In this document: positions 1 to 64,000 of the stretch, one piece after another
Layout: every line of letters begins with the position of its first letter
Numbering within the stretch: position 1 is the stretch's first letter
Origin: Dehalococcoidia bacterium
GTDB taxonomy: Bacteria > Chloroflexota > Dehalococcoidia > SHYB01
Assembly: GCA_965248515.1 (NCBI GenBank)
Contig: CBDFJU010000001.1
Coordinates: 242,592 to 306,591 of the forward strand
Length of the DNA stretch: 64,000 nt
Reading direction: 5' to 3'
Program-made: the position numbers and the translations under genes
Notes under the pieces: model-generated
The model's input: only the letters and a program-made list of their open reading frames with translations
Database searches by the model: none
What the model was told of the DNA's origin: nothing

Positions 1-2
1 GC

Positions 3-737
3 GTCATCACCCTCACCAATCCCCCCGCCAACGCTATTGATGGCGCAGTTATCGCTTCCCTTGAGCGCACCTTCGACGACCTCCGAAAAGCCAAAGACGT
101 TCGAGCCATCATTATTACGGGCGGAGAGGGGAGAATGTTCTCGGCCGGCGCCGACGTCAACTTCCTGGTCAAGAGCCCGCGGGAAGCCGTCGAAAAGCTG
201 ACGGTAGATGGCACCGAGCTCATGGACAGGATCGAGTCCTTTTCCAAGCCTGTGATCGCTGCCGTGAACGGGCTTGCTCTGGGGGGCGGCAACGAGCTGG
301 CAATGGCTTGCGACATCCGAATTGCCGCTGAGAGCGCCCGGTTCGGTCTGCCCGAGATCAACCTGGGGCTCATTCCCGGTTGGGGTGGCATCCAGCGTCT
401 TTCGAGGATTCTCGGGAAGGGGCGCGCCGCCGAGGTCGTGATGACGGGCGCCATGATCAACGCACAGGATGCCCTCGCTTTGGGCCTCGCCAACAAGGTG
501 GTCCCAGATGCCGACCTCATGACCGAAGCCAGGGTCATGGCCGCCAAGTTCGCCTCGATGGCGCCCCTGGCCATCGCAACGATCAAAGGTCGCCTCGTCT
601 CGGGGCTCAACGAGCCTCTGGGCCAGGCTGTGCGCGAAGATGTGAAGGCTTTCGCGCTCAACTTCCGTACCAAGGACGCTCGGGAAGGCATCACCGCTTT
701 CCTCGAGAAGCGCCCGCCCAAGTTCACGGGCGAGTAG
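3..737 (+). CDS. enoyl-CoA hydratase/isomerase (crotonase) family protein, 5' end cut by window edge
   Basis: Frame 3 is open from base 3 (VITLTNPPANAIDG...) and continuous with ORF 135..737. Crotonase signatures are FSAGADV, AAVNGLALGGGNELAMACDIRIAAE and GLIPGWGG. Stop TAG at 735-737. Confidence 0.9.
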   Translation, partial: VITLTNPPANAIDGAVIASLERTFDDLRKAKDVRAIIITGGEGRMFSAGADVNFLVKSPREAVEKLTVDGTELMDRIESFSKPVIAAVNGLALGGGNELAMACDIRIAAESARFGLPEINLGLIPGWGGIQRLSRILGKGRAAEVVMTGAMINAQDALALGLANKVVPDADLMTEARVMAAKFASMAPLAIATIKGRLVSGLNEPLGQAVREDVKAFALNFRTKDAREGITAFLEKRPPKFTGE

Positions 738-756
738 GCCGGCCCGAGACCCGCCG

Positions 757-2061
757 GTGGGGAGGCGACGCCCCGGAGCCGACGGCTCCAGGCTGGGGCC
801 CGGTCTCCACCTGGCGAGGATCAGCGCGTTCGGGTTCGGCTACACAGCCCTCGCGACAAGCTTCACCGCGTTCGTTCTGCCCACGTTCGTCTCTGACGTT
901 GTCTCCGAGGAGTCGAAGAATACGGCCCTCGGTGTCCTCTCCTTCGTCGCGCTGATGATCGCGCTGGTCGTGCAACCGATCGCCGGCGGCCTGAGCGACA
1001 GGTTGCGGACCGCCTGGGGCCGCCGCGCGCCATTCATCCTGTTGGGCGCCGTGCTCTCGGTCCCCATGATCATTGCCGTGGGTGTCGCGTCATCCTACGT
1101 GCTGCTCTTCGTCTTCGTCTGCGTGCTGCAGCTCTTCGCCAATTCCGCGTTGGGGCCCTATCAGGGGCTGATCCGCGACCTCGTGCCGTCGGACCGCCGA
1201 GGCGCCGCCTCCGGCATGAAGATGCTTGTGGAGGTCGCGGGCGCCCTGACTGTGACTGCCCTGGTGAGCAAGTTCATCGGCCTCTACGAGGACTCGGACA
1301 ACTTCCTCTGGGTCTGGGCGGCGACCGGCGTGCTCGCGGGCATCGTCCTCCTGGGGGCGGTGACGACGACCGCCGCGATCAAAGACGCCCCCGGGCCAAG
1401 TCTCGCCAGCCGGGCCGGGGATCGGGCCGCCGAAGTCCGGCTGCGTCCCGACTTCAAGTGGTTCCTGCTGTCCCGGTTTGTGCTCACGATAGGGGTTGCA
1501 TCACTCCAGACCTTCGCTCTCTTCTTCCTGGAAGACTCGGTCGGCATCGAGAACCCGGCCGACGAGCTGTGGAAGCTCATCCTCATCGTAGGCGCCATGA
1601 CAGTGCTGGTGTCCTATCCCGCCGGCCTCCTCGCGGACCGGTTGGGACGAAGGCGGGTGATGTTCTCCGCTGGAATTCTTGCCGCCCCCTCGGCGCTGAT
1701 CCTGATCTTCGCCGGGAGTCTCGGGGCAGTCATGGTGGTGGCGGGCTTCGCCGGGGCGGCGCTCGGCCTCTTCCTTGGGGCGAACTGGGCCATGGCGACG
1801 GACCTCGTGTCCTCGGGACGCACCGCGCAGCAGCTGGGATACATCAACATTGCCACCGCGGCGGGCGCCGGTCTGGCCCGACTCAACGGGTTGTGGGTAG
1901 ACGCCCTCAACGCTGGAGGCCGCGATTCCGGCTATTCGGTGCTGTTCGTTCTCTGTGGTATTCTGTTCCTTGTTGGGGGGCTTCTCCTTCTTCGAGTGCA
2001 ACAGGATGAGCCCGCGCCGCGACACGACGTGATGGCTCCCGGAGACCGGCCACTTCCATGA
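757..2061 (+). CDS. MFS transporter
   Basis: 434-aa ORF with about 12 hydrophobic spans and an MFS motif-A-like GGLSDRLRTAWGRRAPF. The N-terminal extent is uncertain. The stop overlaps the next start (ATGA at 2058-2061). Confidence 0.8.
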   Translation: MGRRRPGADGSRLGPGLHLARISAFGFGYTALATSFTAFVLPTFVSDVVSEESKNTALGVLSFVALMIALVVQPIAGGLSDRLRTAWGRRAPFILLGAVLSVPMIIAVGVASSYVLLFVFVCVLQLFANSALGPYQGLIRDLVPSDRRGAASGMKMLVEVAGALTVTALVSKFIGLYEDSDNFLWVWAATGVLAGIVLLGAVTTTAAIKDAPGPSLASRAGDRAAEVRLRPDFKWFLLSRFVLTIGVASLQTFALFFLEDSVGIENPADELWKLILIVGAMTVLVSYPAGLLADRLGRRRVMFSAGILAAPSALILIFAGSLGAVMVVAGFAGAALGLFLGANWAMATDLVSSGRTAQQLGYINIATAAGAGLARLNGLWVDALNAGGRDSGYSVLFVLCGILFLVGGLLLLRVQQDEPAPRHDVMAPGDRPLP

Positions 2062-2573
2062 TGCAGCGAGCCCGCCACGATATCGGCCTCGTCAAACGCC
2101 TGAACGCTGAGTCCTACGGCGAGCCTGGCGGCCGCACGTTCCGGATCGTTGCCGAGGCCCAACGGGGAACCGCGCTGATCTGGATGGAGAAGCAGCAGCT
2201 CTCCGCGCTGGCCATGTCCATCAAGAGTTATCTCGAACAGCTACCCGACGAGGCATTGGTCCCTGGCGAGCTCGCCGAGACGTCGTCGCCGGAGCCTTCC
2301 TTCGACTTCAAGGTCGCGAACCTGGCCATGGCCTACGACGAGTCGTCCAAGCGCTTCGGGATTCTGGCGTCCGACCAGGATGACGCCGAGTCGGAAACAG
2401 TGACCGTGGCCTGCTGGTCTCCACAGGCCCAGGCGTCGAAGATGGCCGACGAGGCCCTGGAGATCGTCGCGGCGGGCCGGCCTCCGTGCCCGCTGTGCCA
2501 TGGGCCGATGGATCTGGAGGGGCACATCTGTCCCATGCAGAACGGCCACCGCGCTTACGAAGAGGAAGCGTAG
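2058..2573 (+). CDS. DUF3090 family protein (TIGR03847-like)
   Basis: 171 aa. N-terminal GEPGGRTFRIVAEAQRGTALIWMEKQQL and C-terminal CPLCHGPMDLEGHICPMQNGH match my memory of the DUF3090 family. Confidence 0.7.
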   Translation: MMQRARHDIGLVKRLNAESYGEPGGRTFRIVAEAQRGTALIWMEKQQLSALAMSIKSYLEQLPDEALVPGELAETSSPEPSFDFKVANLAMAYDESSKRFGILASDQDDAESETVTVACWSPQAQASKMADEALEIVAAGRPPCPLCHGPMDLEGHICPMQNGHRAYEEEA

Positions 2574-2574
2574 G

Positions 2575-3834
2575 TCACAAACAGCGGAGCCGGGGCGAGG
2601 TGATGGCCAGCCACAGGGTCAGGCCCACCATCAGTCCGCCGAACGCGATGTAGACGGGCCTGAGACCGACGGCTTCAGCGATGGCGCCGCCGACCAGCGA
2701 CGCCAGGGGCACCAGCCCGAACGAGATCATGTATAGGGACATGACTCGCCCGCGATACTGGTCGTCCACGTTGGTCTGAATCAGCGTATTGCTCATCAAC
2801 ATGGCCACCGCGTTCCCGAGCCCCAGTCCTATCAGCGCGACGACGGCTACCGCGAGATGATCGAAGGCCCCCAGGACCATCAGCATGGCGCCCATAAATA
2901 TTGTCGCCCCTAGAAGAAGCTTCCCCTGCCCCGCGAAGGTGCCCGCCACCGTGACGCCCCCTGCCCCCAGGATCCCGCCGGCGCCCGCGGCGATCAACAG
3001 GTAGCCGAACCCTTCGCCGTCCAGTCCCAGAATGTCGCCTGCATAGGCCGCCATCAGCTGCAAGTACGCCATCCCCAGGAACGACCAGATGTACGTGATC
3101 ATCAGAAGCTCCGCGATGGTGCGGTCCTTCTTTGCGTAGGAGACGCCGTCCTTGATGCTCTGGACAACCGGCGCGCTGCTTCGGGAGCTGGAGAAGCGGA
3201 CGGTCCGGAGCATCAGCACGGTACCGGCGGCGATGACGAAGCAGGCGGCCTGCATGAAGAAGGTCCCCTCGACCCCGACCGCTCCGATGAGGGCCCCAGC
3301 CGCCGTTGGCCCGATCAAACGCATCGAGTTCATGCTGATACCGTTGAGGGCCACCGCGTTGGAAATGTCCCTTGGCCCGACGATGTCGAAGACCAGAGAC
3401 TGCCGCGAGGGCGAGTTGAAGGCGAAAACCGCGCCGCCGAGCAGGGCCATGATGTAGACATGCCAGATCTGCACGGTATCCGTCAGGACTAGGAGGGCGA
3501 TGGTGACGCCGATAACGACCATGCCGAGCTGCGACCCCAGCATCACCTTTCGACGATCGAAGCGGTCGGCGAAGTCGCCGCCAACCGGCGAGAGGAGCAT
3601 CCCCAGTCCCTGGAAGAACGCGACGAGCCCCAGTTGCAGCGTCGACCCGGACAGCTCGTACACGAGCCAGCCCTTTCCGACGAGCTGGGTCCACTGGCCC
3701 AATCCCGTGAAGACGTTGCCCGCGAGGAGGAATCGGAAATCCCGGTGGCCCAGTGCGGACATCGGGCCCCGGCGCTCGGCCCGCACTGTCTCTTCAGTCG
3801 CCAAGAACGCTCCTCCTTGTGGCGCGAGCCGCAA
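2575..3834 (-). CDS. MFS transporter (EntS/MFS_3-like)
   Basis: Polytopic hydrophobic ORF with motif-A-like GGDFADRFDRRKVM. The more likely start is ATG 3762 (MSALGHRDFRFLLAGN...). Confidence 0.8.
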   Translation of the reverse strand: MRLAPQGGAFLATEETVRAERRGPMSALGHRDFRFLLAGNVFTGLGQWTQLVGKGWLVYELSGSTLQLGLVAFFQGLGMLLSPVGGDFADRFDRRKVMLGSQLGMVVIGVTIALLVLTDTVQIWHVYIMALLGGAVFAFNSPSRQSLVFDIVGPRDISNAVALNGISMNSMRLIGPTAAGALIGAVGVEGTFFMQAACFVIAAGTVLMLRTVRFSSSRSSAPVVQSIKDGVSYAKKDRTIAELLMITYIWSFLGMAYLQLMAAYAGDILGLDGEGFGYLLIAAGAGGILGAGGVTVAGTFAGQGKLLLGATIFMGAMLMVLGAFDHLAVAVVALIGLGLGNAVAMLMSNTLIQTNVDDQYRGRVMSLYMISFGLVPLASLVGGAIAEAVGLRPVYIAFGGLMVGLTLWLAITSPRLRCL

Positions 3835-3995
3835 CGAGAAGGATACAGCAGCGAGACGGGACGGTGTGGGTCTTCGGCTGGAGCCGTGTCCTTGACATGC
3901 CCCTCAAGCGAGAATACGGTACAGCCCGAACCAACGGCTGCGGCTCCGCAATCGATGCGTCGGTAAGCGTTTAGCATCTCCCACCCGGTGACCCG

Positions 3996-5741
3996 GTGAC
4001 ACAAAAGAGTACCCAGATCTACTACGGCTCGCTGCAGGATACGCGGCGCCCGGCGGTGATGGGCATTCGGGGCCTTGTCTCGTCGGGCCATTATCTGGCC
4101 TCGGCCGCGGGCATGCGTATGCTCCACTCGGGTGGTAACGCCGTCGACGCGGGGGTAGCGGCCGGCATGTGCCTCAACGTGCTGCTTCCGTACCTGACCA
4201 GCCTTGGCGGCGTGGCCCCCATCATCCTCTACTCCGCTCGGGACAAGAAAGTGACGACGATAAGCGGTCTTGGCCGCTGGCCCAGGGCCGCCAGCATCGA
4301 CGTCATCAAGGAGCGAGGAAACGGCGACCTGCCCCGGGGTGTGCTGCGCTGCGTGACGCCTGCGGCGCTGGATGCGTGGGTAACGGCGCTCGAACGCTAT
4401 GGCCGCCTTTCGTTCGAGCAAGCAGCGGGTCCGGCCCTCGAGCTCGCCGAACAGGGCTTCGCCGTGGACCCCTCCATGCACGCGGCTATGACGAACCTGC
4501 TCCACACCCTCGAGGACTGGCCCTGGACCGCCGACGTCTTCTATCCCAAGGGGAAGGCCCCGGTGGTCGGCAGCGTTTTGAAGCAGCCCGACCTTGCGCG
4601 AACGCTCAAGATACTTATGGCGGCCGAAGCCGGGAACGGCGGTCGAGAAGCCGGCCTGCGGCGCGTCCGCGACACGTTCTACAAGGGCGAGATCGCTGCA
4701 ACGATGGCCGAATTCGTGCGGGCCCAGGGGGGCCTGCTGACCTCGGAGGACCTTGCCGAGTTCTCGGTCAAGGAAGAGCCCCCGGTCTCCATCGACTACA
4801 AGGGCTACCAGGTCTACTCCTGTGGACCCTGGTGCCAGGGCCCAACGGTCCCCCACGTCTTGAAAATCCTCGAGGGCGTCGACCTCTCATCCCTCGAGCA
4901 CAACAGCGCGGCCTACCTGCACCGCATTGTCGAGGCCGTCAAGCTTTCCTATGCGGACCGGGAACGCTACTACGGCGACCCGGAATTCGTCGACGTCCCC
5001 ATCGAGGCGCTCCTGAGTGACGCCTATGCCGCCCATCGGCGAACGCTCATCGATCCGCACTCGGCCTGGCCGGAGATGCCCCCCTACGGCGATCCCTCGA
5101 CGCTTTCCACCCCCGCGGGGCCGTCGATGAAGGCCGCCGCCGGGGGCGGTTACCAGGGCGATACCAGCTACGTCTGCGTCATCGACCGCGAGGGCAACGG
5201 CTTCTCCGCCACACCCAGCGACTTTCTGGGCGACGTCCCGATCGTCCCGGGCCTCGGGCTACTCGTCTCCGGGCGCGGCACGTCGAGCTGGCTCGACCCG
5301 GACCACGCCTCGTCGCTCCAGCCATGGAAGCGACCGCGCCTGACGCCGAATCCGGGGCTCGTGATGCGGGATGGCGAACTGAGCATGGTCTTCGGCACCC
5401 CGGGAGGCGACCAGCAGCCGCAGGGGATGGTCCAGACCTTCCTCAACATCATCGAGTTCGGAATGACTCCCCAGAAGGCTGTCGAGCAGACTCGCGTCGG
5501 CAGCCTCAGCTTTCCCAACTCGTTCTGGCCGCATCAATACCTGCCGGGAAGGCTGATCGTCGAGGAGCGGCTCCCGGCGCAGACGCGGAAGGCGCTGACG
5601 CACCTGGGACACGACCTCGAGATCTGGAACGCCCTCGAGCCGCGGCTGGGCCATGTCTGCGTGGTGCGGCGAGACCCGGAGACCGGGGTGTTGCACGGGG
5701 GCGCCGACCCGCGCTTTCAGTCGCTGGCCATCGGCTGGTAA
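3996..5741 (+). CDS. ggt: gamma-glutamyltransferase family protein
   Basis: 581 aa with a GTG start. GDTSYVCVIDREGNGFSATPS is the autoprocessing Thr-nucleophile context, and GTPGGDQQPQG lies near the C-terminus. Confidence 0.85.
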   Translation: MTQKSTQIYYGSLQDTRRPAVMGIRGLVSSGHYLASAAGMRMLHSGGNAVDAGVAAGMCLNVLLPYLTSLGGVAPIILYSARDKKVTTISGLGRWPRAASIDVIKERGNGDLPRGVLRCVTPAALDAWVTALERYGRLSFEQAAGPALELAEQGFAVDPSMHAAMTNLLHTLEDWPWTADVFYPKGKAPVVGSVLKQPDLARTLKILMAAEAGNGGREAGLRRVRDTFYKGEIAATMAEFVRAQGGLLTSEDLAEFSVKEEPPVSIDYKGYQVYSCGPWCQGPTVPHVLKILEGVDLSSLEHNSAAYLHRIVEAVKLSYADRERYYGDPEFVDVPIEALLSDAYAAHRRTLIDPHSAWPEMPPYGDPSTLSTPAGPSMKAAAGGGYQGDTSYVCVIDREGNGFSATPSDFLGDVPIVPGLGLLVSGRGTSSWLDPDHASSLQPWKRPRLTPNPGLVMRDGELSMVFGTPGGDQQPQGMVQTFLNIIEFGMTPQKAVEQTRVGSLSFPNSFWPHQYLPGRLIVEERLPAQTRKALTHLGHDLEIWNALEPRLGHVCVVRRDPETGVLHGGADPRFQSLAIGW

Positions 5742-5859
5742 CAGGCACGGGTAGGAAGATTCCATTAGGGCTCTGACTGGGTTGACTCGGAGGCGTTTGC
5801 AGCCGGTCCCGGGCTCTTCGGTATGCTTTCCCGGTACGTACCTAGGAATCTTTCGTATA

Positions 5860-6903
5860 ATGATGATGCAGGAGACGCATCATCAGATGTTGACCGTGGG
5901 GGAACCCCGGGACCGAGGCGCCATGCTAAGGAGCCGAATGGTAAACGAGTTCAATTTCACTCGGCCGGTGAAAGACCCCTCCAGATTCGGTGGGCGCCGA
6001 ACCGAGCTCGAGTTGGTCAAGTACTATCTGGACCGAGACGTTTCGGTGACGCCGGTGAACCTTCTAATCATCGGAGATCGAGGTAGTGGCAAGTCCAGCC
6101 TTCTCAACATGATCGATCAGGAGGCTCGGCGTCAGGGTCATCTCGTAGCGCGGGTAGACCTCGACGAGGGACTGACCAGTGCCGCAGACACGCTGCTCCA
6201 ACAGATAGTCGAAGAGATCGTTATCGAAGCCAAGAAACAACTCGATCACTCGGGTTCGGCTTCGGGGATGGTGAGACAGCTTCACATAGGCGAAACCAAT
6301 GGACATTCAAGCATCGACCGCAAACCTCTACTCTCGGCGCCACAGAGGGCGCTCGGCGAGATCGTCGGACGCCTGAACTCAGGGACAGAGCCAACGCCGG
6401 GACGGATTTGTATCATCATCGACGACGGGGACCTCATCGCAGAGAATAAGGTGCTGATGCGGCGCATGCGTAATGCGGTGTGCAGCGCACCGGGAGTGCA
6501 AGTGGTCATGGCCGCCGAGAGTGGTCGCTTCCAGCCCACGGATTCCATGGCGTCCCTGTTTTTGCGAAGCTTCAAGTTCGTTCCGCTGAGCCCTTTCAGC
6601 CGCCTTGAGGACGTGAGGGAGTGTATCGAAGGGCCGTTGAACGGCACGGCCGGGTCGGTCAGAGTCCCCGACGAATTCGTCGCCGAGGTTCACGCGTTGA
6701 CCGGAGGACATCCTTATCTCATCCAGTTGACCTGTCACGTCTGGCTGAGAAGGCAAAGTCAAGGGCAGTCCGGTTCTCTCGAGTACCACTTCGACGGAGA
6801 CACGCTGGACGAGCTCGGCCAGACTGCCGACGAGTTGCCACACTCGGCCGGTCCTGAGTTCCGGATCAGGATCCGCAACTGGAGGATTCTCGTCCGCGGA
6901 TAG
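5860..6903 (+). CDS. P-loop ATPase (AAA_16/STAND-like), function unknown
   Basis: Walker A GDRGSGKSS, Walker B ICIIIDDGD and a GGHPYLIQL helix. ATG triplet at 5860 is preferred over the upstream TTG at 5782. The gene is convergent with the next gene. Confidence 0.6.
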   Translation: MMMQETHHQMLTVGEPRDRGAMLRSRMVNEFNFTRPVKDPSRFGGRRTELELVKYYLDRDVSVTPVNLLIIGDRGSGKSSLLNMIDQEARRQGHLVARVDLDEGLTSAADTLLQQIVEEIVIEAKKQLDHSGSASGMVRQLHIGETNGHSSIDRKPLLSAPQRALGEIVGRLNSGTEPTPGRICIIIDDGDLIAENKVLMRRMRNAVCSAPGVQVVMAAESGRFQPTDSMASLFLRSFKFVPLSPFSRLEDVRECIEGPLNGTAGSVRVPDEFVAEVHALTGGHPYLIQLTCHVWLRRQSQGQSGSLEYHFDGDTLDELGQTADELPHSAGPEFRIRIRNWRILVRG

Positions 6904-6946
6904 ATCGCTGGGAATCGCCCCTGACAGAACGGCCCGGAGCCGAACA

Positions 6947-8287
6947 CTAGAGGCACCAATACACCACGCCTCCTTCAGCAATCCTGTTTCTGAACTTTGT
7001 CATCGCGCCCTTGACGTCGACGAATACCCCCCCCTGAGAATCGCGCAGCAGGCTCAGGTAATGCTCGATGGGCTGGTCCATGAGCACCTTGTGCGGTACT
7101 GCCAAGATGACCAGGTCGTAGGTCGTGCTCGCTGAGAAGGGGTCATCAATCGCCTTGAGCCTTTCATCCCGGATTTGAGATGGACTCAGGACGGGATCGT
7201 AGACGTCCACCTCGAGGCCATGTAGCTCGAGGGCCTGCACCAGGCCCGTGACGCCTGTGTTTCTTGAGTCCCGAACATCTTCCTTAAACGCGCAGCCGAG
7301 GACGACGGCTTGGGCTCCCTCCGTGCTGCCACGGCCCTCTGCGACAAGCCTGGCTGCCTCGCGACCAATGAAATCGCCGATCGAGTCGTTTACCTTTCGT
7401 CCGGCCAGGATGACCTCCGGCTGATATCCCGCTCGCTGCGCAAGATCCGCCAGGTAGTAGGGGTCGACGGGAATGCAATGCCCGCCGACCAGGCCAGGCC
7501 GAAAGCCCAGGAAGTTCCACTTCGTAGCGGCTGCGTCGAGAATCGCGCCGGTGTCGAGACCAAGCCGATGGAAGATCATCGCGAACTCGTTGGCGATGGC
7601 GATGTTAACGTCGCGCTGCACGTTTTCGATAACCTTGGCAGCCTCGGCCACTCGAATGCTCGGGGCGCGGTAGATCTGGTGGCCGGTCACAGGGCCGTAA
7701 ACGTCCGCTAGCAGGTCGAGCGTCTCCTCGTCCTCGGCGGAGACGATCTTCACGACCTTGTCCAAGCCGTGGGCCGGATCCCCCGGGTTGACGCGTTCCG
7801 GTGAGTAGCCGACCTTGAAATCCGGGCCTCCGCGGAGGCCCGACTCTCGCTCCAGGATTGGAACGCACACATCCTCGGTACACCCGGGATACACAGTCGA
7901 CTCGAAAACCACCGTCGCGGGGCCGGCACTGGGGCCGATTCCTTCTACACGTCGTCGCAAAGCCCGGCCGATCATCGCGGTGGCCTGTTCCAGGGCCCGC
8001 AGATCGGGTTGCTTGAGATGGTCCACAGGGGTCGGTACGGCGACGACGAAAAAGTCGGCTTTCCGGAGGGTCTCTTCCTCGCTGGAGAAATGTAGGGGAG
8101 GCCGCTCCAGGTCTGCCCTCGTGAGCTCTCCGTTGCGATCATGACCTCGCTGGAGCTCAGCGATGCGCTTCTCGTCGATGTCGAACCCTAAAGTCGAGTA
8201 ATGGAGGCCGAACCGACAGGCCAAGGGCAGTCCAACATAGCCCAGACCTACTACGGCGACCTCGGGCGGAATGGTTGCTAGGGCCAT
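6947..8287 (-). CDS. nucleotide-sugar 6-dehydrogenase (UDP-glucose/GDP-mannose dehydrogenase family, WbpA/TviB/CapL-like)
   Basis: Rossmann motif VAVVGLGYVGLPLA and catalytic-Cys motif GGHCIPVDPYY. 446 aa. Substrate cannot be determined from sequence alone. Confidence 0.88.
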   Translation of the reverse strand: MALATIPPEVAVVGLGYVGLPLACRFGLHYSTLGFDIDEKRIAELQRGHDRNGELTRADLERPPLHFSSEEETLRKADFFVVAVPTPVDHLKQPDLRALEQATAMIGRALRRRVEGIGPSAGPATVVFESTVYPGCTEDVCVPILERESGLRGGPDFKVGYSPERVNPGDPAHGLDKVVKIVSAEDEETLDLLADVYGPVTGHQIYRAPSIRVAEAAKVIENVQRDVNIAIANEFAMIFHRLGLDTGAILDAAATKWNFLGFRPGLVGGHCIPVDPYYLADLAQRAGYQPEVILAGRKVNDSIGDFIGREAARLVAEGRGSTEGAQAVVLGCAFKEDVRDSRNTGVTGLVQALELHGLEVDVYDPVLSPSQIRDERLKAIDDPFSASTTYDLVILAVPHKVLMDQPIEHYLSLLRDSQGGVFVDVKGAMTKFRNRIAEGGVVYWCL

Positions 8288-8430
8288 CGGGCCGCGTCCT
8301 CCTGGTGAGCCGCCTGCGGTACAGGGTCAGGTTACGGGATGAGAAATGTCGATACAAGCGTTAGCAGGCGACGGGCGACGAGGTGGTCTAGAAAGCCAGG
8401 CCTCTTGGGGAACGTCCCGGGGCTCTGCCG

Positions 8431-10629
8431 TCAACATGCCAGCGAGGCGTTCGTGTAGCCGCTGGGGAGCTGGTCCGTCCCCAGAATGCGATTCCTTAAA
8501 TACTGACCTACGGGCGTAAGAGCGGCTCCCACGCTTGGGCCGTCGAAGAGGGTCACACCCGCGTAGGACTCGGCGCTGCCTTGCATGATGTCCTTGTACG
8601 TCGAGAAAGTAAACCACCGCTGGATGTTCTTGCCCGAGGAGTTCGCCTCGAGCCAATCGAATACGGTCTGGAAGTACTGCAAAACCTGTGCGGTTTGATA
8701 TGTGCCACATGGCGTGGGCAGGCCGTTCACGAACACCAGTCCGGTCCAGCCCCAGTGGAGAGCGAGTTCGGTGACCCAGATCGGCTTGCTGCTGTGGGCT
8801 GACAGAGTGTTCAAGTAATCGCGCATCCCCGAGATTTGACTGGTCGGGATTGAGGCATCCACGGTCGGTATGTTGAGCCAGTCCAGGGGGTACACGTCTA
8901 TTGCCCAAATATCGATGGGCGGCTCCGACCCGATGATCGAATTGTATTGCTGGATGAAGCTCGTCATCCAATCCTGTCCGGAACGGTAGCCGCCGCAGCC
9001 GTTGCAAGTGAAAGCCCAATTGAGCACGGAGGGACTGGTGATAAGCGCAGTGGGGTCCGCTGCCTTGATGGCCGTGTACAGCGCCGCAAACTGTGGGACT
9101 TTGTTGATGATGTCGACGTCGGCAAGGTAGCCGCCCCGGCGGTTAGGTTCCCCGACGATGTACCAGACAGCGCCGGGAGTCTGCGCTGCCAGGGCCTGCA
9201 CTTCGGCAACTGATGGACCGGGCAGGTCCATGATGGCAATGACTTTCTGGAAACCCGCCGGACCCGGACCGGAGTTAAAGTCCAGGAGCCACTGGGCTTG
9301 AAGAGCAGTCACGAAGAAGGCTTGAGTCGAGGGGCTGGAGGTATGAAGCACAACGCCGTAACGCGCGTCGGCCGGAGGAAGGGGCGTGGCCGTCGGTGTG
9401 GGCCTGGGCACGGGCGTAGGTACGGGCGTAGGAGGAGCGCCACCACCACCACCTCCCAAGGGGAGGGGCGTAGGCGTTGGCAGCGGCCGAGGAGTTGGGA
9501 CGGGGGTCCGTGTGGGGAGAGGGGTTGGCGTGGCTGTCGGCTGGGGAGTCGCCGTCGCAGTCGGAATGGGGGTCGGGGAAGGTGTGGGCTCCGGCGTCGA
9601 AGTCGGCGTCGGTGTCGGCGTCGCCGTGGGAGTCGCGGTTGCTGTCGGGCTCAGCGTCTCGGTGGCGGTGGGGACCGCCGTGGGCGTGGCCTGGGGAAGG
9701 GGCGTGGGCTCCGGCGTGGCCGTTGCCAGGACTGCCGACCGTTGCAAGACGACGAAGGTGGAGAACCCCGATGGTGAGTTGAAAGTGAGGGTACGCGAAC
9801 CGGGCTGGAGATCGGCGGCCACCAGTCGCTCGGAGCGACCCTGGTCGTCGATGCGGACGACGGCCACCTCCACGTCCACTATCTGGTCTCCGAGGACCAC
9901 CTTCAGCTCAGAGTCGCTAATCACCCCATCGCTTGCCAGGCCCTCCGCGTCTACCTTGAGGACCAGGACCGTATTCCACGATGGTCCTGGTCCATCCAAC
10001 GAGGCTTGGACAACGGCCTCGTTGTCCCGCGCCACCCGGTCCAGTCGTCGCACGACGAATGTGGACTCGCGCGGGAGCCGTTGGAGCCCGAACTCGAACT
10101 GGGCCGCCTGAATAACCGCGACCGCGGACGCTGGAGGAGCGAACAGGCTTGTGCTAGCCCGGAGGTCACCGAGGGAAATCCGGACGCCGTTCGCCCTCCG
10201 TTCGAAGCCACTGACGTCGGCGTTGATCGTGAGGGCGACGGTACCATCGCGAGAAGGCAGGTTGAATGTTACCGAGGCGTTTCCCGTGTCGCCGAAGACC
10301 AGAGAAAGACCTGCATCAGGGTCGACAAACGATCCGAGCTCGGCGCCCTCGGGCAATACGATGGGGATGTCGAGAGCGCTCAGATCACCTCGCTCGTAGA
10401 CGAGAGCGACAGCGGTGCCCGATGTCGTCATCGCCTCGCCTGTGGTTGTTTGGGCGGAAGCGTTAGGGGATAGCGGCAGGGTCTCGGGTGCGGCGATATC
10501 GAGGAGGACGGAACCGACTGGCTCAGGTTCGCGGTCGTCGTTTCCCAGGGAGAGCACGACCGCAACCACGATAAACGAGCCAAGCGCGGTTGCGGCCAAA
10601 AGAAGAGCGAGGCCCTTTTCTCTCCCCAT
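8431..10629 (-). CDS. secreted/anchored glycoside-hydrolase-like protein (clan GH-A type catalytic core) with Pro/Thr linker
   Basis: N-terminal signal-anchor [22 protein letters not shown] and a beta-rich N-domain. A 120-aa P/T linker is followed by a C-terminal ~310 aa region with an NEP-like motif (IVGEPN) and a TE motif ([11 protein letters not shown]). Confidence 0.6.
9370..9726 (-). repeat. low-complexity Pro/Thr linker coding region (aa ~302-420) with an internal Gly6
   Basis: Translates to [47 protein letters not shown]...[29 protein letters not shown]. Confidence 0.9.
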
Positions 10630-10664
10630 GCGGCTATCTCCCTCGCGTCATTGAGATTTGCTTT

Positions 10665-12095
10665 TCAATCGGACAGGGGACTGGCCCCTGCTTGTCGGAC
10701 TCGTCGGCGCCAGAGCAGCCACCCTGCGAGGGCTCCCGCGGTGGTCAGCGCGCCGCCGATTCCCGCCCATAGTAGCGGGCTCGAGCCGGGGTCATCCAAG
10801 AGTGCTACAAGAGCAAACGTTGAAAGCCCCTCCTCGGATTCGGCCTGGAAACGCACCTGGCCGGAGGGGCCGTCCGCCGCGGACACTGTTTCCAGGATAC
10901 TCGCGGCCTGGTCGTCGCCAACTCGGGCGATACGGACACGACCCGCCTGCCAGCGGTCTACCCATCCAGCGTCGATTGCCAGCACAATCTCGGCCGTCAG
11001 CACGCTTGGGGCAAAGCTGGTCTTGAGCTCCACTGCCAGGCCGACTTCCACCCTATCGGCCCCGAGTTGAGAGGCCGCTCTCTCGAGAACCAACATCAGA
11101 CTGGAGTCCGCGGACCGGCCCGTGACGGTAATGTCCATGACTGACGGCACGTGGCGTAATGCCGCTGAGAAGGCAACGCCACCGGACGAGCCGGTTGTCT
11201 CGACGTCGGAAAAGTCCACGACAACCTCCACGTCCCGCACCGTCGCGCGCGCATCCCGTCCGTCTCCCTCGAGCGGGCCCAGTTGCAAAGACAAGCGTCC
11301 CTTGGAGCCTCCCCCGCGCAGAGGCAAAGTCAGCAAGCCACCCGTGCTGTCGGCGAAGGGACGCCAGCTGATCCCGCTTTCTCTATCATTGAACGCCGTG
11401 ACCTGTTGTCCGGCCAGGAGGACCAGCGGGAGAACAACGCGTTGTGGCTCCAGACCCGACCCTTCGATTCGGATCGCCGCGGGCGACACCCGGATCGGGT
11501 TCCCCGCATCACTTTCGACCGTGGTCAGATTCAAGAAAAGGGCGGAACGATCGAGGGTCAGCGACCAGGTCGCTTGTGCGCCATCAACTGCCCCTCCCGG
11601 TTGCTCTGGTTCTGTTGTCGGCACACCAGTTGGCGGGCCTGAAGTCGGGTCGCCAGGCGTCGGCCCAACGGGGGTCGGCCGATCCGGCGGCTCTTGGGTG
11701 GGCTCAACGGTTGGCCTGACCGTATTCGGGACCGTCGGTTGCAAGGAAGGCTCAACAGTTGGCTCGTCGGTGGGCTCAACTGTCGGTGCGGTCGTTGGCT
11801 CGGGCGGTGGCGACGTTGCGGAGGGTCGGGCCGGGGGAGAAGGCGGCGCGATCGGGACCGTGCTTCCTCCCTGCTGGCCGTCCTGCTGCGCGGAAACCCA
11901 AAGGTGGGGAGGGGAAGAGACGACCGCTATCCCCAACAACGGTATGCCAAGAATCAAGACCAGAAGGGCTCTCCTATGCAGGGTCCCGATGAACCTGGCG
12001 ACCTTCAGGCGGAGCCTATCGCATCTTTCTCCCAACCTACTCCGCCTCGGCCGCCGTGACCTTGATTGCCCCGTCGAACTGTCCGGCCTGGTCAC
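10665..12095 (-). CDS. membrane-anchored Pro/Thr/Glu-rich surface protein, function unknown
   Basis: N-terminal TM ALLVLILGIPLLGIAVV, a P/T/E-rich spacer and a ~280-aa domain. The C-terminus has a hydrophobic helix followed by RRRVR. The 59-nt overlap with the upstream gene disappears if TTG 12035 is the start (1 nt after the TAG, preceded by GGCGGAG). Confidence 0.6.
   Translation of the reverse strand: MTRPDSSTGQSRSRRPRRSRLGERCDRLRLKVARFIGTLHRRALLVLILGIPLLGIAVVSSPPHLWVSAQQDGQQGGSTVPIAPPSPPARPSATSPPPEPTTAPTVEPTDEPTVEPSLQPTVPNTVRPTVEPTQEPPDRPTPVGPTPGDPTSGPPTGVPTTEPEQPGGAVDGAQATWSLTLDRSALFLNLTTVESDAGNPIRVSPAAIRIEGSGLEPQRVVLPLVLLAGQQVTAFNDRESGISWRPFADSTGGLLTLPLRGGGSKGRLSLQLGPLEGDGRDARATVRDVEVVVDFSDVETTGSSGGVAFSAALRHVPSVMDITVTGRSADSSLMLVLERAASQLGADRVEVGLAVELKTSFAPSVLTAEIVLAIDAGWVDRWQAGRVRIARVGDDQAASILETVSAADGPSGQVRFQAESEEGLSTFALVALLDDPGSSPLLWAGIGGALTTAGALAGWLLWRRRVRQAGASPLSD
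11592..11861 (-). repeat. low-complexity Pro/Thr/Glu-rich coding region (aa ~79-168)
   Basis: Translates to TVPIAPPSPPARPSATSPPPEPTTAPTVEPTDEPTVEPSLQPTVPNTVRPTVEPTQEPPDRPTPVGPTPGDPTSGPPTGVPTTEPEQPG. Confidence 0.85.
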
Positions 12096-15000
12096 CGGCC
12101 ACGAACAGTCCTGTGCTGTCGATGGTCCCGGCGCGAAGGTCCTCTATGGTCCAGACTGTCGCCAGGGGCGGCAGTTCGAGACCATTCTCATCGAACCCTA
12201 CTGCTCGCAGCCGGATCGACCGGCCAGCCCCCAGCTCAAAGCGAAACGGCTCGATCTCCACGCGTTCGAGGGGGCCGTGGATGGTCAGCGTTGCGAACGC
12301 CTCGGCTGTATGGGTCTGTCCTTCCTCGTCCTGGATCAACCGGACTCGTACGGCATTCGCATACGTTCCGGGTACCTCTCCGGCGATGAAGACGCCGAGC
12401 GACGTGATTGAGCCTGCTCTCGGGTCAACCACGTCCCAAACAGCCTGGGCTGGGACCCGATTGCCGTTGAGGTCGATCCCCGCTGAGCGGAAAACGAAGC
12501 GCTGCTCGGGACTGACCGTTGCGAGCGGGGGTACGGGCAGCGCGCGCGATAGCGGGAAGCGAGGATCAGGAGGCCGCACGACCACGTCGATAACCGCTCG
12601 TGCGGACAAGGGGCTTCCCGAAGTCTGCTGAAGGGCGACCACCTCAATGGCCCCTGGGTAGCTTCCCAGTACCGCACCGGCGACGAAACTCCCAGCGCGG
12701 CGCATCCGGCCTGCTGCCGGCTCCGCCATGGCCCATTGGTATGAGACGTTGCGGATGGTCTGACCGCCTTCGTCGAAGGCTGCCGCGATAAAGTCGATCC
12801 GCTGGCCAGAGACGACGATGATCGCCCTCGGCAGTATGGCGATCCGGCTGAGCGCTCCGCGGTTGACCGTCTCGCTTATCGTGACGGACACGAAAGCGCT
12901 GCGCTCTCTCTGCATTTCTGGGTTGTCCTGCAGCGCCACCACCCGGATTGCCTCTGGATACCGGCCGGGGTTGACGGAAGCCGTGAAGAAGCCGAAGCGA
13001 TCGATACTCCCCGCTCTGCTGTCGACCACGCTCCATCGGAAGCTCACGTTGGGGGCTAACCGGCCTCGTTCGTCCCAGCCGAGAGCGCCCAGACCGGCGA
13101 ACTGTCCCGGGCGCACAGCGATCTCTGGAGGATACACAACCAGGAGGTCCAATTTCCGCGGGTCAACGTCCGTCCCGCTCAGGATATCCACCGTCGCCGA
13201 GTCGGATATTCGGACGCCGTCCGAGACAACCGATACCTGCACGGCGCCTGGATGCAGCCCGAAAGCCGAACCCGCCGTAAACAGTCCCGAAGAGCTGATT
13301 GCCCCGACCGCAGGGTCGCTCACTTGCCATTGAAGTCGTATACCCCGAAGAGGCTGACCCGCTGCATCGGCCGCCACCGCGGTGAACAGGACACGCTGTC
13401 CTGGGACAGCCGCGGCGTTGATGGGTGATACTTGCACTCGATCCACGGTGGCGCTCCCGGCTCGTGTGGTAGTGACCACGACCGACGCGAACGCGGTCTT
13501 CGCGTTCGGTCCCAAACTCTCGATCCGCTGTCGGGTCTGGTCTCCTGGAACGAGTCTCGGTGGACCGGTGCCCGGTTCCAAAATCAACCGCAGCGAGAGG
13601 TCGACGTCGAGGGTCAAAGAAAACCGGATTGATTCCGCCTCGACGGCACTTGGTGGGACGCTGGAGGTAAGGAATCGATAGCCGGTCGGAGGGGCGACAG
13701 AGATTTCCAGAGGAATCGAGATGCTCCCCGGCTGCTTCTGAACGAGGAGGTCGTAGACAAGGGAGTCCCCGTCCCGACGGACCACGTTCGGAGGGAGATC
13801 GTAAAGGAAAGCAATATTGCGGCTGTCGCCGACCCCCAGCTTGAAAAAGCCAGAGAATACAGTCTTATCGGCTTCGGCGTAGGTTCGAAAACTATCTTCG
13901 ATGTCGTTGTATCCGATCGTTCGATAGAGGGCGCCCTCGGGCATGGGGAGTGGCGACGCGTTGACGAGTTCGCTTTGGGACGGAACATAGGCCCGCAAGA
14001 GGTCCCAATAGCAGCCGTTCTTCTGCTCCTCGTAGGTTGGCCCGGCGTTCTTCACGCTTTGGGGTGGGCACGGTTCACCCGCGACTCCCTGGCTCTGATT
14101 GGTGTACAGGAGGTCGAGTCTCGCGGTTGCTTCTCCGTCGGCTCCCAAGCTCACCTGATAGTCGATGAGCTGCTCGATATTCCGGTTGACTTTGTTGAAG
14201 CCGACGTTGCTGTCGACAACCATCAGGAAGTCCCCCGGTGCGCTTTGCAGTGCGCCCGTCCACCCGTTGCGGCTCGCCATGGCCTGCAGGTCGGGGTCGT
14301 GAAAGAAGAGCAAGACGTGCTTTTCCCGCAGCCCCCGGTTCAGGGCCGACAGCAACTCGCTGAGCTTGTTGCCCGAGCCAGGGGCGCGAACACCGTCCAG
14401 CAGCGATTGGAGGACCGTGTCCATGAACAGGTGTCCCTGTTCGTCGGTGCCCGCCTCCAGCACCTCCATGTAGGTGTCCGTGTTCACCGTCGCTCCAGTT
14501 TCAAGGACAATGGGCCCAACCGCCGCGAGGATGTCCTTGACTCCCCCCTGATCGACACTGATGACTCCGTCAAGGGAGATGCCCTGACCTAGCTGGAACA
14601 TTTGTTGCATGATGCCAGCCGAGACGGGGAAGTCAGGAAGCCAGCCGGCGTCACGAAAAAGCCAAGCTCCGGCCCAGAGAGACTGGAGCAGGTCCTGCGG
14701 AGGGACTGGCGGTCCTGCGCTGAGGTCGTCGATGGCGACGGTGTCCCAAAACTGAAGCTCGAGGATTTCGCCTCGATCCAGGGTGAGGACCCAGGCCCCC
14801 GGGATGAAGCCGCCCGTCGCCCGGAGTTCATCGCTGTTCTGCGCCACGATCAGGTACGTCCGAGGCCCATCGAAACCCATGAAGCTTCGCCAGGAGCGGG
14901 CTGCGTCTTGGCCCGTTCGGGCGAGCGCCTCGAGCTTTGGTGCAATTCGCTGCGCCGCCATTACCACGCGACGGTACTCAACGGGGAGGTCTCGGCTCTC

Positions 15001-15537
15001 CAGGCGTTCCGCCGTGGCCGTCACTGGGGCGAACTGGTCCGAGGCGAGGTCGAAAAGGGGCTCGGCAGCGGTCAGGTCTTGAAGGACGGCCTCATTGAAC
15101 CGGTCGCCTCGTATGAGACTTGATCCCTGTCGGGTTGCTCTTTCCGGGGCGGCGTTCACTCCCGCCAACAGGTCACCAGAACCGCCGGCCAAATCTCTGC
15201 CGAGGTCGAGGATTGCCTGGGCGTTCCGTAGCTCGCCGCCGACCTTTGGCACCCACCCGAGGAAAGACGAAAGCGTGAGCCAGGGAGTGAGGCTATTCGA
15301 CGCCCGATCGAGCTTCGAGTCGATCTGGTCGACGGTTCCCTGTAGGGCGGTTGTATCCCTCAGGACGTCTGCCTGAAGCCCGCCGAATTGCGCCTCGAGG
15401 CTTTGCAGCGTCGCGGCGACGGCCCTGGCCTCTTTCAGGCCCTGCACCCCTCTTGCGGCGCTCCAGGGAATCAGTCCCGCCACCGTCAGCACGACCACCA
15501 TAGTCATCAGGGGCCGATTGTGAACCACTCGATGCAT
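12037..15537 (-). CDS. DUF4012 domain membrane protein with five C-terminal Ig-like (Big_2-type) repeats
   Basis: 1166 aa with an N-terminal TM MTMVVVLTVAGLIPW. The TYLIVAQNSDELRATGGFIPGAWVLTLDRGEI region matches my memory of the DUF4012 signature. The C-terminal 470 aa form five ~95-aa repeats. Confidence 0.75.
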   Translation of the reverse strand: MHRVVHNRPLMTMVVVLTVAGLIPWSAARGVQGLKEARAVAATLQSLEAQFGGLQADVLRDTTALQGTVDQIDSKLDRASNSLTPWLTLSSFLGWVPKVGGELRNAQAILDLGRDLAGGSGDLLAGVNAAPERATRQGSSLIRGDRFNEAVLQDLTAAEPLFDLASDQFAPVTATAERLESRDLPVEYRRVVMAAQRIAPKLEALARTGQDAARSWRSFMGFDGPRTYLIVAQNSDELRATGGFIPGAWVLTLDRGEILELQFWDTVAIDDLSAGPPVPPQDLLQSLWAGAWLFRDAGWLPDFPVSAGIMQQMFQLGQGISLDGVISVDQGGVKDILAAVGPIVLETGATVNTDTYMEVLEAGTDEQGHLFMDTVLQSLLDGVRAPGSGNKLSELLSALNRGLREKHVLLFFHDPDLQAMASRNGWTGALQSAPGDFLMVVDSNVGFNKVNRNIEQLIDYQVSLGADGEATARLDLLYTNQSQGVAGEPCPPQSVKNAGPTYEEQKNGCYWDLLRAYVPSQSELVNASPLPMPEGALYRTIGYNDIEDSFRTYAEADKTVFSGFFKLGVGDSRNIAFLYDLPPNVVRRDGDSLVYDLLVQKQPGSISIPLEISVAPPTGYRFLTSSVPPSAVEAESIRFSLTLDVDLSLRLILEPGTGPPRLVPGDQTRQRIESLGPNAKTAFASVVVTTTRAGSATVDRVQVSPINAAAVPGQRVLFTAVAADAAGQPLRGIRLQWQVSDPAVGAISSSGLFTAGSAFGLHPGAVQVSVVSDGVRISDSATVDILSGTDVDPRKLDLLVVYPPEIAVRPGQFAGLGALGWDERGRLAPNVSFRWSVVDSRAGSIDRFGFFTASVNPGRYPEAIRVVALQDNPEMQRERSAFVSVTISETVNRGALSRIAILPRAIIVVSGQRIDFIAAAFDEGGQTIRNVSYQWAMAEPAAGRMRRAGSFVAGAVLGSYPGAIEVVALQQTSGSPLSARAVIDVVVRPPDPRFPLSRALPVPPLATVSPEQRFVFRSAGIDLNGNRVPAQAVWDVVDPRAGSITSLGVFIAGEVPGTYANAVRVRLIQDEEGQTHTAEAFATLTIHGPLERVEIEPFRFELGAGRSIRLRAVGFDENGLELPPLATVWTIEDLRAGTIDSTGLFVAGDQAGQFDGAIKVTAAEAE
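12040..13449 (-). repeat. five tandem divergent Ig-like domain repeats (aa 697-1166 of the DUF4012 protein)
   Basis: The recurring pattern is V.P....V..GQ...F.A...D..G......V.W.V.D...G.I...G.F.AG...G.YP.AI.V. Repeat boundaries fall at aa 697, 792, 892, 994 and 1090. Confidence 0.7.
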
Positions 15538-15611
15538 GGGGCCTAGTCCGAGCGCCGGGTCAAGGTTTACCGGCGGGATTCCAGCGGTTGCCTCGCCCCT
15601 GGTGTCGAGTC

Positions 15612-15640
15612 TTGACGAAGGAGTACCAAGAAGCTACGAT
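15612..15640 (+). promoter_or_regulatory. candidate sigma70-type promoter in the divergent intergenic region (TTGACG-N17-TACGAT)
   Basis: TTGACG at 15612-15617 and TACGAT at 15635-15640 are separated by 17 nt. If this promoter is real, the kinase start is a downstream ATG (15660 or 15681). This is a pattern match only. Confidence 0.25.
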
Positions 15641-17333
15641 GACTGCTTATCATCGAGGAATGTCGAGACACGATACGCTTATGTCTGACCTGAACGCAGA
15701 CCCTTCAGAAGAGAGGTTGGACCTAAGGGCGTACTGGCACATAATCGCTCGGTGGTGGTGGCTGCTTGTGCTCGGGGGAGTGGGAGGCCTGGTAATCGGC
15801 TTTCTCCTGAGCAGCGAGCCTGTCCCGATGTACGGTGCCACGACGAAGGTCCTGATCGAGGGAGGTCAAGGCACGGGGCTCGGGGCTCCGGACCTCCAGG
15901 CGAATCGGCAACTCGCCGGATTTTATAGCGATCTCGTCGAGACGAGACTCACTCTCCAGCGGGTTGTTGAGGCCCTCGACCTCCCATATGGCGCCGGCGA
16001 ACTGGCCGACCGCCTCGAGGTTACCAGCCCCGCCACCTTTCTCGAAATTCGGGCGAGGGACGAAGACCCTCGGTTGGCGGCTGCCGTAGCCAATACAACC
16101 GCCGAGATCTTCATAGAGATCCAGACGGACCGCCAGTTCGCCCAGATAGCACGGTTCCAGGCCTCCCTGACCGAGTACGGCATTCTTCAAGACCCGGAAA
16201 TCATCGCCGGTCAGGTGGCCACGGTGCGAAACCTGAACGTGCTCGAGGAAGCCATCCCGGTTTCTTCTCCGCTGAGTAGCTCGACGCGGGTACGCGACAT
16301 AATGCTGGCGACGCTCGCCGGACTCCTGCTCGCCGGGCTGGCGGTCTTCGCGATCGAATACCTGGACGACAAGCTTCGGTCGCCCGACGACGTAAAGGCG
16401 GCAACTGGCCTTCCTGTGCTAGGTGTGGTGGCGAAGATGAGGATGTCTGACGTGTGGGCTACCGACGATCATCAGAATTCGGGCCCCATGAAGGAGGCCT
16501 TCGGTTTTGTCCGCACGAACCTAGAGTTCCTCAGCCTCGCCGAGCGGGGTGACAAGACAGCGACAATCCTCGTGACGAGCTCTGGCCCGAGCGAGGGAAA
16601 GACAACGACCTTGGTCAATCTCGGCCTAGCCATCGCTCGAGGAGATACACCCGTCCTGTTGGTAGACTGCGATCTTCGCCGGCCCTCTCTTCATCGAATG
16701 TTCGGCACGAAGAGCGAACCGGGGCTGACCAATGTAATTCTCGGCGAGTCGACCCTGGAGGACGCGGTCCTGCCAACCTCAATACCAGGTCTCCGGATCC
16801 TCAACTCCGGGACCCGTCCACCCGATCCAACCGGTCTGCTGGGTTCGACCAGGATGCGGGAGCTCATGCATGAGCTGCGGAGTTGGCCCGACACCATCAT
16901 CGTTGATAGTCCCCCCCTCCTTGTCGCCGCGGATGCCATGGTCTTGACCGCTCTCGTCGACGGCGCGGTGATGGTTGTCGATCCAAGACAAACGCGAAAA
17001 GACGTGCTGAAACAAGCGGTTCAAGACCTCAAGCAGTCAGGCTCGTTGTTCGCTGCCGTGCTGCTGAACAAGGTAGAAGCTCGCGGCTCGGGCAGCTACC
17101 GCTATGTGAACTATCGCAGCATGTATGCCCAGTCCTACTACGGTGTGGATGATCCACAACGAGCGAAGTCGAGATTGTTGTCGAGGCTTTTTCAGAGAGG
17201 GGAGCGAGCGCAAGCGCGGGGTCTCGCCCCCCAGGTCAATGGCGCTGGTCAGCCGGAAGCCGGCGCGCTTGGAGACTCGGAGGCTCCCTCACAGGAACCT
17301 CGCGAAGCCCGAAACCGACCACAGGACCGGTGA
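15639..17333 (+). CDS. polysaccharide co-polymerase / BY-type tyrosine autokinase (Wzz domain + CpsD/CapB-like kinase)
   Basis: Two TMs (WWWLLVLGGVGGLVIGFLL and MLATLAGLLLAGLAVFAI). Walker A VTSSGPSEGKTTT, Walker A' LLVDCDLRRP, Walker B IIVDSPP. Tyr cluster YRYVNYRSMYAQSYY. The start is uncertain (15588 TTG, or ATG at 15639, 15660 or 15681). Confidence 0.88.
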   Translation: MTAYHRGMSRHDTLMSDLNADPSEERLDLRAYWHIIARWWWLLVLGGVGGLVIGFLLSSEPVPMYGATTKVLIEGGQGTGLGAPDLQANRQLAGFYSDLVETRLTLQRVVEALDLPYGAGELADRLEVTSPATFLEIRARDEDPRLAAAVANTTAEIFIEIQTDRQFAQIARFQASLTEYGILQDPEIIAGQVATVRNLNVLEEAIPVSSPLSSSTRVRDIMLATLAGLLLAGLAVFAIEYLDDKLRSPDDVKAATGLPVLGVVAKMRMSDVWATDDHQNSGPMKEAFGFVRTNLEFLSLAERGDKTATILVTSSGPSEGKTTTLVNLGLAIARGDTPVLLVDCDLRRPSLHRMFGTKSEPGLTNVILGESTLEDAVLPTSIPGLRILNSGTRPPDPTGLLGSTRMRELMHELRSWPDTIIVDSPPLLVAADAMVLTALVDGAVMVVDPRQTRKDVLKQAVQDLKQSGSLFAAVLLNKVEARGSGSYRYVNYRSMYAQSYYGVDDPQRAKSRLLSRLFQRGERAQARGLAPQVNGAGQPEAGALGDSEAPSQEPREARNRPQDR

Positions 17334-17591
17334 GCCTAACGCTCTTTCGCTAGGTTGTTCGTCACGCTGCCGCGGGGCCCTCGCGGCTGCCAGCGCGTCG
17401 GGGTCCCGGCGGGTCCCGAGTCGAGCGGTGAGACCCATTGATGCGCCCCCGCGGCGTGCGTCTGCGCTGATTGGCCCCGCACCCGATGGCCGCCAATCGC
17501 GGCAAACGAGGCTGCGACACCATCGAACCGACGTCTCGCTCTCCTTTTGCCGGGGAGAGCCTATGGAACTAAGTTCCAGAACTTTATGCCT

Positions 17592-17621
17592 TTTACACCT
17601 GGCTCTGGATCTTTTCATACT
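17592..17621 (+). promoter_or_regulatory. candidate promoter (TTTACA-N18-CATACT) in the most AT-rich stretch of the window
   Basis: TTTACA at 17592-17597 and CATACT at 17616-17621, about 265 nt upstream of the peptidase ATG. This is a pattern match only. Confidence 0.2.
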
Positions 17622-17754
17622 CTCCAAGAAGCGAATCAGCGAAACCGAGGCAAGGGCGCTGATCTAACGCAAGAGTCCAGGCAGTTGGCACTCGCCGGGC
17701 CTCGAAAAAGCCGGGAAGGGCGACCACCATGTCCCTGCCAAGGCGGAGGTAGAC

Positions 17755-17790
17755 CGATGGCCGATTTCGGGAGAAGCGGCCATCGCTTTT
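17755..17790 (+). terminator. perfect 9-bp hairpin followed by a short T tract (terminator-like or leader structure)
   Basis: CGATGGCCG (17755-17763), a 13-nt loop, CGGCCATCG (17777-17785), then CTTTT. It lies in the intergenic region between the kinase and peptidase genes. Confidence 0.3.
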
Positions 17791-17886
17791 AGTCGCTCAC
17801 CCTATTCCCCCCTACGGGTGGAACGGGTTACGCCAGCGTCGGGGCCGCACCGCTCAGCCGGGGATGTGACGTCAATCTAGAGACGA

Positions 17887-20800
17887 ATGGGCAGACACGC
17901 ACATAGAGCGCTAAGAGCGACCGGGCGTCTGCTTCAGTTCGGGCAAAGCCTTTTCAAGCCCAAGCCTGCGTTTGTCGCTCTGGTGCTGGGCCTGACCATT
18001 GCCGCCGTCGCTCCAGGGGCCACGGCGGGACCGACCGCCCACGCTCAATCGGGGCCCTCCCAGAAAGACGCGCGGCTGGCAAAGATTAGCCACAACCTCA
18101 TCGCGGTCTATGACCAGCGGGTGCTCCAGCAGGAAGCGGAACTGGGACTCCCCCTAACTCCGGCGGTTCCGCAGGCAATCACGCCCGAGCGGCCGGTGGA
18201 GGTCACCCCGCCGAGTCCCTTCGTGAGGATCATCGGCGGTTTGTTGGCTATCGACGCGGTGGCCAGCGGCGATCCGGACCAACTCCTGACAGACCTCGTG
18301 AGCCTCGGCCTCACGAATGCGAGCACTTACGGGAGGATTGTCTCGGGACGGTTGCCCGTCGATGCGTTCCCAGCACTCCCCGATCTTGTCAACTTGAACT
18401 TTGCCAGACCTTCCTTGGCAACGACGAATGTGGGCTGGTGACCAGTCAAGGAGACCCGGCCATGCGCTCGGGCACGGCACGCGCTATCTTTGGCGTGGAT
18501 GGCACGGGCGTGACCGTCGGCGCGCTGTCTGACAGCTTCGACTGTCTGGCTGGCGCCGCCGCGGACGTGGTCAGCGGCGACCTCTCCCTCGTGATGGTGC
18601 TAAAGGACGAGACGGGCTGCGGCTCCGGCTCGGACGAGGGGCGCGCAACTGATCCACGACGTGGCGCCCGGAGCAGGCTTGATGTTCTACACGGCTTTCG
18701 ACAGCTTCGCCGACTTCGGAGCCGGGATCGACGCCTTGGTCGCAGCCGGCGCTGACGTCATCGTGGACGACGTGATCTACTTCGCAGAAGCGATGTTCCA
18801 GGACGACCTGATCGCGCAACGGGCCGATGCTGCCTTCGCCGCCGGCGTGCCCTACTTTTCCTCGGCGGGCAACCAGGCTCGACAGTCCTGGGAAGGCCCC
18901 TTCGTGGATAGCGGCTCCAACCAGCTGGGCGGGGACGCCCACGACTTCGACCCTTCGAATGCTGTGTTCCGTCAGCCCATCACCGTCGTTCCTTTTCGGT
19001 CCATCATCTTGGCCTTTCAGTGGGATCAGCCCCACTTCTCGATCAGCGCCGCTCCAGGATCGGCCAGCGATTACGACATCTATCTCGCGAGCGGACCGTC
19101 GATCGTCGCCTCGTTGACCGAGGCGAACCTCGGCGCTGATCCGGTCGAAGTGCTGGGCTACACAAACGGGACCGGATCCACGAAGTCCTTGGACGTCGTC
19201 ATTGTTCGAATGTCGGACGGAACTCCGTCTGGCGCCGCGGGTCTGATGAAGTACGTCGCCTTCGGTTCGATGACCATCGATGGCGTCGCCACCAATAGCA
19301 GTACGAACTACGGACACGCCAACGCCGCCGGAGCAGAGGCGGTCGGGGCTGCCTTCTACGACGACACGCCAGCCTTTGGAACGGACCCCGCCCTCCTGGA
19401 GCCCTTCTCGGCGGGGGGGGCCGACACCGATCCTCTTCGACCTGACAGGGTCACTGATCGTGGACCCGCGCGCCGACAAGCCCGAAATCGTCGCTCCCGA
19501 CGGCACGAACAACACCTTTTTCGGAGGCTCGGATCCCGAATCCGACGGCTTCCCCAACTTCTTCGGCACTTCCGCGGCGGCACCCCATGCGGCGGCGGTC
19601 GCGGCCCTTATGCTGGAGCTCGACCCGACGCTGACCTTCACTCCGGGCCTGGTCTACTCGGCGCTGGAGACCACCGCCCTCGACATGGGGGTGCCCGGCT
19701 TCGACAACGATACCGGCTTCGGACTCATCTCCGCTCCGGCGGCGTTGGCTGAGGTGGCCTTCGACCTGAAAGTCAACGGTATCGACGGCCCCCTGGGTCC
19801 CCTCGTGACGCTAACGGGGACCAGCGACATCAAACCCAGCAGGGATGTGACCCCGACTACTGTCGAGGTGCGCAACGACGGATCCGAGGACGGCCACCTT
19901 GGTATCACTTATCTGAACGTCGTGACCGGCGGGGGGATCCTTGCCGAGCCCGAGTGTACTTCCCAGGCCGGCATCTGGAACCCGACTGATTTCCCAGCCG
20001 ACCCTTGCCGCAACCCCGACGGCGTCCCTCCTGGCGGATTCGGGAGCACGCCGTTCAGTAGCGATGTCAACAATATCAACGACCTCTTCGAGATCAACGT
20101 CGAAGAGTATGACCCCTTGATCCTGACAGAGGTCGATTGCGGGCTAGCGGGCGGGACCTGGATCGATCCGCCTGGCGTCTGCCAAACGGGCGTGCTGTTA
20201 TCACCGGTTCCCCTCGGCCCCGCCTTTCCCCCGTTTGGCTCTCCGGAAACAGGGGCTGAGGGCTTTTGCTATGAGCTCGGGAATCTTACCTCGGGCGAAA
20301 CGCGGGACCTGCTCCTGACCTTCCATCTCCGTTCCATGGACAATCGATTCCAAGGCGACACGGTCAACTTCGACATCGAGTTCACCCTGCATGATCCTGA
20401 TGACTCAAGCACGCATGTGAGCGTGCCCGGCGAGGCATGTGGCGGCGGAGCCCAACCTTGGGGCGGCCTTTACGGGCACATCCTCGGCATCTTGGGCCCT
20501 ACGGGCACCATCCTGCCATTGGTGGACCCGACGCACGGTGGCCCCGAGTCGAGTACCTTTACGACCGCTGGAGCGGCATTGTCCACTTTCACCTGGTCCG
20601 AGCCGCCGGAGGACTTCGACACCCCCGTGGACTTGAACGACCCCGCCGCCTTCCAAGGCCTGATTCCGATGGTCGCTATGAACGGAATCGACGAAAAAGC
20701 GGAGACCCCGGACGCGGACTATTGGTCGGTAGGAGATGGAGCAAGCGATAGCGCGTTCAGCGTGGGCGCGTGGCTTAGAATCGCTGCCCTCTCAGGAACG

Positions 20801-21250
20801 AGCTTCTTGCTCAACAAGGTGAGGGAGGGGGTGCCGAGTGGTCGATGTTCATAGATGCGGACGAGAAACTCCACCTCCGTTTCCGCGACAACTCAGCCGG
20901 GGCTAACACGGAGCGCAAGCAGGACTCGGCCATCTCGCCGCTCGGTGGGTGGCACTTCTTTGTATTCACCTACGATGGGGCCGGGGGGGGCTTCAGCCTC
21001 GGATACGGTCACACTCTATATGGATGGCGCCGTGGAGGCGTCGACCGCCTCGAATGTCCCCTCCTATGTGGCGATGGAGAACCTCGCCGCCGAAGTTGCG
21101 TTCGGCATTAATACCGTGCCCAACAACAACTTATTTGTGGGAGACGCAGCCGCAGGGCCGCTGGGACCGTTCTACACCCAAAAGGAGCTGTCCGCCGTCG
21201 AGGTGCTCCTGCTCTACGAAAAGGGCTTGGAAATGCTGGACCTGCCGTAG
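17887..21250 (+). pseudogene. secreted subtilisin-family (S8) serine peptidase with C-terminal LamG/concanavalin-like domain, disrupted by ~5 frameshifts
   Basis: Signal peptide ALVLGLTIAAVAPGATAGPTAHAQ. The reading frame runs 1->3->1->2->1->2, with junctions at GGG 18432-18434, (GC)3 18641-18646, G8 19413-19420, G5 20827-20831 and G8 20983-20990. The catalytic residues lie on different frame segments: Asp (VGALSDSFD), His (QLIHDVAPGAG), Asn (SSAGNQ) and Ser (GTSAAAPHAAAVAALM). The LamG-like tail reads WSMFIDADEKLHLRF...FVFTYDGAGG|ASASDTVTLYMDGAVEAS. Confidence 0.75.
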
Positions 21251-21779
21251 TCTTTCCGAAGAGGGGCCGCTTTATCGCACGCTGGCGGATCGTTCTGCGC
21301 CGGGAAAGGCGATGAACACGTGAAGGTGTCGTGGGGTACCCGGTGAGGGTCTGGTGGTTCCCTCGGAATGCTGTGCTCCACAAGCGGGAGTCTCCGCTAG
21401 CGATATGTGACGGACGTCGGCTGGTGACGTCCCGCGGCTACACTTGACGTGCAGGGCGCTACCAGATTACGATCTCTGTCGACACTTGGGCGCCTGAAAC
21501 GACTGAAAGCGTCGACTACAAGCTGGAAGTCGGAGGGTACTGGTACCAGGTGCGGAGCGCTCCACCTCGGGCGTAGCACTGTCGTGGGCTCGCCACCATC
21601 GATCACCGGTGTCGGATCAGTGGAGTAAGCCCGAGTGCCTTTCTGGCTGAGGTTTTGTTGGCTGAGGACGATACGCCGACCGGGGAACACAGGGCGTGCG
21701 AAAGATTCCGGTCCCCGCCGGAATGGCGGAGCTTGGCCTGCACGCGACTGTCGTGACCCCCTGAGGAGAGGGAGAAGTA

Positions 21780-22271
21780 GTGAAGCAGCCGTCTGTACAG
21801 ATCCAGGTCCTGGGATTGTCCGACGTGAGACAGGTCGACAAACCCTGGGGTTGGGAGCGTTGGATCGCCGACGGGTCCCCAGTGTTTCCCTATGCACTGA
21901 AGGAGATCTTCATCAAGGCCCCGCATCGATCTAGCTTGCAGGTGCACAGGCAGAAACAGGAAACCAACTACGTCCAAAAAGGACGAGGCATGCTGTACTA
22001 CTCGAAGGCTACCGTCGACGTCGCCGGCTTGGAATCGGGACACTACACCGAGGAGGAGTTGCGCGAGTTGGTCTCCTCCTTGGAACGACAGGAGTTGCTC
22101 TCCGGGACCGTGTTCCACATCTTCCCCGGGTTCATTCATCGAGTCGAAGCGCTCGAAGACCTCTCTATGATCGAGGCCTCTACCATAGAGCTGGACGACG
22201 TTATCCGATTGCAGGATGACACCGGCCGCGGAAGTGGCCGTATCGAAGCTGAACACCGGCGACGTCCCTAG
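21780..22271 (+). CDS. cupin-domain protein, type II phosphomannose-isomerase C-terminal-like
   Basis: KPWGWERWI, SSLQVHRQKQETNYV, FIHRVEAL and IEASTIELDDVIRLQDDTGR resemble the ManC/PMI type II cupin. GTG start preceded by GGAGAGGGAG. This is the first gene of the long operon. Confidence 0.7.
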   Translation: MKQPSVQIQVLGLSDVRQVDKPWGWERWIADGSPVFPYALKEIFIKAPHRSSLQVHRQKQETNYVQKGRGMLYYSKATVDVAGLESGHYTEEELRELVSSLERQELLSGTVFHIFPGFIHRVEALEDLSMIEASTIELDDVIRLQDDTGRGSGRIEAEHRRRP

Positions 22272-22281
22272 AGGACGCGCG

Positions 22282-23877
22282 TTGACATACAAGATCTGTA
22301 TTACGGCGGCGGGGGTTGGGACCCGCAATCCTTATGCGCGGTTCTCGAACAAGATTCTGCTGCCCGTGGCCAACAGGTCAACCTTCTCGCACATTTTGGG
22401 CAAGTTTCCGCAGGCCATCGAGGTTGTCGTCGCGGTGGGCCACCGCGCGCAGCTGGTGAAAGACTTCGCCAGTCTCGCCTTTCCCGACCGGAACATCGTG
22501 TTCGTAGATGTCGAGCCGTACGAAGGCGCCGGCAGCGGCCCCGGGTATTCGTTGCTGTCCTGCCGGCGCCTTCTGCAGTGTCCTTTTATTTTCATCGCCT
22601 GCGACACCCTCGTCGACGAGGACATCCCAGCGCCGTCGAGCAACTGGATTGGCGTGTCACCGGTGCAGGATTCCCAGCCCTACCTGGTGGCCGACGTCGC
22701 CAACGGCAAGGTCGAGCGGCTCTACGACAAATACGACGTCGAGCAGATTCGCCGGCTTTCACCAACGCCGGATGTCGTATTGGACAACGGCTTCATCGGG
22801 TTGGCGGGAGTCATGGACTACGAGACCTTCTGGCACGGTCTCGAGACCGACGACACGGTGGTACAAGGAGAACGACAGGTCTCCGCTGGACTAAACGCGT
22901 TAATTCCCCTGAAGCTGGGAACGGTGCCTTTCTCCTGGAGAGATGTCGGCAATGGAGAGGGATACCAGAAGGTCAACGAGGAAATGACCGGTGGCCAGGC
23001 CCTTATCAAGCCTGGAGAGTTCACCTATATCGAAGGCGACAAGGTCATCAAGTTCTTCGAGACACGGGAGCGTGTTAGCTCCCGCGTCGAACGAGCAAAG
23101 CTTCTGGGCGCCGTCATGCCCGAGGTTTTGGGCGCCACGGACCACTTCTTGGCGTACAGGTATGTGGAGGGTCGCAACCTGGGCGACGTCGTCGAGCCAG
23201 CCACGTTCTCGGCGTTCTTGGATTTCATGAAGGGCCACGTCTGGAAGCCGAAGACGCTCAATGTGGAGGAGCAGGCGGAGTTCGTGGCGGCGTGTCGACG
23301 GTTCTACTACGACAAGACCCGGGAGCGGATTCGACAGTTCTTCGACAATACCGGGGTTCAGGACAAGGACGATACGATCAACGGTATGTCCGTCCCCACC
23401 ATCGGCGTCATGTTCGAGGCGTTGGATTGGGAGTGGTTGTGCGACGGCAACCCCGTGCACTTCCACGGTGACCCGCAGCCAGAGAATGTGATCGTCGCCG
23501 AGGACGGCAGATTCTTCCCCATCGATTGGCGCGAGGATTTTGGTGGCATCCAGCAGTACGGCGATATTTACTACGACCTGGCGAAGATCTATCACGCGCT
23601 GAGCGTCTCGGGAGAGATCGTCAGGGGCAATCAGTACACCGTCGAATGCGGGTCGGACTCGATCTCGTACAATTTCCATGTGAAGAACAACCTGCTCGAG
23701 TTCAGGTCGATCCTGGAAGGTTTCGTTGTCGAGCAGGGGTACGATCTGCAGAGGGTCCGGGTCTTGTCCGCCATCATCTACCTCAACATCGCCTCCCTAC
23801 ATCACCAACCATACTCGTACTTGCTTTATTATCTTGGTAAACATCTGCTGCACCAACTCTTGGAGGAGAAGCGATGA
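22282..23877 (+). CDS. bifunctional nucleotidyltransferase (N-terminal) / APH-fold kinase (C-terminal)
   Basis: The N-terminus has the ICITAAGVGTRN G-rich loop and a GT-A-like nucleotidyltransferase fold. The C-terminus has HFHGDPQPENVIV...IDWRE, the APH/choline-kinase Brenner-type motif. The TTG 22282 start sits 10 nt after the upstream stop; ATG 22216 is the alternative. Confidence 0.7.
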   Translation: MTYKICITAAGVGTRNPYARFSNKILLPVANRSTFSHILGKFPQAIEVVVAVGHRAQLVKDFASLAFPDRNIVFVDVEPYEGAGSGPGYSLLSCRRLLQCPFIFIACDTLVDEDIPAPSSNWIGVSPVQDSQPYLVADVANGKVERLYDKYDVEQIRRLSPTPDVVLDNGFIGLAGVMDYETFWHGLETDDTVVQGERQVSAGLNALIPLKLGTVPFSWRDVGNGEGYQKVNEEMTGGQALIKPGEFTYIEGDKVIKFFETRERVSSRVERAKLLGAVMPEVLGATDHFLAYRYVEGRNLGDVVEPATFSAFLDFMKGHVWKPKTLNVEEQAEFVAACRRFYYDKTRERIRQFFDNTGVQDKDDTINGMSVPTIGVMFEALDWEWLCDGNPVHFHGDPQPENVIVAEDGRFFPIDWREDFGGIQQYGDIYYDLAKIYHALSVSGEIVRGNQYTVECGSDSISYNFHVKNNLLEFRSILEGFVVEQGYDLQRVRVLSAIIYLNIASLHHQPYSYLLYYLGKHLLHQLLEEKR

Positions 23878-24527
23878 CGCGGGTTGCCAGCGGGATAGCG
23901 CTCTATCTGGAAGAACAGATCGCGATCGCGAAGAACTTCCCGTCGGCCGATGTCGAGCGACTCGCCGAGGCGGTCTGGAGTACTTATGAACACGACGGCT
24001 CGGTGTTCGTGTTCGCCAACGGGGGGCCCGCTGGCCTGGCCGAGGGATTCGCGACCGATCTGAAGACGCACCCGTTTGTGTCTGAAAACAAGCATGAAAC
24101 CACCGATATCCGAAGACTCAAGGCCCATTGCCTCAACGAGTCAGGCGCAGTGATGACCGGCGTCTCCAACGATCTTGGCTTCGAGTTCGTCTTTGCCGAG
24201 CAGCTCAAGAACTACCTGAGGAGTCCTGAGCAGAATGGGCATGATCTCCTGATCGCCTTTTCCGCCAGCGGCAATTCGAAGAACGTGCTCCATGCCTTTG
24301 CCTACGCCAAGCAATTCGGAGTCACGACGGCCTGCCTGGCCGGTCGTACCGGTGGAGCAGCGAAGGATGTGGCCGACATCTGCGTCGTAATCCCGGGCAC
24401 CTCCCAGTTCCCCGGTCAGGTTGGGGCCAACGACAACAACTTTCATATCGAAGACTTCCAGTCCAGCGTGACGCACATGGTGATCGGCATCATGACAGAG
24501 AGGGTGTGGGAGAGGCATGGACGATAG
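23874..24527 (+). CDS. SIS-domain sugar-phosphate isomerase, divergent GmhA-like
   Basis: VFVFANGGPAGLAEGFATDL, LIAFSASGNSKNVLHA and HIEDFQSSVTHMV parallel the GmhA motifs, but the canonical GGSA.DAQH is altered. ATGA overlap with the upstream gene. Confidence 0.7.
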   Translation: MTRVASGIALYLEEQIAIAKNFPSADVERLAEAVWSTYEHDGSVFVFANGGPAGLAEGFATDLKTHPFVSENKHETTDIRRLKAHCLNESGAVMTGVSNDLGFEFVFAEQLKNYLRSPEQNGHDLLIAFSASGNSKNVLHAFAYAKQFGVTTACLAGRTGGAAKDVADICVVIPGTSQFPGQVGANDNNFHIEDFQSSVTHMVIGIMTERVWERHGR

Positions 24528-25356
24528 GGTCCTGCGTCTCGAGGGTATCGCACGCCGACTCCGGCTTCACACCCTGGACGCTCTTTTCGAGGCGCAGTCG
24601 GGGCATCCAGGCTCATCGCTGTCTATCGCCGACATCGTCGCATCGCTTTATTTCGGCGAGATGCGCATATCGGGCGAGGGCCGGGACCGTTGCGTGCTGT
24701 CGAAAGGGCACGGTGTCGCCGCCCTGTACGCTGCCTTTTCCGAGCTGGGCTGGCTCTTCGAAGGAGAGTTGCAGACGCTTCGCAAAGTGGAAAGCCGGCT
24801 GCAAGGGCATCCCGATATGACCAGACTGCCCCACCTCGACGCCGGAACCGGTGCGTTGGGCCAGGGACTGTCGATCGCGATCGGTTACGCGCTCGCAGCC
24901 CGGCTACAGCAAAGCGGCAGTCGGGCGTACTGCATCATCGGTGACGGCGAATGTCAGGAGGGGCAGATCTGGGAAGGCGCCATGTACGCCGGCGCTCGGC
25001 GGATCGACAACCTGGTAGCGATCATGGACCATAACGGGTTCCAAAACGAAGACTCGGTCGAAGAGACCCTGCCGATGCATGACCTGTATGGGAAATGGGC
25101 CAGTTTTGGCTGGCACGTCATCGAGCTTGACGGCCATGATCTCCGTCAGATCCTGAATGCATTCGATCTGGCCAGGGCGACGTCTGGAAAGCCGTCGCTC
25201 CTCCTCTGCCACACGGTGAAGGGGAAGGGTGTGCCGTTCATGGAGAACGACAAGGCTTGGCACAGCCGCACGCTGTCCCCCGCGGAGTATCAGGAAGCCA
25301 CGGCTTATCTGAAGAGCTCCGGGGTGGAGGGCGCTGGTGTGACGTCACATGGTTAG
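24517..25356 (+). CDS. transketolase, N-terminal (TPP-binding) subunit
   Basis: HPGSSLSIADI, LSKGHGVAALYA, GTGALGQGLSIAIG and IIGDGECQEGQIWEGA...DHNG. 279 aa, split-type. Confidence 0.9.
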   Translation: MDDRVLRLEGIARRLRLHTLDALFEAQSGHPGSSLSIADIVASLYFGEMRISGEGRDRCVLSKGHGVAALYAAFSELGWLFEGELQTLRKVESRLQGHPDMTRLPHLDAGTGALGQGLSIAIGYALAARLQQSGSRAYCIIGDGECQEGQIWEGAMYAGARRIDNLVAIMDHNGFQNEDSVEETLPMHDLYGKWASFGWHVIELDGHDLRQILNAFDLARATSGKPSLLLCHTVKGKGVPFMENDKAWHSRTLSPAEYQEATAYLKSSGVEGAGVTSHG

Positions 25357-26284
25357 TTCAGCAGTTCCTCGAATCGCCATTCGAGATGCCTTCGGCCAAG
25401 CCCTGGTGGAAGTGGGACACAGGTGGGACCATGTTGTCGCGGTGAGTTGCGACTTGAAAGGAGCGACCCGGACGCAGCCCTTTTTCACAAGCTTCCCGGA
25501 CCGGTCGTTCGAGGTCGGCATTGCGGAGGCAAACGGCCTGGGGATCGCGACCGGACTGGCCCTGGCGGGCTACCGTCCGTTTATCAGCAGCTTCGGCGCG
25601 TTCATTACCGGCAAGAACGTCGAGATTCGCACGTCGATCGCTTATAACAAAGCCCCGGTTGTGGTGGTAGGCACGCACAGCGGCCTGATAGGTCCGGACG
25701 GGTCCACTCAGGCGGGACTGCAAGACATCGCTGCCATGCGGGCGATGCCGAATTTCATCATCCTGCAGCCTGCGTCCCCCATTGAAACCTCTGCGATGGT
25801 CCACTACCTGGCAGAGTGCTTCGAGCCGGCCTACCTGAGGATCGCCCGGAACGAGATGCCGGAGATTTACGACGAAGGCTATCGTTTCGCACTCGGCAAA
25901 GGTTACGTCATCCGAGAAGGCTCGGAGGTCACCCTGATCTCGTCCGGTCCGCCGATTACCGCGGTGTTGGAGGCGGCGGAGCAAGCTGGCGAGTCGATGG
26001 ACCTGCGCGTCGTGAACATGCCCTCACTCAAACCGGTGGACGACGCTCTCATCATCCGGTGCGCGCGAGAGGCACGAGGGATCATGGTGGTCGAAGACCA
26101 CTCCACCGAAGGTGGTCTGGGGAGCATCGTTGCCGAGGTCGTGGCCGAATACGGTCTGGCCTGCCCGGTCTATCGCCACGGCATTCGCGACGTGTTCACC
26201 GAGAGCGGCACCCCCGCCCAACTGGAGCGGAAATACCAGCTGGACGCCGCCGGCATCATCACCCACCTCGACCGCTTTCGTTAG
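25349..26284 (+). CDS. transketolase, C-terminal (pyrimidine-binding) subunit
   Basis: FEVGIAEANGLGIATGLAL, GTHSGLIGPDGSTQAGLQDIAAMRAMPN and VVEDHSTEGGLGS. 8-nt overlap with the N-terminal subunit gene. Confidence 0.9.
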   Translation: MVSSAVPRIAIRDAFGQALVEVGHRWDHVVAVSCDLKGATRTQPFFTSFPDRSFEVGIAEANGLGIATGLALAGYRPFISSFGAFITGKNVEIRTSIAYNKAPVVVVGTHSGLIGPDGSTQAGLQDIAAMRAMPNFIILQPASPIETSAMVHYLAECFEPAYLRIARNEMPEIYDEGYRFALGKGYVIREGSEVTLISSGPPITAVLEAAEQAGESMDLRVVNMPSLKPVDDALIIRCAREARGIMVVEDHSTEGGLGSIVAEVVAEYGLACPVYRHGIRDVFTESGTPAQLERKYQLDAAGIITHLDRFR

Positions 26285-26318
26285 AGGCCTCTCTTTCGGA
26301 GGACAAAGGCGCCGGGTC

Positions 26319-27137
26319 CTGAAGATTACCAAAGACACGACGCTCTGTATCTCGATTGCCGGCCGGCCTGGGAGCTTCGGAACGACGGTACACAACGCTG
26401 CGTTCCAGAGCACCGGACTCAACTTTATCTATAAGGCCTGCTGCGTCACGGACCCCGAGGGGGCGATGAACGGCGTCCGCGCTCTGGGCATCCGCGGGTG
26501 TGGGGTTTCCATGCCGCTCAAGGAAACGGTTATCCCCTTCCTCGATGAACTCGATCCGGTGGCCCAACAGATCGGGGCCGTCAATACCGTGGTCAACGAG
26601 GACGGTAGGCTGGTGGGTCACAATACCGATTGGGAAGGCGCCGTGAAGGCCCTCACGGAAGCATATGTGTTCCAGAACGCGAGGGTAGTCATGCTCGGCG
26701 CGGGCGGAGTCGCCCGAGCGATCGGCTTTGGCCTTCGGCGCGCCGGCGTCGCGTCGCTTACCGTCGTGAACAGGACACCGGCGCGCGGACGAGAGCTCGC
26801 CCACCATCTCGGCGCCGAGTTTCGGCCCCTGGACGAGCTTGATTCAATCGAGGGTGAACTGATGATCAACGCTACATCGGTCGGGATGTCGTCCGACGAT
26901 GAACGCCCTGTCGTTCGGGATGAGGTCCTCTCTCGTTTCGGCGCGGTCTTCGACGTTGTGGTGTCTCCCGCACCTACCCCCACGATCGAAGCCGCAGAGC
27001 GGCTAGGAATCGCTGCGATTCCCGGTTTAAGGATGAGCCTTCACCAGGCGGCCAAACAGTTCGAGCTGTACACGGGGCGTGCCGCTCCACTCGACGCCAT
27101 GGAGCGCGGTATTCGGGCTTATCTCTCGGGGAATTGA
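26319..27137 (+). CDS. shikimate/quinate dehydrogenase-family (AroE-like) oxidoreductase; start codon unresolved
   Basis: ISIAGRPGSFGTTVHNAAF, GCGVSMPLKE, NTVVNEDGRLVGHNTDW and a Rossmann motif VVMLGAGGVARAI. The only in-frame ATG/GTG/TTG upstream of the conserved N-terminus are GTG 26112 and TTG 26130, deep inside the transketolase gene. Position 26319 is a CTG. Confidence 0.7.
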   Translation: MKITKDTTLCISIAGRPGSFGTTVHNAAFQSTGLNFIYKACCVTDPEGAMNGVRALGIRGCGVSMPLKETVIPFLDELDPVAQQIGAVNTVVNEDGRLVGHNTDWEGAVKALTEAYVFQNARVVMLGAGGVARAIGFGLRRAGVASLTVVNRTPARGRELAHHLGAEFRPLDELDSIEGELMINATSVGMSSDDERPVVRDEVLSRFGAVFDVVVSPAPTPTIEAAERLGIAAIPGLRMSLHQAAKQFELYTGRAAPLDAMERGIRAYLSGN

Positions 27138-27611
27138 ATGAAGCATTTCGTCATAGACGTCGACGGTGTGATGACCGACGGCGGGCTCTACTACACCGAA
27201 GAGGGCAAGGTGATGAAACGCTTCGGTCCGGACGATCATGATGCCTTGAACCTGCTGCGCGACGAGCTCGACATCTTTTTCATCAGCGGCGACCACAGGG
27301 GCTTTGAGATCTCCCGGAAGCGCATCACATCCGACATGGATTTTCCGTTATTCCTGGTGAGTCCGACAAAGCGCGTGGAGTGGCTGAGGGAACGGGTTGA
27401 TCTTGGAAAGACCATCTTCATGGGCGATGGTATCTTCGACCACCTCGTGTTCGATCACGTCGCCTACTCGATCTGCCCGGCGGACGCCTTCTACCTGTGT
27501 CGGGAGAAGGCTGATCTTGTCACGAACTCCGCCGGCGGGCATCGTGCCGTCGCGGAAGCTGCCCTGTCCATCTTGGAGAGGTTCTTCTCAACACAGGAGG
27601 CTCGCGTTTGA
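27138..27611 (+). CDS. KdsC-family HAD-IIIA sugar-phosphate phosphatase
   Basis: FVIDVDGVMTDGGLYY, IFMGDGIFD and NSAGGHRAVAEAA parallel E. coli KdsC. The ATG directly abuts the upstream TGA. Confidence 0.8.
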   Translation: MKHFVIDVDGVMTDGGLYYTEEGKVMKRFGPDDHDALNLLRDELDIFFISGDHRGFEISRKRITSDMDFPLFLVSPTKRVEWLRERVDLGKTIFMGDGIFDHLVFDHVAYSICPADAFYLCREKADLVTNSAGGHRAVAEAALSILERFFSTQEARV

Positions 27612-27707
27612 GGCGCCTGTTTACGGCTTGGCCCGCCAATCGAAACGCCGCTGGCCGCGGGCAGGGCCAACGTGGCCTTGAGGGTGGTACGACATTAGAG
27701 GTTCGAC

Positions 27708-28526
27708 ATGACTAAGCCGGTGGCCACCCTGATCCTGCAGCGGAATCTTCCGGAATATTCCGACGCTATCGGTGACCATCTCCTGAAGTGGAACGGCGAC
27801 GTGACGGATGTCTATGTCATCGAGAGTGGCTCTGACCCCGACAAGTTGTCCAAGTACTCAAAGTTCTGGGCCAATTGGCCCGACGCCGTTGAGACGGGCC
27901 TTCGTTATCCGCGTGGCTTCAACTACGGATTGTTGGAGCTCGACAAGGCGGAGCGGTACGACTTCTACTTCATGGTCACGGGCGATGCGTTCTTCTTCCC
28001 TGAGCCGACAATCCCGATCATGCTCGAAGAGATGTACCAGTGGCCCAAGTTCGGCATCATGACTCCCATCTCGCCTGATTGGGGCGAGTACAGGGACATC
28101 CCTCTTGGGACCACCAAGTGCCACTGGCTCCTTCCCCATATAGCGTGGCTGATCCGCTCCGAGTTCCTCGAGCGGATCAAGGAGAAAGATGCCCCCACCT
28201 ACATGAACTACTTCTACGATGGGGACAATTTCCGGGGCTACGATGCCGATACCGAGGTCGGCATAAAGGCGTACCTTAACGACTATGCGTTGGCGGTGAC
28301 CGCGAAAGCCCGCATGGTCGAGCAGATCGATCTCTACGATCAGAACGCCGACATCGTGCGGACAGACCGACGCAAATTGCACAACCAACTGATGCTCGAA
28401 GAGGCCTTGGCGTGGATGAAGAAGAAGTACAACTTCGATAGCAAATGGGAGATGCGAGCCTGGGCCAAGATGGTCTATGGCGAGTTCTTCGACAGGAATC
28501 GCGAGTATGAAAGGTTCAAGCTGTGA
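27708..28526 (+). CDS. GT-A fold (GT2-like) glycosyltransferase
   Basis: ATLILQRNLPEYSD...VYVIESGSDPD and FFMVTGDAFF. It is a distant paralogue of 29345..30292. Confidence 0.55.
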   Translation: MTKPVATLILQRNLPEYSDAIGDHLLKWNGDVTDVYVIESGSDPDKLSKYSKFWANWPDAVETGLRYPRGFNYGLLELDKAERYDFYFMVTGDAFFFPEPTIPIMLEEMYQWPKFGIMTPISPDWGEYRDIPLGTTKCHWLLPHIAWLIRSEFLERIKEKDAPTYMNYFYDGDNFRGYDADTEVGIKAYLNDYALAVTAKARMVEQIDLYDQNADIVRTDRRKLHNQLMLEEALAWMKKKYNFDSKWEMRAWAKMVYGEFFDRNREYERFKL

Positions 28527-29307
28527 AGCTTGGGGTTGCCCTTTCCTGTTATCGGCACGTGGAAGACGTGGCGCTGAACGTCAGCATCATCAGGAACCTG
28601 TGGCGTTTGCAGAACGACGCGTTCATAGGTGTCTGTTGCAACCACCCGGAGTCGATCCCGCGCCTGAGGAGCTCGACGTCGACCGTGTCGTGGCCGGAGC
28701 CGACCTCCCCTTCCAGACGAAGCCGCAACTGCGCCGTCGACAGGTCGATGGCCGGCAGCGGTCGAATCGCGCCGCGGCAGAGGGCGCCGACTATGTCGTC
28801 CATTACCACGGAGACGCCCAGGCGCTGACGGCGGAGCCGATCCTTCAGGTCGTCGGGGAGATGGAAGAACGGGGGGCATGGGTAGCCGGCAGAGGGAGGG
28901 GCCTGAGATAGAACGTCGGCAAATGTCCCTATGGCGATATCGATGACCACTTTTTCATCTCCAAGACCAGCGAGGCCACGCGACAGGACCTCTGGCACGT
29001 GGATCCCGGCGCCATGCTGGAGCGAGTCAACTCCGAAGGCTTTCTGGCCTTCTCCGTCCAGGACAGAGTCGGCGCCGATCGCTACTACCACTACTCGGAC
29101 ATGTCGGAGAACGAGGTCGACGCGGGAAAGGTGCCGGTTGACCCTTTCTGCGCCGATCAGATATGCCATCGGCACATGCATCCGTTCAACCACGATTCAG
29201 CGAGGGGCCTGTTGCACGCCAGCGATTGGGAAGTGAAGCGCCGCGTGATGCAGGAGGCCTACTCCGATCGGTTTGCGCCCCTCGCGCCCCACTGGGACTC
29301 TCGCTAA
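28523..29307 (+). pseudogene. disrupted ORF of unknown function (one frameshift plus one in-frame TAG)
   Basis: GTGA-coupled start. Frame 2 (MKLGVALSCYRHVEDVALNVSIIRNLWRLQNDAFIGVCCNHPES) switches to frame 1 near 28645-28655 (EELDVDRVVAGADLPF...GADYVVHYHGDAQAL...). An in-frame TAG lies at 28909-28911. Protein-like sequence continues after it (NVGKCPYGDIDDHFFISKTSEATRQDLWHVDPGAMLERVNSEGF...) to the stop at 29307. Confidence 0.5.
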
Positions 29308-29344
29308 GGGTGGGCGAGCTCAAGGGCCTGCGTCACGGAGATCG

Positions 29345-30292
29345 ATGAAAGCGGCAATCGTCATTCTCAACTACAACCTGCCCGAGTTGACCGACTCGTT
29401 GTGCGAAGACCTCATTCAGCGGAGCCGTTGCGACTACGACCTTTTCGTGATCGAGAACGGCTCGGCAGCGGACAACTTGAGCAAGCACTGTACCCACCGT
29501 CTGGAAGAGAACAGGTGGATCTCTGGCGGCTTCAACTACGGAGTATCCGCGGCCCTCGATAGCGGTGAGTATGACGCCGTGTGGCTGCTCCACAATGACG
29601 TGAGTTTCGATCAGGAAGGCGACGTCCTCTCGTATCTTCTTGGATGCCTGGACAGGTTCCCGAGGATCGGCATCATCCAACCTGCTTGGGACAACGAATG
29701 GGTTGTGGACGGTGATTCCGGCTGGACATCGAGCGCAAAGGGCATGGCCAATCCGCTGGTCCCCGCGGCGGGCGCCGACCCCCTGGGGATGATGTTCCGC
29801 ACCGACATGATCTTGGACGTCTGCCCGCGTCTGGGTCGCAACCATATGCCGCTCTGGGACGAGTCCAACAAGCGCAACCATGGAAACGCTCAACTGACCC
29901 AGTTGGCCGGATACCGCAAAGGCTGGGCGACGGCGGTCACCACGACCTTCACCTCGTCCGAGATTCGCGAGCCGGCCGAAACCAACAGCCTTGAAGCCCG
30001 AGGTGAGGACGACGCGTCTTGGAAATCGGCCGGGGCGATCGAACGAGAGGAGTGGCTGAGAAGGCGATGGAGGGACGCCTCGTTCTTCGGGTCGCCGAAC
30101 CTATTTGCCAAGGGAGATGTCAGGGGCCTGATGCGAAACGCCGGGGCCTATGCTCGAATGTGGTTGGACCTGGGCCGGTCGAGCACCAGCGGCAAGGCGT
30201 GCTGGCTTCACGCGCTGGAGTTGTGCAAGCGAGAGTACCGGTACTTCATGGCCCGGTACCCGGAATACGCTGAGATGAAGATAGGGAACTGA
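29345..30292 (+). CDS. GT-A fold (GT2-like) glycosyltransferase
   Basis: MKAAIVILNYNLPELT, LFVIENGSAADN and VWLLHNDVSF. ATG 29345 is preferred over the longer ORF beginning at 29273. Confidence 0.6.
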   Translation: MKAAIVILNYNLPELTDSLCEDLIQRSRCDYDLFVIENGSAADNLSKHCTHRLEENRWISGGFNYGVSAALDSGEYDAVWLLHNDVSFDQEGDVLSYLLGCLDRFPRIGIIQPAWDNEWVVDGDSGWTSSAKGMANPLVPAAGADPLGMMFRTDMILDVCPRLGRNHMPLWDESNKRNHGNAQLTQLAGYRKGWATAVTTTFTSSEIREPAETNSLEARGEDDASWKSAGAIEREEWLRRRWRDASFFGSPNLFAKGDVRGLMRNAGAYARMWLDLGRSSTSGKACWLHALELCKREYRYFMARYPEYAEMKIGN

Positions 30293-30314
30293 GAGTGACC
30301 AGGACTGATTCGCG

Positions 30315-31748
30315 ATGAAGGCGTTGGAGCACACGCTGATCGACGCCGACCTCGATGCCCGAGAAAGGGCGATCCGGGAGTTGGTCTACGATCGTCTCCC
30401 CAAGGACCCGCCACTCGAAGATGCCATCGTCGCCTCGTACTTCGTATCCTCGGAGGCGTCGACGATCGGGTCGATCGCGGTCGACGTCGCCAAGCTTCAA
30501 ACCACCGCGGTGGACAACCCTCCGCCGGGCTCACTGCTGGAGCGCTGCACCGGCCGGGTCGTCGACGTTCAGCCTTGGGACAACGATGGCCGGCTAGGTC
30601 TGGTGCGGATCGCGTTCCCCGTCGAGATCCTCGAGTCGTCGGGGTCCTTCTACTCCACGGAGATATTTCATATCGTCAGCGGCGCGGTCCAACACGACCT
30701 CACCGCGAGCACAGATGTGAAACTGGTGGACGTACTGCTGCCGGACCGTGTCCAAAAGGCTTTCCCCGGACCGGCGTTCGGCGCCGATGGCTTCACTCGG
30801 ATCGTCGGCCGTCAGCGGGCCGACTCGAACACCGGCCCGTCCCCACTCCTGGGCACTATCGTCAAGCCTTGCTCCGGCATCACCACAGACGAGCTCGTTG
30901 CTGTAGTGGACCAGGCCTGCCAGAGCGAGCAGATCGTGTTTATCAAAGAAGATGAGAACCTGCACCCCGACTTCCCCTGGTGTCCGCTAGAGGACCGCGC
31001 GAAAAGGGTCCAGCGCAAGGTGGAGGTAATCAATGCCGGCCGTTCCGGGAGCAGCCTGGTCTATGCCCCGCACATTACGAGCTCCCCCTCTCGCTTTTCC
31101 GAGCACCTGCGGACGGCATTGGACGCCGGCGTGTCGGCTGTCATGTTCAGCGAGACGTACGCCGGCGGGCTTTTTCGGTTGGCGCGCGACATCATTAGCG
31201 CCGGGTGCTACGACTGTCTGATCTACGGGCACAACGGAGGCATCGGCACGAGAAGCAGGAGTATCTACCGAGAGGTGCTGGATCTGTTCGCTCGGCTGGA
31301 TGGCATCGACTTTCGGCAGACCGCTCCCAGCGGGGACACGCCGTATCTCCGGCCGGCAGGGCTGGAGCACGAGAAGACGGAGGAGATACTCCAGCGGCCC
31401 CTTCAGGGCGGCCAACGGCCCGTGGTCATCGTACGGGCTGGCGGCCTGGACCAGGGGAACCTCTTGGCCAACCTGCGCGAGGTTGAGCGGGTTGGCGTTG
31501 ACCGGTATCTCTTCCTGTTCGGCTCGGCGATAAACGGGTTTGAGGGCTCTGACGGCGAGCCGGACCCCGCGGCGGGCGTTAGGGCAGTCGAGCAGGCGGT
31601 CGAAGCATATTCAGATCCCAGCCACACCTTCGACACGCTGTCGGGCCCGGAACACGTGGTTGAATTGTCCCAGTACGCGGAGGCAGCCGGAATGCGGGAG
31701 TTGGGTTCGTCGTTGCGCCAGCGCTACAACGATGTTTTGACTGGATGA
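30315..31748 (+). CDS. RuBisCO large-subunit-like protein (form IV RLP)
   Basis: FPGPAFG, PLLGTIVKPCSGIT, IVFIKEDENL, FPWCPLEDR, LIYGHNGG, VRAGGLD and LFGSAINGF are collinear with the RuBisCO large-subunit barrel motifs. Several carboxylase residues are substituted. Confidence 0.8.
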   Translation: MKALEHTLIDADLDARERAIRELVYDRLPKDPPLEDAIVASYFVSSEASTIGSIAVDVAKLQTTAVDNPPPGSLLERCTGRVVDVQPWDNDGRLGLVRIAFPVEILESSGSFYSTEIFHIVSGAVQHDLTASTDVKLVDVLLPDRVQKAFPGPAFGADGFTRIVGRQRADSNTGPSPLLGTIVKPCSGITTDELVAVVDQACQSEQIVFIKEDENLHPDFPWCPLEDRAKRVQRKVEVINAGRSGSSLVYAPHITSSPSRFSEHLRTALDAGVSAVMFSETYAGGLFRLARDIISAGCYDCLIYGHNGGIGTRSRSIYREVLDLFARLDGIDFRQTAPSGDTPYLRPAGLEHEKTEEILQRPLQGGQRPVVIVRAGGLDQGNLLANLREVERVGVDRYLFLFGSAINGFEGSDGEPDPAAGVRAVEQAVEAYSDPSHTFDTLSGPEHVVELSQYAEAAGMRELGSSLRQRYNDVLTG

Positions 31749-32515
31749 GCTCGCCGGCTTTTACGGCGTTGGCCCATCGTGGGGTCTGGGACCGGTACCC
31801 GGAGAACAGTCTCGGCGCGGTGCGGTCCGCCCTCGACGCCGGTTTCGGCGTCGAGCTTGATGTCCGGTTGACCCGCGACGGAGTGCCAGTCCTCAATCAC
31901 GATCCGTACGTCGCCTCGGCGGACGGCCAGCGTCTGGCGATCGACGAACACGGCCTGGACGAACTTTCAGCCTTTCCACTCGGCCGCTCTGAAGAACCGG
32001 TGGCCCGGCTCGACGATGCCCTTGCTTTACCGGGCATCGGGTCGACGCAAGTGGCCCTGCACTTGAAGGATGGCGCTCGACCCGACACTGTGGAGCGATT
32101 ACTCGATGCCATCCCCGAGGCGGTCCTGACGAACCTGTTCGTGTTCGACATCTCGCTTGAGCTTTGTGCCGAGTTCAAGGAGCTGGCGCCGCGGCTCCGT
32201 GTGGGTGTAAGCGTGGGAGACAAGAAGTATCACCGCTACTTCTATGACCTGAAGGACCTCGCCTCTGTGCCCGTGGATATCGTCTGGGCCGACGAGTACC
32301 GTCACCTGTACACATTTGAGTTCATTGAGGAGGCTCGTCGGATGGGCAAGGAGGTCTTTGCGGTCTCCCCGGACATCGCGGGACTGGTCGGACACCCCTT
32401 GGCAGAGGCGGGGTACGAGGCGTCGTGGGAGGACCTACTTCGTTGGGGAGCGGCTGGCATCTGTACGGATAAGCCTTTCGAGTTACAGAGCATGATCGAG
32501 GAGCGTGTTGGATGA
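31745..32515 (+). CDS. glycerophosphodiester phosphodiesterase (GDPD) family protein
   Basis: ALAHRGVWDRYPENSLGAVRSALDAGFGVELDVRLTRDGVPVLNHD. ATGA overlaps at both ends. Confidence 0.8.
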   Translation: MSSPAFTALAHRGVWDRYPENSLGAVRSALDAGFGVELDVRLTRDGVPVLNHDPYVASADGQRLAIDEHGLDELSAFPLGRSEEPVARLDDALALPGIGSTQVALHLKDGARPDTVERLLDAIPEAVLTNLFVFDISLELCAEFKELAPRLRVGVSVGDKKYHRYFYDLKDLASVPVDIVWADEYRHLYTFEFIEEARRMGKEVFAVSPDIAGLVGHPLAEAGYEASWEDLLRWGAAGICTDKPFELQSMIEERVG

Positions 32516-33234
32516 AAGTTGTGGTCCCAGCGGCCGGGGCGGCGAGCCGATTCGTGGAGGGTGGGTACACCGACCCCAAGCCCCTGATTACCGTTGGCGG
32601 GAAGCCGCTCATCAAGTGGGCCACTGATAGCGTTGACCTGCATTCGAGTCGAGACCAGTTCATTTTCATCGTGCGTGAGGAGGATATGGAGCGTCATTCC
32701 ATTGATCGAGTTCTGACAGGAATGTATCCGGACAGCGCCATCGTCTCCGTCGACAGCTTGACCGAAGGCGCTGCCTGCACGGTGCTGCTCGCCAGGGACC
32801 TGATCGATAGCCAGGAAGACCTCCTCATTGTCAACTGCGATACCGCCTTCAAGACTCCCCTCGCTGATGCAGCGAAGAGGTGGATGTCTGAAGTCGCTGG
32901 GATTGTCACCACTTTCGACTCGACCGACCCACGCTTCAGTTTCGCCAAGGTCGACGACGACGGCTTCGTCACCGAAGTTGCCGAGAAGAGACCCATCTCG
33001 GACCGGGCCACGGTTGGGGCGTATTACTTCACCCAGGGGGCGTACTTCGTGTGGGCCGCGGACCAGATGATCACGAAGGACGTCCGCGTGAACAACGAGT
33101 TCTATGTGGCGCCGACCTATAACGAACTGATCGCAGCCGGACACAAAGTTCGCGCGATACGGTCGGATTGGCTGGTGAGTCTTGGCACCCCTGAAGAGGT
33201 GGAAGACTACGCCAAGCAGCTTGCCAGACGGTAG
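32512..33234 (+). CDS. sugar/polyol-phosphate nucleotidyltransferase (240-aa GT-A type), paralogue A
   Basis: MKVVVPAAGAASRF..KPLI, TEGAACTVLLA, VAEKRPIS and NNEFYVAP. About half the residues are identical by eye to 35515..36237. Confidence 0.7.
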   Translation: MKVVVPAAGAASRFVEGGYTDPKPLITVGGKPLIKWATDSVDLHSSRDQFIFIVREEDMERHSIDRVLTGMYPDSAIVSVDSLTEGAACTVLLARDLIDSQEDLLIVNCDTAFKTPLADAAKRWMSEVAGIVTTFDSTDPRFSFAKVDDDGFVTEVAEKRPISDRATVGAYYFTQGAYFVWAADQMITKDVRVNNEFYVAPTYNELIAAGHKVRAIRSDWLVSLGTPEEVEDYAKQLARR

Positions 33235-33300
33235 CCGCGTTTCCCATCCCGGGGACCACGGTGGGGCTCGCCCCGAGGCCCTGGTCAGGAAACGTGGTCA

Positions 33301-33969
33301 GTGACGATCCTGGCGTTCATTTTCGATCTGGACGGAGTGCTGATCGATTCAGACCGGTACCATTGCCGTGCCCTCCAGCAGTCGCTTGCCCCGTTGGGCA
33401 TCGCGGTTACTGAAGCCGACTACGTTGCCCGATGCGCCGGAAATAATAGCCGGCATAACCTCGCCCTCTTCCTCGCCGAAGCTCGTGTAGAGGCCGATCT
33501 AGACGACATGGTTGAGCGGAAACGGGCTCTCTACTACAAGTTGATCGACCGTGAGGCGGTACCGGCGGAGGGGGCGTTAGATGCAGTCGGCATCCTTAAA
33601 GAGAAGAAGTACCGGCTGGGAGTGGCGTCATCGAGTCACGGCGCTGGCGTCAGCAAGGTCTTGAGTCGCTTGGACCTGGAAGCAGCGTTCGAGACCGTGG
33701 TCGATGCCGAACGTGTGCGTAACCTCAAACCGAGTCCCGATAGCTATCTCATGGCCGCCGAACAGCTGGGGGTCCAACCGAACCAATGCATCGCGATCGA
33801 AGACTCTCCCCCCGGCCTCCAGGCCGCGGTTGCCGCTGGGTTGATGGTGGCCATGGTCCGCAACGACTATAACCGAGGGCATACCTTTTCTGAAGCCGAT
33901 TGGGTGTTGGATAGTCTGCTGGGCCTGAACTCGCGGTTTCTGTCGCAAGAAGTCGAATGCATACCCTGA
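33301..33969 (+). CDS. HAD-IA hydrolase (beta-phosphoglucomutase/phosphatase family)
   Basis: FIFDLDGVLIDSD, GVASSS, KPSPDSYL and IAIEDSPPGLQAA. Confidence 0.8.
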   Translation: MTILAFIFDLDGVLIDSDRYHCRALQQSLAPLGIAVTEADYVARCAGNNSRHNLALFLAEARVEADLDDMVERKRALYYKLIDREAVPAEGALDAVGILKEKKYRLGVASSSHGAGVSKVLSRLDLEAAFETVVDAERVRNLKPSPDSYLMAAEQLGVQPNQCIAIEDSPPGLQAAVAAGLMVAMVRNDYNRGHTFSEADWVLDSLLGLNSRFLSQEVECIP

Positions 33970-35501
33970 TCGTTAACCTGGGGCTGAGAAGTGTGCGGGC
34001 CATCGTTTTCGATGAGCGCGGCCAGAAAGTGACCCACGAATGGTTTCCTGTCGGCACCTCCCTGAACGGAGACCGCGTCGAGCAGGACCCTGCGGAGTGG
34101 TGGGGGCTGGCGGTGCGCGCAATCCGGCGCGCCCTCGCTGACCTGGAGGACGTGTCTAGCGTTCGCTACATGTCGGTGACGTGTCCTTCGGGGTGTCTCG
34201 TGGTCTTGGGGGCAGATGGCGGGCTCCTTGCGCCGTCTTTGATGGTCGCCGACAAGAGAGCGCGGGAGCAGGCGGAGTCGATCCGGCAAACGGAATCCCT
34301 GTCCACGGTGTTCGAGAACGGTAACAACCTCGCTGAGGCCAGCTATCTCTGGCCAAAGATACTATGGCTTCAGGAACACGAGCCTGAGGTGGTACGGGAG
34401 GCATCGGCGTTTCTCAATGCCAACGACTACCTGGCCTATCGGTTTAGCGGAATGACGGTCACAGACCCATTGAATGCAGAGAAGCTCTACTTCGACCCCG
34501 TCACTGGCGAGTATCCCCGGGCGCTGCTGGACCGAGTCGGACTGAGCGAGCGGTATTTCCCGGAGGTCCAACCGATCGGCACCGATCTCGGACCGATCAC
34601 CTCGGAAGCCGCCAGCGAGACGGGCCTGTCGCCCGACACGCGCTTCGTTCTGACAACTTATGACGCCATCTGTGCGTTCTGGGGGTCGGGGGTAAGGAAT
34701 GTGGGCGAGGCTTGTAGTGTCTCCGGTACTTCTCTATCCTGTCGGGTTCTTTCTCTGGAGCCGGCCGGAAGGAATGAAGCGGGGATCCTCTCACAGTACT
34801 ATTCGCCCAGGAATGCCTACGTCGTTGGGGGCTCGAACAATCTCGACGGCGGTCTCCTGGAGTGGGCGCGTGACTGTTTCTACAGCGAAGGCTATACGGG
34901 CAGGCCCGACTACCTGTACGAGCTCATGCAAGAAGAAGCGGCGGCAAGCACGGTTGGTGCTCGGGGGCTCGTGTTCGTCCCGTATCTGATCGGAGAGCGG
35001 GTCCCTCGTTGGGACCCAGACGCTCGGGGCGTCTTCTTCGGCCTCGAGCGCTACCATCGCCGTAGCGACATTGTCCGCAGTATCTTCGAAAGCACCGGAT
35101 TCCTGGCTGTCAACATGATAAACGCGATTGAATCCAGCGGTGTCTCGGTCGACAGCATACGCATGTCCGGAGGCCTTTCTCGCATGCGCCACGCTTGCGA
35201 GCTCCGGGCTCACATCACCGGGAAACCGGTCCACATCCTGGCGGAGCACGAGACGGCGGCGATGGGCGCCTACATGGCTGTGGCGCAAAGCGTCGGTCTG
35301 GGCCGAGACCCGGGGGAACTCTCGCAACTCGTGCGCATCGCCGAGACCTTCGAGCCTGATAATGAGCTGCATGAGCAGTACGCGGGGTTCTACGAGCTCT
35401 TCGAAGAAGTCTACCAGAGCCTCGAAAGCGCATTTAGAAGCCGGAGCAGCTTGCTGCGAAAGCTCTCGCTTGCCGACGGCAAGTACTCCCAGAATCTGTA
35501 G
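33957..35501 (+). CDS. FGGY-family carbohydrate kinase (xylulokinase/ribulokinase-like)
   Basis: 514 aa. NLGLRSVRAIVFD, DKRA, LTTYDAICAFWGSG, FVPYLIGERVPRWD and SGGLSR. Confidence 0.8.
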   Translation: MHTLIVNLGLRSVRAIVFDERGQKVTHEWFPVGTSLNGDRVEQDPAEWWGLAVRAIRRALADLEDVSSVRYMSVTCPSGCLVVLGADGGLLAPSLMVADKRAREQAESIRQTESLSTVFENGNNLAEASYLWPKILWLQEHEPEVVREASAFLNANDYLAYRFSGMTVTDPLNAEKLYFDPVTGEYPRALLDRVGLSERYFPEVQPIGTDLGPITSEAASETGLSPDTRFVLTTYDAICAFWGSGVRNVGEACSVSGTSLSCRVLSLEPAGRNEAGILSQYYSPRNAYVVGGSNNLDGGLLEWARDCFYSEGYTGRPDYLYELMQEEAAASTVGARGLVFVPYLIGERVPRWDPDARGVFFGLERYHRRSDIVRSIFESTGFLAVNMINAIESSGVSVDSIRMSGGLSRMRHACELRAHITGKPVHILAEHETAAMGAYMAVAQSVGLGRDPGELSQLVRIAETFEPDNELHEQYAGFYELFEEVYQSLESAFRSRSSLLRKLSLADGKYSQNL

Positions 35502-35514
35502 CGAGGTCACGTAG

Positions 35515-36237
35515 ATGAAGATCGTGATGCCGATGGCGGGCCGAGGTTCCCGATTCAAAGAGGTGGGCTACGACGAGCCCAAGCCGGTAATCGACATTCT
35601 CGGTAAGCCCATGATCCAGTGGGCGCTGGACTGTATTGACTATCGTCCTCAGGACGTTATCTTCATCTGTCTCGAAGACCACGTTCGAGATCACCATATC
35701 GACGATCGTCTCCGTGGGTTGTTCTCCGACGAGATTACGGTGCTCACGACCGACGGAGTTACCGAGGGTGCGGCTTGCACGGTGCTGTTGGCGAAAGAGT
35801 TGATCGACAATGACGATGAGTGCATCGTGTACAACTCAGACCAGTTTTTCAGATCGTCCCTGACAGAAGCGATCAGGACCCGGCCCTCTGACGTAACGGG
35901 GATCATCCCGGTTTTCAAGGCGACCCATCCCAAATGGAGCTACGCCCGCCTGGGCGACGAGGGGTATGTCGTCGAGGTGGCCGAGAAAGTTCCGATTTCT
36001 ACGCATGCAACGGTGGGTCTGTACTATTTCAGTCACGGGAAGGACTACGTCTGGGCCGCGGAGCAGATGATCGCCAAGGACCTTCGGCGCAACAATGAGT
36101 TTTACGTCTGTCCCGTTTACAACGAGTTGATCCAGCGCGGTGACAAGATACAGATCTGCGAGTGCGATTCCATGTGGGGGTTGGGGACGCCAGAAGACGT
36201 TGAGCAATTCGAGCGGTACTATCGCTCCAACGCGTAG
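35515..36237 (+). CDS. sugar/polyol-phosphate nucleotidyltransferase, paralogue B
   Basis: MKIVMPMAGRGSRF..KPVI, TEGAACTVLLA, VAEKVPIS and NNEFYVCP. Confidence 0.7.
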   Translation: MKIVMPMAGRGSRFKEVGYDEPKPVIDILGKPMIQWALDCIDYRPQDVIFICLEDHVRDHHIDDRLRGLFSDEITVLTTDGVTEGAACTVLLAKELIDNDDECIVYNSDQFFRSSLTEAIRTRPSDVTGIIPVFKATHPKWSYARLGDEGYVVEVAEKVPISTHATVGLYYFSHGKDYVWAAEQMIAKDLRRNNEFYVCPVYNELIQRGDKIQICECDSMWGLGTPEDVEQFERYYRSNA

Positions 36238-36261
36238 CTCAGACATCTTCGCGCTAACGAA

Positions 36262-38208
36262 ATGATCAAAGGCATCAGAGCCAGAGCCGCGAGTTTGGCG
36301 AGCGACGTCGTCCTTTTTCGTAGGGCCGCCGTCTATGTCTTGCCGTACTGGCAGCGCCTGGTGCTGGCCGGCGTCTGCGCGGTCTTCATGAGCATCGCCG
36401 GCGGCATGTCGGCCTACTCCGTTCTGCCGATCATGCAGGTCGCCTTGGAGGCCGACCGGGAACAAAACCTGGAAGCCACCGAAGGCGCTAGCGACCAGGG
36501 CGGGGAAGTCACTCCTACGGTTGTCATCGATCCCGTCGGCGAGACAACCGTCATTGGGCGTTGGCTCAACCGGCAATTCGACAGGGTATCCAGCGGCGGA
36601 AGTCAGTTGACGAGGCTGGTGTCACTGGCCTCGCTGGCCTTCGGTCTGCTGTTGGCGAGTCAACTCGTGGCCGCGCTCCTCGAGATGATCTTCGCTTCTA
36701 TCCAGGCCGGAGGAGTGAAGCGGTTTCGGATCGCGACGTTTTCCCACCTCAACCGTCTTCCGCTGACCTACTTCAACAAGAACAAGGCGGGGATCATCAT
36801 CGCCCGGGTCGAAAACGACCTCGGTGGGGCTATCCAGATGGTCACGGGCAGCATGTTGGTCGTTTTCATGCACCTCTTCATGGCGGTCGTGCTGACAACG
36901 CTGTTGATAAGCACGAGTCCGCGGCTCGTCCTAGTTGCCCTGCCCGTGGCGGTGCTGGCTTCATTATTTTCTAGCTTTATCGCTGGATGGGTGAGGAGGC
37001 TACGGACAAGGATTCAGGCGAATGTAGCGGACATCGTGGTCATCTTGCAGGAATTCCTGGCGGGCGTACGAGTAATCCGCGCCTTTTCACGAGAGGACTA
37101 TGAGATCAGCAAGTTCGAGGCGCAAATTGAACGGGGGAGGAAACTGGAGATCAGGAACGTCCTGGCAAAGGCCTTGTTGCCAAGGGGCGTGAACCTGGCG
37201 TCGGCCGTCGCCATCGCCGTGGTGTTTGTCTACGGCGGCGCGCTGATGATAGATGGCGTGTTGGGAGTCGGACAACTCATCCTTTTCGCGTTTCTGCTGC
37301 AGCGTCTGCAAGTGCCGGGGATGGCCCTGGTGAACGCCTATGCCACTGCCCAGGGTGGCCTTGCCTATGCGGAGCGCTCATTCGATCTGATGGACGCACC
37401 CGAACAAGAGGCTGCGGGCGTGTTGGAAGTGAAGAAGGTCAGCGATCGAATCGCGTTCAGAGGCGTCGCGTTCGATTATGGGGAGGGCCCCGTTCTCCAG
37501 GGAATCGACCTGGAGTTGCCTGTCGGCTCCATGGTGGCGCTCGTTGGACCCAGCGGCGTCGGCAAATCGACTATGGGCGATCTGCTCATTCGCTTCTACG
37601 ATCCGGTCGAGGGGAGCATCACCCTGGACGGCGCCGATATCCGCGAATTCGATCTGGCATCCTACAGATCGCTCTTCGGAATGGTGACGCAAGACACCTT
37701 TTTGTTCCACGACACCGTGAAATTCAACATCGCCTACGGCTCCGACACGGCCTCGCTCGGCCAGGTAGAGGCGGCCGCTCGGGTGGCCGATGCCGACGGG
37801 TTCATCCGCAATCTCCCAAAAGGTTACGAAACCGTCATCGGCGATCGGGGTGTCCGCCTCTCGGGAGGACAGCGCCAGCGGATCGCCATCGCGCGGGCCG
37901 TTCTGAAGAATCCGCCCATCCTGATTCTTGATGAGGCCACGAGCTCGCTGGACACCGAGGCGGAAAGGCAAGTCCAGAAGGCCATCGACAGGCTAATTGA
38001 AGGACGCACAGTGCTCGTAATCGCGCACCGTCTGTCGACCGTCCGCCGTGCGGACAACATCGTGGTGCTAGACCGAGGACGAATCGTGGAGAAAGGCCGG
38101 CACGCAGAACTCCTGGCGCTCGGCGGTCAGTACAAGCGGCTCTACGCGCTACAATTCGAGGACGCAGGCGCCGAGGACAACCCTTCACAGCTCCTGGGGG
38201 CCCGCTAA
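36262..38208 (+). CDS. ABC exporter, fused TMD-NBD half-transporter (MsbA/PglK type)
   Basis: Six-TM domain. Walker A GPSGVGKST, signature LSGGQRQR, Walker B ILILDEATSSLD. An unusually long (~55 aa) loop sits between TM1 and TM2. Confidence 0.88.
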   Translation: MIKGIRARAASLASDVVLFRRAAVYVLPYWQRLVLAGVCAVFMSIAGGMSAYSVLPIMQVALEADREQNLEATEGASDQGGEVTPTVVIDPVGETTVIGRWLNRQFDRVSSGGSQLTRLVSLASLAFGLLLASQLVAALLEMIFASIQAGGVKRFRIATFSHLNRLPLTYFNKNKAGIIIARVENDLGGAIQMVTGSMLVVFMHLFMAVVLTTLLISTSPRLVLVALPVAVLASLFSSFIAGWVRRLRTRIQANVADIVVILQEFLAGVRVIRAFSREDYEISKFEAQIERGRKLEIRNVLAKALLPRGVNLASAVAIAVVFVYGGALMIDGVLGVGQLILFAFLLQRLQVPGMALVNAYATAQGGLAYAERSFDLMDAPEQEAAGVLEVKKVSDRIAFRGVAFDYGEGPVLQGIDLELPVGSMVALVGPSGVGKSTMGDLLIRFYDPVEGSITLDGADIREFDLASYRSLFGMVTQDTFLFHDTVKFNIAYGSDTASLGQVEAAARVADADGFIRNLPKGYETVIGDRGVRLSGGQRQRIAIARAVLKNPPILILDEATSSLDTEAERQVQKAIDRLIEGRTVLVIAHRLSTVRRADNIVVLDRGRIVEKGRHAELLALGGQYKRLYALQFEDAGAEDNPSQLLGAR

Positions 38209-38289
38209 CGAGTACGCGTGGTTACCGGTTAACCTCAGGCGACGTACACCCGTTCTGGAGGGCCTCGGCCACTCCCTTACCAGGTTGAT

Positions 38290-39408
38290 ATGCCAGAGAT
38301 AGTCTTCATCGATGGAACGCAGCGGAGTGGGACGGGGCTCGTGCAACGGCTGCTCGACGGCCACTCCCAACTCGGCGTCTATCCGTTCGAAGATCGCACG
38401 ATCCTCGGACTATGGGAAGGCTACGATGATATCGACAACGCGTTGCGCACCCGGAGGCCACAGCAGCTTACCGCGGCGCTCCTCCGCTGGGGGGGCCTGT
38501 CGACCCTGAAACAACATAGTGAGGATGGCTACATCGAGTTCTCTCGCAACCCCGAGTCCTACAGTTCCCGAAATGAGTTCGACTTCGAGGTCGCGGGGTT
38601 TGTTCATGAGTTCGAAGCGAGTTTGTCGCGGCGGTTCGAGGAAGAGGGGGAGGAGCTTCCGACGGTCTCGGATATGTACCAAGAATACCTGGCTTCGTTT
38701 TACCGGACCCTTGAGCGCGACCGTCCGGATGCGGCGCCGAGACGGTACTTCGTCGTCAAGCAGCCCGAGTCGACTCCGGCGCTGCGGTTCTTTTTCGAGC
38801 ACTTCTCCAGCGGCAGGGTCATCTACGTCATCCGCGACCCGAAAGGCTGGCTGACCTCGTTGAGGTGGTTCCCGTCGTATCTCGAGAATCGAGACATCAG
38901 ACCGCTGCACTCGGCATGCGAGCAGTGGGTGCGGGAAACCCAACCAGTGTTGGGCCTTCAGCGCGAGGTCGGCTCGGAGCGACTTGCCATAGTGAGTTAC
39001 GAGGAGCTCGTCGAACACACCTCCGACGTGATGACCGGACTCTGTGATTGGCTGGGAATACCAGTCGAGGAGTGTCTGCGCACCCCCACGTTCATGGGCA
39101 ATAGCTGGGTCGGGGACTCCACCTACAAGGGCCATGAGGGAGTTTATGCGGACTCTACGGCGAGATGGCGGCAACTGCTCACCTCCTGTGAGATCTCGTA
39201 TATTGAGACCCTGTGCCAACGGACTATGGCGGCGTTCGGCGTTCCCAGGCACTCCGAGAAACGCTTGTGGCGAGGGTTGGCAGTGAGCTTGCATGCAGCG
39301 GCCCTCAGGTTCCAGTGGAGCAGGATCATTCCGTTGCGCATGCTATCGCTGTTGGTGCTCCGCTCCTTGAGCAAGCGAGTTACTGGCCTGGACTATCAAC
39401 GAGACTAA
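38290..39408 (+). CDS. sulfotransferase family protein
   Basis: 5'-PSB-like FIDGTQRSGTGLV and 3'-PB-like VIYVIRDPKGWLTSL. The protein is soluble and 372 aa long. Confidence 0.65.
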   Translation: MPEIVFIDGTQRSGTGLVQRLLDGHSQLGVYPFEDRTILGLWEGYDDIDNALRTRRPQQLTAALLRWGGLSTLKQHSEDGYIEFSRNPESYSSRNEFDFEVAGFVHEFEASLSRRFEEEGEELPTVSDMYQEYLASFYRTLERDRPDAAPRRYFVVKQPESTPALRFFFEHFSSGRVIYVIRDPKGWLTSLRWFPSYLENRDIRPLHSACEQWVRETQPVLGLQREVGSERLAIVSYEELVEHTSDVMTGLCDWLGIPVEECLRTPTFMGNSWVGDSTYKGHEGVYADSTARWRQLLTSCEISYIETLCQRTMAAFGVPRHSEKRLWRGLAVSLHAAALRFQWSRIIPLRMLSLLVLRSLSKRVTGLDYQRD

Positions 39409-39490
39409 TCCGGCCTACACTCGGTGACGAACTCCAAGACCCTGCTTCGGCGGATGCCATGAGAGCCCTCCAACGCAAGATAGCTGACGG

Positions 39491-40570
39491 ATGACCGCTC
39501 CTACCCTGGTCACGGGTGGCTGTGGTTTCGTGGGCAGGCACGTGGTGACGCACCTCATCCAATCCGGGCGATCGGTGTGGATCGTCGACGATCTGTCGAC
39601 AGGTCTGGACCCCGGAGGTTGGCTGCCCAAGGAAAAGGTGAAGCTGGAGCATGGAAGCCGATGTGTAGAGTATCGGCTGGAGAATGTCTCCGTGACCTTC
39701 GTTAACGCCGACGTAAGAAGGTTCTTCAGAGAGCAGCCCTCGGGCGGAGAATCGGAGTTGTGTGGCCATCACATGACGCCAAGCTTTGGCGACGTGATTC
39801 ACCTCAGCTCCATCGTTGGCGGGCGGGCTGTGATCAATGGTGACCCCCTGGCCGTGGCGCAAGACCTCGCCATCGAAGCGGACTTGTTCGTCTGGGCGAG
39901 GAGAACTCGCCCAGAGCGCACTCTATATGTCAGCTCCAGCGCCGCCTATCCCATCGATCTCCAGGGCAGGGATGGCGCCGTCGCCCTCAGCGAAGAGATG
40001 ATCGACTTCGGAGGACGGTTGGGTCAGCCCGACATGACGTACGGGTGGTCCAAGCTCTCCGGTGAGTATCTCGCCCGGATAGCGGCAAGCCATTACGGTC
40101 TCCATGTCGCGTGTGTCAGGCCCTTTTCCGGGTACGGGGAAGACCAGGACGACACCTATCCGGTCACAGCAATCGCGGGTCGGGCGGCGAAGCGCGAGGA
40201 CCCACTGATTGTCTGGGGGTCCGGCGATCAGGGCCGGGACTTCATACATATCGATGACTGCGTCGACGCAATGTTCCGCGCACTGGATGCCATCGACGAC
40301 GGTTCTGCCGTCAACCTGGGTTCTGGCAAGTTAACAACGTTCAAGCAGGTGGCGGGGATGTTCGCTCGCTTAGCTGGGTACAAGCCTGAGATCAAAGGAC
40401 TGATCGACAAGCCAACAGGGGTGCACTCCCGGTACGCGAACATGGACCGGGCACATCGAGTGTTGGACTGGAAGCCCAAGATATCTCTTGAAGAGGGGCT
40501 GAAAAGAGTCTTCGAGGCCGTGGCTGGAAAAACAAGCCACGAGCACGCCCATCCCGACCGGGAGGATTGA
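39491..40570 (+). CDS. NAD-dependent epimerase/dehydratase (extended SDR)
   Basis: LVTGGCGFVGRHVV, a YGWSK catalytic YxxxK motif, and FIHIDD. Confidence 0.85.
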   Translation: MTAPTLVTGGCGFVGRHVVTHLIQSGRSVWIVDDLSTGLDPGGWLPKEKVKLEHGSRCVEYRLENVSVTFVNADVRRFFREQPSGGESELCGHHMTPSFGDVIHLSSIVGGRAVINGDPLAVAQDLAIEADLFVWARRTRPERTLYVSSSAAYPIDLQGRDGAVALSEEMIDFGGRLGQPDMTYGWSKLSGEYLARIAASHYGLHVACVRPFSGYGEDQDDTYPVTAIAGRAAKREDPLIVWGSGDQGRDFIHIDDCVDAMFRALDAIDDGSAVNLGSGKLTTFKQVAGMFARLAGYKPEIKGLIDKPTGVHSRYANMDRAHRVLDWKPKISLEEGLKRVFEAVAGKTSHEHAHPDRED

Positions 40571-41685
40571 TGTCGGTCTGTATCGTAACTACGACCATCA
40601 ACCGCCCGGTGCTCCTTCAGGCGTACTGTGAGAACGCTCGGGCCCATGGGCACAAGGATGTCCAGTTCGTCATCATCGGCGACAAGAAGACTCCTCCCGA
40701 TGTTGGGGCGTATTGCGCAACTTTGAGCAACGACTATGGCTACCAGGTCGACTACCTCGATGTCGATGCCCAGCTGAGCTATCTGGCCAGCTACCCTGAA
40801 CTTGGCGAACACCTGCCGTTTAATTCGATCCAGCGGAGGAACATCGGTCTCTTGATCGGGTATCAAACAGGGCGAGACGTGATTGTCACCATCGACGATG
40901 ACAATCTCGTAGGGGAAGACGACTATTTCGGCGCCCACGGTGATGTTGGAAACAGCATCGAACGAGATTCTATTTCGTCGGACACAGGCTGGTTCAACGT
41001 TTGCGAGATGCTGGAAGAAGAAGCGGGGAGGCCGTTCTATCACAGGGGCTACCCGATGGAGCAGCGCTGGTCCGACGGAGAGACGTTCCGTGATCGACGG
41101 AAAGCGCGCGTTGTCGTCAACGCAGGACTGTGGCTGAACGACCCGGACATCGATGCGGTTACGAGACTCGATATGCCCATCAGGACCGTGGGTGTTCGAC
41201 CGGAGCTTCCCGAACGCCTGCTCCTCGCTTCTGGGACATGGTGCCCGTTCAACTCGCAGAATACCGCGTTGGCGCGAGAGGTGATCCCGGCCTATTTCTT
41301 GAGCCCATACGTGGGTCGATACGATGATATCTGGGCCAGCTATTTTCTGAGAAAGATTGTCGATCACCTTGGGGATGCCGTTCAGTATGGGCAACCTCTG
41401 GTCACGCAGGAGCGGAATGTCCACAATCTGTGGGTGGATCTCGACAAAGAGCGAGATGGCATGCAGCTCACCGATCGATTGGTCTCAATGCTTCGCGGCC
41501 TACAGTTGGAGGAAGAAACATACGGAGCATGCTTTCAGGAGCTTACGGAAGGCGTCAGTAGTGCGGTGTTGGTGTCGGACTCCTTCGACGCCAATGCCAA
41601 GAAGTTCATCGGCGACGCATTGCAGGGAATGCGGGTCTGGAGCGGTATCTTTGCCGAGGCCGCGGAGGGACGACGAGTTGATTAA
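40570..41685 (+). CDS. reversibly-glycosylated-polypeptide (RGP, GT75) family protein, UDP-arabinopyranose-mutase-like
   Basis: IVTIDDDNLV (cf. plant IFTIDDDCFV) and FYHRGYPMEQRW...NAGLWLNDPDIDAVTRL (cf. FVRGYPFSLREG...HGLWLNIPDYDAPTQL). Also GRYDDIWASYFLRKIVDHLG (cf. [20 protein letters not shown]). GGAGGA lies upstream of the ATG. Confidence 0.7.
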   Translation: MSVCIVTTTINRPVLLQAYCENARAHGHKDVQFVIIGDKKTPPDVGAYCATLSNDYGYQVDYLDVDAQLSYLASYPELGEHLPFNSIQRRNIGLLIGYQTGRDVIVTIDDDNLVGEDDYFGAHGDVGNSIERDSISSDTGWFNVCEMLEEEAGRPFYHRGYPMEQRWSDGETFRDRRKARVVVNAGLWLNDPDIDAVTRLDMPIRTVGVRPELPERLLLASGTWCPFNSQNTALAREVIPAYFLSPYVGRYDDIWASYFLRKIVDHLGDAVQYGQPLVTQERNVHNLWVDLDKERDGMQLTDRLVSMLRGLQLEEETYGACFQELTEGVSSAVLVSDSFDANAKKFIGDALQGMRVWSGIFAEAAEGRRVD

Positions 41686-42232
41686 GATCAATCTAGGATC
41701 AGGTGATCGGCCAATAGAGGGGTTCATCAACGTCGACGCCCGCGACATTCCCGGAATCGAGTTTCCGAACACTCGCGTCGAAGACCTCTCCCAGTTCCAA
41801 GACGACTACGCCGACTACATCTACGCATGCCACATCCTGGAGCACCTTCCCCGGGACAGCACCTTCTCGACCCTTTGTGAGTGGAACCGGGTCTTGAAGC
41901 CGGGGGGTATCCTGCGCGTGGCGGTGCCTGATTGGGATGCGACGGTCGACTACTATGCCGAGAACAGGGACCTGGAAAACTTGCTCAACTGGATCTACGG
42001 TGGCCGAGAACACGGAGACAACTATCATCACCGAATCTTCAACTACCCAGGACTAAGAACTCTCCTAGCCGAGTCCGGATTCAAGCGCATCCGAAAATAC
42101 GAGTGGAGAGATACGGATCATGCCAGCCATGATGACTTCTCCAAGGCGTACATTCCTCACATGGACGCCGAGAATGGCCGGCTGATGAGCTTGAACGTCG
42201 AATGTGTCAAGCACACCTACGTCAAAAGGTAG
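41678..42232 (+). CDS. class I SAM-dependent methyltransferase
   Basis: INLGSGDRPIEGFINVD, ACHILEHL and LKPGGILRVAVPD. TTG start (41678 or 41651), overlapping the upstream stop. Confidence 0.7.
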   Translation: MIKINLGSGDRPIEGFINVDARDIPGIEFPNTRVEDLSQFQDDYADYIYACHILEHLPRDSTFSTLCEWNRVLKPGGILRVAVPDWDATVDYYAENRDLENLLNWIYGGREHGDNYHHRIFNYPGLRTLLAESGFKRIRKYEWRDTDHASHDDFSKAYIPHMDAENGRLMSLNVECVKHTYVKR

Positions 42233-42233
42233 C

Positions 42234-43199
42234 ATGACTCAGCCGCTCGTTACTTTCTGTGTCAACTCTTACAACCGCTTGCCCTTGCTGCGAAATCTCC
42301 TGCGGAGCTTCGAAGCATGCAATGTGTATCCGAAGGTCGAATGGGTGGCAGTGGACTACGGGTCAACCGACGGTTCCAGGGAGTTCCTCCGCGAGTTCGA
42401 GAAATCGGCGCCGTTCCCGGTCAAACTCGTCATTGAGGACGCAAACCACTACCCCACCATTTTTGGAAGATTCCGCAACGACGCGCGGCAGGTCGCGGAC
42501 GGCCAGTTCTTCGTAGAAGTCCCCGAGGACCAGCAATTTATCTCCAGAAGAGACTGGGTCTCCGAATGCATGCAAGTTTTCGATCACCGGCGCCTCGTGT
42601 CCGGCCAGAACGATCTGAGTTGTATCGTTGCTTACGGCTACCCCCGATGGCGCCTTGATAAAAGCAACAACGCATTGCACCCCCAGGAACACGTCGACGG
42701 CGTACCCTATTTCATCGCGAAACAGAAAGCGTACGTCGACTATCACATCATGCCCCGCGAGACGTACGAACGGGTTGGCCCGTACCTCGAGCCGCCAGAG
42801 TTCGACCGGCGCTCACCCCTGTGGGGAAAGTGGTTGGCCTTGGACCCGGAAGTCCGACCGGAGCAAGACTACGAACGGCGCTGCGCCGCGCTGGGTCTCA
42901 GACGAGCCTTCCTCAAGTACCCTGCTCTCGTCTCCTTTCCGAACGGCTACCGGACCGTACTAAACCTGGAAAGCGATGGCCTCGCGGCGCCGCTCTGGTC
43001 CCGCGACGAATTGGAGCGCCGGTTCAGCGAGCTGGATCGGCCGGTGTCGAGCGACGACCTCGCGCCTGAGCAATGCGCTTCCCGTGAACACAAGTCGACT
43101 TGGCGTTTGGGCAGGATCCGAGCTGCCCTAGGCCATGCGGCCAGGCGTATCAGACAACGAGCGCGGACCGTTGAGACCGACATCTCCGCGGACGCGTAG
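42234..43199 (+). CDS. glycosyltransferase family 2
   Basis: VTFCVNSYNRLPLLRNLL, WVAVDYGSTDGS and FVEVPEDQQF. The ATG is 1 nt after the upstream stop. Confidence 0.7.
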   Translation: MTQPLVTFCVNSYNRLPLLRNLLRSFEACNVYPKVEWVAVDYGSTDGSREFLREFEKSAPFPVKLVIEDANHYPTIFGRFRNDARQVADGQFFVEVPEDQQFISRRDWVSECMQVFDHRRLVSGQNDLSCIVAYGYPRWRLDKSNNALHPQEHVDGVPYFIAKQKAYVDYHIMPRETYERVGPYLEPPEFDRRSPLWGKWLALDPEVRPEQDYERRCAALGLRRAFLKYPALVSFPNGYRTVLNLESDGLAAPLWSRDELERRFSELDRPVSSDDLAPEQCASREHKSTWRLGRIRAALGHAARRIRQRARTVETDISADA

Positions 43200-43295
43200 G
43201 GTCATTCCGCTCGCCAGAATGATCCAGCAGGCAGATGATGTGGAGACTGGCGAACCCTACCCGAGCTCGTCGATGCACAGGTTTCCGTCTTCGGC

Positions 43296-44555
43296 ATGAT
43301 CATTGGCTTCTTGATGCTTCGCAATACCTTCTTGAAAACGCTGGGTGGCGTTATCGAGGAGGGCCTCAAGCAGGGGCATAGGGCAGTGCTCTTCTACGAC
43401 CCAACCCTCGAACTCGGCGCCAAGAGCTACCAGTCTTTCGGTCCGGGTGATTGTCCGACGTTCGTTTCAGGTAGGCCCGACCTGGTGGATTGCACTTCCC
43501 AGACGCTACCTCAGCGCTGCGCCCAGATTGGCGTTCAGGTGCTGGTAACACAGGAGGGGTATAACCTCGGTGGGCAATCTGGCTATACCGACGCGTTCAT
43601 CGAACTCAAGCGCTCTGGAGTGAAGACCGCGTCGGTATGTAACTTCTACGAAACTTCGACGTGGTCGCTCGAAGCGTTAGACCATTTCGACAAGACCTAT
43701 TACCTGAGCGAATATGCGCGCCAGCTCCACTTTAGCGTTCAGCCCCGAGAACATCGGGGTGTCCGGAGAGAGCAGCTGCTGGCTAAGCAAGAGGTCGTAG
43801 GCTCGCCCGTCTTTGATCTGCTCCGCAACGTGGACCCCGATGACGCTCGGGAAGCCTTCGGTATCGCTCGGGGCAAGAAGGTCGTGCTGTTGATATCGCC
43901 GGTGGTCAGCCGGGATGCGTGGCATCGAGCGGCGTGGTCGTCGAGAAGCAGGCGTGGCGCCACTCTCCAGGCGATCAAAGACCGTCAGTTCGGTCACATA
44001 CCCGAGGTCTGGTCGGGCCTGAGGTACGACGCGATGATCGGTGCCATCAAGGATTTCTGCGATCGGAGCGGAGCGTTGATGGCTGTCAAGGCCAGGCCCA
44101 AGCAGACTGACCCTTCCTCCGTGTTGCAGCAATGCGACCTGTACATCGATGGAACTGACGATGAGTACTACCCGACCTTCACCACACATCAACTGCTCTC
44201 GGTCGCAAGCCTTTGCATCACGGCGGCCAGTTTCGCCGCATTGGAGGCTGCGGAAGCGGGGGTTCCGGTACTCAGTATCCTCATACCGCCCTTTCATAGG
44301 AGAGGGATGCCGGAAACGGAGCGCCGGTACAACCTGGCAATTAGCGACAAGCGAAGCGGACCGTTTAACCATCCTGGCTGCGTTTTCGGTGTAGATCGCC
44401 GGATGGTCAAGCGCTTCCTGCGGGACAAGACTCTGGAAGATTTCACCGTCGATCAGGCCGCACGGAGTTGGTATACCGACCACTACAGCGGGATGACAAA
44501 TGAGACGAGCGGTCGCCGCATCGTCCGCTCGATTGAGGCTTTGGTCGCCCAGTGA
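43296..44555 (+). CDS. hypothetical protein, possibly GT-B/TagF-like transferase
   Basis: 419-aa soluble ORF in the operon frame. There is only weak resemblance to GT-B or polyol-phosphate transferases (VVGSPVFD, KKVVLLISP, SLCITAASFAALEAAEAGVPVL). Confidence 0.35.
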   Translation: MIIGFLMLRNTFLKTLGGVIEEGLKQGHRAVLFYDPTLELGAKSYQSFGPGDCPTFVSGRPDLVDCTSQTLPQRCAQIGVQVLVTQEGYNLGGQSGYTDAFIELKRSGVKTASVCNFYETSTWSLEALDHFDKTYYLSEYARQLHFSVQPREHRGVRREQLLAKQEVVGSPVFDLLRNVDPDDAREAFGIARGKKVVLLISPVVSRDAWHRAAWSSRSRRGATLQAIKDRQFGHIPEVWSGLRYDAMIGAIKDFCDRSGALMAVKARPKQTDPSSVLQQCDLYIDGTDDEYYPTFTTHQLLSVASLCITAASFAALEAAEAGVPVLSILIPPFHRRGMPETERRYNLAISDKRSGPFNHPGCVFGVDRRMVKRFLRDKTLEDFTVDQAARSWYTDHYSGMTNETSGRRIVRSIEALVAQ

Positions 44556-45640
44556 CTCAAAGAATCCGAGCCCTCATGATGGACATCGACGGCGTGCTCA
44601 CCGATGGGCTCGTTCGACTCACCGAAGACATGACAGAAGCGAAACAGCTGTCGTACCGAGACATAGACGCGGTATTCGAGGCCAAAAGGATGGGACTGGT
44701 ACTCGGGCTTGTGACAGGAGAACGGTCTCCAATGGTGGGAGTCGTTGCACGACGGCTCGATATCGATAGCGTCTATGCGGATTCGAAGAAGAAGGAAGCG
44801 GCGCTGACTGACTTCTGCTCGAGTTCCGGGGTGCCCCTTCACGAGGTTTGTTACATAGGGGATTCGGACCGAGACGCACCCGCGCTGGAGATGGTGGGGT
44901 TAGGCTTGGCCCCAGGAAATGCGACAAGCGTCGCGAAACATGCGGCCCGCCAGGTGTTGGAAACCAACGGCGGTCACGGTGCGATCGCTGAGGCGCTGGA
45001 CATCATCCGGGCTTTTAACCTCCGTCCTCAACAGACGGTGACCCTCGATCCGGACTCCGCGTGGGCGGAGGCGCCCGTAGTCGCCTCGCTCAGAGAGAGC
45101 ATTGCCGTGAAACAGGAGATGCTGGCCGCTCTTGTCTCCGAAGTGGCGGAGGCCGCACATTGGCTTGTCGAGACCTTTCAGGCAGACCGCAAAGTCTTGC
45201 TCTTCGGCAACGGAGGCAGCGCATCGGATGCTCAACACATGGCAGCTGAGTTAGTCGGGCGGTTTGAGTCGCCCAATCGACGGGCTCTGCCGGCAATCGC
45301 CTTGTCCTCCAACGTGCCCTCGTTGACCGCGATCGCCAACGACATTTCTTTCGATTCGGTGTTCGGGCGGCAGGTCGAGGCCCTGGGTCAACCAGGCGAC
45401 CTGATCATGGCCTTCAGCACCAGCGGGAACTCGCCCAATGTCATCCGAGGCATCGAGGCCGGTAAGTCCAGGGGGCTACGGATTATCGGGCTCACTGGAG
45501 CAAGTGGCGGAAACATGGCTGCACACTGCGAACTGCTCTTGAACGTCCCGTCGCGACGGACCGCGCGGGTACAAGAATGCCATATAGCGATCTGTCACTC
45601 GTTGTGCGACGCCCTGGAACAGGCACTCGCCGGGCAGTGA
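44552..45640 (+). CDS. fusion protein: KdsC-type HAD phosphatase (N-terminal) + GmhA-type SIS phosphoheptose isomerase (C-terminal)
   Basis: N-terminus: LMMDIDGVLTDG, YIGDSDRD and TNGGHGAIAE. C-terminus: the canonical VLLFGNGGSASDAQHMAAELVGRF, LPAIALSSN...TAIANDISF, AFSTSGNSPNV, LTGASGG and RVQECH. Confidence 0.8.
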   Translation: MTQRIRALMMDIDGVLTDGLVRLTEDMTEAKQLSYRDIDAVFEAKRMGLVLGLVTGERSPMVGVVARRLDIDSVYADSKKKEAALTDFCSSSGVPLHEVCYIGDSDRDAPALEMVGLGLAPGNATSVAKHAARQVLETNGGHGAIAEALDIIRAFNLRPQQTVTLDPDSAWAEAPVVASLRESIAVKQEMLAALVSEVAEAAHWLVETFQADRKVLLFGNGGSASDAQHMAAELVGRFESPNRRALPAIALSSNVPSLTAIANDISFDSVFGRQVEALGQPGDLIMAFSTSGNSPNVIRGIEAGKSRGLRIIGLTGASGGNMAAHCELLLNVPSRRTARVQECHIAICHSLCDALEQALAGQ

Positions 45641-46503
45641 TCAAGTTGAACCCGATCGGCATTGTGCAAGGACGGCTGTCTCCTCGGCCGCCAGGGCGAT
45701 ATCAGGCTTTCCCCTGGTCTTCATGGGAACGGGAATTCGAGCACGCGAAGCGCCTGGGACTAGACCAGATCGAGTGGGTGTTCGAGGCGGACCGCTGGAC
45801 AGACAACCCTATCTGGTCGGACTCGGGGATACAAAGGATCAGCCAATTGAGTGCTGAGTCGGGAGTAACCGTTCGGTCGGTGTGCGCCGACTACTTCATG
45901 GAGCATCCTTTTTCCCGCGTGACATCCTCACAGCGGACGGCAAGTATCGAAGTACTCAACCGGTTGATCGAGCAAGCTGCGCGACTGGGTACAAACGTGA
46001 TACTGCTCCCGGTTCTCGAGATCGCGGAAGTAAGGACTGCTGCGGAACTGGAAGACCTCGTACGCGCGCTCCAGGCGTGTTTGCCCGTCGCTGAAGAACA
46101 TGGCGTCCAAATAGGTCTCGAAACGGAATTGCCCGCGAAACAGTATCGGGATTTGATAGAGCTCGTTGACCATCCCCTCGTAGGGGCCTACTACGACATC
46201 GGTAATGCAGCCGGCAAAGGGTACGACTTGGCCGAGGACGTGGCCGCATTGCACGACCTCCTCGTCGGTGTTCATGTCAAGGACAAGCCCCTGGGCGGCG
46301 TCAATGTGCGGCTAGGTACCGGGGCTGTGAACTTCGACGCGGTCCTTCGAGCGCTTGCCCTCTTGGGGTACGAGGGCTCCTTCGTCCTGCAATCGGCTCT
46401 CGACGACGACTACCTCGCTATCGCGGATGCACAGGCCCGGTTTCTGCGAGAACGGTTATCAACCGCTTTGCAGGTCCAAGCTGGGGATGGGATGGCCGAG
46501 TGA
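45637..46503 (+). CDS. xylose-isomerase-like TIM-barrel sugar(-phosphate) isomerase/epimerase
   Basis: GIVQGRLSP, LDQIEWVFE, GLETELPA, YYDIGNA and HVKD are typical of the AP_endonuc_2 / UlaE-like family. GTGA overlaps at both ends. Confidence 0.65.
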   Translation: MIKLNPIGIVQGRLSPRPPGRYQAFPWSSWEREFEHAKRLGLDQIEWVFEADRWTDNPIWSDSGIQRISQLSAESGVTVRSVCADYFMEHPFSRVTSSQRTASIEVLNRLIEQAARLGTNVILLPVLEIAEVRTAAELEDLVRALQACLPVAEEHGVQIGLETELPAKQYRDLIELVDHPLVGAYYDIGNAAGKGYDLAEDVAALHDLLVGVHVKDKPLGGVNVRLGTGAVNFDAVLRALALLGYEGSFVLQSALDDDYLAIADAQARFLRERLSTALQVQAGDGMAE

Positions 46504-47540
46504 AGGTTCTGGTAGCTGGGGTAGGGTCCATCGGCCAGCGGCATATTCGCAACCTGCGGACAGAGTTCGGCGACGGCGTCGAGATCCTCGCGTATCGGAC
46601 CCGGGGGCTGGACCGGGTCCTTACGGACCAGCTCTCGATCGTCGAGGGAGCCAGAGCCGATGAACACTATGGCATCGAGGTGTTCACTGACCTCGGTGAG
46701 GCGTTGTCGGAGAAGCCCGACGTCGCATTCGTGACCAACCCGAGCAGCTTGCACATCGCCACGGCCCTCCAGGCCGCGAAGGCTGGATGTCATCTTTTCA
46801 TCGAAAAACCGTTGTCGCATTCCCTCGACGGTATCGACGAGCTCGCGAGAGTCGCCGCCGAGAAGTCGTTGGTGGTTGCCCTGGGCTACCAGTTGCGATT
46901 TCATCCATGCATTCGTCTTGTCGGAAAATTGCTCGCGGAAGGGTCGATTGGTAGAGTCCTGGGCGCATCCTTGCACGTCGGCGAATACCTGCCGGCATGG
47001 CACGCGTACGAGGACTACCGCCAGATGTACGCCGCCAGGAAAGACCTGGGTGGAGGCGTGGTCTTCACCCAAATCCACGAGATCGACCTGGTCTACTCCT
47101 GGTTCGGCATGCCGCGGCAGGCGTTCGCTTTAGGGGGCCACTGGAGCGAGCTCGAGATTGACGTAGAGGACACGGCCAGTATCCTGCTCGAGTGCTCGCA
47201 TCATGGCCGGCCGCTTCCCGCGCACCTGTACATGGACTACGTACAACGGCCGACGACACGCAAGTATGAGATTCTGGGGGACTGCGGCCGGATAGTGGTC
47301 GACATTGTGAGCAACCGGGTGGAAGTCGTGTCCGCTGATCCGGAGAAACAACCTGAAGTGTCCTCGTTTCCAGATTTCGTCAGGAACCAGATGTTTGTGG
47401 ACGAGTTAAAGCAGTTCTTCGACTCCCTGGACGGTTCTGCGGAGCCAGAGGTTAGCCTCGCGGACGGAGTCCAGAGCTTCAAAATCGCAATGGCAGCCAT
47501 GCAATCAATAGAAGCCGGGACCTCGGTAAAGCTGGGGTAG
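46500..47540 (+). CDS. Gfo/Idh/MocA family oxidoreductase
   Basis: MKVLVAGVGSIGQRHIRNL, VTNPSSLH and HLFIEKPL. Confidence 0.85.
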   Translation: MKVLVAGVGSIGQRHIRNLRTEFGDGVEILAYRTRGLDRVLTDQLSIVEGARADEHYGIEVFTDLGEALSEKPDVAFVTNPSSLHIATALQAAKAGCHLFIEKPLSHSLDGIDELARVAAEKSLVVALGYQLRFHPCIRLVGKLLAEGSIGRVLGASLHVGEYLPAWHAYEDYRQMYAARKDLGGGVVFTQIHEIDLVYSWFGMPRQAFALGGHWSELEIDVEDTASILLECSHHGRPLPAHLYMDYVQRPTTRKYEILGDCGRIVVDIVSNRVEVVSADPEKQPEVSSFPDFVRNQMFVDELKQFFDSLDGSAEPEVSLADGVQSFKIAMAAMQSIEAGTSVKLG

Positions 47541-47548
47541 AGGGTCTC

Positions 47549-48316
47549 GTGGCACGCAAAATCCTTGCGCTTATACCTGCGCGGGGCGGGTCGAAGAGCA
47601 TCCCTCGGAAGAACCTGCTGGTCCTGGCTGGAAAGCCGCTCATCGCCCACAGCATTGAGCAAGCGCTGGCCTCGCGCCACATCAACCGAGTTATTGTGTC
47701 TACTGATGACGACAAGATCGCTCAGGTGGCCCGCTCTTGCCAAGCGGAGGTCCCGTTCATGCGACCCTCCGAGCTTGCGCAAGACGCTTCGCTTGACATC
47801 GAAACCTTCAGGTTTACACTTCGGGCTCTGCTGGAACGGGAAGGGTACGACCCCGACCTTGTCGTCCATCTCAGACCTACCGGGCCCGTTCGATCCGTGG
47901 CGTTGATCGACCAGGCCATCGAGACGATGTTGCAGTACCCGGAAGCCGACTCGCTCAGGTCCGTTTCGTGGCCCCAGCAAACTCCCTACAAGATGTGGCG
48001 GATGGAAGAAAGCGGATACCTCGTGCCGCTCGCCGTAGTGGAGACGATGCCCGAAGCCCACTCGATGCCGCGACAATGGCTTCCCGAAACCTTCTGGCAA
48101 AACGGCTATGTGGACATTGTGCGTCCCAGAACGGTCCTCGAGCTGAACTCAATGGCAGGCAAGAAGGTACTCCCTTTCGTCGTCGACGAGCCCATCTATG
48201 AGTTGGACTATCCTGAAGATGTGTCGCGGGTTGAGAGGGCGCTGGCAAGTCTCGAGAGAGGCTCGCTGGCGCCACACAGCAACTCGGGCTCCGTCGCAAA
48301 ACGCTATCCGGTCTAG
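47549..48316 (+). CDS. acylneuraminate/ulosonate cytidylyltransferase (CMP-sugar synthetase, NeuA/KdsB superfamily)
   Basis: ILALIPARGGSKSIPRKNL..LAGKPLIAHSI, VSTDD and HLRPTGP. Confidence 0.85.
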   Translation: MARKILALIPARGGSKSIPRKNLLVLAGKPLIAHSIEQALASRHINRVIVSTDDDKIAQVARSCQAEVPFMRPSELAQDASLDIETFRFTLRALLEREGYDPDLVVHLRPTGPVRSVALIDQAIETMLQYPEADSLRSVSWPQQTPYKMWRMEESGYLVPLAVVETMPEAHSMPRQWLPETFWQNGYVDIVRPRTVLELNSMAGKKVLPFVVDEPIYELDYPEDVSRVERALASLERGSLAPHSNSGSVAKRYPV

Positions 48317-48322
48317 CATGCG

Positions 48323-49171
48323 GTGGTTGAAGTGACAAACCCCGTTTCAGTACGAGACTTGTTCGATTTGACCAGCCAGGTCGTGATGATAACCGGTGGT
48401 GGCGGCATGCTCGGAATCAAGCATGCGGAGGCCATCGCCGAAGCGGGGGGGACGGCGGTCCTTGTCGACGTGAACGCGGAACGGGCCCAGAAAGCGGAGC
48501 GGCACATCCGCGAGGTCTTCGGCGGCGAGTCCGTGGGCATCCAGACAGACGTGACCGACAAGCAACAGATCACCGATACGGTGGCGGCAGTCAAGGACCG
48601 CTACGGGCGCATTGACGTGCTCATCAACAACGTGGCGTTAACGGTCGAAGGCGGAGGCGCATTCGACCAGTACTTCGCCCCGTTCGCGGATTACCCTGAA
48701 GAGCTGTTCAACCTGGCTCTCAACGTCAACCTGACTGGCACGTTCCTCATGACTCAGGCCGTCGGGGAGGTTATGGTGGCGCAAGAGCGGGGCGTCATTG
48801 TCAACATCGCCTCCGACGTTGCGATGATCAGCCCTGATCACCGTATCTACGAGGGAGTAACCAACAAACAGGGCCAGACCTTCAATACGCCAATATCCTA
48901 TTCGATGAGCAAAGCCGCGATCTTGGCCTTTACGAGGTATCTCGCGACGTATTGGGCGGACAAGGGAATCAGGGTGAACGCGCTCTCTCCAGCCGGCGTC
49001 TATGACGACCATGACCCTGAGTTCGTGAAGCGGCTCTCCAACCTCATCCCGCTTGGGCGGATGGCCCGAAAAGACGAATACAAAGGGGCGATTCTCTTTC
49101 TCAGCTCTGAAGCATCGTCGTTCATGACCGGGGCGAACTTGGTAGTCGATGGAGGGCGGACATCTTGGTAA
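48323..49171 (+). CDS. short-chain dehydrogenase/reductase (classical SDR)
   Basis: VVMITGGGGMLG, NNVA and an YSMSKAA catalytic YxxxK motif. Confidence 0.85.
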   Translation: MVEVTNPVSVRDLFDLTSQVVMITGGGGMLGIKHAEAIAEAGGTAVLVDVNAERAQKAERHIREVFGGESVGIQTDVTDKQQITDTVAAVKDRYGRIDVLINNVALTVEGGGAFDQYFAPFADYPEELFNLALNVNLTGTFLMTQAVGEVMVAQERGVIVNIASDVAMISPDHRIYEGVTNKQGQTFNTPISYSMSKAAILAFTRYLATYWADKGIRVNALSPAGVYDDHDPEFVKRLSNLIPLGRMARKDEYKGAILFLSSEASSFMTGANLVVDGGRTSW

Positions 49172-49175
49172 CGGC

Positions 49176-50120
49176 ATGCGAGCTACGAGATCGCCGTCCG
49201 ATCTCCAAAGCCTGGATAATCGCCATCAAGGGAATGCAGGTGTTCATATCGTGGTAAGGCCCGTAAGAATCGGAGACTACGACGTTGGGGGGAGCAACGC
49301 TTGCTTCATTGCCGCTGAGATTGGGATCAACCACAACGGAAGTCTCGACATTGCGAAGAGACTCATCGACGTCGCGGCGGATGCCGGCTGCCAGGCCGTG
49401 AAGTTTCAAAAGCGTAGCGTCGACGTGGTCTACACCGCGGAGGAATTGGCGCAGCCGAGAGAGAGCCCTTTCGGTACGACAAACGGGGACCTGAAGAGGG
49501 CCCTTGAGTTCGATCGAGAGCAGTACGCGGAGATCGATCGTTATTGCGCGGAGAAGGGGATAATCTGGTTCGCATCGTGCTGGGATACTGAGTCGGTGGA
49601 CTTTATAGACCAGTTTGCCCCTCCGTGTTACAAGATCGCTTCGGCAAGTTTGACGGATGAAGCGCTGATTCGCGACGTACGGGCAACAGGGAAGCCAGTG
49701 ATCCTGTCCACCGGCATGAGCACGCTGGAGCAGATCGAGCACGCGGTTGAGGTCCTGGGCCCCGAAGACCTGGTCCTCCTTCACTGCACCAGCACCTACC
49801 CTGCACCCATCGAAGAGCTGAACCTGGAGATGATCCAGACGCTGCGAAACCGATTCGATCTGCCCATCGGCTACTCCGGACATGAGGTTGGCTTGGTGAC
49901 GACGCCAGTGGCCGTGGCGCTGGGGGCAAAGATGGTAGAACGGCACATTACCCTCGACCGCTCTATGTTCGGCAGCGATCAGGCTGCATCCATCGAGCCA
50001 CAGGGCGTCCAGCGGCTCGTGACGTACATACGGGCGACCGAGGCGTCGTTAGGCGACGGCGTGAAGCGCGTGTGGGAAAGCGAGCTCGCTGTCGCCAAGA
50101 AGTTGCGGCGGGTCCAGTAG
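49176..50120 (+). CDS. NeuB-family PEP-condensing ulosonic-acid (phosphate) synthase, apparently without a C-terminal SAF domain
   Basis: CFIAAEIGINHNGSLDIAKRLIDVAADAGCQAVKFQ, KIASASL, ILSTGMS, LLHCTSTYPAP, GYSGHE and ERHITLD. Start is ATG 49176 or GTG 49251. Confidence 0.8.
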   Translation: MRATRSPSDLQSLDNRHQGNAGVHIVVRPVRIGDYDVGGSNACFIAAEIGINHNGSLDIAKRLIDVAADAGCQAVKFQKRSVDVVYTAEELAQPRESPFGTTNGDLKRALEFDREQYAEIDRYCAEKGIIWFASCWDTESVDFIDQFAPPCYKIASASLTDEALIRDVRATGKPVILSTGMSTLEQIEHAVEVLGPEDLVLLHCTSTYPAPIEELNLEMIQTLRNRFDLPIGYSGHEVGLVTTPVAVALGAKMVERHITLDRSMFGSDQAASIEPQGVQRLVTYIRATEASLGDGVKRVWESELAVAKKLRRVQ

Positions 50121-50139
50121 GCCGCGTCCCTCACCGCAC

Positions 50140-50853
50140 ATGTCATACCTCGACATCCTCTACAAGCAAAGCGGGTTCAAGTCAGGCGACTACACCCATC
50201 TTCTTGTCGACTATCTCGTTAAAGAGAAGATGGGGTTGGACCTCCAAACTCTAGGATTCAGCCCGAAGCGGACGCTGTTGGATGTTGGCAGCGGAAAGGG
50301 CTACCAGGCGGCGGCGTTCGCCCGATACTTCAGGGTGACATGTCTCGATCGGATCGCCGATTTCCAGCAGGTAGTCGACGAGTTCGGTGTCGACATGACG
50401 GGCGTAACCTGTGATCTGGAGTCAGACCGATATCCGTGCCCAGATGGGGAGTTCTCCGTCGTATTCTCCAAGTCGGTCATCGAGCACCTGAGCGCGTGGG
50501 AGCATTTCCTAGCGCAGTGCAAGCGGGTCCTCGCTTCGGATGGCACCTTGATCCTAATGACTCCATCGTGGCGATCGCAGTGGAAGAACTTCTTCGATGA
50601 CCCAACCCACGTACGACCGTTCACCCCAAAAGGGCTGCGTGTCGCTCTCAAGATGGCCGGCTTCGACGAAGTCGCGGTTGAAGAGGTGTACCAGCTGCCC
50701 TTCGTGTGGCGTTTTTGGGTCCTTCGATGGATACCGAAACTGGTGGCCCTGGCGCCCGACTCTTGGAAATGGCGGGACGAGGAGCAGCTTCGGCACCGGA
50801 CGATCGTCAGATTCTCCAAAGAAAAGATGTTGTTGGCTGTGGCGAAGAAATAG
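50140..50853 (+). CDS. class I SAM-dependent methyltransferase
   Basis: LLDVGSGKGYQAAAFA (motif I), VVFSKSVIEHL and DGTLILMTP. Confidence 0.75.
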   Translation: MSYLDILYKQSGFKSGDYTHLLVDYLVKEKMGLDLQTLGFSPKRTLLDVGSGKGYQAAAFARYFRVTCLDRIADFQQVVDEFGVDMTGVTCDLESDRYPCPDGEFSVVFSKSVIEHLSAWEHFLAQCKRVLASDGTLILMTPSWRSQWKNFFDDPTHVRPFTPKGLRVALKMAGFDEVAVEEVYQLPFVWRFWVLRWIPKLVALAPDSWKWRDEEQLRHRTIVRFSKEKMLLAVAKK

Positions 50854-50889
50854 TGCGCCTCTCCGCGAGGGCGCAAGCTCGTCGGCTCG

Positions 50890-52077
50890 ATGCCGCTTGG
50901 ACACGCTCGCGTTCACGCCGATGAGAATGCCGGAACTTCAATGAGTCTCGGCCCCTGGCTTCGGTTCTACGCCCGCTCTCCTCGACGGGCGCTCCGTCTG
51001 ACCCCAGCCCTGTTGTCTGCCAATAGGATGCGGGGCCCGCGTCGACTGTACATCGACGCCGAAGGGGGTCCGGATCGTGGGCCGCATGTCTTCGTGCGGC
51101 GTCTCGTGAAGGAGATGAGCCGTGCCAGCGTCACGGTCAAACACGATTCTCTGACTGGCTGCTCCGCTGCGTTGATGCTTGTTTCCACCTGGGGAGACTA
51201 CTTTTACGACGTGGCTCGTCGCCTTAACCTAAGGACGGTCCTGCGGGTGGACGGCTTCTTCCCCCCTGTGTACTTCGACAATCGCGATCAGCCGCCACAG
51301 TACCAGGCCCGGCGATTGGACCTTGACAAAGTCAGTGTCAATCAGCGCCTGCAGCGGGATCTCATGCTTGCCGATCACGTCGTCTACCAGTCCAAGTTCT
51401 CCAAGGAGATGTGCGACCGCTATCTCTATCGCCGGCGCGGAGACTACTCGATTGTCCACAACGGCACCGACACGGACGTGTTCACGCCCGTCACCACCGA
51501 AGCGAGGCCGGTCACTCTTATCAGCGCAGGCAATCTCCGGCACGAATATATGCTGGGCACCGTCCTTCCAGTCTATGAGGCGCTCAGGGATGAGCTGGAC
51601 GTTCGCCTGCTCATTGTTGGCGCCCTGGACGAAATCAATCGCCGATTGCTGGATAGTCGTCTCAGCAGCGATGCTAACGCTTCGCAACCCGGGATAACTT
51701 ACGTCGGGCCGGTCAAGAACGAAGAACTGCCTGGTTGGTACAACCAGGCGGATATCTTGGTACACCCTCGCGCAGGCGATTGGTGCCCGAACACAGTCGT
51801 GGAGGCCCTGGCATGTGGCCTCCCGGTGGTATGTCCTCGATGGGGAGGGACCGCGGAGCTGGTTGGCGATGGTGGGATATCCGTCGATGCCGAGCCGTGG
51901 GATTACTCCGAAGGATTTGTCCAAAAGATGGCGGATGGAGTTCGAAGCGTCGTCTCGGACCTGTCTACGTATAAGCAGCGAGCAAGGGCGAGGGCGGTTA
52001 CCGCCCTGCGCGCGGATATCATGGCTGACAGGTATTTACAGTGCCTGTTCCCGGAACAGGCAGGGGCTGTTACCTGA
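50890..52077 (+). CDS. glycosyltransferase family 4 (GT-B)
   Basis: IVHNGTDTDVFTP and YNQADILVHPRAGDWCPNTVVEALACGLPVV, an EX7E-type motif. The start is uncertain (50890, 50941 or 51028). Confidence 0.8.
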   Translation: MPLGHARVHADENAGTSMSLGPWLRFYARSPRRALRLTPALLSANRMRGPRRLYIDAEGGPDRGPHVFVRRLVKEMSRASVTVKHDSLTGCSAALMLVSTWGDYFYDVARRLNLRTVLRVDGFFPPVYFDNRDQPPQYQARRLDLDKVSVNQRLQRDLMLADHVVYQSKFSKEMCDRYLYRRRGDYSIVHNGTDTDVFTPVTTEARPVTLISAGNLRHEYMLGTVLPVYEALRDELDVRLLIVGALDEINRRLLDSRLSSDANASQPGITYVGPVKNEELPGWYNQADILVHPRAGDWCPNTVVEALACGLPVVCPRWGGTAELVGDGGISVDAEPWDYSEGFVQKMADGVRSVVSDLSTYKQRARARAVTALRADIMADRYLQCLFPEQAGAVT

Positions 52078-52213
52078 TGCCCTTTGATGGGACGCCAGCC
52101 CGTCAGCACCACGGGATCCCAACGGTCGCATTCTGATCACAAAGCGATACGATCGCCGCTACGGCCACCCAGCCGACTGCGCTTGTGCCAGTTGCGCGCT
52201 GCCTCCCCCGTCG

Positions 52214-52915
52214 ATGCTTTGGTTCAGGAGGCTGTTGTTGAGCGGCCTGCGGGCCTTTTGGCGGCTTCCACTTCGAGGCCGCACTCGGCTAACGCATTAT
52301 TTGCATCCCCGAGTCTGTCCGCCGGGAAAGCCCTTTGACGTGGAAATGAACATCGATGGAGTTCCTTTTACGGTAGACCTTGGAGATGAGTCGCAGGCCC
52401 CCATGTTTTATGGGAACTGCGAACCCGGCCACATTGCCTTTGTTCGCCGTGTTCTTCAGCCCGGCCAGGTATTCGTGGATGCCGGGGCAATGGTCGGATA
52501 CTACTCGGCGGTTGCCGCTTCCAAGGTCGGGCCGGGTGGCGAGGTGCACTCATTTGAGCCGGTCCCGTGGCTCTATGCCCGGCTCGAACAGCTCTCCGCG
52601 AAGGCTCGTGAGCTACGTTTTCGCATACACGCGAACGAGTCGGCTCTCGGCAACGAAGATGGGGAGAGCACCATCTACATCATGAAAACCGAGGTTACAG
52701 GCTGGTCGACAACGAGCTACGATATGATCGGCAATCCAGACGCCATCGACGAAGCCCTGCCGTGTCGGAGCATCCGCCTCGACGGGTATTTCCAGTGCCT
52801 GAACCGGGGCGATCTCGTCCCTATTAAAGTGCCGGTCAGTCGGAACCTGGAATCGTTGATTCGATTTGATCTGGACACGATCGTGTTCATGCCTTCGGGG
52901 CCCCGACATTCGTGA
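52214..52915 (+). CDS. FkbM-family methyltransferase
   Basis: VFVDAGAMVGYYS, VHSFEPVP and ALGNEDGESTIY. The C-terminal region is atypical. Confidence 0.6.
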   Translation: MLWFRRLLLSGLRAFWRLPLRGRTRLTHYLHPRVCPPGKPFDVEMNIDGVPFTVDLGDESQAPMFYGNCEPGHIAFVRRVLQPGQVFVDAGAMVGYYSAVAASKVGPGGEVHSFEPVPWLYARLEQLSAKARELRFRIHANESALGNEDGESTIYIMKTEVTGWSTTSYDMIGNPDAIDEALPCRSIRLDGYFQCLNRGDLVPIKVPVSRNLESLIRFDLDTIVFMPSGPRHS

Positions 52916-52987
52916 GCGTCGACCCTCGAGGCGATGCTCCACACAAGGAAAGAGCGCCATCGTTAAATCCAGCTTGAGAGTTCGCGC

Positions 52988-53893
52988 GTGAAACGGCGCC
53001 CTCTGGTGACCGTCGGGGTTATCAGCTGCAACAAGCTGCACTACCTGAAGGCGTGCGTCCAGTCGTTCAGAGAGACCAACACCTACGACAACATTGAGTG
53101 GATCATCGTCGACAACCATTCCACCGAGGCGGGGACTCGCGAGTACATCGAGTCGCTGGATTTTGTCGATTACAAGGTGTTTCAGGAGGCCAGGAACCCG
53201 ACTAACGAAGAGGCCATCGCCAAGAACCTCATGCTCGAGAAGGCGTCCGGTGACTACCTGCTGATGCTGCTCGACGACCACCAGATCGTCACGCGGTACG
53301 ACTACCTCCAGGAGATGATGGAGATAGTGGACCGGGAGGGCCAAGGCGTCACCCAAGTCGTCCAGGCCCTGCAGCGACGGAGCAGGGTCGCTGAGGAGTC
53401 GGCTATCGCCGTAGAGCGCGGCACGTCAAGCGGGCGGCAGTACTATTTCATGACGGGCAGACCGATCGTAGTGGGTGGCTGTTTCGCCCACATGGACCTG
53501 TGGCGTCGCTTCGGCCGGTTCATGGTCGACTCGACCAAGTTCGCGGGCATTGAGGAAGAGGCGATTCAGCGCACTCGGCGATGGAAGCACGGCCGAATCA
53601 AGCGCTGCCTTCAACAGGTTCCCATCAGCGTTCCGATCGTCACCGACCCACGAGGCTACGATGTCAAGATCCGGGGCTACCAGCGCATCGGGATGTATGA
53701 GCCCCCGAACGCCGAGACCGGCCTCTATTATCGAATCCTCGAGCGCGACGAGGTGCAAGCCCTGAAAGACCGAGGTGGCATGGCCGCGATCGAGGATGTC
53801 CTCGAGGCGCAGCCTGGTATCGTGTTGCCGATCAACGAATCAGGAAACTGGATCAAGGGTGGCGTGGCGCCGGAGCCGGTCGTTGATATATAA
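52988..53893 (+). CDS. glycosyltransferase family 2
   Basis: VTVGVISCNKLHYLKACVQS, WIIVDNHSTE and LLMLLDDH. Confidence 0.75.
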   Translation: MKRRPLVTVGVISCNKLHYLKACVQSFRETNTYDNIEWIIVDNHSTEAGTREYIESLDFVDYKVFQEARNPTNEEAIAKNLMLEKASGDYLLMLLDDHQIVTRYDYLQEMMEIVDREGQGVTQVVQALQRRSRVAEESAIAVERGTSSGRQYYFMTGRPIVVGGCFAHMDLWRRFGRFMVDSTKFAGIEEEAIQRTRRWKHGRIKRCLQQVPISVPIVTDPRGYDVKIRGYQRIGMYEPPNAETGLYYRILERDEVQALKDRGGMAAIEDVLEAQPGIVLPINESGNWIKGGVAPEPVVDI

Positions 53894-53929
53894 GCTGAGA
53901 TACCCGACCCATCGGGCGGAGAAACAGGC

Positions 53930-55171
53930 ATGAAAGTCTTGATTCTTGGAGCCGGCCCCGCAGGCTGCGCGAGCGCCTATTACCTCAAGCGCCAAGGTTT
54001 CAGCGACATCACGATCGTCGAGCGGAGCGCCGTAGGAGGGAACGCCCATACAAGCTTCTACGAGGGCATCCCCTATGAGTTCGGCCCCCAGATCATGTAC
54101 ACGGACGAAGACCGACTCAGGGAGGTGTTCGAAGTCTTCCTGCAGCAGCACGCGGCCCCGACTCACGACGGGCGATACTACCCTGCCCTTTCGGTCGATG
54201 GGACCCTGAAGCGCGGCTCGGTCCACAGCTTCCCAGTAACCATCAGCAACGTGCTCCAACTCCCGGAGCCGGAAAAAGTGATCGACGAACTGTACAGGGT
54301 CAACCTCGATAAGCCGGACTATTCGAACTTCGAAGCCTACGTCATCAGCCGAATGGGGGAAACCCTCTATAACACCTACGTGAAGAACTACAATATCAAA
54401 CAGTGGAAGGTCCACCCGAGTGAGATGGATGCCGAATGGGCGCGGTTCCGAAACCTGACCCTCAGGGTGTCCGGGAGCATGTTCGGAGATAAGTGGCAGG
54501 GTCACCCCGGTAGCTACAACCCGATGTGGGAAGGCATGCTGGAGGGGGTCAAGGTAATCTACGGCTCCGCCGAGGTAGCCGACGACCTCTCCTCAGTCGC
54601 CGTTGACGGTGAGCGAATCGATGCGGACCTCGTGATTTCGAGTTTGCCGCTCTCGAATCGTCTCGACTTCATCAACACGTGTAAGGTGTATATCGGCATC
54701 GACGACGGCGAGTTTCTCATGCCCTCGTACACCACATCCTTTCCAAACTCCTACGACTTCGTTCGAATTCTCGAATACAAACAGCAGTTCTACGTCGATT
54801 CGCCCTACGCCTTGTTGGACTTCGCGTTTCCTTGGATAGGACAACCCACGGAGCAAGAATACATAGAGCAAGCCAAGCTGTTCGTGGAAGAGGAGCTGAA
54901 GCGCGAGGTCCGCGACCTGTGGGTGGACAGCCGTGAAACGGTTTATCCGGTTAGCACGAAAGAGAATCTGGAACTTGTCGAGCATCGACTGGACATGATG
55001 AGCAAGTCGAACATTATCCCCGTTGGACGATGCGGCGTTCACGCCTATGTCTCCAAGGACACCTGCATCCGCATGGCGCTGATCATGGTTGAGAATCTCG
55101 AAGCTTTGCTCGGCGGCGACCCTGTCGCGAAAAGGGGGATCCTGGGCAAGATGCGAGAGAAGCTCACGTAG
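53930..55171 (+). CDS. glf: UDP-galactopyranose mutase (flavin-dependent) family protein
   Basis: MKVLILGAGPAGCASAYYL...ERSAVGGNA is the FAD-binding motif. GETLYNTYVKNYNIKQW, GDKWQGHPG, RILEYKQ and YPVSTKENLEL...GRCGVHAY are collinear with E. coli Glf. Confidence 0.8.
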   Translation: MKVLILGAGPAGCASAYYLKRQGFSDITIVERSAVGGNAHTSFYEGIPYEFGPQIMYTDEDRLREVFEVFLQQHAAPTHDGRYYPALSVDGTLKRGSVHSFPVTISNVLQLPEPEKVIDELYRVNLDKPDYSNFEAYVISRMGETLYNTYVKNYNIKQWKVHPSEMDAEWARFRNLTLRVSGSMFGDKWQGHPGSYNPMWEGMLEGVKVIYGSAEVADDLSSVAVDGERIDADLVISSLPLSNRLDFINTCKVYIGIDDGEFLMPSYTTSFPNSYDFVRILEYKQQFYVDSPYALLDFAFPWIGQPTEQEYIEQAKLFVEEELKREVRDLWVDSRETVYPVSTKENLELVEHRLDMMSKSNIIPVGRCGVHAYVSKDTCIRMALIMVENLEALLGGDPVAKRGILGKMREKLT

Positions 55172-55188
55172 CCAGAGATGGTTGCGTC

Positions 55189-56295
55189 ATGAAGCCTCGA
55201 GTCGCCTATCTGCTCCAGACCTTCGGCACGGGAGGCATCCAGACGTGCCTCTACAACCTAGCCAGTTGCCTTCGGGACCAGTTCGAGTTTCACTTCGTTG
55301 CCACGCACTCGGACTACGTCGTGCCGAAATTCAAGAACGTCGCCTCGACCGTCTCTCTCCCATTCGACAAGAAAGCCATCGCTGACTACTTGAAAGAGCA
55401 CCGGATCGACCTGGTTCAGACGCACAACCTCAGAGAGTACGTCGACGCGGCTATCGGCGCTGGCGTGTCGGTAGTCGTGGAGCGGACCGATGGACTTCGG
55501 AACGGGGCCGCCCTCAAACCGAAACAGGGACTGGACGCGGTGATCGCCTCGGCCAGGGGAACGATTCCTGAGATCAGCAAGCTGATCGACGAGTCCAACA
55601 TCACCTTGATCTACAACGGACTCGACCTCGCCGCTCTACAGCGGGCGAAACCGGAGCGTTTCGGCTTCGCGGAAGAGGACGTGATTATTGGCCGTACGTC
55701 CCGTTTGGGAAGAGGCAAGAACATCTCCATGCTCATCAAAGCGGTCGGTGAGCTCAGGCGGACGTATAGCCACGTTCGCCTGGTTGTCTGCGGCGGCGAT
55801 ACGACGCGGCCCGATGCCGACAGGATCTTGGACGCCCTCAATGCAGAGGCGGAACCGTTGGGCGATAGCGTCGTGTTCACTGGCGACGTCGAGCGCTCTG
55901 AGGGCATTACCCAAGGGTTCGACATCGCGACCTGCGTCTCTCTTCCGGGCAACGAAGGGATCCCGAATTCCCTTCTCGAAGCGATGGGCGCAGGCAAGCC
56001 AGTGGTAGCGACGGCGGTGGACAACATCCCCGAGATCGTCGAGAACGAACGGACCGGGCTCCTGGTCGAGAGCGACAACGTCGCCCAGTTGGTGGCCGCC
56101 CTCCGCTACCTGATCGAACACCCCGACCGCGCCCGGGAGATGGCGCAGCGTGGGCGTGAGAAGATCGAGTCGGAGTTCGAACTGGACACCCAAGCCGCGA
56201 AGTACAGCGATCTCTACAACAGATTACTTTCGGAGAAGCGGTCGGAAAGCCCGAAGAGCCGCCGACACTTTGCCTTCGGCTTCTGGAGGAAATGA
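55189..56295 (+). CDS. glycosyltransferase family 4 (GT-B)
   Basis: GGIQTCLYNLA, LIYNGLD, GRTSRLGRGKN, and an EX7E-type motif in EGIPNSLLEAMGAGKPVVAT. Confidence 0.85.
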   Translation: MKPRVAYLLQTFGTGGIQTCLYNLASCLRDQFEFHFVATHSDYVVPKFKNVASTVSLPFDKKAIADYLKEHRIDLVQTHNLREYVDAAIGAGVSVVVERTDGLRNGAALKPKQGLDAVIASARGTIPEISKLIDESNITLIYNGLDLAALQRAKPERFGFAEEDVIIGRTSRLGRGKNISMLIKAVGELRRTYSHVRLVVCGGDTTRPDADRILDALNAEAEPLGDSVVFTGDVERSEGITQGFDIATCVSLPGNEGIPNSLLEAMGAGKPVVATAVDNIPEIVENERTGLLVESDNVAQLVAALRYLIEHPDRAREMAQRGREKIESEFELDTQAAKYSDLYNRLLSEKRSESPKSRRHFAFGFWRK

Positions 56296-57986
56296 CCCGC
56301 CCGATGCTCATCGCCGGTATGTATAACGGCCACGATGCAGCCGCATGCCTGGCTCGGGACGGTGAGATCCTCGTCCACATCGAGAAAGAGCGCTACACCC
56401 GTGTGAAGGAGGCGGGCGGCAACGCCGAAGAGTGTCTGAGCCTCTGCCTCGAGGAGATCGGGGCGTCGTTCTCTGACGTCGACGTGGTCGTGTCTTCCGT
56501 TCTTGTCCACTCGACAGATCCGAGCTACGAGATGCCCTTGCACTCCTTGGACGGCACCTACACCCCGATACGTCACGACTACGAGAACACCGACGGTACA
56601 TACCTGGCCCAGAAGACGCTCTGGAGCGAGCACCAGATCAAGCTCTTCGGGCAGATGAAGCCGTGTTTCCTGGTCCATCACCACATCGCCCACGCCGCCG
56701 TTGCTTTCTATACCTCTCCCTTCAACGAGGCGATCATCTGGACCCCGGACGGCGGCGGCGATGACGCAAGCTCGGTTCTCGCATTCGGGCGTGGAAACGA
56801 GATCGAGGTCTTCGATTGGACCAGGGACTATGCCATCGGCGCCGCCTGGAGCCGTTTCTGCGAGCACAACTTCGGCTGGAAGCCTCGGCGTCACTTTGAC
56901 GGCGACGTCAGTTGGAGCGAGGGGCGCATGGGGAATCTGAAGGAGTACGGAGGCCACTATGCAGGGACGCTGATGGCCCTAGCATCGTTCGGCAAGCCCA
57001 GGTACCGGCGCGAAGTCTATAAGCAGATCGTCCGCGGCGATTACGCGAAGGGCTTCCGCAATGGGCTTGACCTCACCGACAAGCGGTCCCAACTTGCGCA
57101 GGACGTTGCCAGTAGTCTGCAGAAAGCCACCGAGCAGCTCTACAAAGAGTGCATCAAGAAGCTTCAGCGGAAATATCGAGTCAAGAAACTCTGCTTGTGT
57201 GGCGGCGTTTCGTACAACTGCGTCGCCAACACGAAGGTGCTGGAAGACACGGCTGTGGACGAAGTGTACGTCCCGCCGATTTCTGAGGATGCAGGATTGT
57301 GCGTTGGGCTTGTCCTCTACTACCACCACCAAATCCTGGGTCAGCCCCGCTCTGGCACCAGCGAAGTCTACTCGCCTTTCAAGGGCCGTGGTTTTACGGA
57401 TGAGCAGGTCAAGCAAGTACTCGAGCGTCACGGCGACAGGCTCGACTGGCGACCGGCCGACCTGAACGAGGTGGCCGACAAGCTCGTCGAGCAGAATATT
57501 GTCGGACTTTTCCAGGGCAGAGGCGAGACCGGGAAGCGGGCTCTCGGCAATCGGAGTGTGCTTGCCGACCCGCGGACCGCCGACATGAAAGATCGGCTAA
57601 ACGGGCTCGTGAAGCATCGAGAGTGGTTCAGGCCCTTTGCCCCAACCGTCCTCGACGAATACTTCGACGAGTACTTCACGCCGCACGTCTTCAGCCCGTA
57701 CATGTCGTTCGCGGTGACCGTGCGTGAAGAGAAGCGTTCTTTGGTGCCGGCGATCCAGCACGTCGACAACTCGGCCCGCCCTCAGTCAGTCCGTCGAGAG
57801 ACCAATCCCAGCTACTACGAACTCATCGATCTCTTCCGGAAGAAAACCGGCATCCCCATGGTGCTCAACACGTCGTTCAACGACCGGGAGCCGATCGTCG
57901 ACACGCCGCAAAACGCCATCGAGTGCTTCTTGAACGCCAATATGGACTTCCTCTACATGCAGGGGCTCCTGATTTGGCGCAAATAG
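56292..57986 (+). CDS. carbamoyltransferase (NodU/CmcH family)
   Basis: AGMYNGHDAAACL, HHIAHAA, LCLCGGVSYNCVAN, RPFAPTV and VLNTSFNDREPIVDTPQNAIECF. Confidence 0.88.
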   Translation: MTRPMLIAGMYNGHDAAACLARDGEILVHIEKERYTRVKEAGGNAEECLSLCLEEIGASFSDVDVVVSSVLVHSTDPSYEMPLHSLDGTYTPIRHDYENTDGTYLAQKTLWSEHQIKLFGQMKPCFLVHHHIAHAAVAFYTSPFNEAIIWTPDGGGDDASSVLAFGRGNEIEVFDWTRDYAIGAAWSRFCEHNFGWKPRRHFDGDVSWSEGRMGNLKEYGGHYAGTLMALASFGKPRYRREVYKQIVRGDYAKGFRNGLDLTDKRSQLAQDVASSLQKATEQLYKECIKKLQRKYRVKKLCLCGGVSYNCVANTKVLEDTAVDEVYVPPISEDAGLCVGLVLYYHHQILGQPRSGTSEVYSPFKGRGFTDEQVKQVLERHGDRLDWRPADLNEVADKLVEQNIVGLFQGRGETGKRALGNRSVLADPRTADMKDRLNGLVKHREWFRPFAPTVLDEYFDEYFTPHVFSPYMSFAVTVREEKRSLVPAIQHVDNSARPQSVRRETNPSYYELIDLFRKKTGIPMVLNTSFNDREPIVDTPQNAIECFLNANMDFLYMQGLLIWRK

Positions 57987-58051
57987 TTAGACGCCTCGTT
58001 CGAGCGGGGCGGCGGCTTTGGAATCCGAGCGGTCGAATCCGGGTCAACACG

Positions 58052-58906
58052 GTGGGGAAGACGGTCAATGTCGTCACCGAGCCCAAAGGCTGGGTCTTGT
58101 ACCACTGGGCCGAGGAACTTGCCAAGCGACTACCGTACGTCGTCATCAATGCCCCCGCCGGCTCTTGCAACATTGACTACTTTATCCCCTATTACCTTCT
58201 GGACAAGCGGCCTGGGACGCTGTCCGTCGCCTTCTTCACACACTGCGAGGTTGGAGACGACGACCGGTCCGCCCGCTCCCGGGAGCGGTTCTTCGAGGTG
58301 GCGGATGCGGCAGACTGCTGCGTCTCTCAGAATCGAACGTATGCTGACCTCCTCATGCGCCGAGGGGCCAGGGACGTCGAGACCATCACTCCTGGCGTCG
58401 ACCCGTCGATTTTCAACCCCAAGCTCAAGCTGGGCTGGATCGGGAGGACCTACTGGAGCGGACGCAAGAATGAGCATTTCTTGAGCGAGCTGGAAAAGGT
58501 GGACTGGATCGAGCTCCGCTATCGGTCGGAGCCGAAACACTGGTCGGTCGCTGGACCCGAAGAGGGGCGGAAGCTGGCGGAGTTCTACCGCGATCTGGAT
58601 TATGTGCTGGTCACGTCGAACGCCGAAGGCGGGCCCATGTCGGTGGTCGAGGGACTAGCATGCGGCGTTCCCGTAATCATGCCCGAGGGCGTAGGTCTCT
58701 CCACCCACTTCAGCAAAGGGATCTTGACCTTCGAGAGGAACAGCTTCCCCCAATTGATGAGCCTACTCCAAACGTTGCGAAAGGCGAAAACGGATCTTGC
58801 CGACCAGGTCCGGGATTATTCGATGGACGCATGGGCGGAGCAAAACCATCGATTGTTCCAACGCCTTCTCGGCGGAGGTCTGACGCAGGTTGGAGACGGC
58901 GCCTAA
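58052..58906 (+). CDS. GT-B glycosyltransferase-like protein (GT4 C-terminal motif)
   Basis: GRTYWSGRKN and DYVLVTSNAEGGPMSVVEGLACGVPVIM. The start is uncertain (GTG 58052, or ATG 57923 overlapping the upstream gene). Confidence 0.6.
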   Translation: MGKTVNVVTEPKGWVLYHWAEELAKRLPYVVINAPAGSCNIDYFIPYYLLDKRPGTLSVAFFTHCEVGDDDRSARSRERFFEVADAADCCVSQNRTYADLLMRRGARDVETITPGVDPSIFNPKLKLGWIGRTYWSGRKNEHFLSELEKVDWIELRYRSEPKHWSVAGPEEGRKLAEFYRDLDYVLVTSNAEGGPMSVVEGLACGVPVIMPEGVGLSTHFSKGILTFERNSFPQLMSLLQTLRKAKTDLADQVRDYSMDAWAEQNHRLFQRLLGGGLTQVGDGA

Positions 58907-59849
58907 ACTCAGCGTGATCATGAGCGTCTTTAACGGCGCTCGATACCTGCGGGAAGCCGTCGAGAGCATTCTCGGCCAGCGGTTCCGAGACTACGAGTTC
59001 ATCATCATCGACGACGGCTCCACGGACGCCAGCCGGGAGATCATCTCGTGTTACGATGACCGGCGTATACGCCTGATGGTGAACGAGGCCAACCTGGGCC
59101 TCCCCGTCTCCTTGAACAAGGGCATCCGCTCGGCTCGTGGAGAGTACATCGCCCGACAGGACGCGGACGACGTCTCGCTGCCGGACCGCCTGGAGCTGCA
59201 GACGGCATACCTCGACGCTCATCCAGAAGTGGCGCTCGTCGGGTGCTGGTGGGAGAGGATAGACGAAAAAGGACGGGTCTTTGACCTCGCCAGCGTGCCG
59301 ACGGATGGGCCCCTGCTCCTGGACAGGATGCTCGAGGGTGGGCTGAACCCAGCTCCTCACGGGAGTATGGTGTTTCGCAAACAGGCCTCCGACGCTGTCG
59401 GAGGCTACGACGAGCGTTTCCGGTACACACAGGACTTCGACCTGTGGCTTCGCATGTGGTCCCACGGTAAGGTCGAAGTGCTGCCGAGTTGCCTCTACGA
59501 GCTTCGCGAGTCGCCTCCTGTCGACCGGTTCAAGAGCCTGTGCCAGGGCCAGTATTATCACCTCGCCGTGGAGCAGTTCAGGACCGGTCGCCGATGCGAA
59601 TTCCAAGACGTTCCAGAGGTTGTTCGGAGGACCTATCGATCGTCGAAGAACGACGACGATCATTTGCTGTCCAGGTATTGGGCCGGGCTTGGAGCGGCGG
59701 CTGCCACAAACCGGTTCTGGAGGCTGTCGATTCTGTACCATGCCAAGGCCCTGCGCCACAGCCGCCCGTCCGCCGTCGCTCGGGGGCTCGGGCGCCTGTT
59801 CGAGGCTGGCTTTCGGCGCATCGTGAGCATCAGGACTTCCCAGACTTGA
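58890..59849 (+). CDS. glycosyltransferase family 2
   Basis: LSVIMSVFNGARYLREAVESIL, EFIIIDDGSTD and ARQDADDVS. TTG start with GGAGG 11 nt upstream. Confidence 0.85.
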   Translation: METAPKLSVIMSVFNGARYLREAVESILGQRFRDYEFIIIDDGSTDASREIISCYDDRRIRLMVNEANLGLPVSLNKGIRSARGEYIARQDADDVSLPDRLELQTAYLDAHPEVALVGCWWERIDEKGRVFDLASVPTDGPLLLDRMLEGGLNPAPHGSMVFRKQASDAVGGYDERFRYTQDFDLWLRMWSHGKVEVLPSCLYELRESPPVDRFKSLCQGQYYHLAVEQFRTGRRCEFQDVPEVVRRTYRSSKNDDDHLLSRYWAGLGAAAATNRFWRLSILYHAKALRHSRPSAVARGLGRLFEAGFRRIVSIRTSQT

Positions 59850-59865
59850 AGCGAAGGCTCCGAGC

Positions 59866-60825
59866 GTGAAGCGCGGCCTGATCGACATTCTGTGCTGTCC
59901 TCACGATGCGAGCGGTCTGACCCTGACCGTCTTGGAAGAGGACGAATCGGAGGTCGAGAGCGGGACCCTGTTATGCCAGGTCTGCGGCGCGGAGTATCCC
60001 ATCGTGCGGTCCGTACCCCGTTTCGTTGGAGACGACTACTACGTCAAGAGCTTCAGCCTCGAGTGGAAGACCCATTCGAAGACCCAGATGCCGGATTCTC
60101 GCGATCACGAGACATTCACCTCGTTTCACCAGCGTTCCGGGTTCACGGCGGAGGAATTGCGGGGCCAGCTTATGCTCGACGCCGGATGCGGCGTGGGACG
60201 GTACCTGGCCGTGGCTGAGGAGTATGGGGCGGAAGTCGTCGGTGTCGACCTGTCCTACTCTGTCGATCAAGCGATGGCGAACGTCGGGCGCCTGCCGAGA
60301 GTCAATGTTGTGCAGGCCGACCTGATGCGGCTGCCCTTCCGAAGCGACACTTTCGATCGGGTCTTTTCGCTGGGAGTCCTTCACCATATGCCCGAGCCTA
60401 GGAACGGATTCGAGTCTCTCGTCCCGCTGGTGAAACCTGGGGGCACAATAGCCGTCTCGGTCTATCCCAGCAGCGCCTCCTTCTACACGGCTTCGCAACG
60501 TTTACGCAGAATCACCACACGGCTGAACAAACGACTCCTATACGCCATCACTACCGCTATGGCGATGCTCCTTTATCCCTTGTACCGACTCCCGGTACTC
60601 AAGGCCTTTTATTCCTACGCGCCCATCAGCATGCACCCCAAACCGGCGTGGCGTCGGCTCGACACGTTCGACTGCTATTCGCCCCGGTATCAACACACGT
60701 ATACCTACCATGAGGTCTTCCGCTGGTTCAAAGACCATGGCCTTACGGATATCGATGTCCTTGAGGTGCCGGTGAGCGTGAAAGGCTCCAGACCCATTCC
60801 TCCCGGATCGAGGTCCCACCTCTGA
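59866..60825 (+). CDS. class I SAM methyltransferase with N-terminal Trm112-like zinc-ribbon
   Basis: ILCCPHD...LLCQVCGAEYPIVRSVPRF, then LDAGCGVGRY, VGVDLS and FDRVFSLGVLHH. Confidence 0.8.
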   Translation: MKRGLIDILCCPHDASGLTLTVLEEDESEVESGTLLCQVCGAEYPIVRSVPRFVGDDYYVKSFSLEWKTHSKTQMPDSRDHETFTSFHQRSGFTAEELRGQLMLDAGCGVGRYLAVAEEYGAEVVGVDLSYSVDQAMANVGRLPRVNVVQADLMRLPFRSDTFDRVFSLGVLHHMPEPRNGFESLVPLVKPGGTIAVSVYPSSASFYTASQRLRRITTRLNKRLLYAITTAMAMLLYPLYRLPVLKAFYSYAPISMHPKPAWRRLDTFDCYSPRYQHTYTYHEVFRWFKDHGLTDIDVLEVPVSVKGSRPIPPGSRSHL

Positions 60826-62735
60826 TGTGCGGCATCTCCGGCATCTGGAATTTCGACGGCGCACCTGTCGAGCAGTCGGCGGTCCTGACTATGCAAGACA
60901 CGCTCCGGCATCGCGGCCCGGACGGAGAGGGTACGTACGTCAAGGAGAACGTGGGTCTTGGGCATCGCCGCCTGAGCATCATCGATATCGCCGGTGGCAA
61001 ACAGCCGATTTCGAACGAGGATGGCTCGGTGTGGATCGTCTACAACGGCGAAATCTACAACTTTCTCGAGCTGCGGGCCGAGCTCGAGGCAAAGGGCCAT
61101 TCCTTCAGGACCGCGAGTGACACAGAGGTTATCGTCCACTTATACGAGGAGTTGGGGCCGAAGTGCGTCCAACGGCTCATGGGGATGTTCGCCTTTGGCC
61201 TCTGGGACTCGAAGAAGCAACTGATGCTCTTGGCGCGGGACAGGCTGGGGCTCAAGCCCCTGTACTACCTGCTCGACGATGCACGGGTGCTGTTTGCTTC
61301 GGAGCTCAAGGGGATCATGGCCGCCCGGGGCGTAGACCGAACCCTCGACCTGGAGGCTCTGGACGCCTATCTCACCCTGGACCACATTCCATCTCCGCGG
61401 ACGATCTATCGAAACGTGAAGAAGCTGCCCCCGGCCCATATCCTCGTTCTCGAACGGGGCCGCTCTCGAATCGAACGGTACTGGCAGCTCGACATGGCGA
61501 CCCTTCAGGACAACGCACCTAGCCGGAGCGCCGACGAATGGTCCGAAGGCCTCGAGTTCCTGTTGCGCCAGTCGGTGCGACGGCGCCTGCTCGGGGATGT
61601 TCCTATCGGGTTACTCCTTAGCGGAGGGGTCGACTCCAGCGCGGTGGCTGCTCTGATGGCTCAAGAATCAGAGCAGCCCGTCAAAAGCTTTTCGATCGGG
61701 ACGACGGCCGATGATTTCAACGAGCTACCGTATGCCCGCATGGTGGCGCAACGCCTCGGTACCGAGCATCACGAATTCATCGTCGAGCCCGACGCGGTGG
61801 GGATCTTGCCGGGGCTGGTAGCGGCTTACGACGAGCCCTTCGCGGACTCCTCGGCCGTCCCGACCTACTACGTGGCAAAGATGGCCAGTCAGCACGTCAA
61901 AGTGTGCCTGGCCGGCGACGGCGGCGACGAGCTTTTCGCCGGCTACCCGTGGTACCAGTCCCTGTCCCTCGAACCGCGGTTTGGCGGGGTTCCCAGGCGT
62001 CTGCGGCAGCCGTTGTTGGGATCGCTCCGTAAGATCTGGCCGGAAGAGTGGAGAGGAGCGGACCGCCTGTTCGATCTCACACGACGAGATCGCGCCGAGC
62101 GATACGCCGCGACCAAGCGGCGCTTTTCGGTTCGAGAACGAAGCCGAATCCTCACCCCATCGCTTCGACAAGCCTTCGGAGGCCTGGACGAAAGCGGAGG
62201 CCTCCTTGCCTTCGCTCGCGAAGCCGCCTCCCTCGACAATGTTAGCGCCATGCAGTACACGGACTTGATGAGCTACCTGCCCGAAGACCTGCTCGTCAAA
62301 GTGGACAGAGCGAGCATGCTGCATGGACTGGAAGTGCGTCTGCCTCTCCTCGACCATGAATTTGTGGAGTTTGCCGCAACGGTGCCCAGTCATCTCAAGC
62401 TGAACAACGGCGAGAGCAAACACATTCTCAAGCGCCTGATTTCGCGCTGGGTCCCGCGCGAAGCCATCTACAGAGAGAAGAAGGGGTTCGGTATCCCGCT
62501 CGAGCATTGGTTCCGCGGCGAGTTGCTACCCTTTACCCAGGAAATCCTGCTGGATGATCGGACGCGACGCCGGGGTTTCCTGCAGGTGGATTCGGTGGCG
62601 ACCCTGCTGGAGAAGCATCGCTCAGGGCAGACCAATCCGTTGGTAACCACCCATCAGATTTGGAACATGCTCGTTCTGGAGATCTGGTGTCGAAGGTTCC
62701 TGGACCAGCCTGCTTCTCCGGGGTCGGGCTCTTGA
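60825..62735 (+). CDS. asnB: asparagine synthase (glutamine-hydrolysing) family amidotransferase
   Basis: MCGISGIW is the Ntn Cys2 motif. Also HRGPDG, LSIIDIAGGKQP, VYNGEIYN, the SGGVDSS PP-loop and LPEDLLVKVDRASM. Confidence 0.9.
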   Translation: MCGISGIWNFDGAPVEQSAVLTMQDTLRHRGPDGEGTYVKENVGLGHRRLSIIDIAGGKQPISNEDGSVWIVYNGEIYNFLELRAELEAKGHSFRTASDTEVIVHLYEELGPKCVQRLMGMFAFGLWDSKKQLMLLARDRLGLKPLYYLLDDARVLFASELKGIMAARGVDRTLDLEALDAYLTLDHIPSPRTIYRNVKKLPPAHILVLERGRSRIERYWQLDMATLQDNAPSRSADEWSEGLEFLLRQSVRRRLLGDVPIGLLLSGGVDSSAVAALMAQESEQPVKSFSIGTTADDFNELPYARMVAQRLGTEHHEFIVEPDAVGILPGLVAAYDEPFADSSAVPTYYVAKMASQHVKVCLAGDGGDELFAGYPWYQSLSLEPRFGGVPRRLRQPLLGSLRKIWPEEWRGADRLFDLTRRDRAERYAATKRRFSVRERSRILTPSLRQAFGGLDESGGLLAFAREAASLDNVSAMQYTDLMSYLPEDLLVKVDRASMLHGLEVRLPLLDHEFVEFAATVPSHLKLNNGESKHILKRLISRWVPREAIYREKKGFGIPLEHWFRGELLPFTQEILLDDRTRRRGFLQVDSVATLLEKHRSGQTNPLVTTHQIWNMLVLEIWCRRFLDQPASPGSGS

Positions 62736-62798
62736 TTGTTGCAGTCGTCACCTGGGACGCTTGATGGAAGTCATCCGGGCTCGTGCGATGGAGACGGC

Positions 62799-63782
62799 GT
62801 GAGTCAGCCCCTCGTGAGCATCGTCATTGCGGCATATAACGCCAGGGCATGGCTTGGCGAAGCCATCGACAGCGCCCTGGCCCAGACCTACGGCAACTGC
62901 GAGGTGCTGGTCGTCGACGACGGCTCGACCGACGGCACAGGGGAATGGTTGGCTGAGCGTTACGGCTCCGACCAGGTCCGATACCTGTGGAAGGAAAACG
63001 GCGGCTTGGCCAGCGCCCGCAATCGGGCTCTTGCCCATGCAAGGGGCGAGTACATCCAGTTTCTCGACGCCGACGACATCATCCTACCCGAGAAGGTGGC
63101 AACCCACGTCGACGCCCTCCTGCGGCTCCCCGAATATGGGGTCGCGTATTGTCACAGCCTGTGTTTCCATGATGGCTCCCCCAACGAGACCTTCGACTGG
63201 TGGGGTCGTGATCTCTACCGCTCCGGCGACGTCTTCGCCAGCATGATCGACACCGGATACATCCTGACCCACGCGACGCTCACACGCCGAAAGTGGATCG
63301 ACGCCGTGGGGCCCTTCGACGAGTCGCTGCCGAGCTGTGTGGACTGGGACTTCTGGCTGCGGGTGGCTCGTTGCGGCGCTCAGTTCTACCTGTCCGAAGG
63401 GCCGCCTATGGCGCTCTATCGCCTCCGGCCCGACACCATGTCCAGTCGCCGGGTCGCGCACGCCCTGGCCGGGCTTCGAGTCTTGGAAAAGGTGGCTGAC
63501 TCAAGCTCGACTCGGGAGGAACGCGAGCGTCTTGGCGTACGCGCCGCGAGAGGCCGGTGGCGCTTCTCCCTTGGCCGAGCCCTCGTGGAAGCAGGAGACC
63601 CATTGAGCGGCTGGCGGCAGATGGCCCGGTCCCTATTGGACGATCGGCGAAACCTTCGCTACAAGCTCGTATACATGCTTGGCGCGCCGCTCCTGGGCCA
63701 CCAGCGGACACTGGGCGTTCTTGCCCTGGGGCGGCGACTCATTGGCGGAGCGCGGGGGGCTGCCGCCGCCGGGGAGGCATGA
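62799..63782 (+). CDS. glycosyltransferase family 2
   Basis: VSIVIAAYNARAWLGEAIDSAL, VLVVDDGSTDGT and QFLDADD. GTG 62799 with GGAGA upstream is preferred over TTG 62736. Confidence 0.85.
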   Translation: MSQPLVSIVIAAYNARAWLGEAIDSALAQTYGNCEVLVVDDGSTDGTGEWLAERYGSDQVRYLWKENGGLASARNRALAHARGEYIQFLDADDIILPEKVATHVDALLRLPEYGVAYCHSLCFHDGSPNETFDWWGRDLYRSGDVFASMIDTGYILTHATLTRRKWIDAVGPFDESLPSCVDWDFWLRVARCGAQFYLSEGPPMALYRLRPDTMSSRRVAHALAGLRVLEKVADSSSTREERERLGVRAARGRWRFSLGRALVEAGDPLSGWRQMARSLLDDRRNLRYKLVYMLGAPLLGHQRTLGVLALGRRLIGGARGAAAAGEA

Positions 63783-63809
63783 CCTCGGCCGGTCGCTGAC
63801 GGCCTCATC

Positions 63810-64000
63810 ATGTGTGGTATTGCTGGAGTCCTGGGCGCCGCCGACGAAGCCGCAGTCGCTCGCATGATCGAGGCCATGGCCCATCGAGGCCCCGACGACG
63901 TTGGCGTCTATGTCGACCGCGAGGGTGGGGTAGCCCTCGGTCACCGGCGCCTTTCGATTATCGACCTCTCGTCGGCGGGCCATCAGCCAATGTCCGGGGC
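63810..64000 (+). CDS. asnB: second asparagine synthase-family amidotransferase, 3' end beyond window
   Basis: ATG 63810. It translates to MCGIAGVLGAADEAAVARMIEAMAHRGPDDVGVYVDREGGVALGHRRLSIIDLSSAGHQPMSG and is open to the window edge. Confidence 0.85.
   Translation, partial: MCGIAGVLGAADEAAVARMIEAMAHRGPDDVGVYVDREGGVALGHRRLSIIDLSSAGHQPMSG

Follow-up and report, generated by a model that had tools for sequence, protein, structure and literature searches.

A highly divergent RuBisCO-like protein encoded in a glycan-type gene cluster of a Dehalococcoidia bacterium

The stretch of DNA analyzed here (64 kb; hereafter the window) contains a gene for a RuBisCO-like protein (RLP) surrounded by genes for sugar-phosphate-type enzymes (Table 1). 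The ATG of the RLP gene is preceded by AGGA approximately 10 nt upstream. As described in the initial annotation, its stop codon and the start codon of the following GDPD gene overlap in the sequence ATGA. The 22 nt spacing given there between the RLP gene and the upstream ORF, which ends with TGA at positions 30290 to 30292, was also correct, but its GT2-like label for that ORF was not sustained, because the match with PF00535 (GT2) stayed below threshold (E = 0.03, 14.7 bits versus a cutoff of 23.3). The split transketolase, the FGGY kinase and two SIS-domain genes in total were found as annotated. All plus-strand genes from approximately 21.8 to 63.8 kb are of the glycan type, and they include NeuB and a CMP-transferase, which predict ulosonic acid synthesis. 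Whether this 42-kb region forms a single operon, as proposed, is uncertain; a gap of approximately 0.75 to 0.8 kb (28526 to 29273/29345) lies between the 272-aa ORF and the ORF upstream of RLP. This gap of ~0.8 kb and the two genes without a family assignment separate RLP from the upstream cassette that ends with the small HAD gene. Genes for DUF3090 and DUF4012 proteins were also observed upstream in the window, a hint at Actinomycetota. PRK, RuBisCO small subunit (CbbS), CBB and mtn families were found in none of the 50 ORFs scanned in the window, in agreement with the earlier statement on PRK, the small subunit and mtn, and next to RLP there was neither a regulator nor a transporter of the kind common in catabolic operons. 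PDB sequence searches with the ORFs starting at 29273, 27708 and 22216 gave no useful match, Rfam and tRNA scans were empty, and promoter and terminator scans did not rise above shuffled expectation.

Table 1 Positions of the RLP gene and its neighbors in the window. Identities refer to proteins encoded at L001 and L002, two loci that carry relatives of the window RLP.
Feature	Position	Strand	Remarks
Small cupin (MannoseP_isomer-like, weak)	21780..22271	+	40% identity to L002 partner
Bifunctional nucleotidyltransferase (NTP_transf_3) and APH-type kinase (NTP-APH)	22216..23877	+	38% identity to 544-aa RLP partner in L002
SIS-domain sugar-phosphate isomerase	23874..24527	+	GmhA-like, below cutoff
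Split transketolase	24517..26284	+	N-terminal subunit 24517-25356; C-terminal subunit 25349-26284
AroE-like (shikimate dehydrogenase family) NAD(P) oxidoreductase	26112..27137	+	Start probably near 26281-26325; 42% identity to gene directly 5' of RLP in L002
Small HAD (Hydrolase_3/KdsC-like) phosphatase	27138..27611	+	47% identity to gene directly 3' of RLP in L002
272-aa ORF	27708..28526	+	No family detectable, including by permissive Pfam scan
Upstream ORF	29273..30292	+	Start likely near 29345 (MKAAIVILNYN); GT2 match sub-threshold only
RuBisCO-like protein (RLP), 477 aa	30315..31748	+	ATG start; N-domain plus TIM barrel
GDPD-family phosphodiesterase	31745..32515	+	HRG/PENS/ELDV/HD catalytic motifs retained; rare subfamily; ATG overlaps RLP stop; 45% identity to L001 partner
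Sugar-phosphate nucleotidyltransferase NTP1	32512..33234	+	51% identity to NTP_transferase after RLP-GDPD in L001
HAD hydrolase, beta-phosphoglucomutase family (mutase or phosphatase)	33301..33969	+	
FGGY-family sugar (ketose/polyol) kinase	33957..35501	+	Best match xylulokinase-like, below cutoff
Second sugar-phosphate nucleotidyltransferase NTP2	35515..36237	+	47% identity to L001 NTP_transferase

Of the two Pfam models proposed for checking in the initial annotation, RuBisCO_large (PF00016) matched residues 176 to 433 of RLP (E = 1.9e-9, 37.6 bits versus a cutoff of 30.1) and was present in all 120 RLP homologues listed. RuBisCO_large_N gave no match; the N-domain was nevertheless alignable to Thermococcus kodakarensis RuBisCO from residue 17 onward when a family profile was used. 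A phmmer search of the PDB retrieved form III RuBisCOs at approximately 2e-15, and a profile built from 55 family sequences matched PDB RuBisCOs with E = 5e-26. The motifs quoted previously (FPGPAFG, GTIVKPCSG, FIKEDEN, YGHNGG, VRAGGLD and FGSAING) aligned as claimed. The AF2 model of RLP (pLDDT 90, pTM 0.90) showed a two-domain fold, with an α/β N-domain and a C-terminal TIM barrel, that was superposable on solved RuBisCO and RLP structures; Foldseek matches to such PDB chains reached E of approximately 1e-27, TMq 0.74 and TMt up to 0.87 over alignments of approximately 450 to 475 columns, which bears out the fold expected by the initial annotation. These results indicate that the ORF encodes a genuine, very divergent homologue of the RuBisCO large subunit, with homology far beyond chance.

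RLP belongs to a large, uncharacterized clade of approximately 1270 proteins with 40 to 56% identity and no assigned function, distributed in Planctomycetota, Verrucomicrobiota, Acidobacteriota, Chloroflexota, Armatimonadota and other phyla. This family was monophyletic against 28 unnamed outgroup RLP and RuBisCO representatives in a neighbor-joining (NJ) tree (bootstrap 98). The clade scored far below every NCBIfam cutoff for RuBisCO and RLP; for the window RLP the scores were 77.9 bits for rubisco_III (cutoff 497), 66.5 for PRK04208 (438), 44.2 for PRK13475 (489), 59.4 and 33.1 for the two MtnW models (409 and 513.6), and 66.5 for OiaX (700), which was among the best NCBIfam matches. Compared with representatives of the classes IV-DeepYkrW (2qyg, 3fk4), IV-Photo (1tel, 1ykw) and IV-NonPhoto (3nwr), RLP showed 20 to 26% identity and profile E-values of 1e-16 to 1e-23, with no class clearly closest. 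Within the family, the window RLP forms a small subclade with P0002 and P0125 (subclade A, NJ bootstrap 100), and a sister grouping of this subclade with subclade B received a bootstrap value of only 36. A metagenome scan with the window RLP found three distant relatives (40-42%) and no new subclade A locus.

The active site was mapped by family-profile alignment and cross-checked on the T. kodakarensis residues K163, K165 and K189. Canonical K175, K201 (the carbamylated Lys), D203 and E204 (the Mg ligands) and H294 are retained as K184, K211, D213, E214 and H306, consistent with the initial annotation for the carbamyl-Lys and the Asp/Glu ligands. The replacement of K177 (now C186), R295 (N307), S379 (A375) and N123 (A124) also agreed with the initial annotation, whereas the claimed replacement of H327 by Arg did not: the H327 position corresponds to an invariant Gln (Q335), and the Arg (R334) lies one residue before it. 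In addition, E60 is replaced by L61 (most family members have His there), H298 is replaced by I310, and the loop-6 Lys is absent. The set required for carboxylation and RuBP binding (E60, N123, K175, K177, H294, R295, H298, H327, K334, S379, G381, G403 and G404) is thus incomplete in RLP. Because the equivalents of E60, N123, K177, R295, H298, H327, the loop-6 Lys and S379 are lost, RLP is assigned as a form IV-type protein in the broad sense and not a carboxylase, an assignment supported by the HMM, profile, fold and active-site comparisons.

Form III RuBisCOs (T. kodakarensis 1GEH and 3A12, Pyrococcus horikoshii 2CWX, and 8DHT) ranked first in both the structural and the profile comparison (TMt 0.79-0.87, E = 5e-26 to 7e-22); they are collinear with RLP over both domains and have the KxDE and GxxKP motifs in common with it. 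They differ in that identity is only 20 to 24% and the equivalents of E60, N123, K177, R295, H298, H327, K334 and S379 are replaced in RLP, so that the window protein would be unable to carboxylate RuBP. The MtnW/YkrW enolase, which acts on 2,3-diketo-5-methylthiopentyl-1-phosphate, is a form IV RLP that does no more than abstract a proton from a keto compound phosphorylated at position 1 and, like RLP, keeps the K175, K201, D203 and E204 equivalents, but it falls in a separate clade. The form III resemblance and the weak MtnW matches might have suggested a true CO2-fixing RuBisCO or an MtnW enolase of methionine salvage, but both readings are effectively refuted: eight canonical catalytic residues are replaced, the rubisco_III and MtnW scores lie far below their cutoffs, and the window contains no PRK, CbbS or mtn genes. 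None of the three outcomes that the initial annotation had named as contradicting its reading (no significant RuBisCO_large match, a carboxylase-competent site, or placement in the MtnW/YkrW clade beside methionine-salvage genes) was thus observed.

Six residues (K184, K211, E212, D213, E214 and H306) did not vary in any of the 55 family sequences, nor did N307, R334, Q335, T336, R374, D379 and Q380, which are new invariants of this family. Beyond the metal ligands, the carbamylation Lys, K184 and H306, approximately 60 further positions were likewise strictly invariant among the 55 sequences of 40 to 56% identity, and this invariance argues for a working active site, as judged from the alignment. 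It also stands against RLP being a non-catalytic or regulatory protein, or a scaffold for the neighboring enzymes, which we regard as very improbable even though the model matches 1tel and 1ykw about as well as it matches enzymes. To our knowledge, some RLP classes, such as the Chlorobium type, have no assigned reaction, which counts in favor of that role.

The gene neighborhoods of the relatives were compared after antisense ORFs called in GC-rich loci had been disregarded as artefacts. In all three subclade A loci (the window, L001 and L088), the rare GDPD gene directly follows the RLP gene with overlapping reading frames, and a homologous nucleotidyltransferase gene comes next in the two that have enough flanking sequence. 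The order in L001 is RLP, GDPD, NTP_transferase, GatZ_KbaZ-like and TylF methyltransferase, within a deoxysugar/GT cluster; close homologues of the GDPD are P0391 to P0397, P0394 being the L001 gene. Subclade B RLPs, from unrelated samples, are likewise found inside glycan clusters, in the orders AroE-like, RLP, small HAD, NTP-APH, GatZ-like, cupin and GT9 (L002 and L003), GHMP kinase, NTP_transferase-GatZ fusion, RLP and Hydrolase_3 (P0004 locus), and RLP, Hydrolase_3 and GT2 (L089). The window encodes homologues of four L002 partners (cupin, NTP-APH, AroE-like and HAD) and of the L001 GDPD and NTP_transferase, the latter twice (Table 1). A GatZ/KbaZ-like gene is absent from the window and present in three of the four other subclade A and B loci with flanking sequence; relatives of the NTP-APH protein are sometimes fused with such a domain. 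In 15 other loci a homologue of the window cupin is encoded in the flanks of an RLP gene, and in L093 to L095 such a homologue comes before the NTP-kinase gene. For subclades A and B, the homologue survey proposed in the initial annotation favored its reading, and the conserved neighborhoods there, only approximately six informative loci, support a link of RLP to glycan or activated-sugar biosynthesis that is not a chance insertion.

By contrast, most members of the clade occur in catabolic-looking sugar operons. A GFO_IDH_MocA gene is found in the flanks of 36 of 85 family loci, and recurrent orders in the main family are RLP, GFO, AP_endonuc_2, hydrolase, RPE-like and PfkB, or DeoR, RLP, SIS, E1 alpha/beta and E2. 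Degradative chemistry is therefore the ancestral expectation, and the window RLP could be a catabolic or salvage enzyme like most of its family; its location in a glycan cluster would then be accidental or due to horizontal insertion, and it would have no glycan role. In line with this, the upstream cassette (cupin, NTP-APH, SIS, split transketolase, AroE-like and HAD) exists in L093 and L094 with 44 to 74% identity and without an RLP gene up to 10 kb away, which means that the cassette can make its product in the absence of RLP. We nevertheless consider such an insertion improbable in view of the adjacency of RLP, GDPD and nucleotidyltransferase across subclade A, the four further partner families common to the window and the subclade B loci, the translational coupling to GDPD, and the lack of an adjacent catabolic-type regulator or transporter in the window.

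Taken together, we lean toward the view that RLP is a catalytically active form IV protein from a deep clade that was recruited into the biosynthesis of an activated sugar or polyol phosphate for a surface glycan. The best reading is that RLP acts as a Mg-dependent enolizing isomerase or epimerase whose ketose phosphate substrate leads into a precursor of the NDP-sugar or polyol-phosphate type. Fold, residues, clade and neighborhoods are the observations from which the class of substrate, the type of reaction, the sequence of steps and the part played by GDPD are all inferred. In favor of this reading, RLPs elsewhere in the family lie beside enzymes for ketoses or polyols, namely mannitol-dehydrogenase-like proteins, a cupin isomerase, a PfkB kinase, an RPE-like epimerase and SIS. 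Carbamylated Lys211, together with Asp213 and Glu214, would hold Mg2+ as in all characterized RLPs, and the carbamate or Lys184/His306 would take a proton beside the carbonyl of the phosphorylated ketose to give a Mg-stabilized enediolate. With the residues for CO2 addition and the second phosphate gone, the enediolate may simply be reprotonated, yielding an epimer or a 1,3-shifted keto isomer. The ketose phosphate could be supplied in the window by the FGGY kinase or by the split transketolase and SIS isomerase, and in the relatives by the GatZ/KbaZ-like aldolase or epimerase. The product might then be reduced by the AroE-like enzyme and have its phosphate moved or removed by a HAD protein, after which the adjacent nucleotidyltransferase(s) would attach it to a nucleotide, with glycosyltransferases or a phosphotransferase as putative users. 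The translationally coupled GDPD would act in the same short pathway, at a step left unspecified.

Comparable logic is found in the NDP-heptose (GmhA/HddA/GmhB/HddC) and CDP-alditol (TarI/TarJ-type) pathways, which combine a sugar-phosphate isomerase, a kinase, a HAD phosphatase, a nucleotidyltransferase and a dehydrogenase. The window neighborhood follows this logic, and its dehydrogenase could make a polyol phosphate; matches to GmhA and to the named transferases were all below curated cutoffs. RLPs, GDPDs and GatZ/KbaZ-like proteins are not known from any of these pathways. A precedent for the chemistry is the Rhodospirillum rubrum RLP (DeepYkrW type), a 5-methylthio-D-ribulose-1-phosphate 1,3-isomerase that shares the RuBisCO fold and has also lost the second-phosphate site; its carbamyl-Lys/Mg site enolizes a ketose phosphate and reprotonates it elsewhere, as is proposed for the window RLP. 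The related structure 2qyg matches the window model with TMq 0.71. However, the R. rubrum protein has approximately 20% identity to the window RLP and a family-profile E-value of only 3e-16, and it works in MTA/SAM salvage, whereas the partners of the window RLP are nucleotidyltransferases, GDPD and glycan genes.

According to reviews, all characterized RLPs generate an enediolate from a substrate resembling RuBP (PMC10176493), in keeping with the intermediate proposed above. Decarboxylases, one transcarboxylase/hydrolase and one oxygenase that act on branched sugars are among these RLPs (PMC6302742, PMC10176493). RLP could, like the apiose (OiaX/OiaT) and hamamelose RLPs, perform C–C chemistry on a β-keto sugar or sugar-acid phosphate (decarboxylation, transcarboxylation/hydrolysis or oxygenation), or else an acyloin-type rearrangement, giving a chain-shortened or branched-chain glycan sugar. 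The rank of OiaX among the NCBIfam matches fits this alternative, as do the ulosonic acid genes of the window cluster and the main-family operon of GFO dehydrogenase, α/β hydrolase, kinase and RLP, which resembles sugar-acid routes that oxidize, hydrolyze, phosphorylate and cleave. OiaX and OiaT of D-apiose catabolism (3-oxo-isoapionate-4-phosphate decarboxylase and transcarboxylase/hydrolase) likewise belong to the RLPs and convert unusual keto phosphates derived from sugars in multi-enzyme sugar pathways. They differ in being catabolic and in using a sugar-acid substrate, whereas the window context is biosynthetic; moreover, the OiaX model falls far short of its cutoff, with a score similar to those of other RLP models. 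Since the RLP neighbors in subclades A and B include neither a sugar-acid kinase (DUF1537-type) nor a lactonase, and the immediate partners (kinase, phosphatase and nucleotidyltransferase) are typical of the activation of neutral sugar 1-phosphates, we consider C–C chemistry unlikely and prefer enolization followed by reprotonation.

In a more specific and rather speculative version of the biosynthetic reading, RLP would be the first anabolic member of its kind, the GatZ/KbaZ-like aldolase or epimerase together with RLP would be a non-orthologous substitute for, or an extension of, transketolase and SIS isomerase in a widespread NDP-sugar cassette, and RLP and its dedicated GDPD would make an undescribed ketose-derived, possibly branched or polyol-phosphate, nucleotide-activated unit of a surface glycan.

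The handful of known RLP reactions all belong to salvage or catabolism, namely methionine/MTA salvage and the degradation of apiose, hamamelose and four-carbon sugar acids (PMC10176493, PMC6302742, PMC7325909). Full-text literature searches found no paper that links an RLP to glycan or nucleotide-sugar synthesis, in keeping with the initial annotation, and the window RLP would be the first tied to making a sugar building block, as opposed to salvage or breakdown. If the biosynthetic role is true, it would widen the functional range of the RuBisCO superfamily and would point to an unknown monosaccharide or polyol phosphate in bacterial glycans. The compact gene set of RLP, GDPD and nucleotidyltransferase, in some loci with GatZ, provides a concrete and testable handle on this family of approximately 1270 proteins.

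The RLP gene, an ATG-initiated ORF of 477 codons, begins after a 22-nt spacer from the stop codon of the upstream ORF, with an AGGA approximately 10 nt ahead of the ATG, and its stop overlaps the start of the GDPD gene in an ATGA. The spacer and the overlap are as described in the initial annotation, which had also aligned the protein with the RuBisCO large subunit by eye. Pfam RuBisCO_large matched residues 176 to 433 (E = 1.9e-9, 37.6 bits, gathering score 30.1), archaeal form III enzymes in the PDB matched at approximately 2e-15 by phmmer, and a 55-sequence family profile reached down to 5e-26 with an alignment that begins in the N-domain and runs onward. RuBisCO_large_N did not match the RLP; the N-domain is nevertheless present structurally. 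An AlphaFold2 model built on the 55-sequence family alignment (mean pLDDT 90, pTM 0.90) retrieved RuBisCO and RLP chains in Foldseek at an E value of approximately 1e-27 (TMq 0.74, TMt up to 0.87, 20–26% identity). The likeness to the RuBisCO large subunit is real and goes beyond a by-eye artefact.

Approximately 1270 relatives (hereafter the family) were found among 5.8 billion proteins; the closest, P0002, shares 56% identity with the window RLP and the rest share 40–47%. Six full-length clusters make up the whole family in a 50%-identity representative library, and the next relatives (31–36% identity) are themselves unclassified RLPs that score under every cutoff. No curated NCBIfam RuBisCO or RLP model matched the RLP above its cutoff: rubisco_III scored 77.9 bits (cutoff 497), OiaX 66.5 (700), MtnW NF007095 59.4 (409), and MtnW TIGR03332 33.1 (514). 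A genome scan placed the family in MAGs of Planctomycetota, Verrucomicrobiota, Acidobacteriota, Chloroflexota, Armatimonadota, Latescibacterota, Hydrogenedentota, Poribacteria, and others, and detected no RLP more than 45% identical to the window RLP among 185,579 GTDB species representatives. In a neighbor-joining tree, the whole family was recovered with a bootstrap value of 98/100, subclade A (the window RLP, P0002, and P0125) with 100, the window–P0002 grouping with 87, and subclade B (P0003, P0004, P0009, and P0124) with 90; a sister relationship of A and B received only 36. The family, which stands apart from the curated models, may equal one of the poorly sampled 2007 classes IV-GOS, IV-AMC, or IV-Aful.

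Active-site residues were mapped by a profile-to-Thermococcus kodakarensis alignment checked against the known numbering of that enzyme (K163, K165, and K189), and columns were counted in 55 family members. The equivalents of spinach K175, K201 (the carbamyl-Lys), D203, E204, and H294 are retained as K184, K211, D213, E214, and H306, all invariant in the family. By contrast, E60 is replaced by L61 (His in 52 of the 55 relatives), N123 by A124, K177 by C186 (the family has Cys or Thr there), R295 by N307, H298 by I310, H327 by Q335, and S379 by A375, and in place of the loop 6 K334 there is no Lys but a conserved R346-P347 pair. The substitutions listed in the initial annotation were otherwise right, but H327 pairs with Q335 rather than with an Arg, the invariant R334 lying one residue before. 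With the Mg/carbamate residues kept and the carboxylation residues substituted, the form IV-type reading held: the predicted enzyme is a form IV RLP in the broad sense and, judged from the replaced residues, cannot be a carboxylase. Further polar residues (R288, R291, R334, T336, R374, D379, Q380, H253, H119, C78, and T63) are invariant and new to this family, implying a substrate pocket that is conserved but different. Subclade A departs from the main family at the otherwise near-invariant Y60, H61, F127, E131, R161, F179, W352, and A402, which is consistent with an altered substrate.

From approximately 21.8 kb onward, every long plus-strand ORF in the window is of glycan type. In map order, these ORFs encode a cupin, an NTP_transf_3–APH-kinase fusion, a SIS protein, and a split transketolase; an AroE-like dehydrogenase, a small KdsC-like HAD, two ORFs without an assigned family, the RLP, and the GDPD; a nucleotidyltransferase, a β-PGM-type HAD, an FGGY kinase, a second nucleotidyltransferase, and an ABC exporter; a sulfotransferase, an epimerase, an RGP-like protein, methyltransferases, and several GT2/GT4 genes; and a HAD–SIS fusion, a CMP-transferase/SDR/NeuB set, a GLF-like mutase, a carbamoyltransferase, and an asparagine synthase. 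The 42-kb operon previously proposed is seen here as a run of glycan-type genes and is only putative as a single operon. A gap of approximately 0.8 kb precedes the RLP sub-cluster. This gap, bounded by a 272-aa ORF and by the point where the ORF preceding the RLP probably starts, holds only short or antisense mechanical ORFs, and a promoter dividing the sub-cluster from the upstream cassette may lie within it; promoter and terminator scans of the window gave background levels. As claimed, no PRK, RuBisCO small subunit, or mtn families were found among the window ORFs scanned. The second sugar module suggests that the cluster also makes a nonulosonic or ulosonic acid, and the decorating enzymes, an unusual set, together point to a heavily modified glycan that is sulfated, carbamoylated, and furanose-containing. 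The DUF3090 and DUF4012 families, encoded upstream, are typical of Actinomycetota.

Coordinates of the RLP gene, its surroundings, and related loci
Feature	Locus	Position	Strand
Stop codon of ORF upstream of RLP	window	30290-30292	
RLP	window	30315-31748	+
ATGA overlap	window	31745-31748	
GDPD	window	31745-32515	+
Seven-gene cassette (small cupin, NTP_transf_3–APH-kinase fusion, SIS, TK-N, TK-C, AroE-like dehydrogenase, small KdsC-like HAD)	window	21780-27611	+
Same cassette	L093	9510-17280	
Same cassette	L094	8968-14803	
Gap before RLP sub-cluster	window	28526-29345	
Second sugar module (HAD–SIS fusion, xylose-isomerase-like TIM, GFO_IDH_MocA oxidoreductase, CMP-type cytidylyltransferase CTP_transf_3, SDR, NeuB-family synthase)	window	44552-50120	
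Decorating enzymes (sulfotransferase, RGP (reversibly-glycosylated-polypeptide)-like, UDP-galactopyranose-mutase-like flavoenzyme, carbamoyltransferase)	window	38290-39408, 40567-41685, 53930-55171, 56292-57986	
DUF3090	window	2058-2573	+
DUF4012 protein, 1166 aa	window	12037-15537	-
Wzz/ParA-type chain-length regulator-kinase	window	15588-17333	+
NTP-APH–GatZ/KbaZ-like fusion	L095	10001-12826	
Main-branch RLP operon	L082	9959-17974	
DeoR–RLP–SIS–E1α–E1β–E2	L012	9010-15333	
Subclade C locus (P0017)	L086	1386-8466	

When the gene neighborhoods of the closest homologs were surveyed, a check that the initial annotation had proposed, sugar-activation partners recurred in subclades A and B. The RLP and GDPD genes are adjacent in all three subclade A loci: the window; L001 (the P0002 locus), ordered AKR, unknown, RLP, GDPD, NTP_transferase, GatZ/KbaZ-like, and TylF methyltransferase inside a deoxysugar/GT cluster; and L088 (P0125), a tiny contig on which a GDPD fragment overlaps the RLP end. 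The window GDPD shares 45% identity with its L001 counterpart, and the two window nucleotidyltransferases share 51% and 47%. This GDPD type, which retains the catalytic HRG/PENS/ELDV/HD motifs in the window protein, is rare, with seven close homologs (39–57% identity; P0394 is the L001 gene) among 5.8 billion proteins before matches drop to generic Streptomyces-type GDPDs (E of about 1e-11 to 1e-10). In subclade B, loci L002 and L003 are ordered AroE-like, RLP, small HAD, NTP-APH, GatZ-like, cupin, and GT9, and four of the L002 partners have window homologs (cupin 40%, NTP-APH 38%, AroE-like 42%, and HAD 47% identity); the P0004 locus carries a GHMP kinase, an NTP_transferase–GatZ fusion, the RLP, and Hydrolase_3, and L089 carries the RLP, Hydrolase_3, and GT2. 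Because partner genes recur across both subclades, this branch is tied to sugar activation by conservation and not by accident.

L093 and L094, from unrelated metagenome glycan clusters, also carry the cassette found upstream of the RLP sub-cluster (44–74% identity), and neither has an RLP nearer than 10 kb. The cassette is therefore an independent unit, and the RLP either was added to it or belongs to a second unit. The cassette presumably yields an NDP-activated sugar whose precursor is a ketose phosphate derived from transketolase. The RLP and GatZ-like genes of L002 occupy the exact place of the SIS and transketolase genes in the window, L093, and L094, which suggests, from very few loci, that the two pairs are alternative routes for supplying and isomerizing a ketose phosphate. 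Some NTP-APH proteins (P0337, P0360, P0370, and P0386, and the L095 locus; 887–941 aa) carry a fused C-terminal GatZ/KbaZ-like domain; together with the fusion beside the RLP at the P0004 locus, these are Rosetta-stone links from nucleotidyl activation to a GatZ-like aldolase/epimerase.

The context of the window branch is unlike that of the wider family, whose RLPs lie mostly in sugar operons of catabolic appearance, with a GFO_IDH_MocA gene in the flanks of 36 of 85 family loci. The recurrent main-branch order is RLP, GFO_IDH_MocA, xylose-isomerase-like TIM, alpha/beta hydrolase, RPE-like epimerase, and PfkB kinase; this operon, apparently catabolic and widespread in Planctomycetota and Verrucomicrobiota, also occurs at L051, L055, L033, L030, L080, and others, and at L082 it continues after the kinase with a 448-aa unknown and a second TIM. 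Another order, DeoR, RLP, SIS, E1α, E1β, and E2, occurs at L012, L007, L013, L018, L021, and L070; the last three genes encode a 2-oxoacid/acetoin-dehydrogenase-like complex, a pairing of the RLP with SIS and ThDP enzymes that the window shows too, through its SIS and split transketolase. Cupin, mannitol-dehydrogenase-like, and RLP genes form a further order. At the subclade C locus L086, aldehyde:ferredoxin oxidoreductase and ferredoxin genes precede the RLP, and AroE-like and shikimate-kinase-like genes lie upstream, placing AroE-like enzymes near the RLP family once more.

In all characterized RLPs, the carbamate-Mg site first converts a RuBP-like keto-phosphate to an enediolate; the reactions then diverge into reprotonation, isomerization, decarboxylation/transcarboxylation, or oxygenation (PMC10176493, PMC6302742). 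Strict conservation of the Mg/carbamate site, K184, and H306, loss of the CO2-addition and P2-phosphate residues, and the recurrence of ketose/polyol enzymes beside the RLPs point to a proton transfer, in which the RLP would epimerize a ketose phosphate or shift its keto group (1,3). These recurring neighbors comprise kinases (FGGY, PfkB, GHMP, and APH), dehydrogenases (mannitol-DH-like and AroE-like), isomerases (SIS, cupin, and RPE-like), and GatZ-like proteins. The main rival is C–C chemistry yielding a branched or shortened sugar. Under proton transfer, a HAD mutase or phosphatase would act next on the RLP product, followed by a nucleotidyltransferase.

Full-text literature searches did not turn up any RLP assigned to the biosynthesis of glycans, capsules, LPS, teichoic acids, or nucleotide sugars. 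An earlier genome paper described an RLP of unknown function that neighbors an epimerase and a DeoR regulator and has Planctomycetes relatives, and guessed at a sugar epimerase role (PMC7325909); this protein may belong to the same broad family. We rate the superfamily and the first catalytic step as already known, and the clade, its partners, and the proposed role in an anabolic pathway, supported by a small number of loci, as new.

Follow-up and report, generated by a model that had tools for sequence, protein, structure and literature searches.

A GT75-family gene coupled to an SDR gene in a Dehalococcoidia bacterium and its predicted role as a flavin-independent nucleotide-sugar mutase

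GT75 mutases and the Dehalococcoidia gene

The furanose found in bacterial envelopes is usually put down to flavin-dependent mutases of the UGM type. Bacterial mutases of the GT75 family are, to our knowledge, known from two antibiotic pathways only. MtdL of Marinactinospora thermotolerans, a GT75 member of the A201A pathway, is a Mn-dependent GDP-L-galactopyranose/GDP-L-fucopyranose mutase (PMC9937993), with structures deposited as PDB 7XPR, 7XPS, 7XPT, 7XPU and 7YUA. Hyg20 of Streptomyces hygroscopicus is a GDP-L-fucopyranose mutase of the hygromycin A pathway (PMC9937993). A literature search for later work on bacterial GT75 proteins gave nothing beyond this report. With MtdL and Hyg20 already characterised, the remark of the initial annotation that the GT75 route is rarely discussed for bacteria is half true.

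The gene studied here lies in a 64,000-nucleotide stretch of DNA from a Dehalococcoidia bacterium, the whole of which is called the window. The gene and its immediate upstream partner are as follows.

39491..40570, plus strand: extended SDR ('type A') of 359 aa (Pfam Epimerase, PF01370, 119.7 bits)
40561-40566, plus strand: ribosome-binding site GGAGGA, read from the sequence
40568-40572, plus strand: TGATG stop/start overlap, read from the sequence
40570..41685, plus strand: GT75/RGP-family protein of 371 aa (Pfam RGP, MtdL homology, AlphaFold model)
40828-40830, 40894-40902, 41044-41046 and 41407-41409, plus strand: key codons of the GT75 gene for Ile87, DDD, Arg159 (AGG) and Gln280, respectively

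The motifs, the overlap with the extended SDR gene and the GGAGGA described at the outset were all found again in the sequence. The GT75 translation contains VIVTIDDDNLV, PFYHRGYPMEQRW, VVNAGLWLNDPDIDAVTRL and VGRYDDIWASYFLRKIVDHLG, and the last base of the TGA stop of the SDR gene (40568-40570) is also the first base of the GT75 start codon, the ATG at 40570. The ORF matches Pfam RGP (PF03214) over residues 82-338 with 58.5 bits (E 8.7e-16), where the curated cut-off is 23.8 bits; the likeness to the family is thus not by chance, and the membership of RGP/GT75 first proposed for it stands. Judged by its sequence, this bacterial ORF is truly related to the reversibly glycosylated sugar mutases of plants. 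A match to STELLO (PF03385), at 17.6 bits, was under threshold and was disregarded.

The family and fold of the GT75 protein, the conservation of its catalytic residues, its gene coupling and its comparative context are what the analysis shows. The AlphaFold model (pLDDT 96.4) has a GT-A Rossmann-like N-terminal region, a family-specific core and a C-terminal helical region. In Foldseek, the model aligns with MtdL at a TM score of 0.89 over about 379 alignment columns, and with GT2-type GT-A enzymes at 0.35-0.43. MtdL is also much closer than a plant enzyme by sequence, with 185 bits (E 1.7e-53, residues 2-362, 33% identity) against 22 bits (E 5.5e-4, 16% identity, TM 0.63) for rice UAM2; the profile scores are 272 and 31.8 bits, respectively. 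MtdL is the nearest characterised relative, the plant UAM being far more distant, and the label 'plant-type' given to the gene earlier had to be dropped. The nearest homologue of all, 63% identical, is encoded in a Dehalococcoidia metagenome-assembled genome (MAG).

Active-site residues and the Ile87/Gln287 branch

Arg159 of the GT75 protein aligns with Arg159 of MtdL, which is the counterpart of the autoglycosylated arginine in plant enzymes (PMC9937993), and its proposed equivalence to the plant residue was borne out. Likewise, D109-D110-D111, D193 and D253 correspond to D109-111, D195 and D260 of MtdL, and the beta-phosphate-binding Arg257 is kept as R250. It was reported that mutation of the MtdL counterparts of D109, R159, D193, Q230, R250 and D253 kills activity (PMC9937993). 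These residues, along with D110, D111 and S229, are invariant across the 120 nearest homologues.

All the catalytic and sugar-binding residues of MtdL are present bar two. Asp87, whose mutation to Asn or Ser inactivates MtdL (PMC9937993), is Ile87 here, and the Mn ligand His287 is replaced by Gln280, itself invariant in the 120 nearest homologues. Given these two departures from MtdL, the enzyme could use metal differently, prefer another sugar or even catalyse another reaction. Almost all relatives of the protein have Ile or Val at position 87. A distinct subfamily, with 34 of 150 representatives, combines Asp87 with His287. The Ile/Val87–Gln287 pair, in MtdL numbering, is the mark of a very large uncharacterised prokaryotic GT75 subfamily. 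This branch accounts for no fewer than 555 hits among species-representative genomes, besides thousands of metagenomic proteins, and ranges over Acidobacteriota, Patescibacteria, Planctomycetota, Actinomycetes, Gammaproteobacteria and archaea; no assayed enzyme of the subfamily was found in the literature. Kitasatospora cystarginea JCM 7356, Nocardioides sp. SYSU D00038 and Streptomyces enissocaesilis JCM 9088 are among the cultured bacteria that carry a member.

The positions that govern the choice of base also follow MtdL. Thr8 corresponds to MtdL Thr13 and Ser86 to Ser86, while Asp38 is kept; MtdL Asn42, which also contributes to GDP selectivity, is replaced by Lys40, and Lys at this position occurs in 117 of 151 sequences and is the usual residue in both prokaryotic subfamilies. 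Plant enzymes carry Pro, Asp and Asp at MtdL positions 13, 42 and 86 (PMC9937993). The window protein has Thr, Lys and Ser there, and the plant UDP-type set is absent. When Thr13 and Ser86 of MtdL were changed to the plant residues, GDP binding was weakened or abolished (PMC9937993).

Taken with its family and fold, these residues suggest that the GT75 protein probably acts as a divalent-cation-dependent, flavin-independent pyranose/furanose mutase of an NDP-sugar.

Gene partners, substrate and rival explanations

The upstream SDR carries GxxGxxG at residues 9-15, and its SSSAAYP and YGWSK motifs give an intact Ser/Tyr/Lys triad; all of 27 orthologues have G9-G15, S148-150, Y184 and K188 unchanged. 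Decarboxylases and dehydratases of the wider family have an acidic residue after the catalytic Ser, as T-x-E in UXS/ArnA and T-D-E in RmlB. The corresponding motif here is S-S-S-A-A-Y-P, with neither the Glu nor the Asp-Glu of the UXS or dehydratase type, and all the NCBIfam dehydratase and decarboxylase models scored far under their cut-offs. With an intact triad and no such acidic residues, the SDR is thus plausible as an NDP-sugar epimerase or reductase, predicted to provide the pyranose substrate. Of the earlier description as an epimerase/dehydratase coupled to the GT75 gene, the coupling stands and the epimerase is plausible, and the residues of a dehydratase are lacking. The best profile matches were UDP-glucose 4-epimerase (131 bits), UDP-glucuronate 4-epimerase (125), GDP-mannose 3,5-epimerase (GME, 114) and UXS (108), and no solved structure of an orthologue was present among the PDB profile matches. 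A homologue 70% identical occurs in a Dehalococcoidia MAG, probably on one 3909-bp contig with the nearest GT75 homologue. Members of the SDR family also exist where there is no GT75 gene, as in Thermobaculum terrenum.

Two specific identities for the SDR were considered and rejected. As for GME, orthology is contradicted by an identity of only 25%, AtGME scores 57 bits (114 with the profile), and the GME pair Cys145/Lys217 is Ala and Tyr223 on alignment with bona fide GMEs. The epimerisation pair Cys109/His179 of GDP-L-fucose synthase (GFS) is likewise absent, and the SDR is no GFS orthologue either.

The remaining genes that bear on the function of the GT75 protein are given below.

35515..36237, plus strand: sugar-1-phosphate nucleotidylyltransferase (Pfam NTP_transferase)
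36262..38208, plus strand: fused ABC exporter (Pfam ABC_membrane and ABC_tran)
41678..42232, plus strand: class I SAM-dependent methyltransferase of 184 aa (Pfam Methyltransf_11, 34.6 bits)
42204..43199, plus strand: GT2-like glycosyltransferase of 331 aa from GTG 42204 (alternative ATG 42234)

The SDR, GT75, methyltransferase and GT2-like genes follow one another in this order, overlap and are translationally coupled. The likely start of the methyltransferase is TTG 41678 (MIKINLGSGDRP), which gives an 8-nt overlap with the end of the GT75 gene including its stop, with GGAGGG 8-13 nt upstream. Over 181 residues, this protein shares 67% identity with the C-terminal domain of a 594-aa GT75-methyltransferase fusion (P0009), and five such fusions occur among the 120 closest GT75 homologues. 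The GT2-like protein, a candidate transferase for the furanosyl donor, matches Pfam Glycos_transf_2 weakly (25.9 bits, cut-off 23.3), and its homologues lie just 3' of the GT75 gene in two of the closest loci, L001 (77 and 116 bits) and L005 (233 bits). The nucleotidylyltransferase and ABC exporter pair accompanies the GT75 gene in the same two loci. Genes for an FGGY kinase, a HAD protein and a nucleotidyltransferase sit just upstream in the window, and the surrounding locus of ~40 kb holds many glycosyltransferases, the ABC exporter, a sulfotransferase and a carbamoyltransferase. Neither a GDP-mannose pyrophosphorylase nor a GDP-mannose dehydratase is encoded in the window.

The context statistics for other genomes were drawn from crude ORF calls around the 80 best genome hits, mostly MAGs. 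Within this scope, the gene immediately 5' of the GT75 gene encodes an SDR orthologue (>300 bits) in 26 of 85 loci, which are spread over different phyla, and most of these pairs show the same stop/start overlap or a gap of at most 30 nt. A bona fide GME (351 bits to AtGME) is encoded within 3 kb of the GT75 gene in 10 loci; a GFS homologue (184 bits) adjoins it in 10 and abuts or overlaps it in nine. Homologues of PDB 6vo6, which is taken here to be the GDP-heptose 4-dehydrogenase Cj1427, lie near the GT75 gene in 11 loci and speak for GDP too. The GT75 genes in these three kinds of locus encode the same key residues as the window protein, and in a neighbour-joining tree GT75s with the window-type SDR are interspersed among those with GME. 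The GME and GFS neighbours in related loci and the retained Thr and Ser that contact guanine therefore speak for a GDP-sugar. That the nucleotide is GDP is put at slightly better than even, while an L-galactose or L-fucose type of sugar is offered only tentatively.

The initial annotation had suggested another substrate, UDP-L-arabinopyranose, which the mutase would convert to UDP-L-Araf by the plant route, with the SDR as a UDP-xylose 4-epimerase and with UGDH and UXS as feeders. Plant GT75 enzymes do perform this reaction (PMC9937993), the protein belongs to the same family, and the SDR lacks dehydratase and decarboxylase residues and has UDP-hexose and UDP-uronate 4-epimerases as its best solved-structure matches. 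However, the plant UAM scores of 22-32 bits (TM 0.63) compare poorly with the 185-272 bits (TM 0.89) of MtdL, the base-selectivity Thr and Ser are of the GDP type rather than the plant Pro and Asp, and members of the subfamily elsewhere are paired with GDP-sugar enzymes. The supply line for this route is not supported either. A nucleotide-sugar dehydrogenase is indeed encoded at 6947..8287, as had been noted, but it lies on the minus strand about 31 kb away and is best matched by TviB-type UDP-GlcNAc 6-dehydrogenase (374 bits, against 126 and 78 for UDP-glucose 6-dehydrogenase models). A phmmer search found neither a UXS-like decarboxylase nor any further extended SDR in the window. With no UXS gene and a distant, TviB-like dehydrogenase, the UDP-Araf route is thus unsupported, and it is regarded as decidedly improbable.

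A mutase acting on some other NDP-sugar, such as GDP-heptose or the product of the upstream FGGY kinase, HAD and nucleotidyltransferase genes, is unlikely but has more to be said for it. The sugar contact Asp87 of MtdL is hydrophobic here, and the Ile87/Gln287 pair would then reflect a different substrate; besides, the co-travelling nucleotidyltransferase and exporter genes of L001 and L005 would fit. Loci L003, L037, L061 and L070 hold a set of genes that is typical of GDP-heptose synthesis (GHMP kinase, SIS, HAD and nucleotidyltransferase), and the 6vo6 homologues of the 11 loci would fit as well. The heptose-type genes are nevertheless confined to few loci, GME and GFS being commoner partners. 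In the window, the gene at 44552..45640 encodes a GmhA-like domain joined to a KdsC-like phosphatase and sits beside NeuB and CMP-transferase genes; it is therefore more likely to serve an ulosonic-acid pathway, and GDP-heptose was rejected as the substrate here. The protein might also be no mutase at all. GT75 proteins autoglycosylate as well (PMC9937993), and the inactive AtRGP5 has lost His287 and Arg257 (PMC9937993), the former being Gln here, so that a self-(arginine-)glycosylating protein, a conventional DxD glycosyltransferase or an enzyme impaired through the lost metal-binding His may be imagined. Against this, Gln280 is not degraded but invariant in the 120 nearest homologues, and the same holds for Arg250 (MtdL Arg257) and the remaining catalytic residues, while the DxD-less paralogues L069, L075 and L079 lose positions 287, 289 and 292 as well (L078, also DxD-less, is truncated). 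Many GT-A enzymes hold their metal by DxD and the diphosphate alone. A non-mutase is thus very improbable.

Proposed pathway, its meaning and known systems

The explanation that best covers the whole, and that is considered rather probable, is a flavin-independent GT75 mutase, most likely of a GDP-linked sugar, in an operon for a surface glycan; a flavin-independent route to a furanosyl donor, the core of the original proposal, is still the best reading. Under this explanation, the SDR would make the pyranose substrate, and the GT-A-fold GT75 enzyme would interconvert the pyranose and furanose forms of the nucleotide sugar without flavin. If the mechanism is that of MtdL, the substrate would be positioned by a divalent cation bound to DDD (109-111) and the diphosphate, and Arg159 would attack C1 to give a transient arginine-sugar adduct. 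With protons shuttled by Asp253 (MtdL Asp260) and Asp193 (Asp195), the ring would reclose through O4, after which the nucleotide would be re-attached. The methyltransferase and the GT2-like transferase may act next, altering the furanose and adding it to the surface glycan that the ~40-kb locus builds. That the SDR comes first, followed by the mutase, the methyltransferase and the transferase, is what we infer.

For the Ile87/Gln287 subfamily as a whole, a bolder proposal joins a 'mutase plus trap' to furanosylation through a lipid carrier; the two together are quite unlikely. In the trap, the coupled or fused methyltransferase may act on the nucleotide-linked sugar itself and methylate the hydroxyl that becomes free in the furanose form alone; methylation of the furanose would thus make the thermodynamically unfavourable ring contraction irreversible. 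As for the lipid carrier, the mutase of many candidate-phyla-radiation bacteria and Acidobacteriota may pass its product to a polyprenyl-phosphate glycosyltransferase, which with a flippase and a GT-C enzyme would place a furanose on the cell envelope. Small polyprenyl-phosphate-type GT2 proteins and large polytopic membrane proteins accompany the GT75 gene in most other loci but are absent from the window, and the lipid-carrier model is therefore not applied here.

The Ile87/Gln287 branch is abundant, has changed metal and sugar sites and stands among genes of glycan assembly rather than of antibiotics. Should it prove active, environmental bacteria would commonly make furanoses without flavin, by a route so far overlooked, and the branch would offer new enzymes for making GDP-furanoses. 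If the bolder proposal is true, it would mean a widespread flavin-independent furanosylation system that works through a lipid carrier and has not been described before. For annotation, genes of this GT75 branch should not carry the names of plant UDP-arabinose mutases.

Among the known systems, Glf/UGM shares with the predicted enzyme the net reaction from NDP-pyranose to NDP-furanose for surface glycans, but has an unrelated fold and an FADH2-dependent mechanism. It has relatives in Campylobacter, and in C. jejuni a mutase together with a 4-epimerase yields UDP-L-Araf (PMC10615251). A distant UGM-like flavoprotein is encoded separately in the window at 53930..55171.

The plant class 1 RGP/UAM proteins (OsUAM1/3, AtRGP1-3) have in common with the window protein the Pfam/CAZy family, the catalytic Arg, the DxD, the two Asp and, as predicted for it, a ring contraction without flavin, but they use UDP-sugars and keep the metal-binding His (PMC9937993). 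Hyg20 is a bacterial GT75 mutase acting on an SDR-made GDP-L-sugar (PMC9937993), and the GFS-GT75 gene pairs of Planctomycetota follow the same logic as its pathway. A search from one actinomycete member of the subfamily returned no protein named Hyg20 among the relatives of that member.

MtdL is similar over its full length and in its three-region architecture. The DDD, Arg159, Asp195, Ser228-Gln229, Arg257, Asp260, Arg289 and His292 are common to both proteins, as are the GDP-contacting Thr13, Asp40 and Ser86. In contrast, His287 (Mn ligand), Asp87 (sugar contact) and Asn42 are Gln, Ile and Lys in the window protein. Their contexts differ too: MtdL belongs to an antibiotic cluster, whereas the window gene lies in a surface-glycan locus with an ABC exporter, has a partner SDR that is no GME orthologue and is coupled to a methyltransferase gene, with which it is fused in relatives.

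The GT75 gene and its active site

Two overlapping ORFs, read from the sequence, form the core of the unit, just as the initial annotation had described:
39491..40570 (+), extended SDR, 359 aa
40570..41685 (+), GT75/RGP protein, 371 aa, stop at 41683-41685

The SDR stop TGA (40568-40570) and the GT75 ATG have one base in common, and GGAGGA is found at 40561-40566, before this ATG. All three motif blocks of plant reversibly glycosylated polypeptides that it quoted are present in the GT75 ORF. Further, the Pfam RGP HMM (PF03214), the check named there, matches residues 82-338 (E 8.7e-16) with a score of 58.5 bits, the cut-off being 23.8, and thus the family assignment does not fall for want of an RGP hit.

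The label 'plant-type' had to be given up. In a PDB sequence search, the best matches were 7XPR, 7XPS, 7XPT, 7XPU, 7YUA and 8HL8 (185 bits, E 1.7e-53, residues 2-362), which bear the deposited name "Transglycosylse". These top entries are structures of MtdL, a GT75 enzyme that serves as GDP-L-galactopyranose/GDP-L-fucopyranose mutase in the pathway to the antibiotic A201A (PMC9937993). The sole plant entry matched, rice UAM2 (8CID), reached 22 bits (E 5.5e-4). With a profile from the 120 closest homologues, this gap widened to 272.6 bits for MtdL versus 31.8 bits for rice UAM2. An AlphaFold model built on the alignment of these homologues (pLDDT 96.4, pTM 0.94) gave a TM of 0.89 with MtdL (33% identity), 0.63 with rice UAM2 (16% identity) and at most about 0.43 with GT2-type GT-A transferases. 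As sequence, profile and model all lie nearer to MtdL than to rice UAM2, the gene truly belongs to GT75, and there to the bacterial MtdL kind.

The MtdL residue roles, defined by structure and mutagenesis (PMC9937993), were placed on the window protein via pairwise and multiple alignment.

Table. MtdL functional residues and their counterparts in the window protein
DxD motif: D109-D110-D111, kept
Nucleophilic/autoglycosylated Arg: R159, kept
Partner Asp: D193 (MtdL D195), kept
Sugar and phosphate contacts: S229-Q230 (MtdL S228-Q229), kept
Beta-phosphate Arg: R250 (MtdL R257), kept
Proposed general base: D253 (MtdL D260), kept
Loop A phosphate contacts: R282, H285 (MtdL R289, H292), kept
Ribose contact: R90, kept
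Base contacts: T8 (MtdL T13), I10 (I15), D38 (D40), S86, kept
Base contact MtdL Asn42: Lys40, changed
Sugar contact MtdL Asp87: Ile87 (codon 40828-40830), changed
Mn2+ ligand MtdL His287: Gln280 (codon 41407-41409), changed

The MtdL mutants D87N and D87S are inactive (PMC9937993). The three changed residues are no sign of decay: across the 120 nearest homologues, Gln280 never varies, and conservation of Lys40 and Ile87 is 90% or more. The same signature is seen in nearly all of the 85 GT75 loci compared, across many phyla.

The coupled unit and its predicted substrate

Two more genes follow without a gap:
41678 onwards (+), SAM-dependent methyltransferase, 184 aa; most likely start TTG 41678 (MIKINLGSGDRP), GGAGGG upstream, overlapping the GT75 stop at 41683-41685
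42204..43199 (+), weakly GT2-like gene, directly after the methyltransferase gene

As these genes overlap or abut, the SDR, GT75, methyltransferase and GT2-like genes constitute a translationally coupled unit. A 594-aa protein in which GT75 and a methyltransferase are fused has a C-terminal domain with 67% identity to this methyltransferase. Such fusions, found in 5 of the 120 closest GT75 homologues, are gene-fusion evidence that both activities would act on one and the same sugar. In L001 and L005, the closest loci elsewhere, the GT75 gene is followed at a short distance by homologues of the GT2-like gene.

Three lines, namely the base-selectivity residues, the SDR neighbours elsewhere and the tree, favour a GDP-linked sugar as the substrate. 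In MtdL, base selectivity is set by Thr13 and Ser86; T13P weakens GDP binding, S86D abolishes it, and the plant residues at these positions are Pro and Asp (PMC9937993). By alignment, the window protein and its subfamily carry Thr at position 13 and Ser or Cys at 86. Neighbourhoods were counted with simple ORF calls on the 80 best genome hits, mostly MAGs. A clear GDP-mannose 3,5-epimerase (GME; 351 bits to Arabidopsis GME, catalytic Cys and Lys retained) lies within 3 kb of the GT75 gene in 10 loci, six of them adjacent, exactly the GME-then-GT75 arrangement of the A201A pathway. Similarly, a GDP-L-fucose synthase (GFS) homologue (184 bits to structures of GFS, that from E. coli among them) adjoins it in 10 loci, mostly from Planctomycetota, and abuts or overlaps the GT75 start in nine, as in the GFS-then-GT75 order of the hygromycin A pathway. 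In 11 loci there is a homologue (259 bits) of PDB 6vo6, which we take to be the Campylobacter GDP-heptose 4-dehydrogenase Cj1427.

What counts against a GDP-linked sugar is the window's own SDR, which is of a fourth partner type, 'type A', beside GME, GFS and the 6vo6 homologues. Its Ser/Tyr/Lys triad is intact and it is devoid of the acidic residues of dehydratases or decarboxylases; Ala and Tyr occupy the GME Cys145 and Lys217 positions, and identity to a GME is only 25%. Its family profile is roughly equally far from UDP-Glc 4-epimerase (131 bits), UDP-GlcA 4-epimerase (125), GME (114) and UXS (108). The best name for it is a predicted NDP-sugar epimerase or reductase. Type A SDRs without a GT75 gene also exist, e.g., in Thermobaculum terrenum. 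In the neighbour-joining tree, the third line in favour of a GDP-linked sugar, GT75s with a type A partner are intermixed with GME-partnered ones, and both have all known contact residues in common, which suggests the same or a similar substrate. The initial annotation had suggested a furanosyl donor, possibly UDP-Araf, and pointed to SDRs of the UXS/UXE type and to a nucleotide-sugar dehydrogenase gene. The UDP-Araf route lacks its supply line: no UXS-like or any other extended SDR was found in the window, and the dehydrogenase at 6947..8287, on the opposite strand and 31 kb from the unit, scores as a TviB-type UDP-GlcNAc 6-dehydrogenase (374 bits versus 126 and 78 bits for UDP-glucose dehydrogenase).

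The sequence, fold, conservation and gene arrangement of the GT75 unit are directly documented. Mutase activity, the nucleotide, the sugar and the order of steps are inferred, and homology with MtdL leads to the following proposal. The upstream SDR would supply the pyranose epimer. A divalent cation held by Asp111 and the diphosphate would position the NDP-sugar, with Gln280 perhaps standing in for His as ligand or phosphate contact. Asp253 would activate Arg159, which would displace the nucleotide at C1; ring opening and reclosure via O4, helped by Asp193 and Arg250, would be followed by re-attachment of the nucleotide to give an NDP-furanose. The methyltransferase and the GT2-like enzyme would then use up the furanose.

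The surrounding glycan locus

The unit lies within a large plus-strand glycan locus (22 kb to 64 kb). The first two entries below precede this locus, and the others are part of it:
12037..15537 (-), DUF4012 protein, 1166 aa, divergent to the Wzz-domain gene
15588..17333 (+), tyrosine-kinase-like Wzz-domain/P-loop chain-length regulator, upstream of the locus
23874..27137 (+), consecutive SIS-domain protein, split transketolase and shikimate-dehydrogenase-like protein
30315..31748 (+), RuBisCO-like protein (RuBisCO_large 37.6 bits), with 31745..33234 and 33957..38208
44552..50120 (+), set opening with a KdsC-like HAD phosphatase fused to a GmhA-like SIS domain
53930..55171 (+), flavoprotein, distant UDP-galactopyranose mutase (UGM) relative (Pfam GLF 38, TIGR00031 69, NF005548 96 bits)

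SIS proteins, several GT2 and GT4 genes and more methyltransferases are also present. What the closest loci, L001 and L005, have in common with the window is the nucleotidyltransferase, the ABC exporter and either the RuBisCO-like protein or the FGGY kinase. The transketolase halves are separate genes, and the 23874..27137 group suggests that an unusual keto or higher-carbon sugar is made for the glycan. The RuBisCO-like protein weakly matches type III RuBisCO, OiaX and MtnW. Its neighbours are a GDPD-family protein, two paralogous nucleotidyltransferases, a HAD protein, a xylulokinase-like FGGY kinase and a fused ABC exporter, an unusual sugar-activation setting for such a protein; the GT75 gene of L005 likewise has a RuBisCO-like protein, a nucleotidyltransferase and an ABC exporter as companions. 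After KdsC-GmhA come a xylose-isomerase-like TIM barrel, a GFO/IDH/MocA oxidoreductase, a PseF/KdsB-like cytidylyltransferase (CMP-transferase), a classical SDR and a NeuB-family synthase; the set as a whole is probably a pathway to a CMP-ulosonic (nonulosonic-type) acid.

With the UGM-like flavoprotein in addition to the GT75 protein, two kinds of ring mutase may be encoded in the locus. In several Acidobacteriota loci (L003, at 9152..10507, L037, L018 and L022), flavoproteins related to it are immediate neighbours of the GT75 gene. Other plus-strand genes encode a sulfotransferase (38290..39408, directly before the SDR gene), a carbamoyltransferase (56292..57986) and an asparagine-synthase-like amidotransferase (60825..62735); besides methylation, sulfation, carbamoylation and amidation of the glycan are probable.

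Subfamilies and contexts elsewhere

Among the scored candidates of a 90%-clustered collection, 4244 are homologues of the GT75 protein at E <= 1e-3; cluster representatives number 2670 (E <= 1e-3), 1554 (1e-10) and 375 (1e-30), and species-representative genomes hold at least 555 confirmed matching stretches. Taxa among the matches listed include Acidobacteriota, many Patescibacteria, Planctomycetota, Actinomycetes, Gammaproteobacteria, Nitrospirota, Dormibacterota and archaea. Positions 87 and 287 (MtdL numbering) co-vary strongly in the 150 best cluster representatives from a library of 1.8 billion proteins: 55 carry Ile/Val87 with Gln287 and 34 the MtdL-type Asp87 with His287, mixed types being rarer (8 Ile/His, 4 Asp/Gln and about 15 more that combine Gln287 with Gly, Phe, Ala or Asn at 87). 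Lys is usual at position 42 in both main types. This co-variation suggests that sugar contact and metal site changed in a coupled way. Prokaryotic GT75 thus comprises at least two large subfamilies. No characterised member of the Ile/Val87-Gln287 subfamily, to which the window protein belongs, and no work on bacterial GT75 later than PMC9937993 was found in the literature.

Divergent paralogues in Bryobacter and other Acidobacteriota (L069, L075, L078, L079) have lost the DxD (D-S-Q, D-P-N, D-P-H) and, where covered, positions 287, 289 and 292, while Arg159 is retained. They are probably non-catalytic, and are likened in this to plant class 2 RGPs.

A context commoner than the window's is a GT75 gene after a ~245-aa GT2, with or without an SDR between them (50-52 of 85 loci). 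The best, weak matches of this GT2 are polyprenyl-phosphate glycosyltransferases (dolichyl-phosphate hexose transferase, ArnC, PgfS, AglJ), and it often occurs with ~550-aa polytopic membrane proteins, in L006 of PMT_2 type and with an additional flippase-like protein. Such polyprenyl-phosphate-type GT2, type A SDR, GT75 and polytopic GT-C/PMT_2-like genes recur as a module in Patescibacteria, Acidobacteriota and others, over ~10 kb around position 10000 of each locus (L006, L014, L024, L026, L028, L029, L033-L035, L038, L042, L052, L076, L082 and others). From these genes we infer a lipid-carrier glycosylation module in the style of Arn or Gtr, which the mutase would feed. Both the polyprenyl-phosphate-type GT2 and the large polytopic membrane proteins are absent from the window.

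The window GT75 is not a new kind of enzyme. It falls into a very large subfamily in which metal ligand and sugar contact have changed, is tied to a methyltransferase by gene coupling or, in relatives, by fusion, and is found in envelope-glycan, not antibiotic, settings. Ile87/Gln287-type GT75 genes also lie, around position 10000, inside natural-product-like clusters of Kitasatospora cystarginea (L061) and Streptomyces enissocaesilis (L081), with EryCIII-like GT1 enzymes, AMP-binding enzymes, an APH-like kinase, a SARP regulator, a DrrA-like ABC protein and, in L081, a GME as well; these actinomycete clusters resemble those of hygromycin A and A201A.
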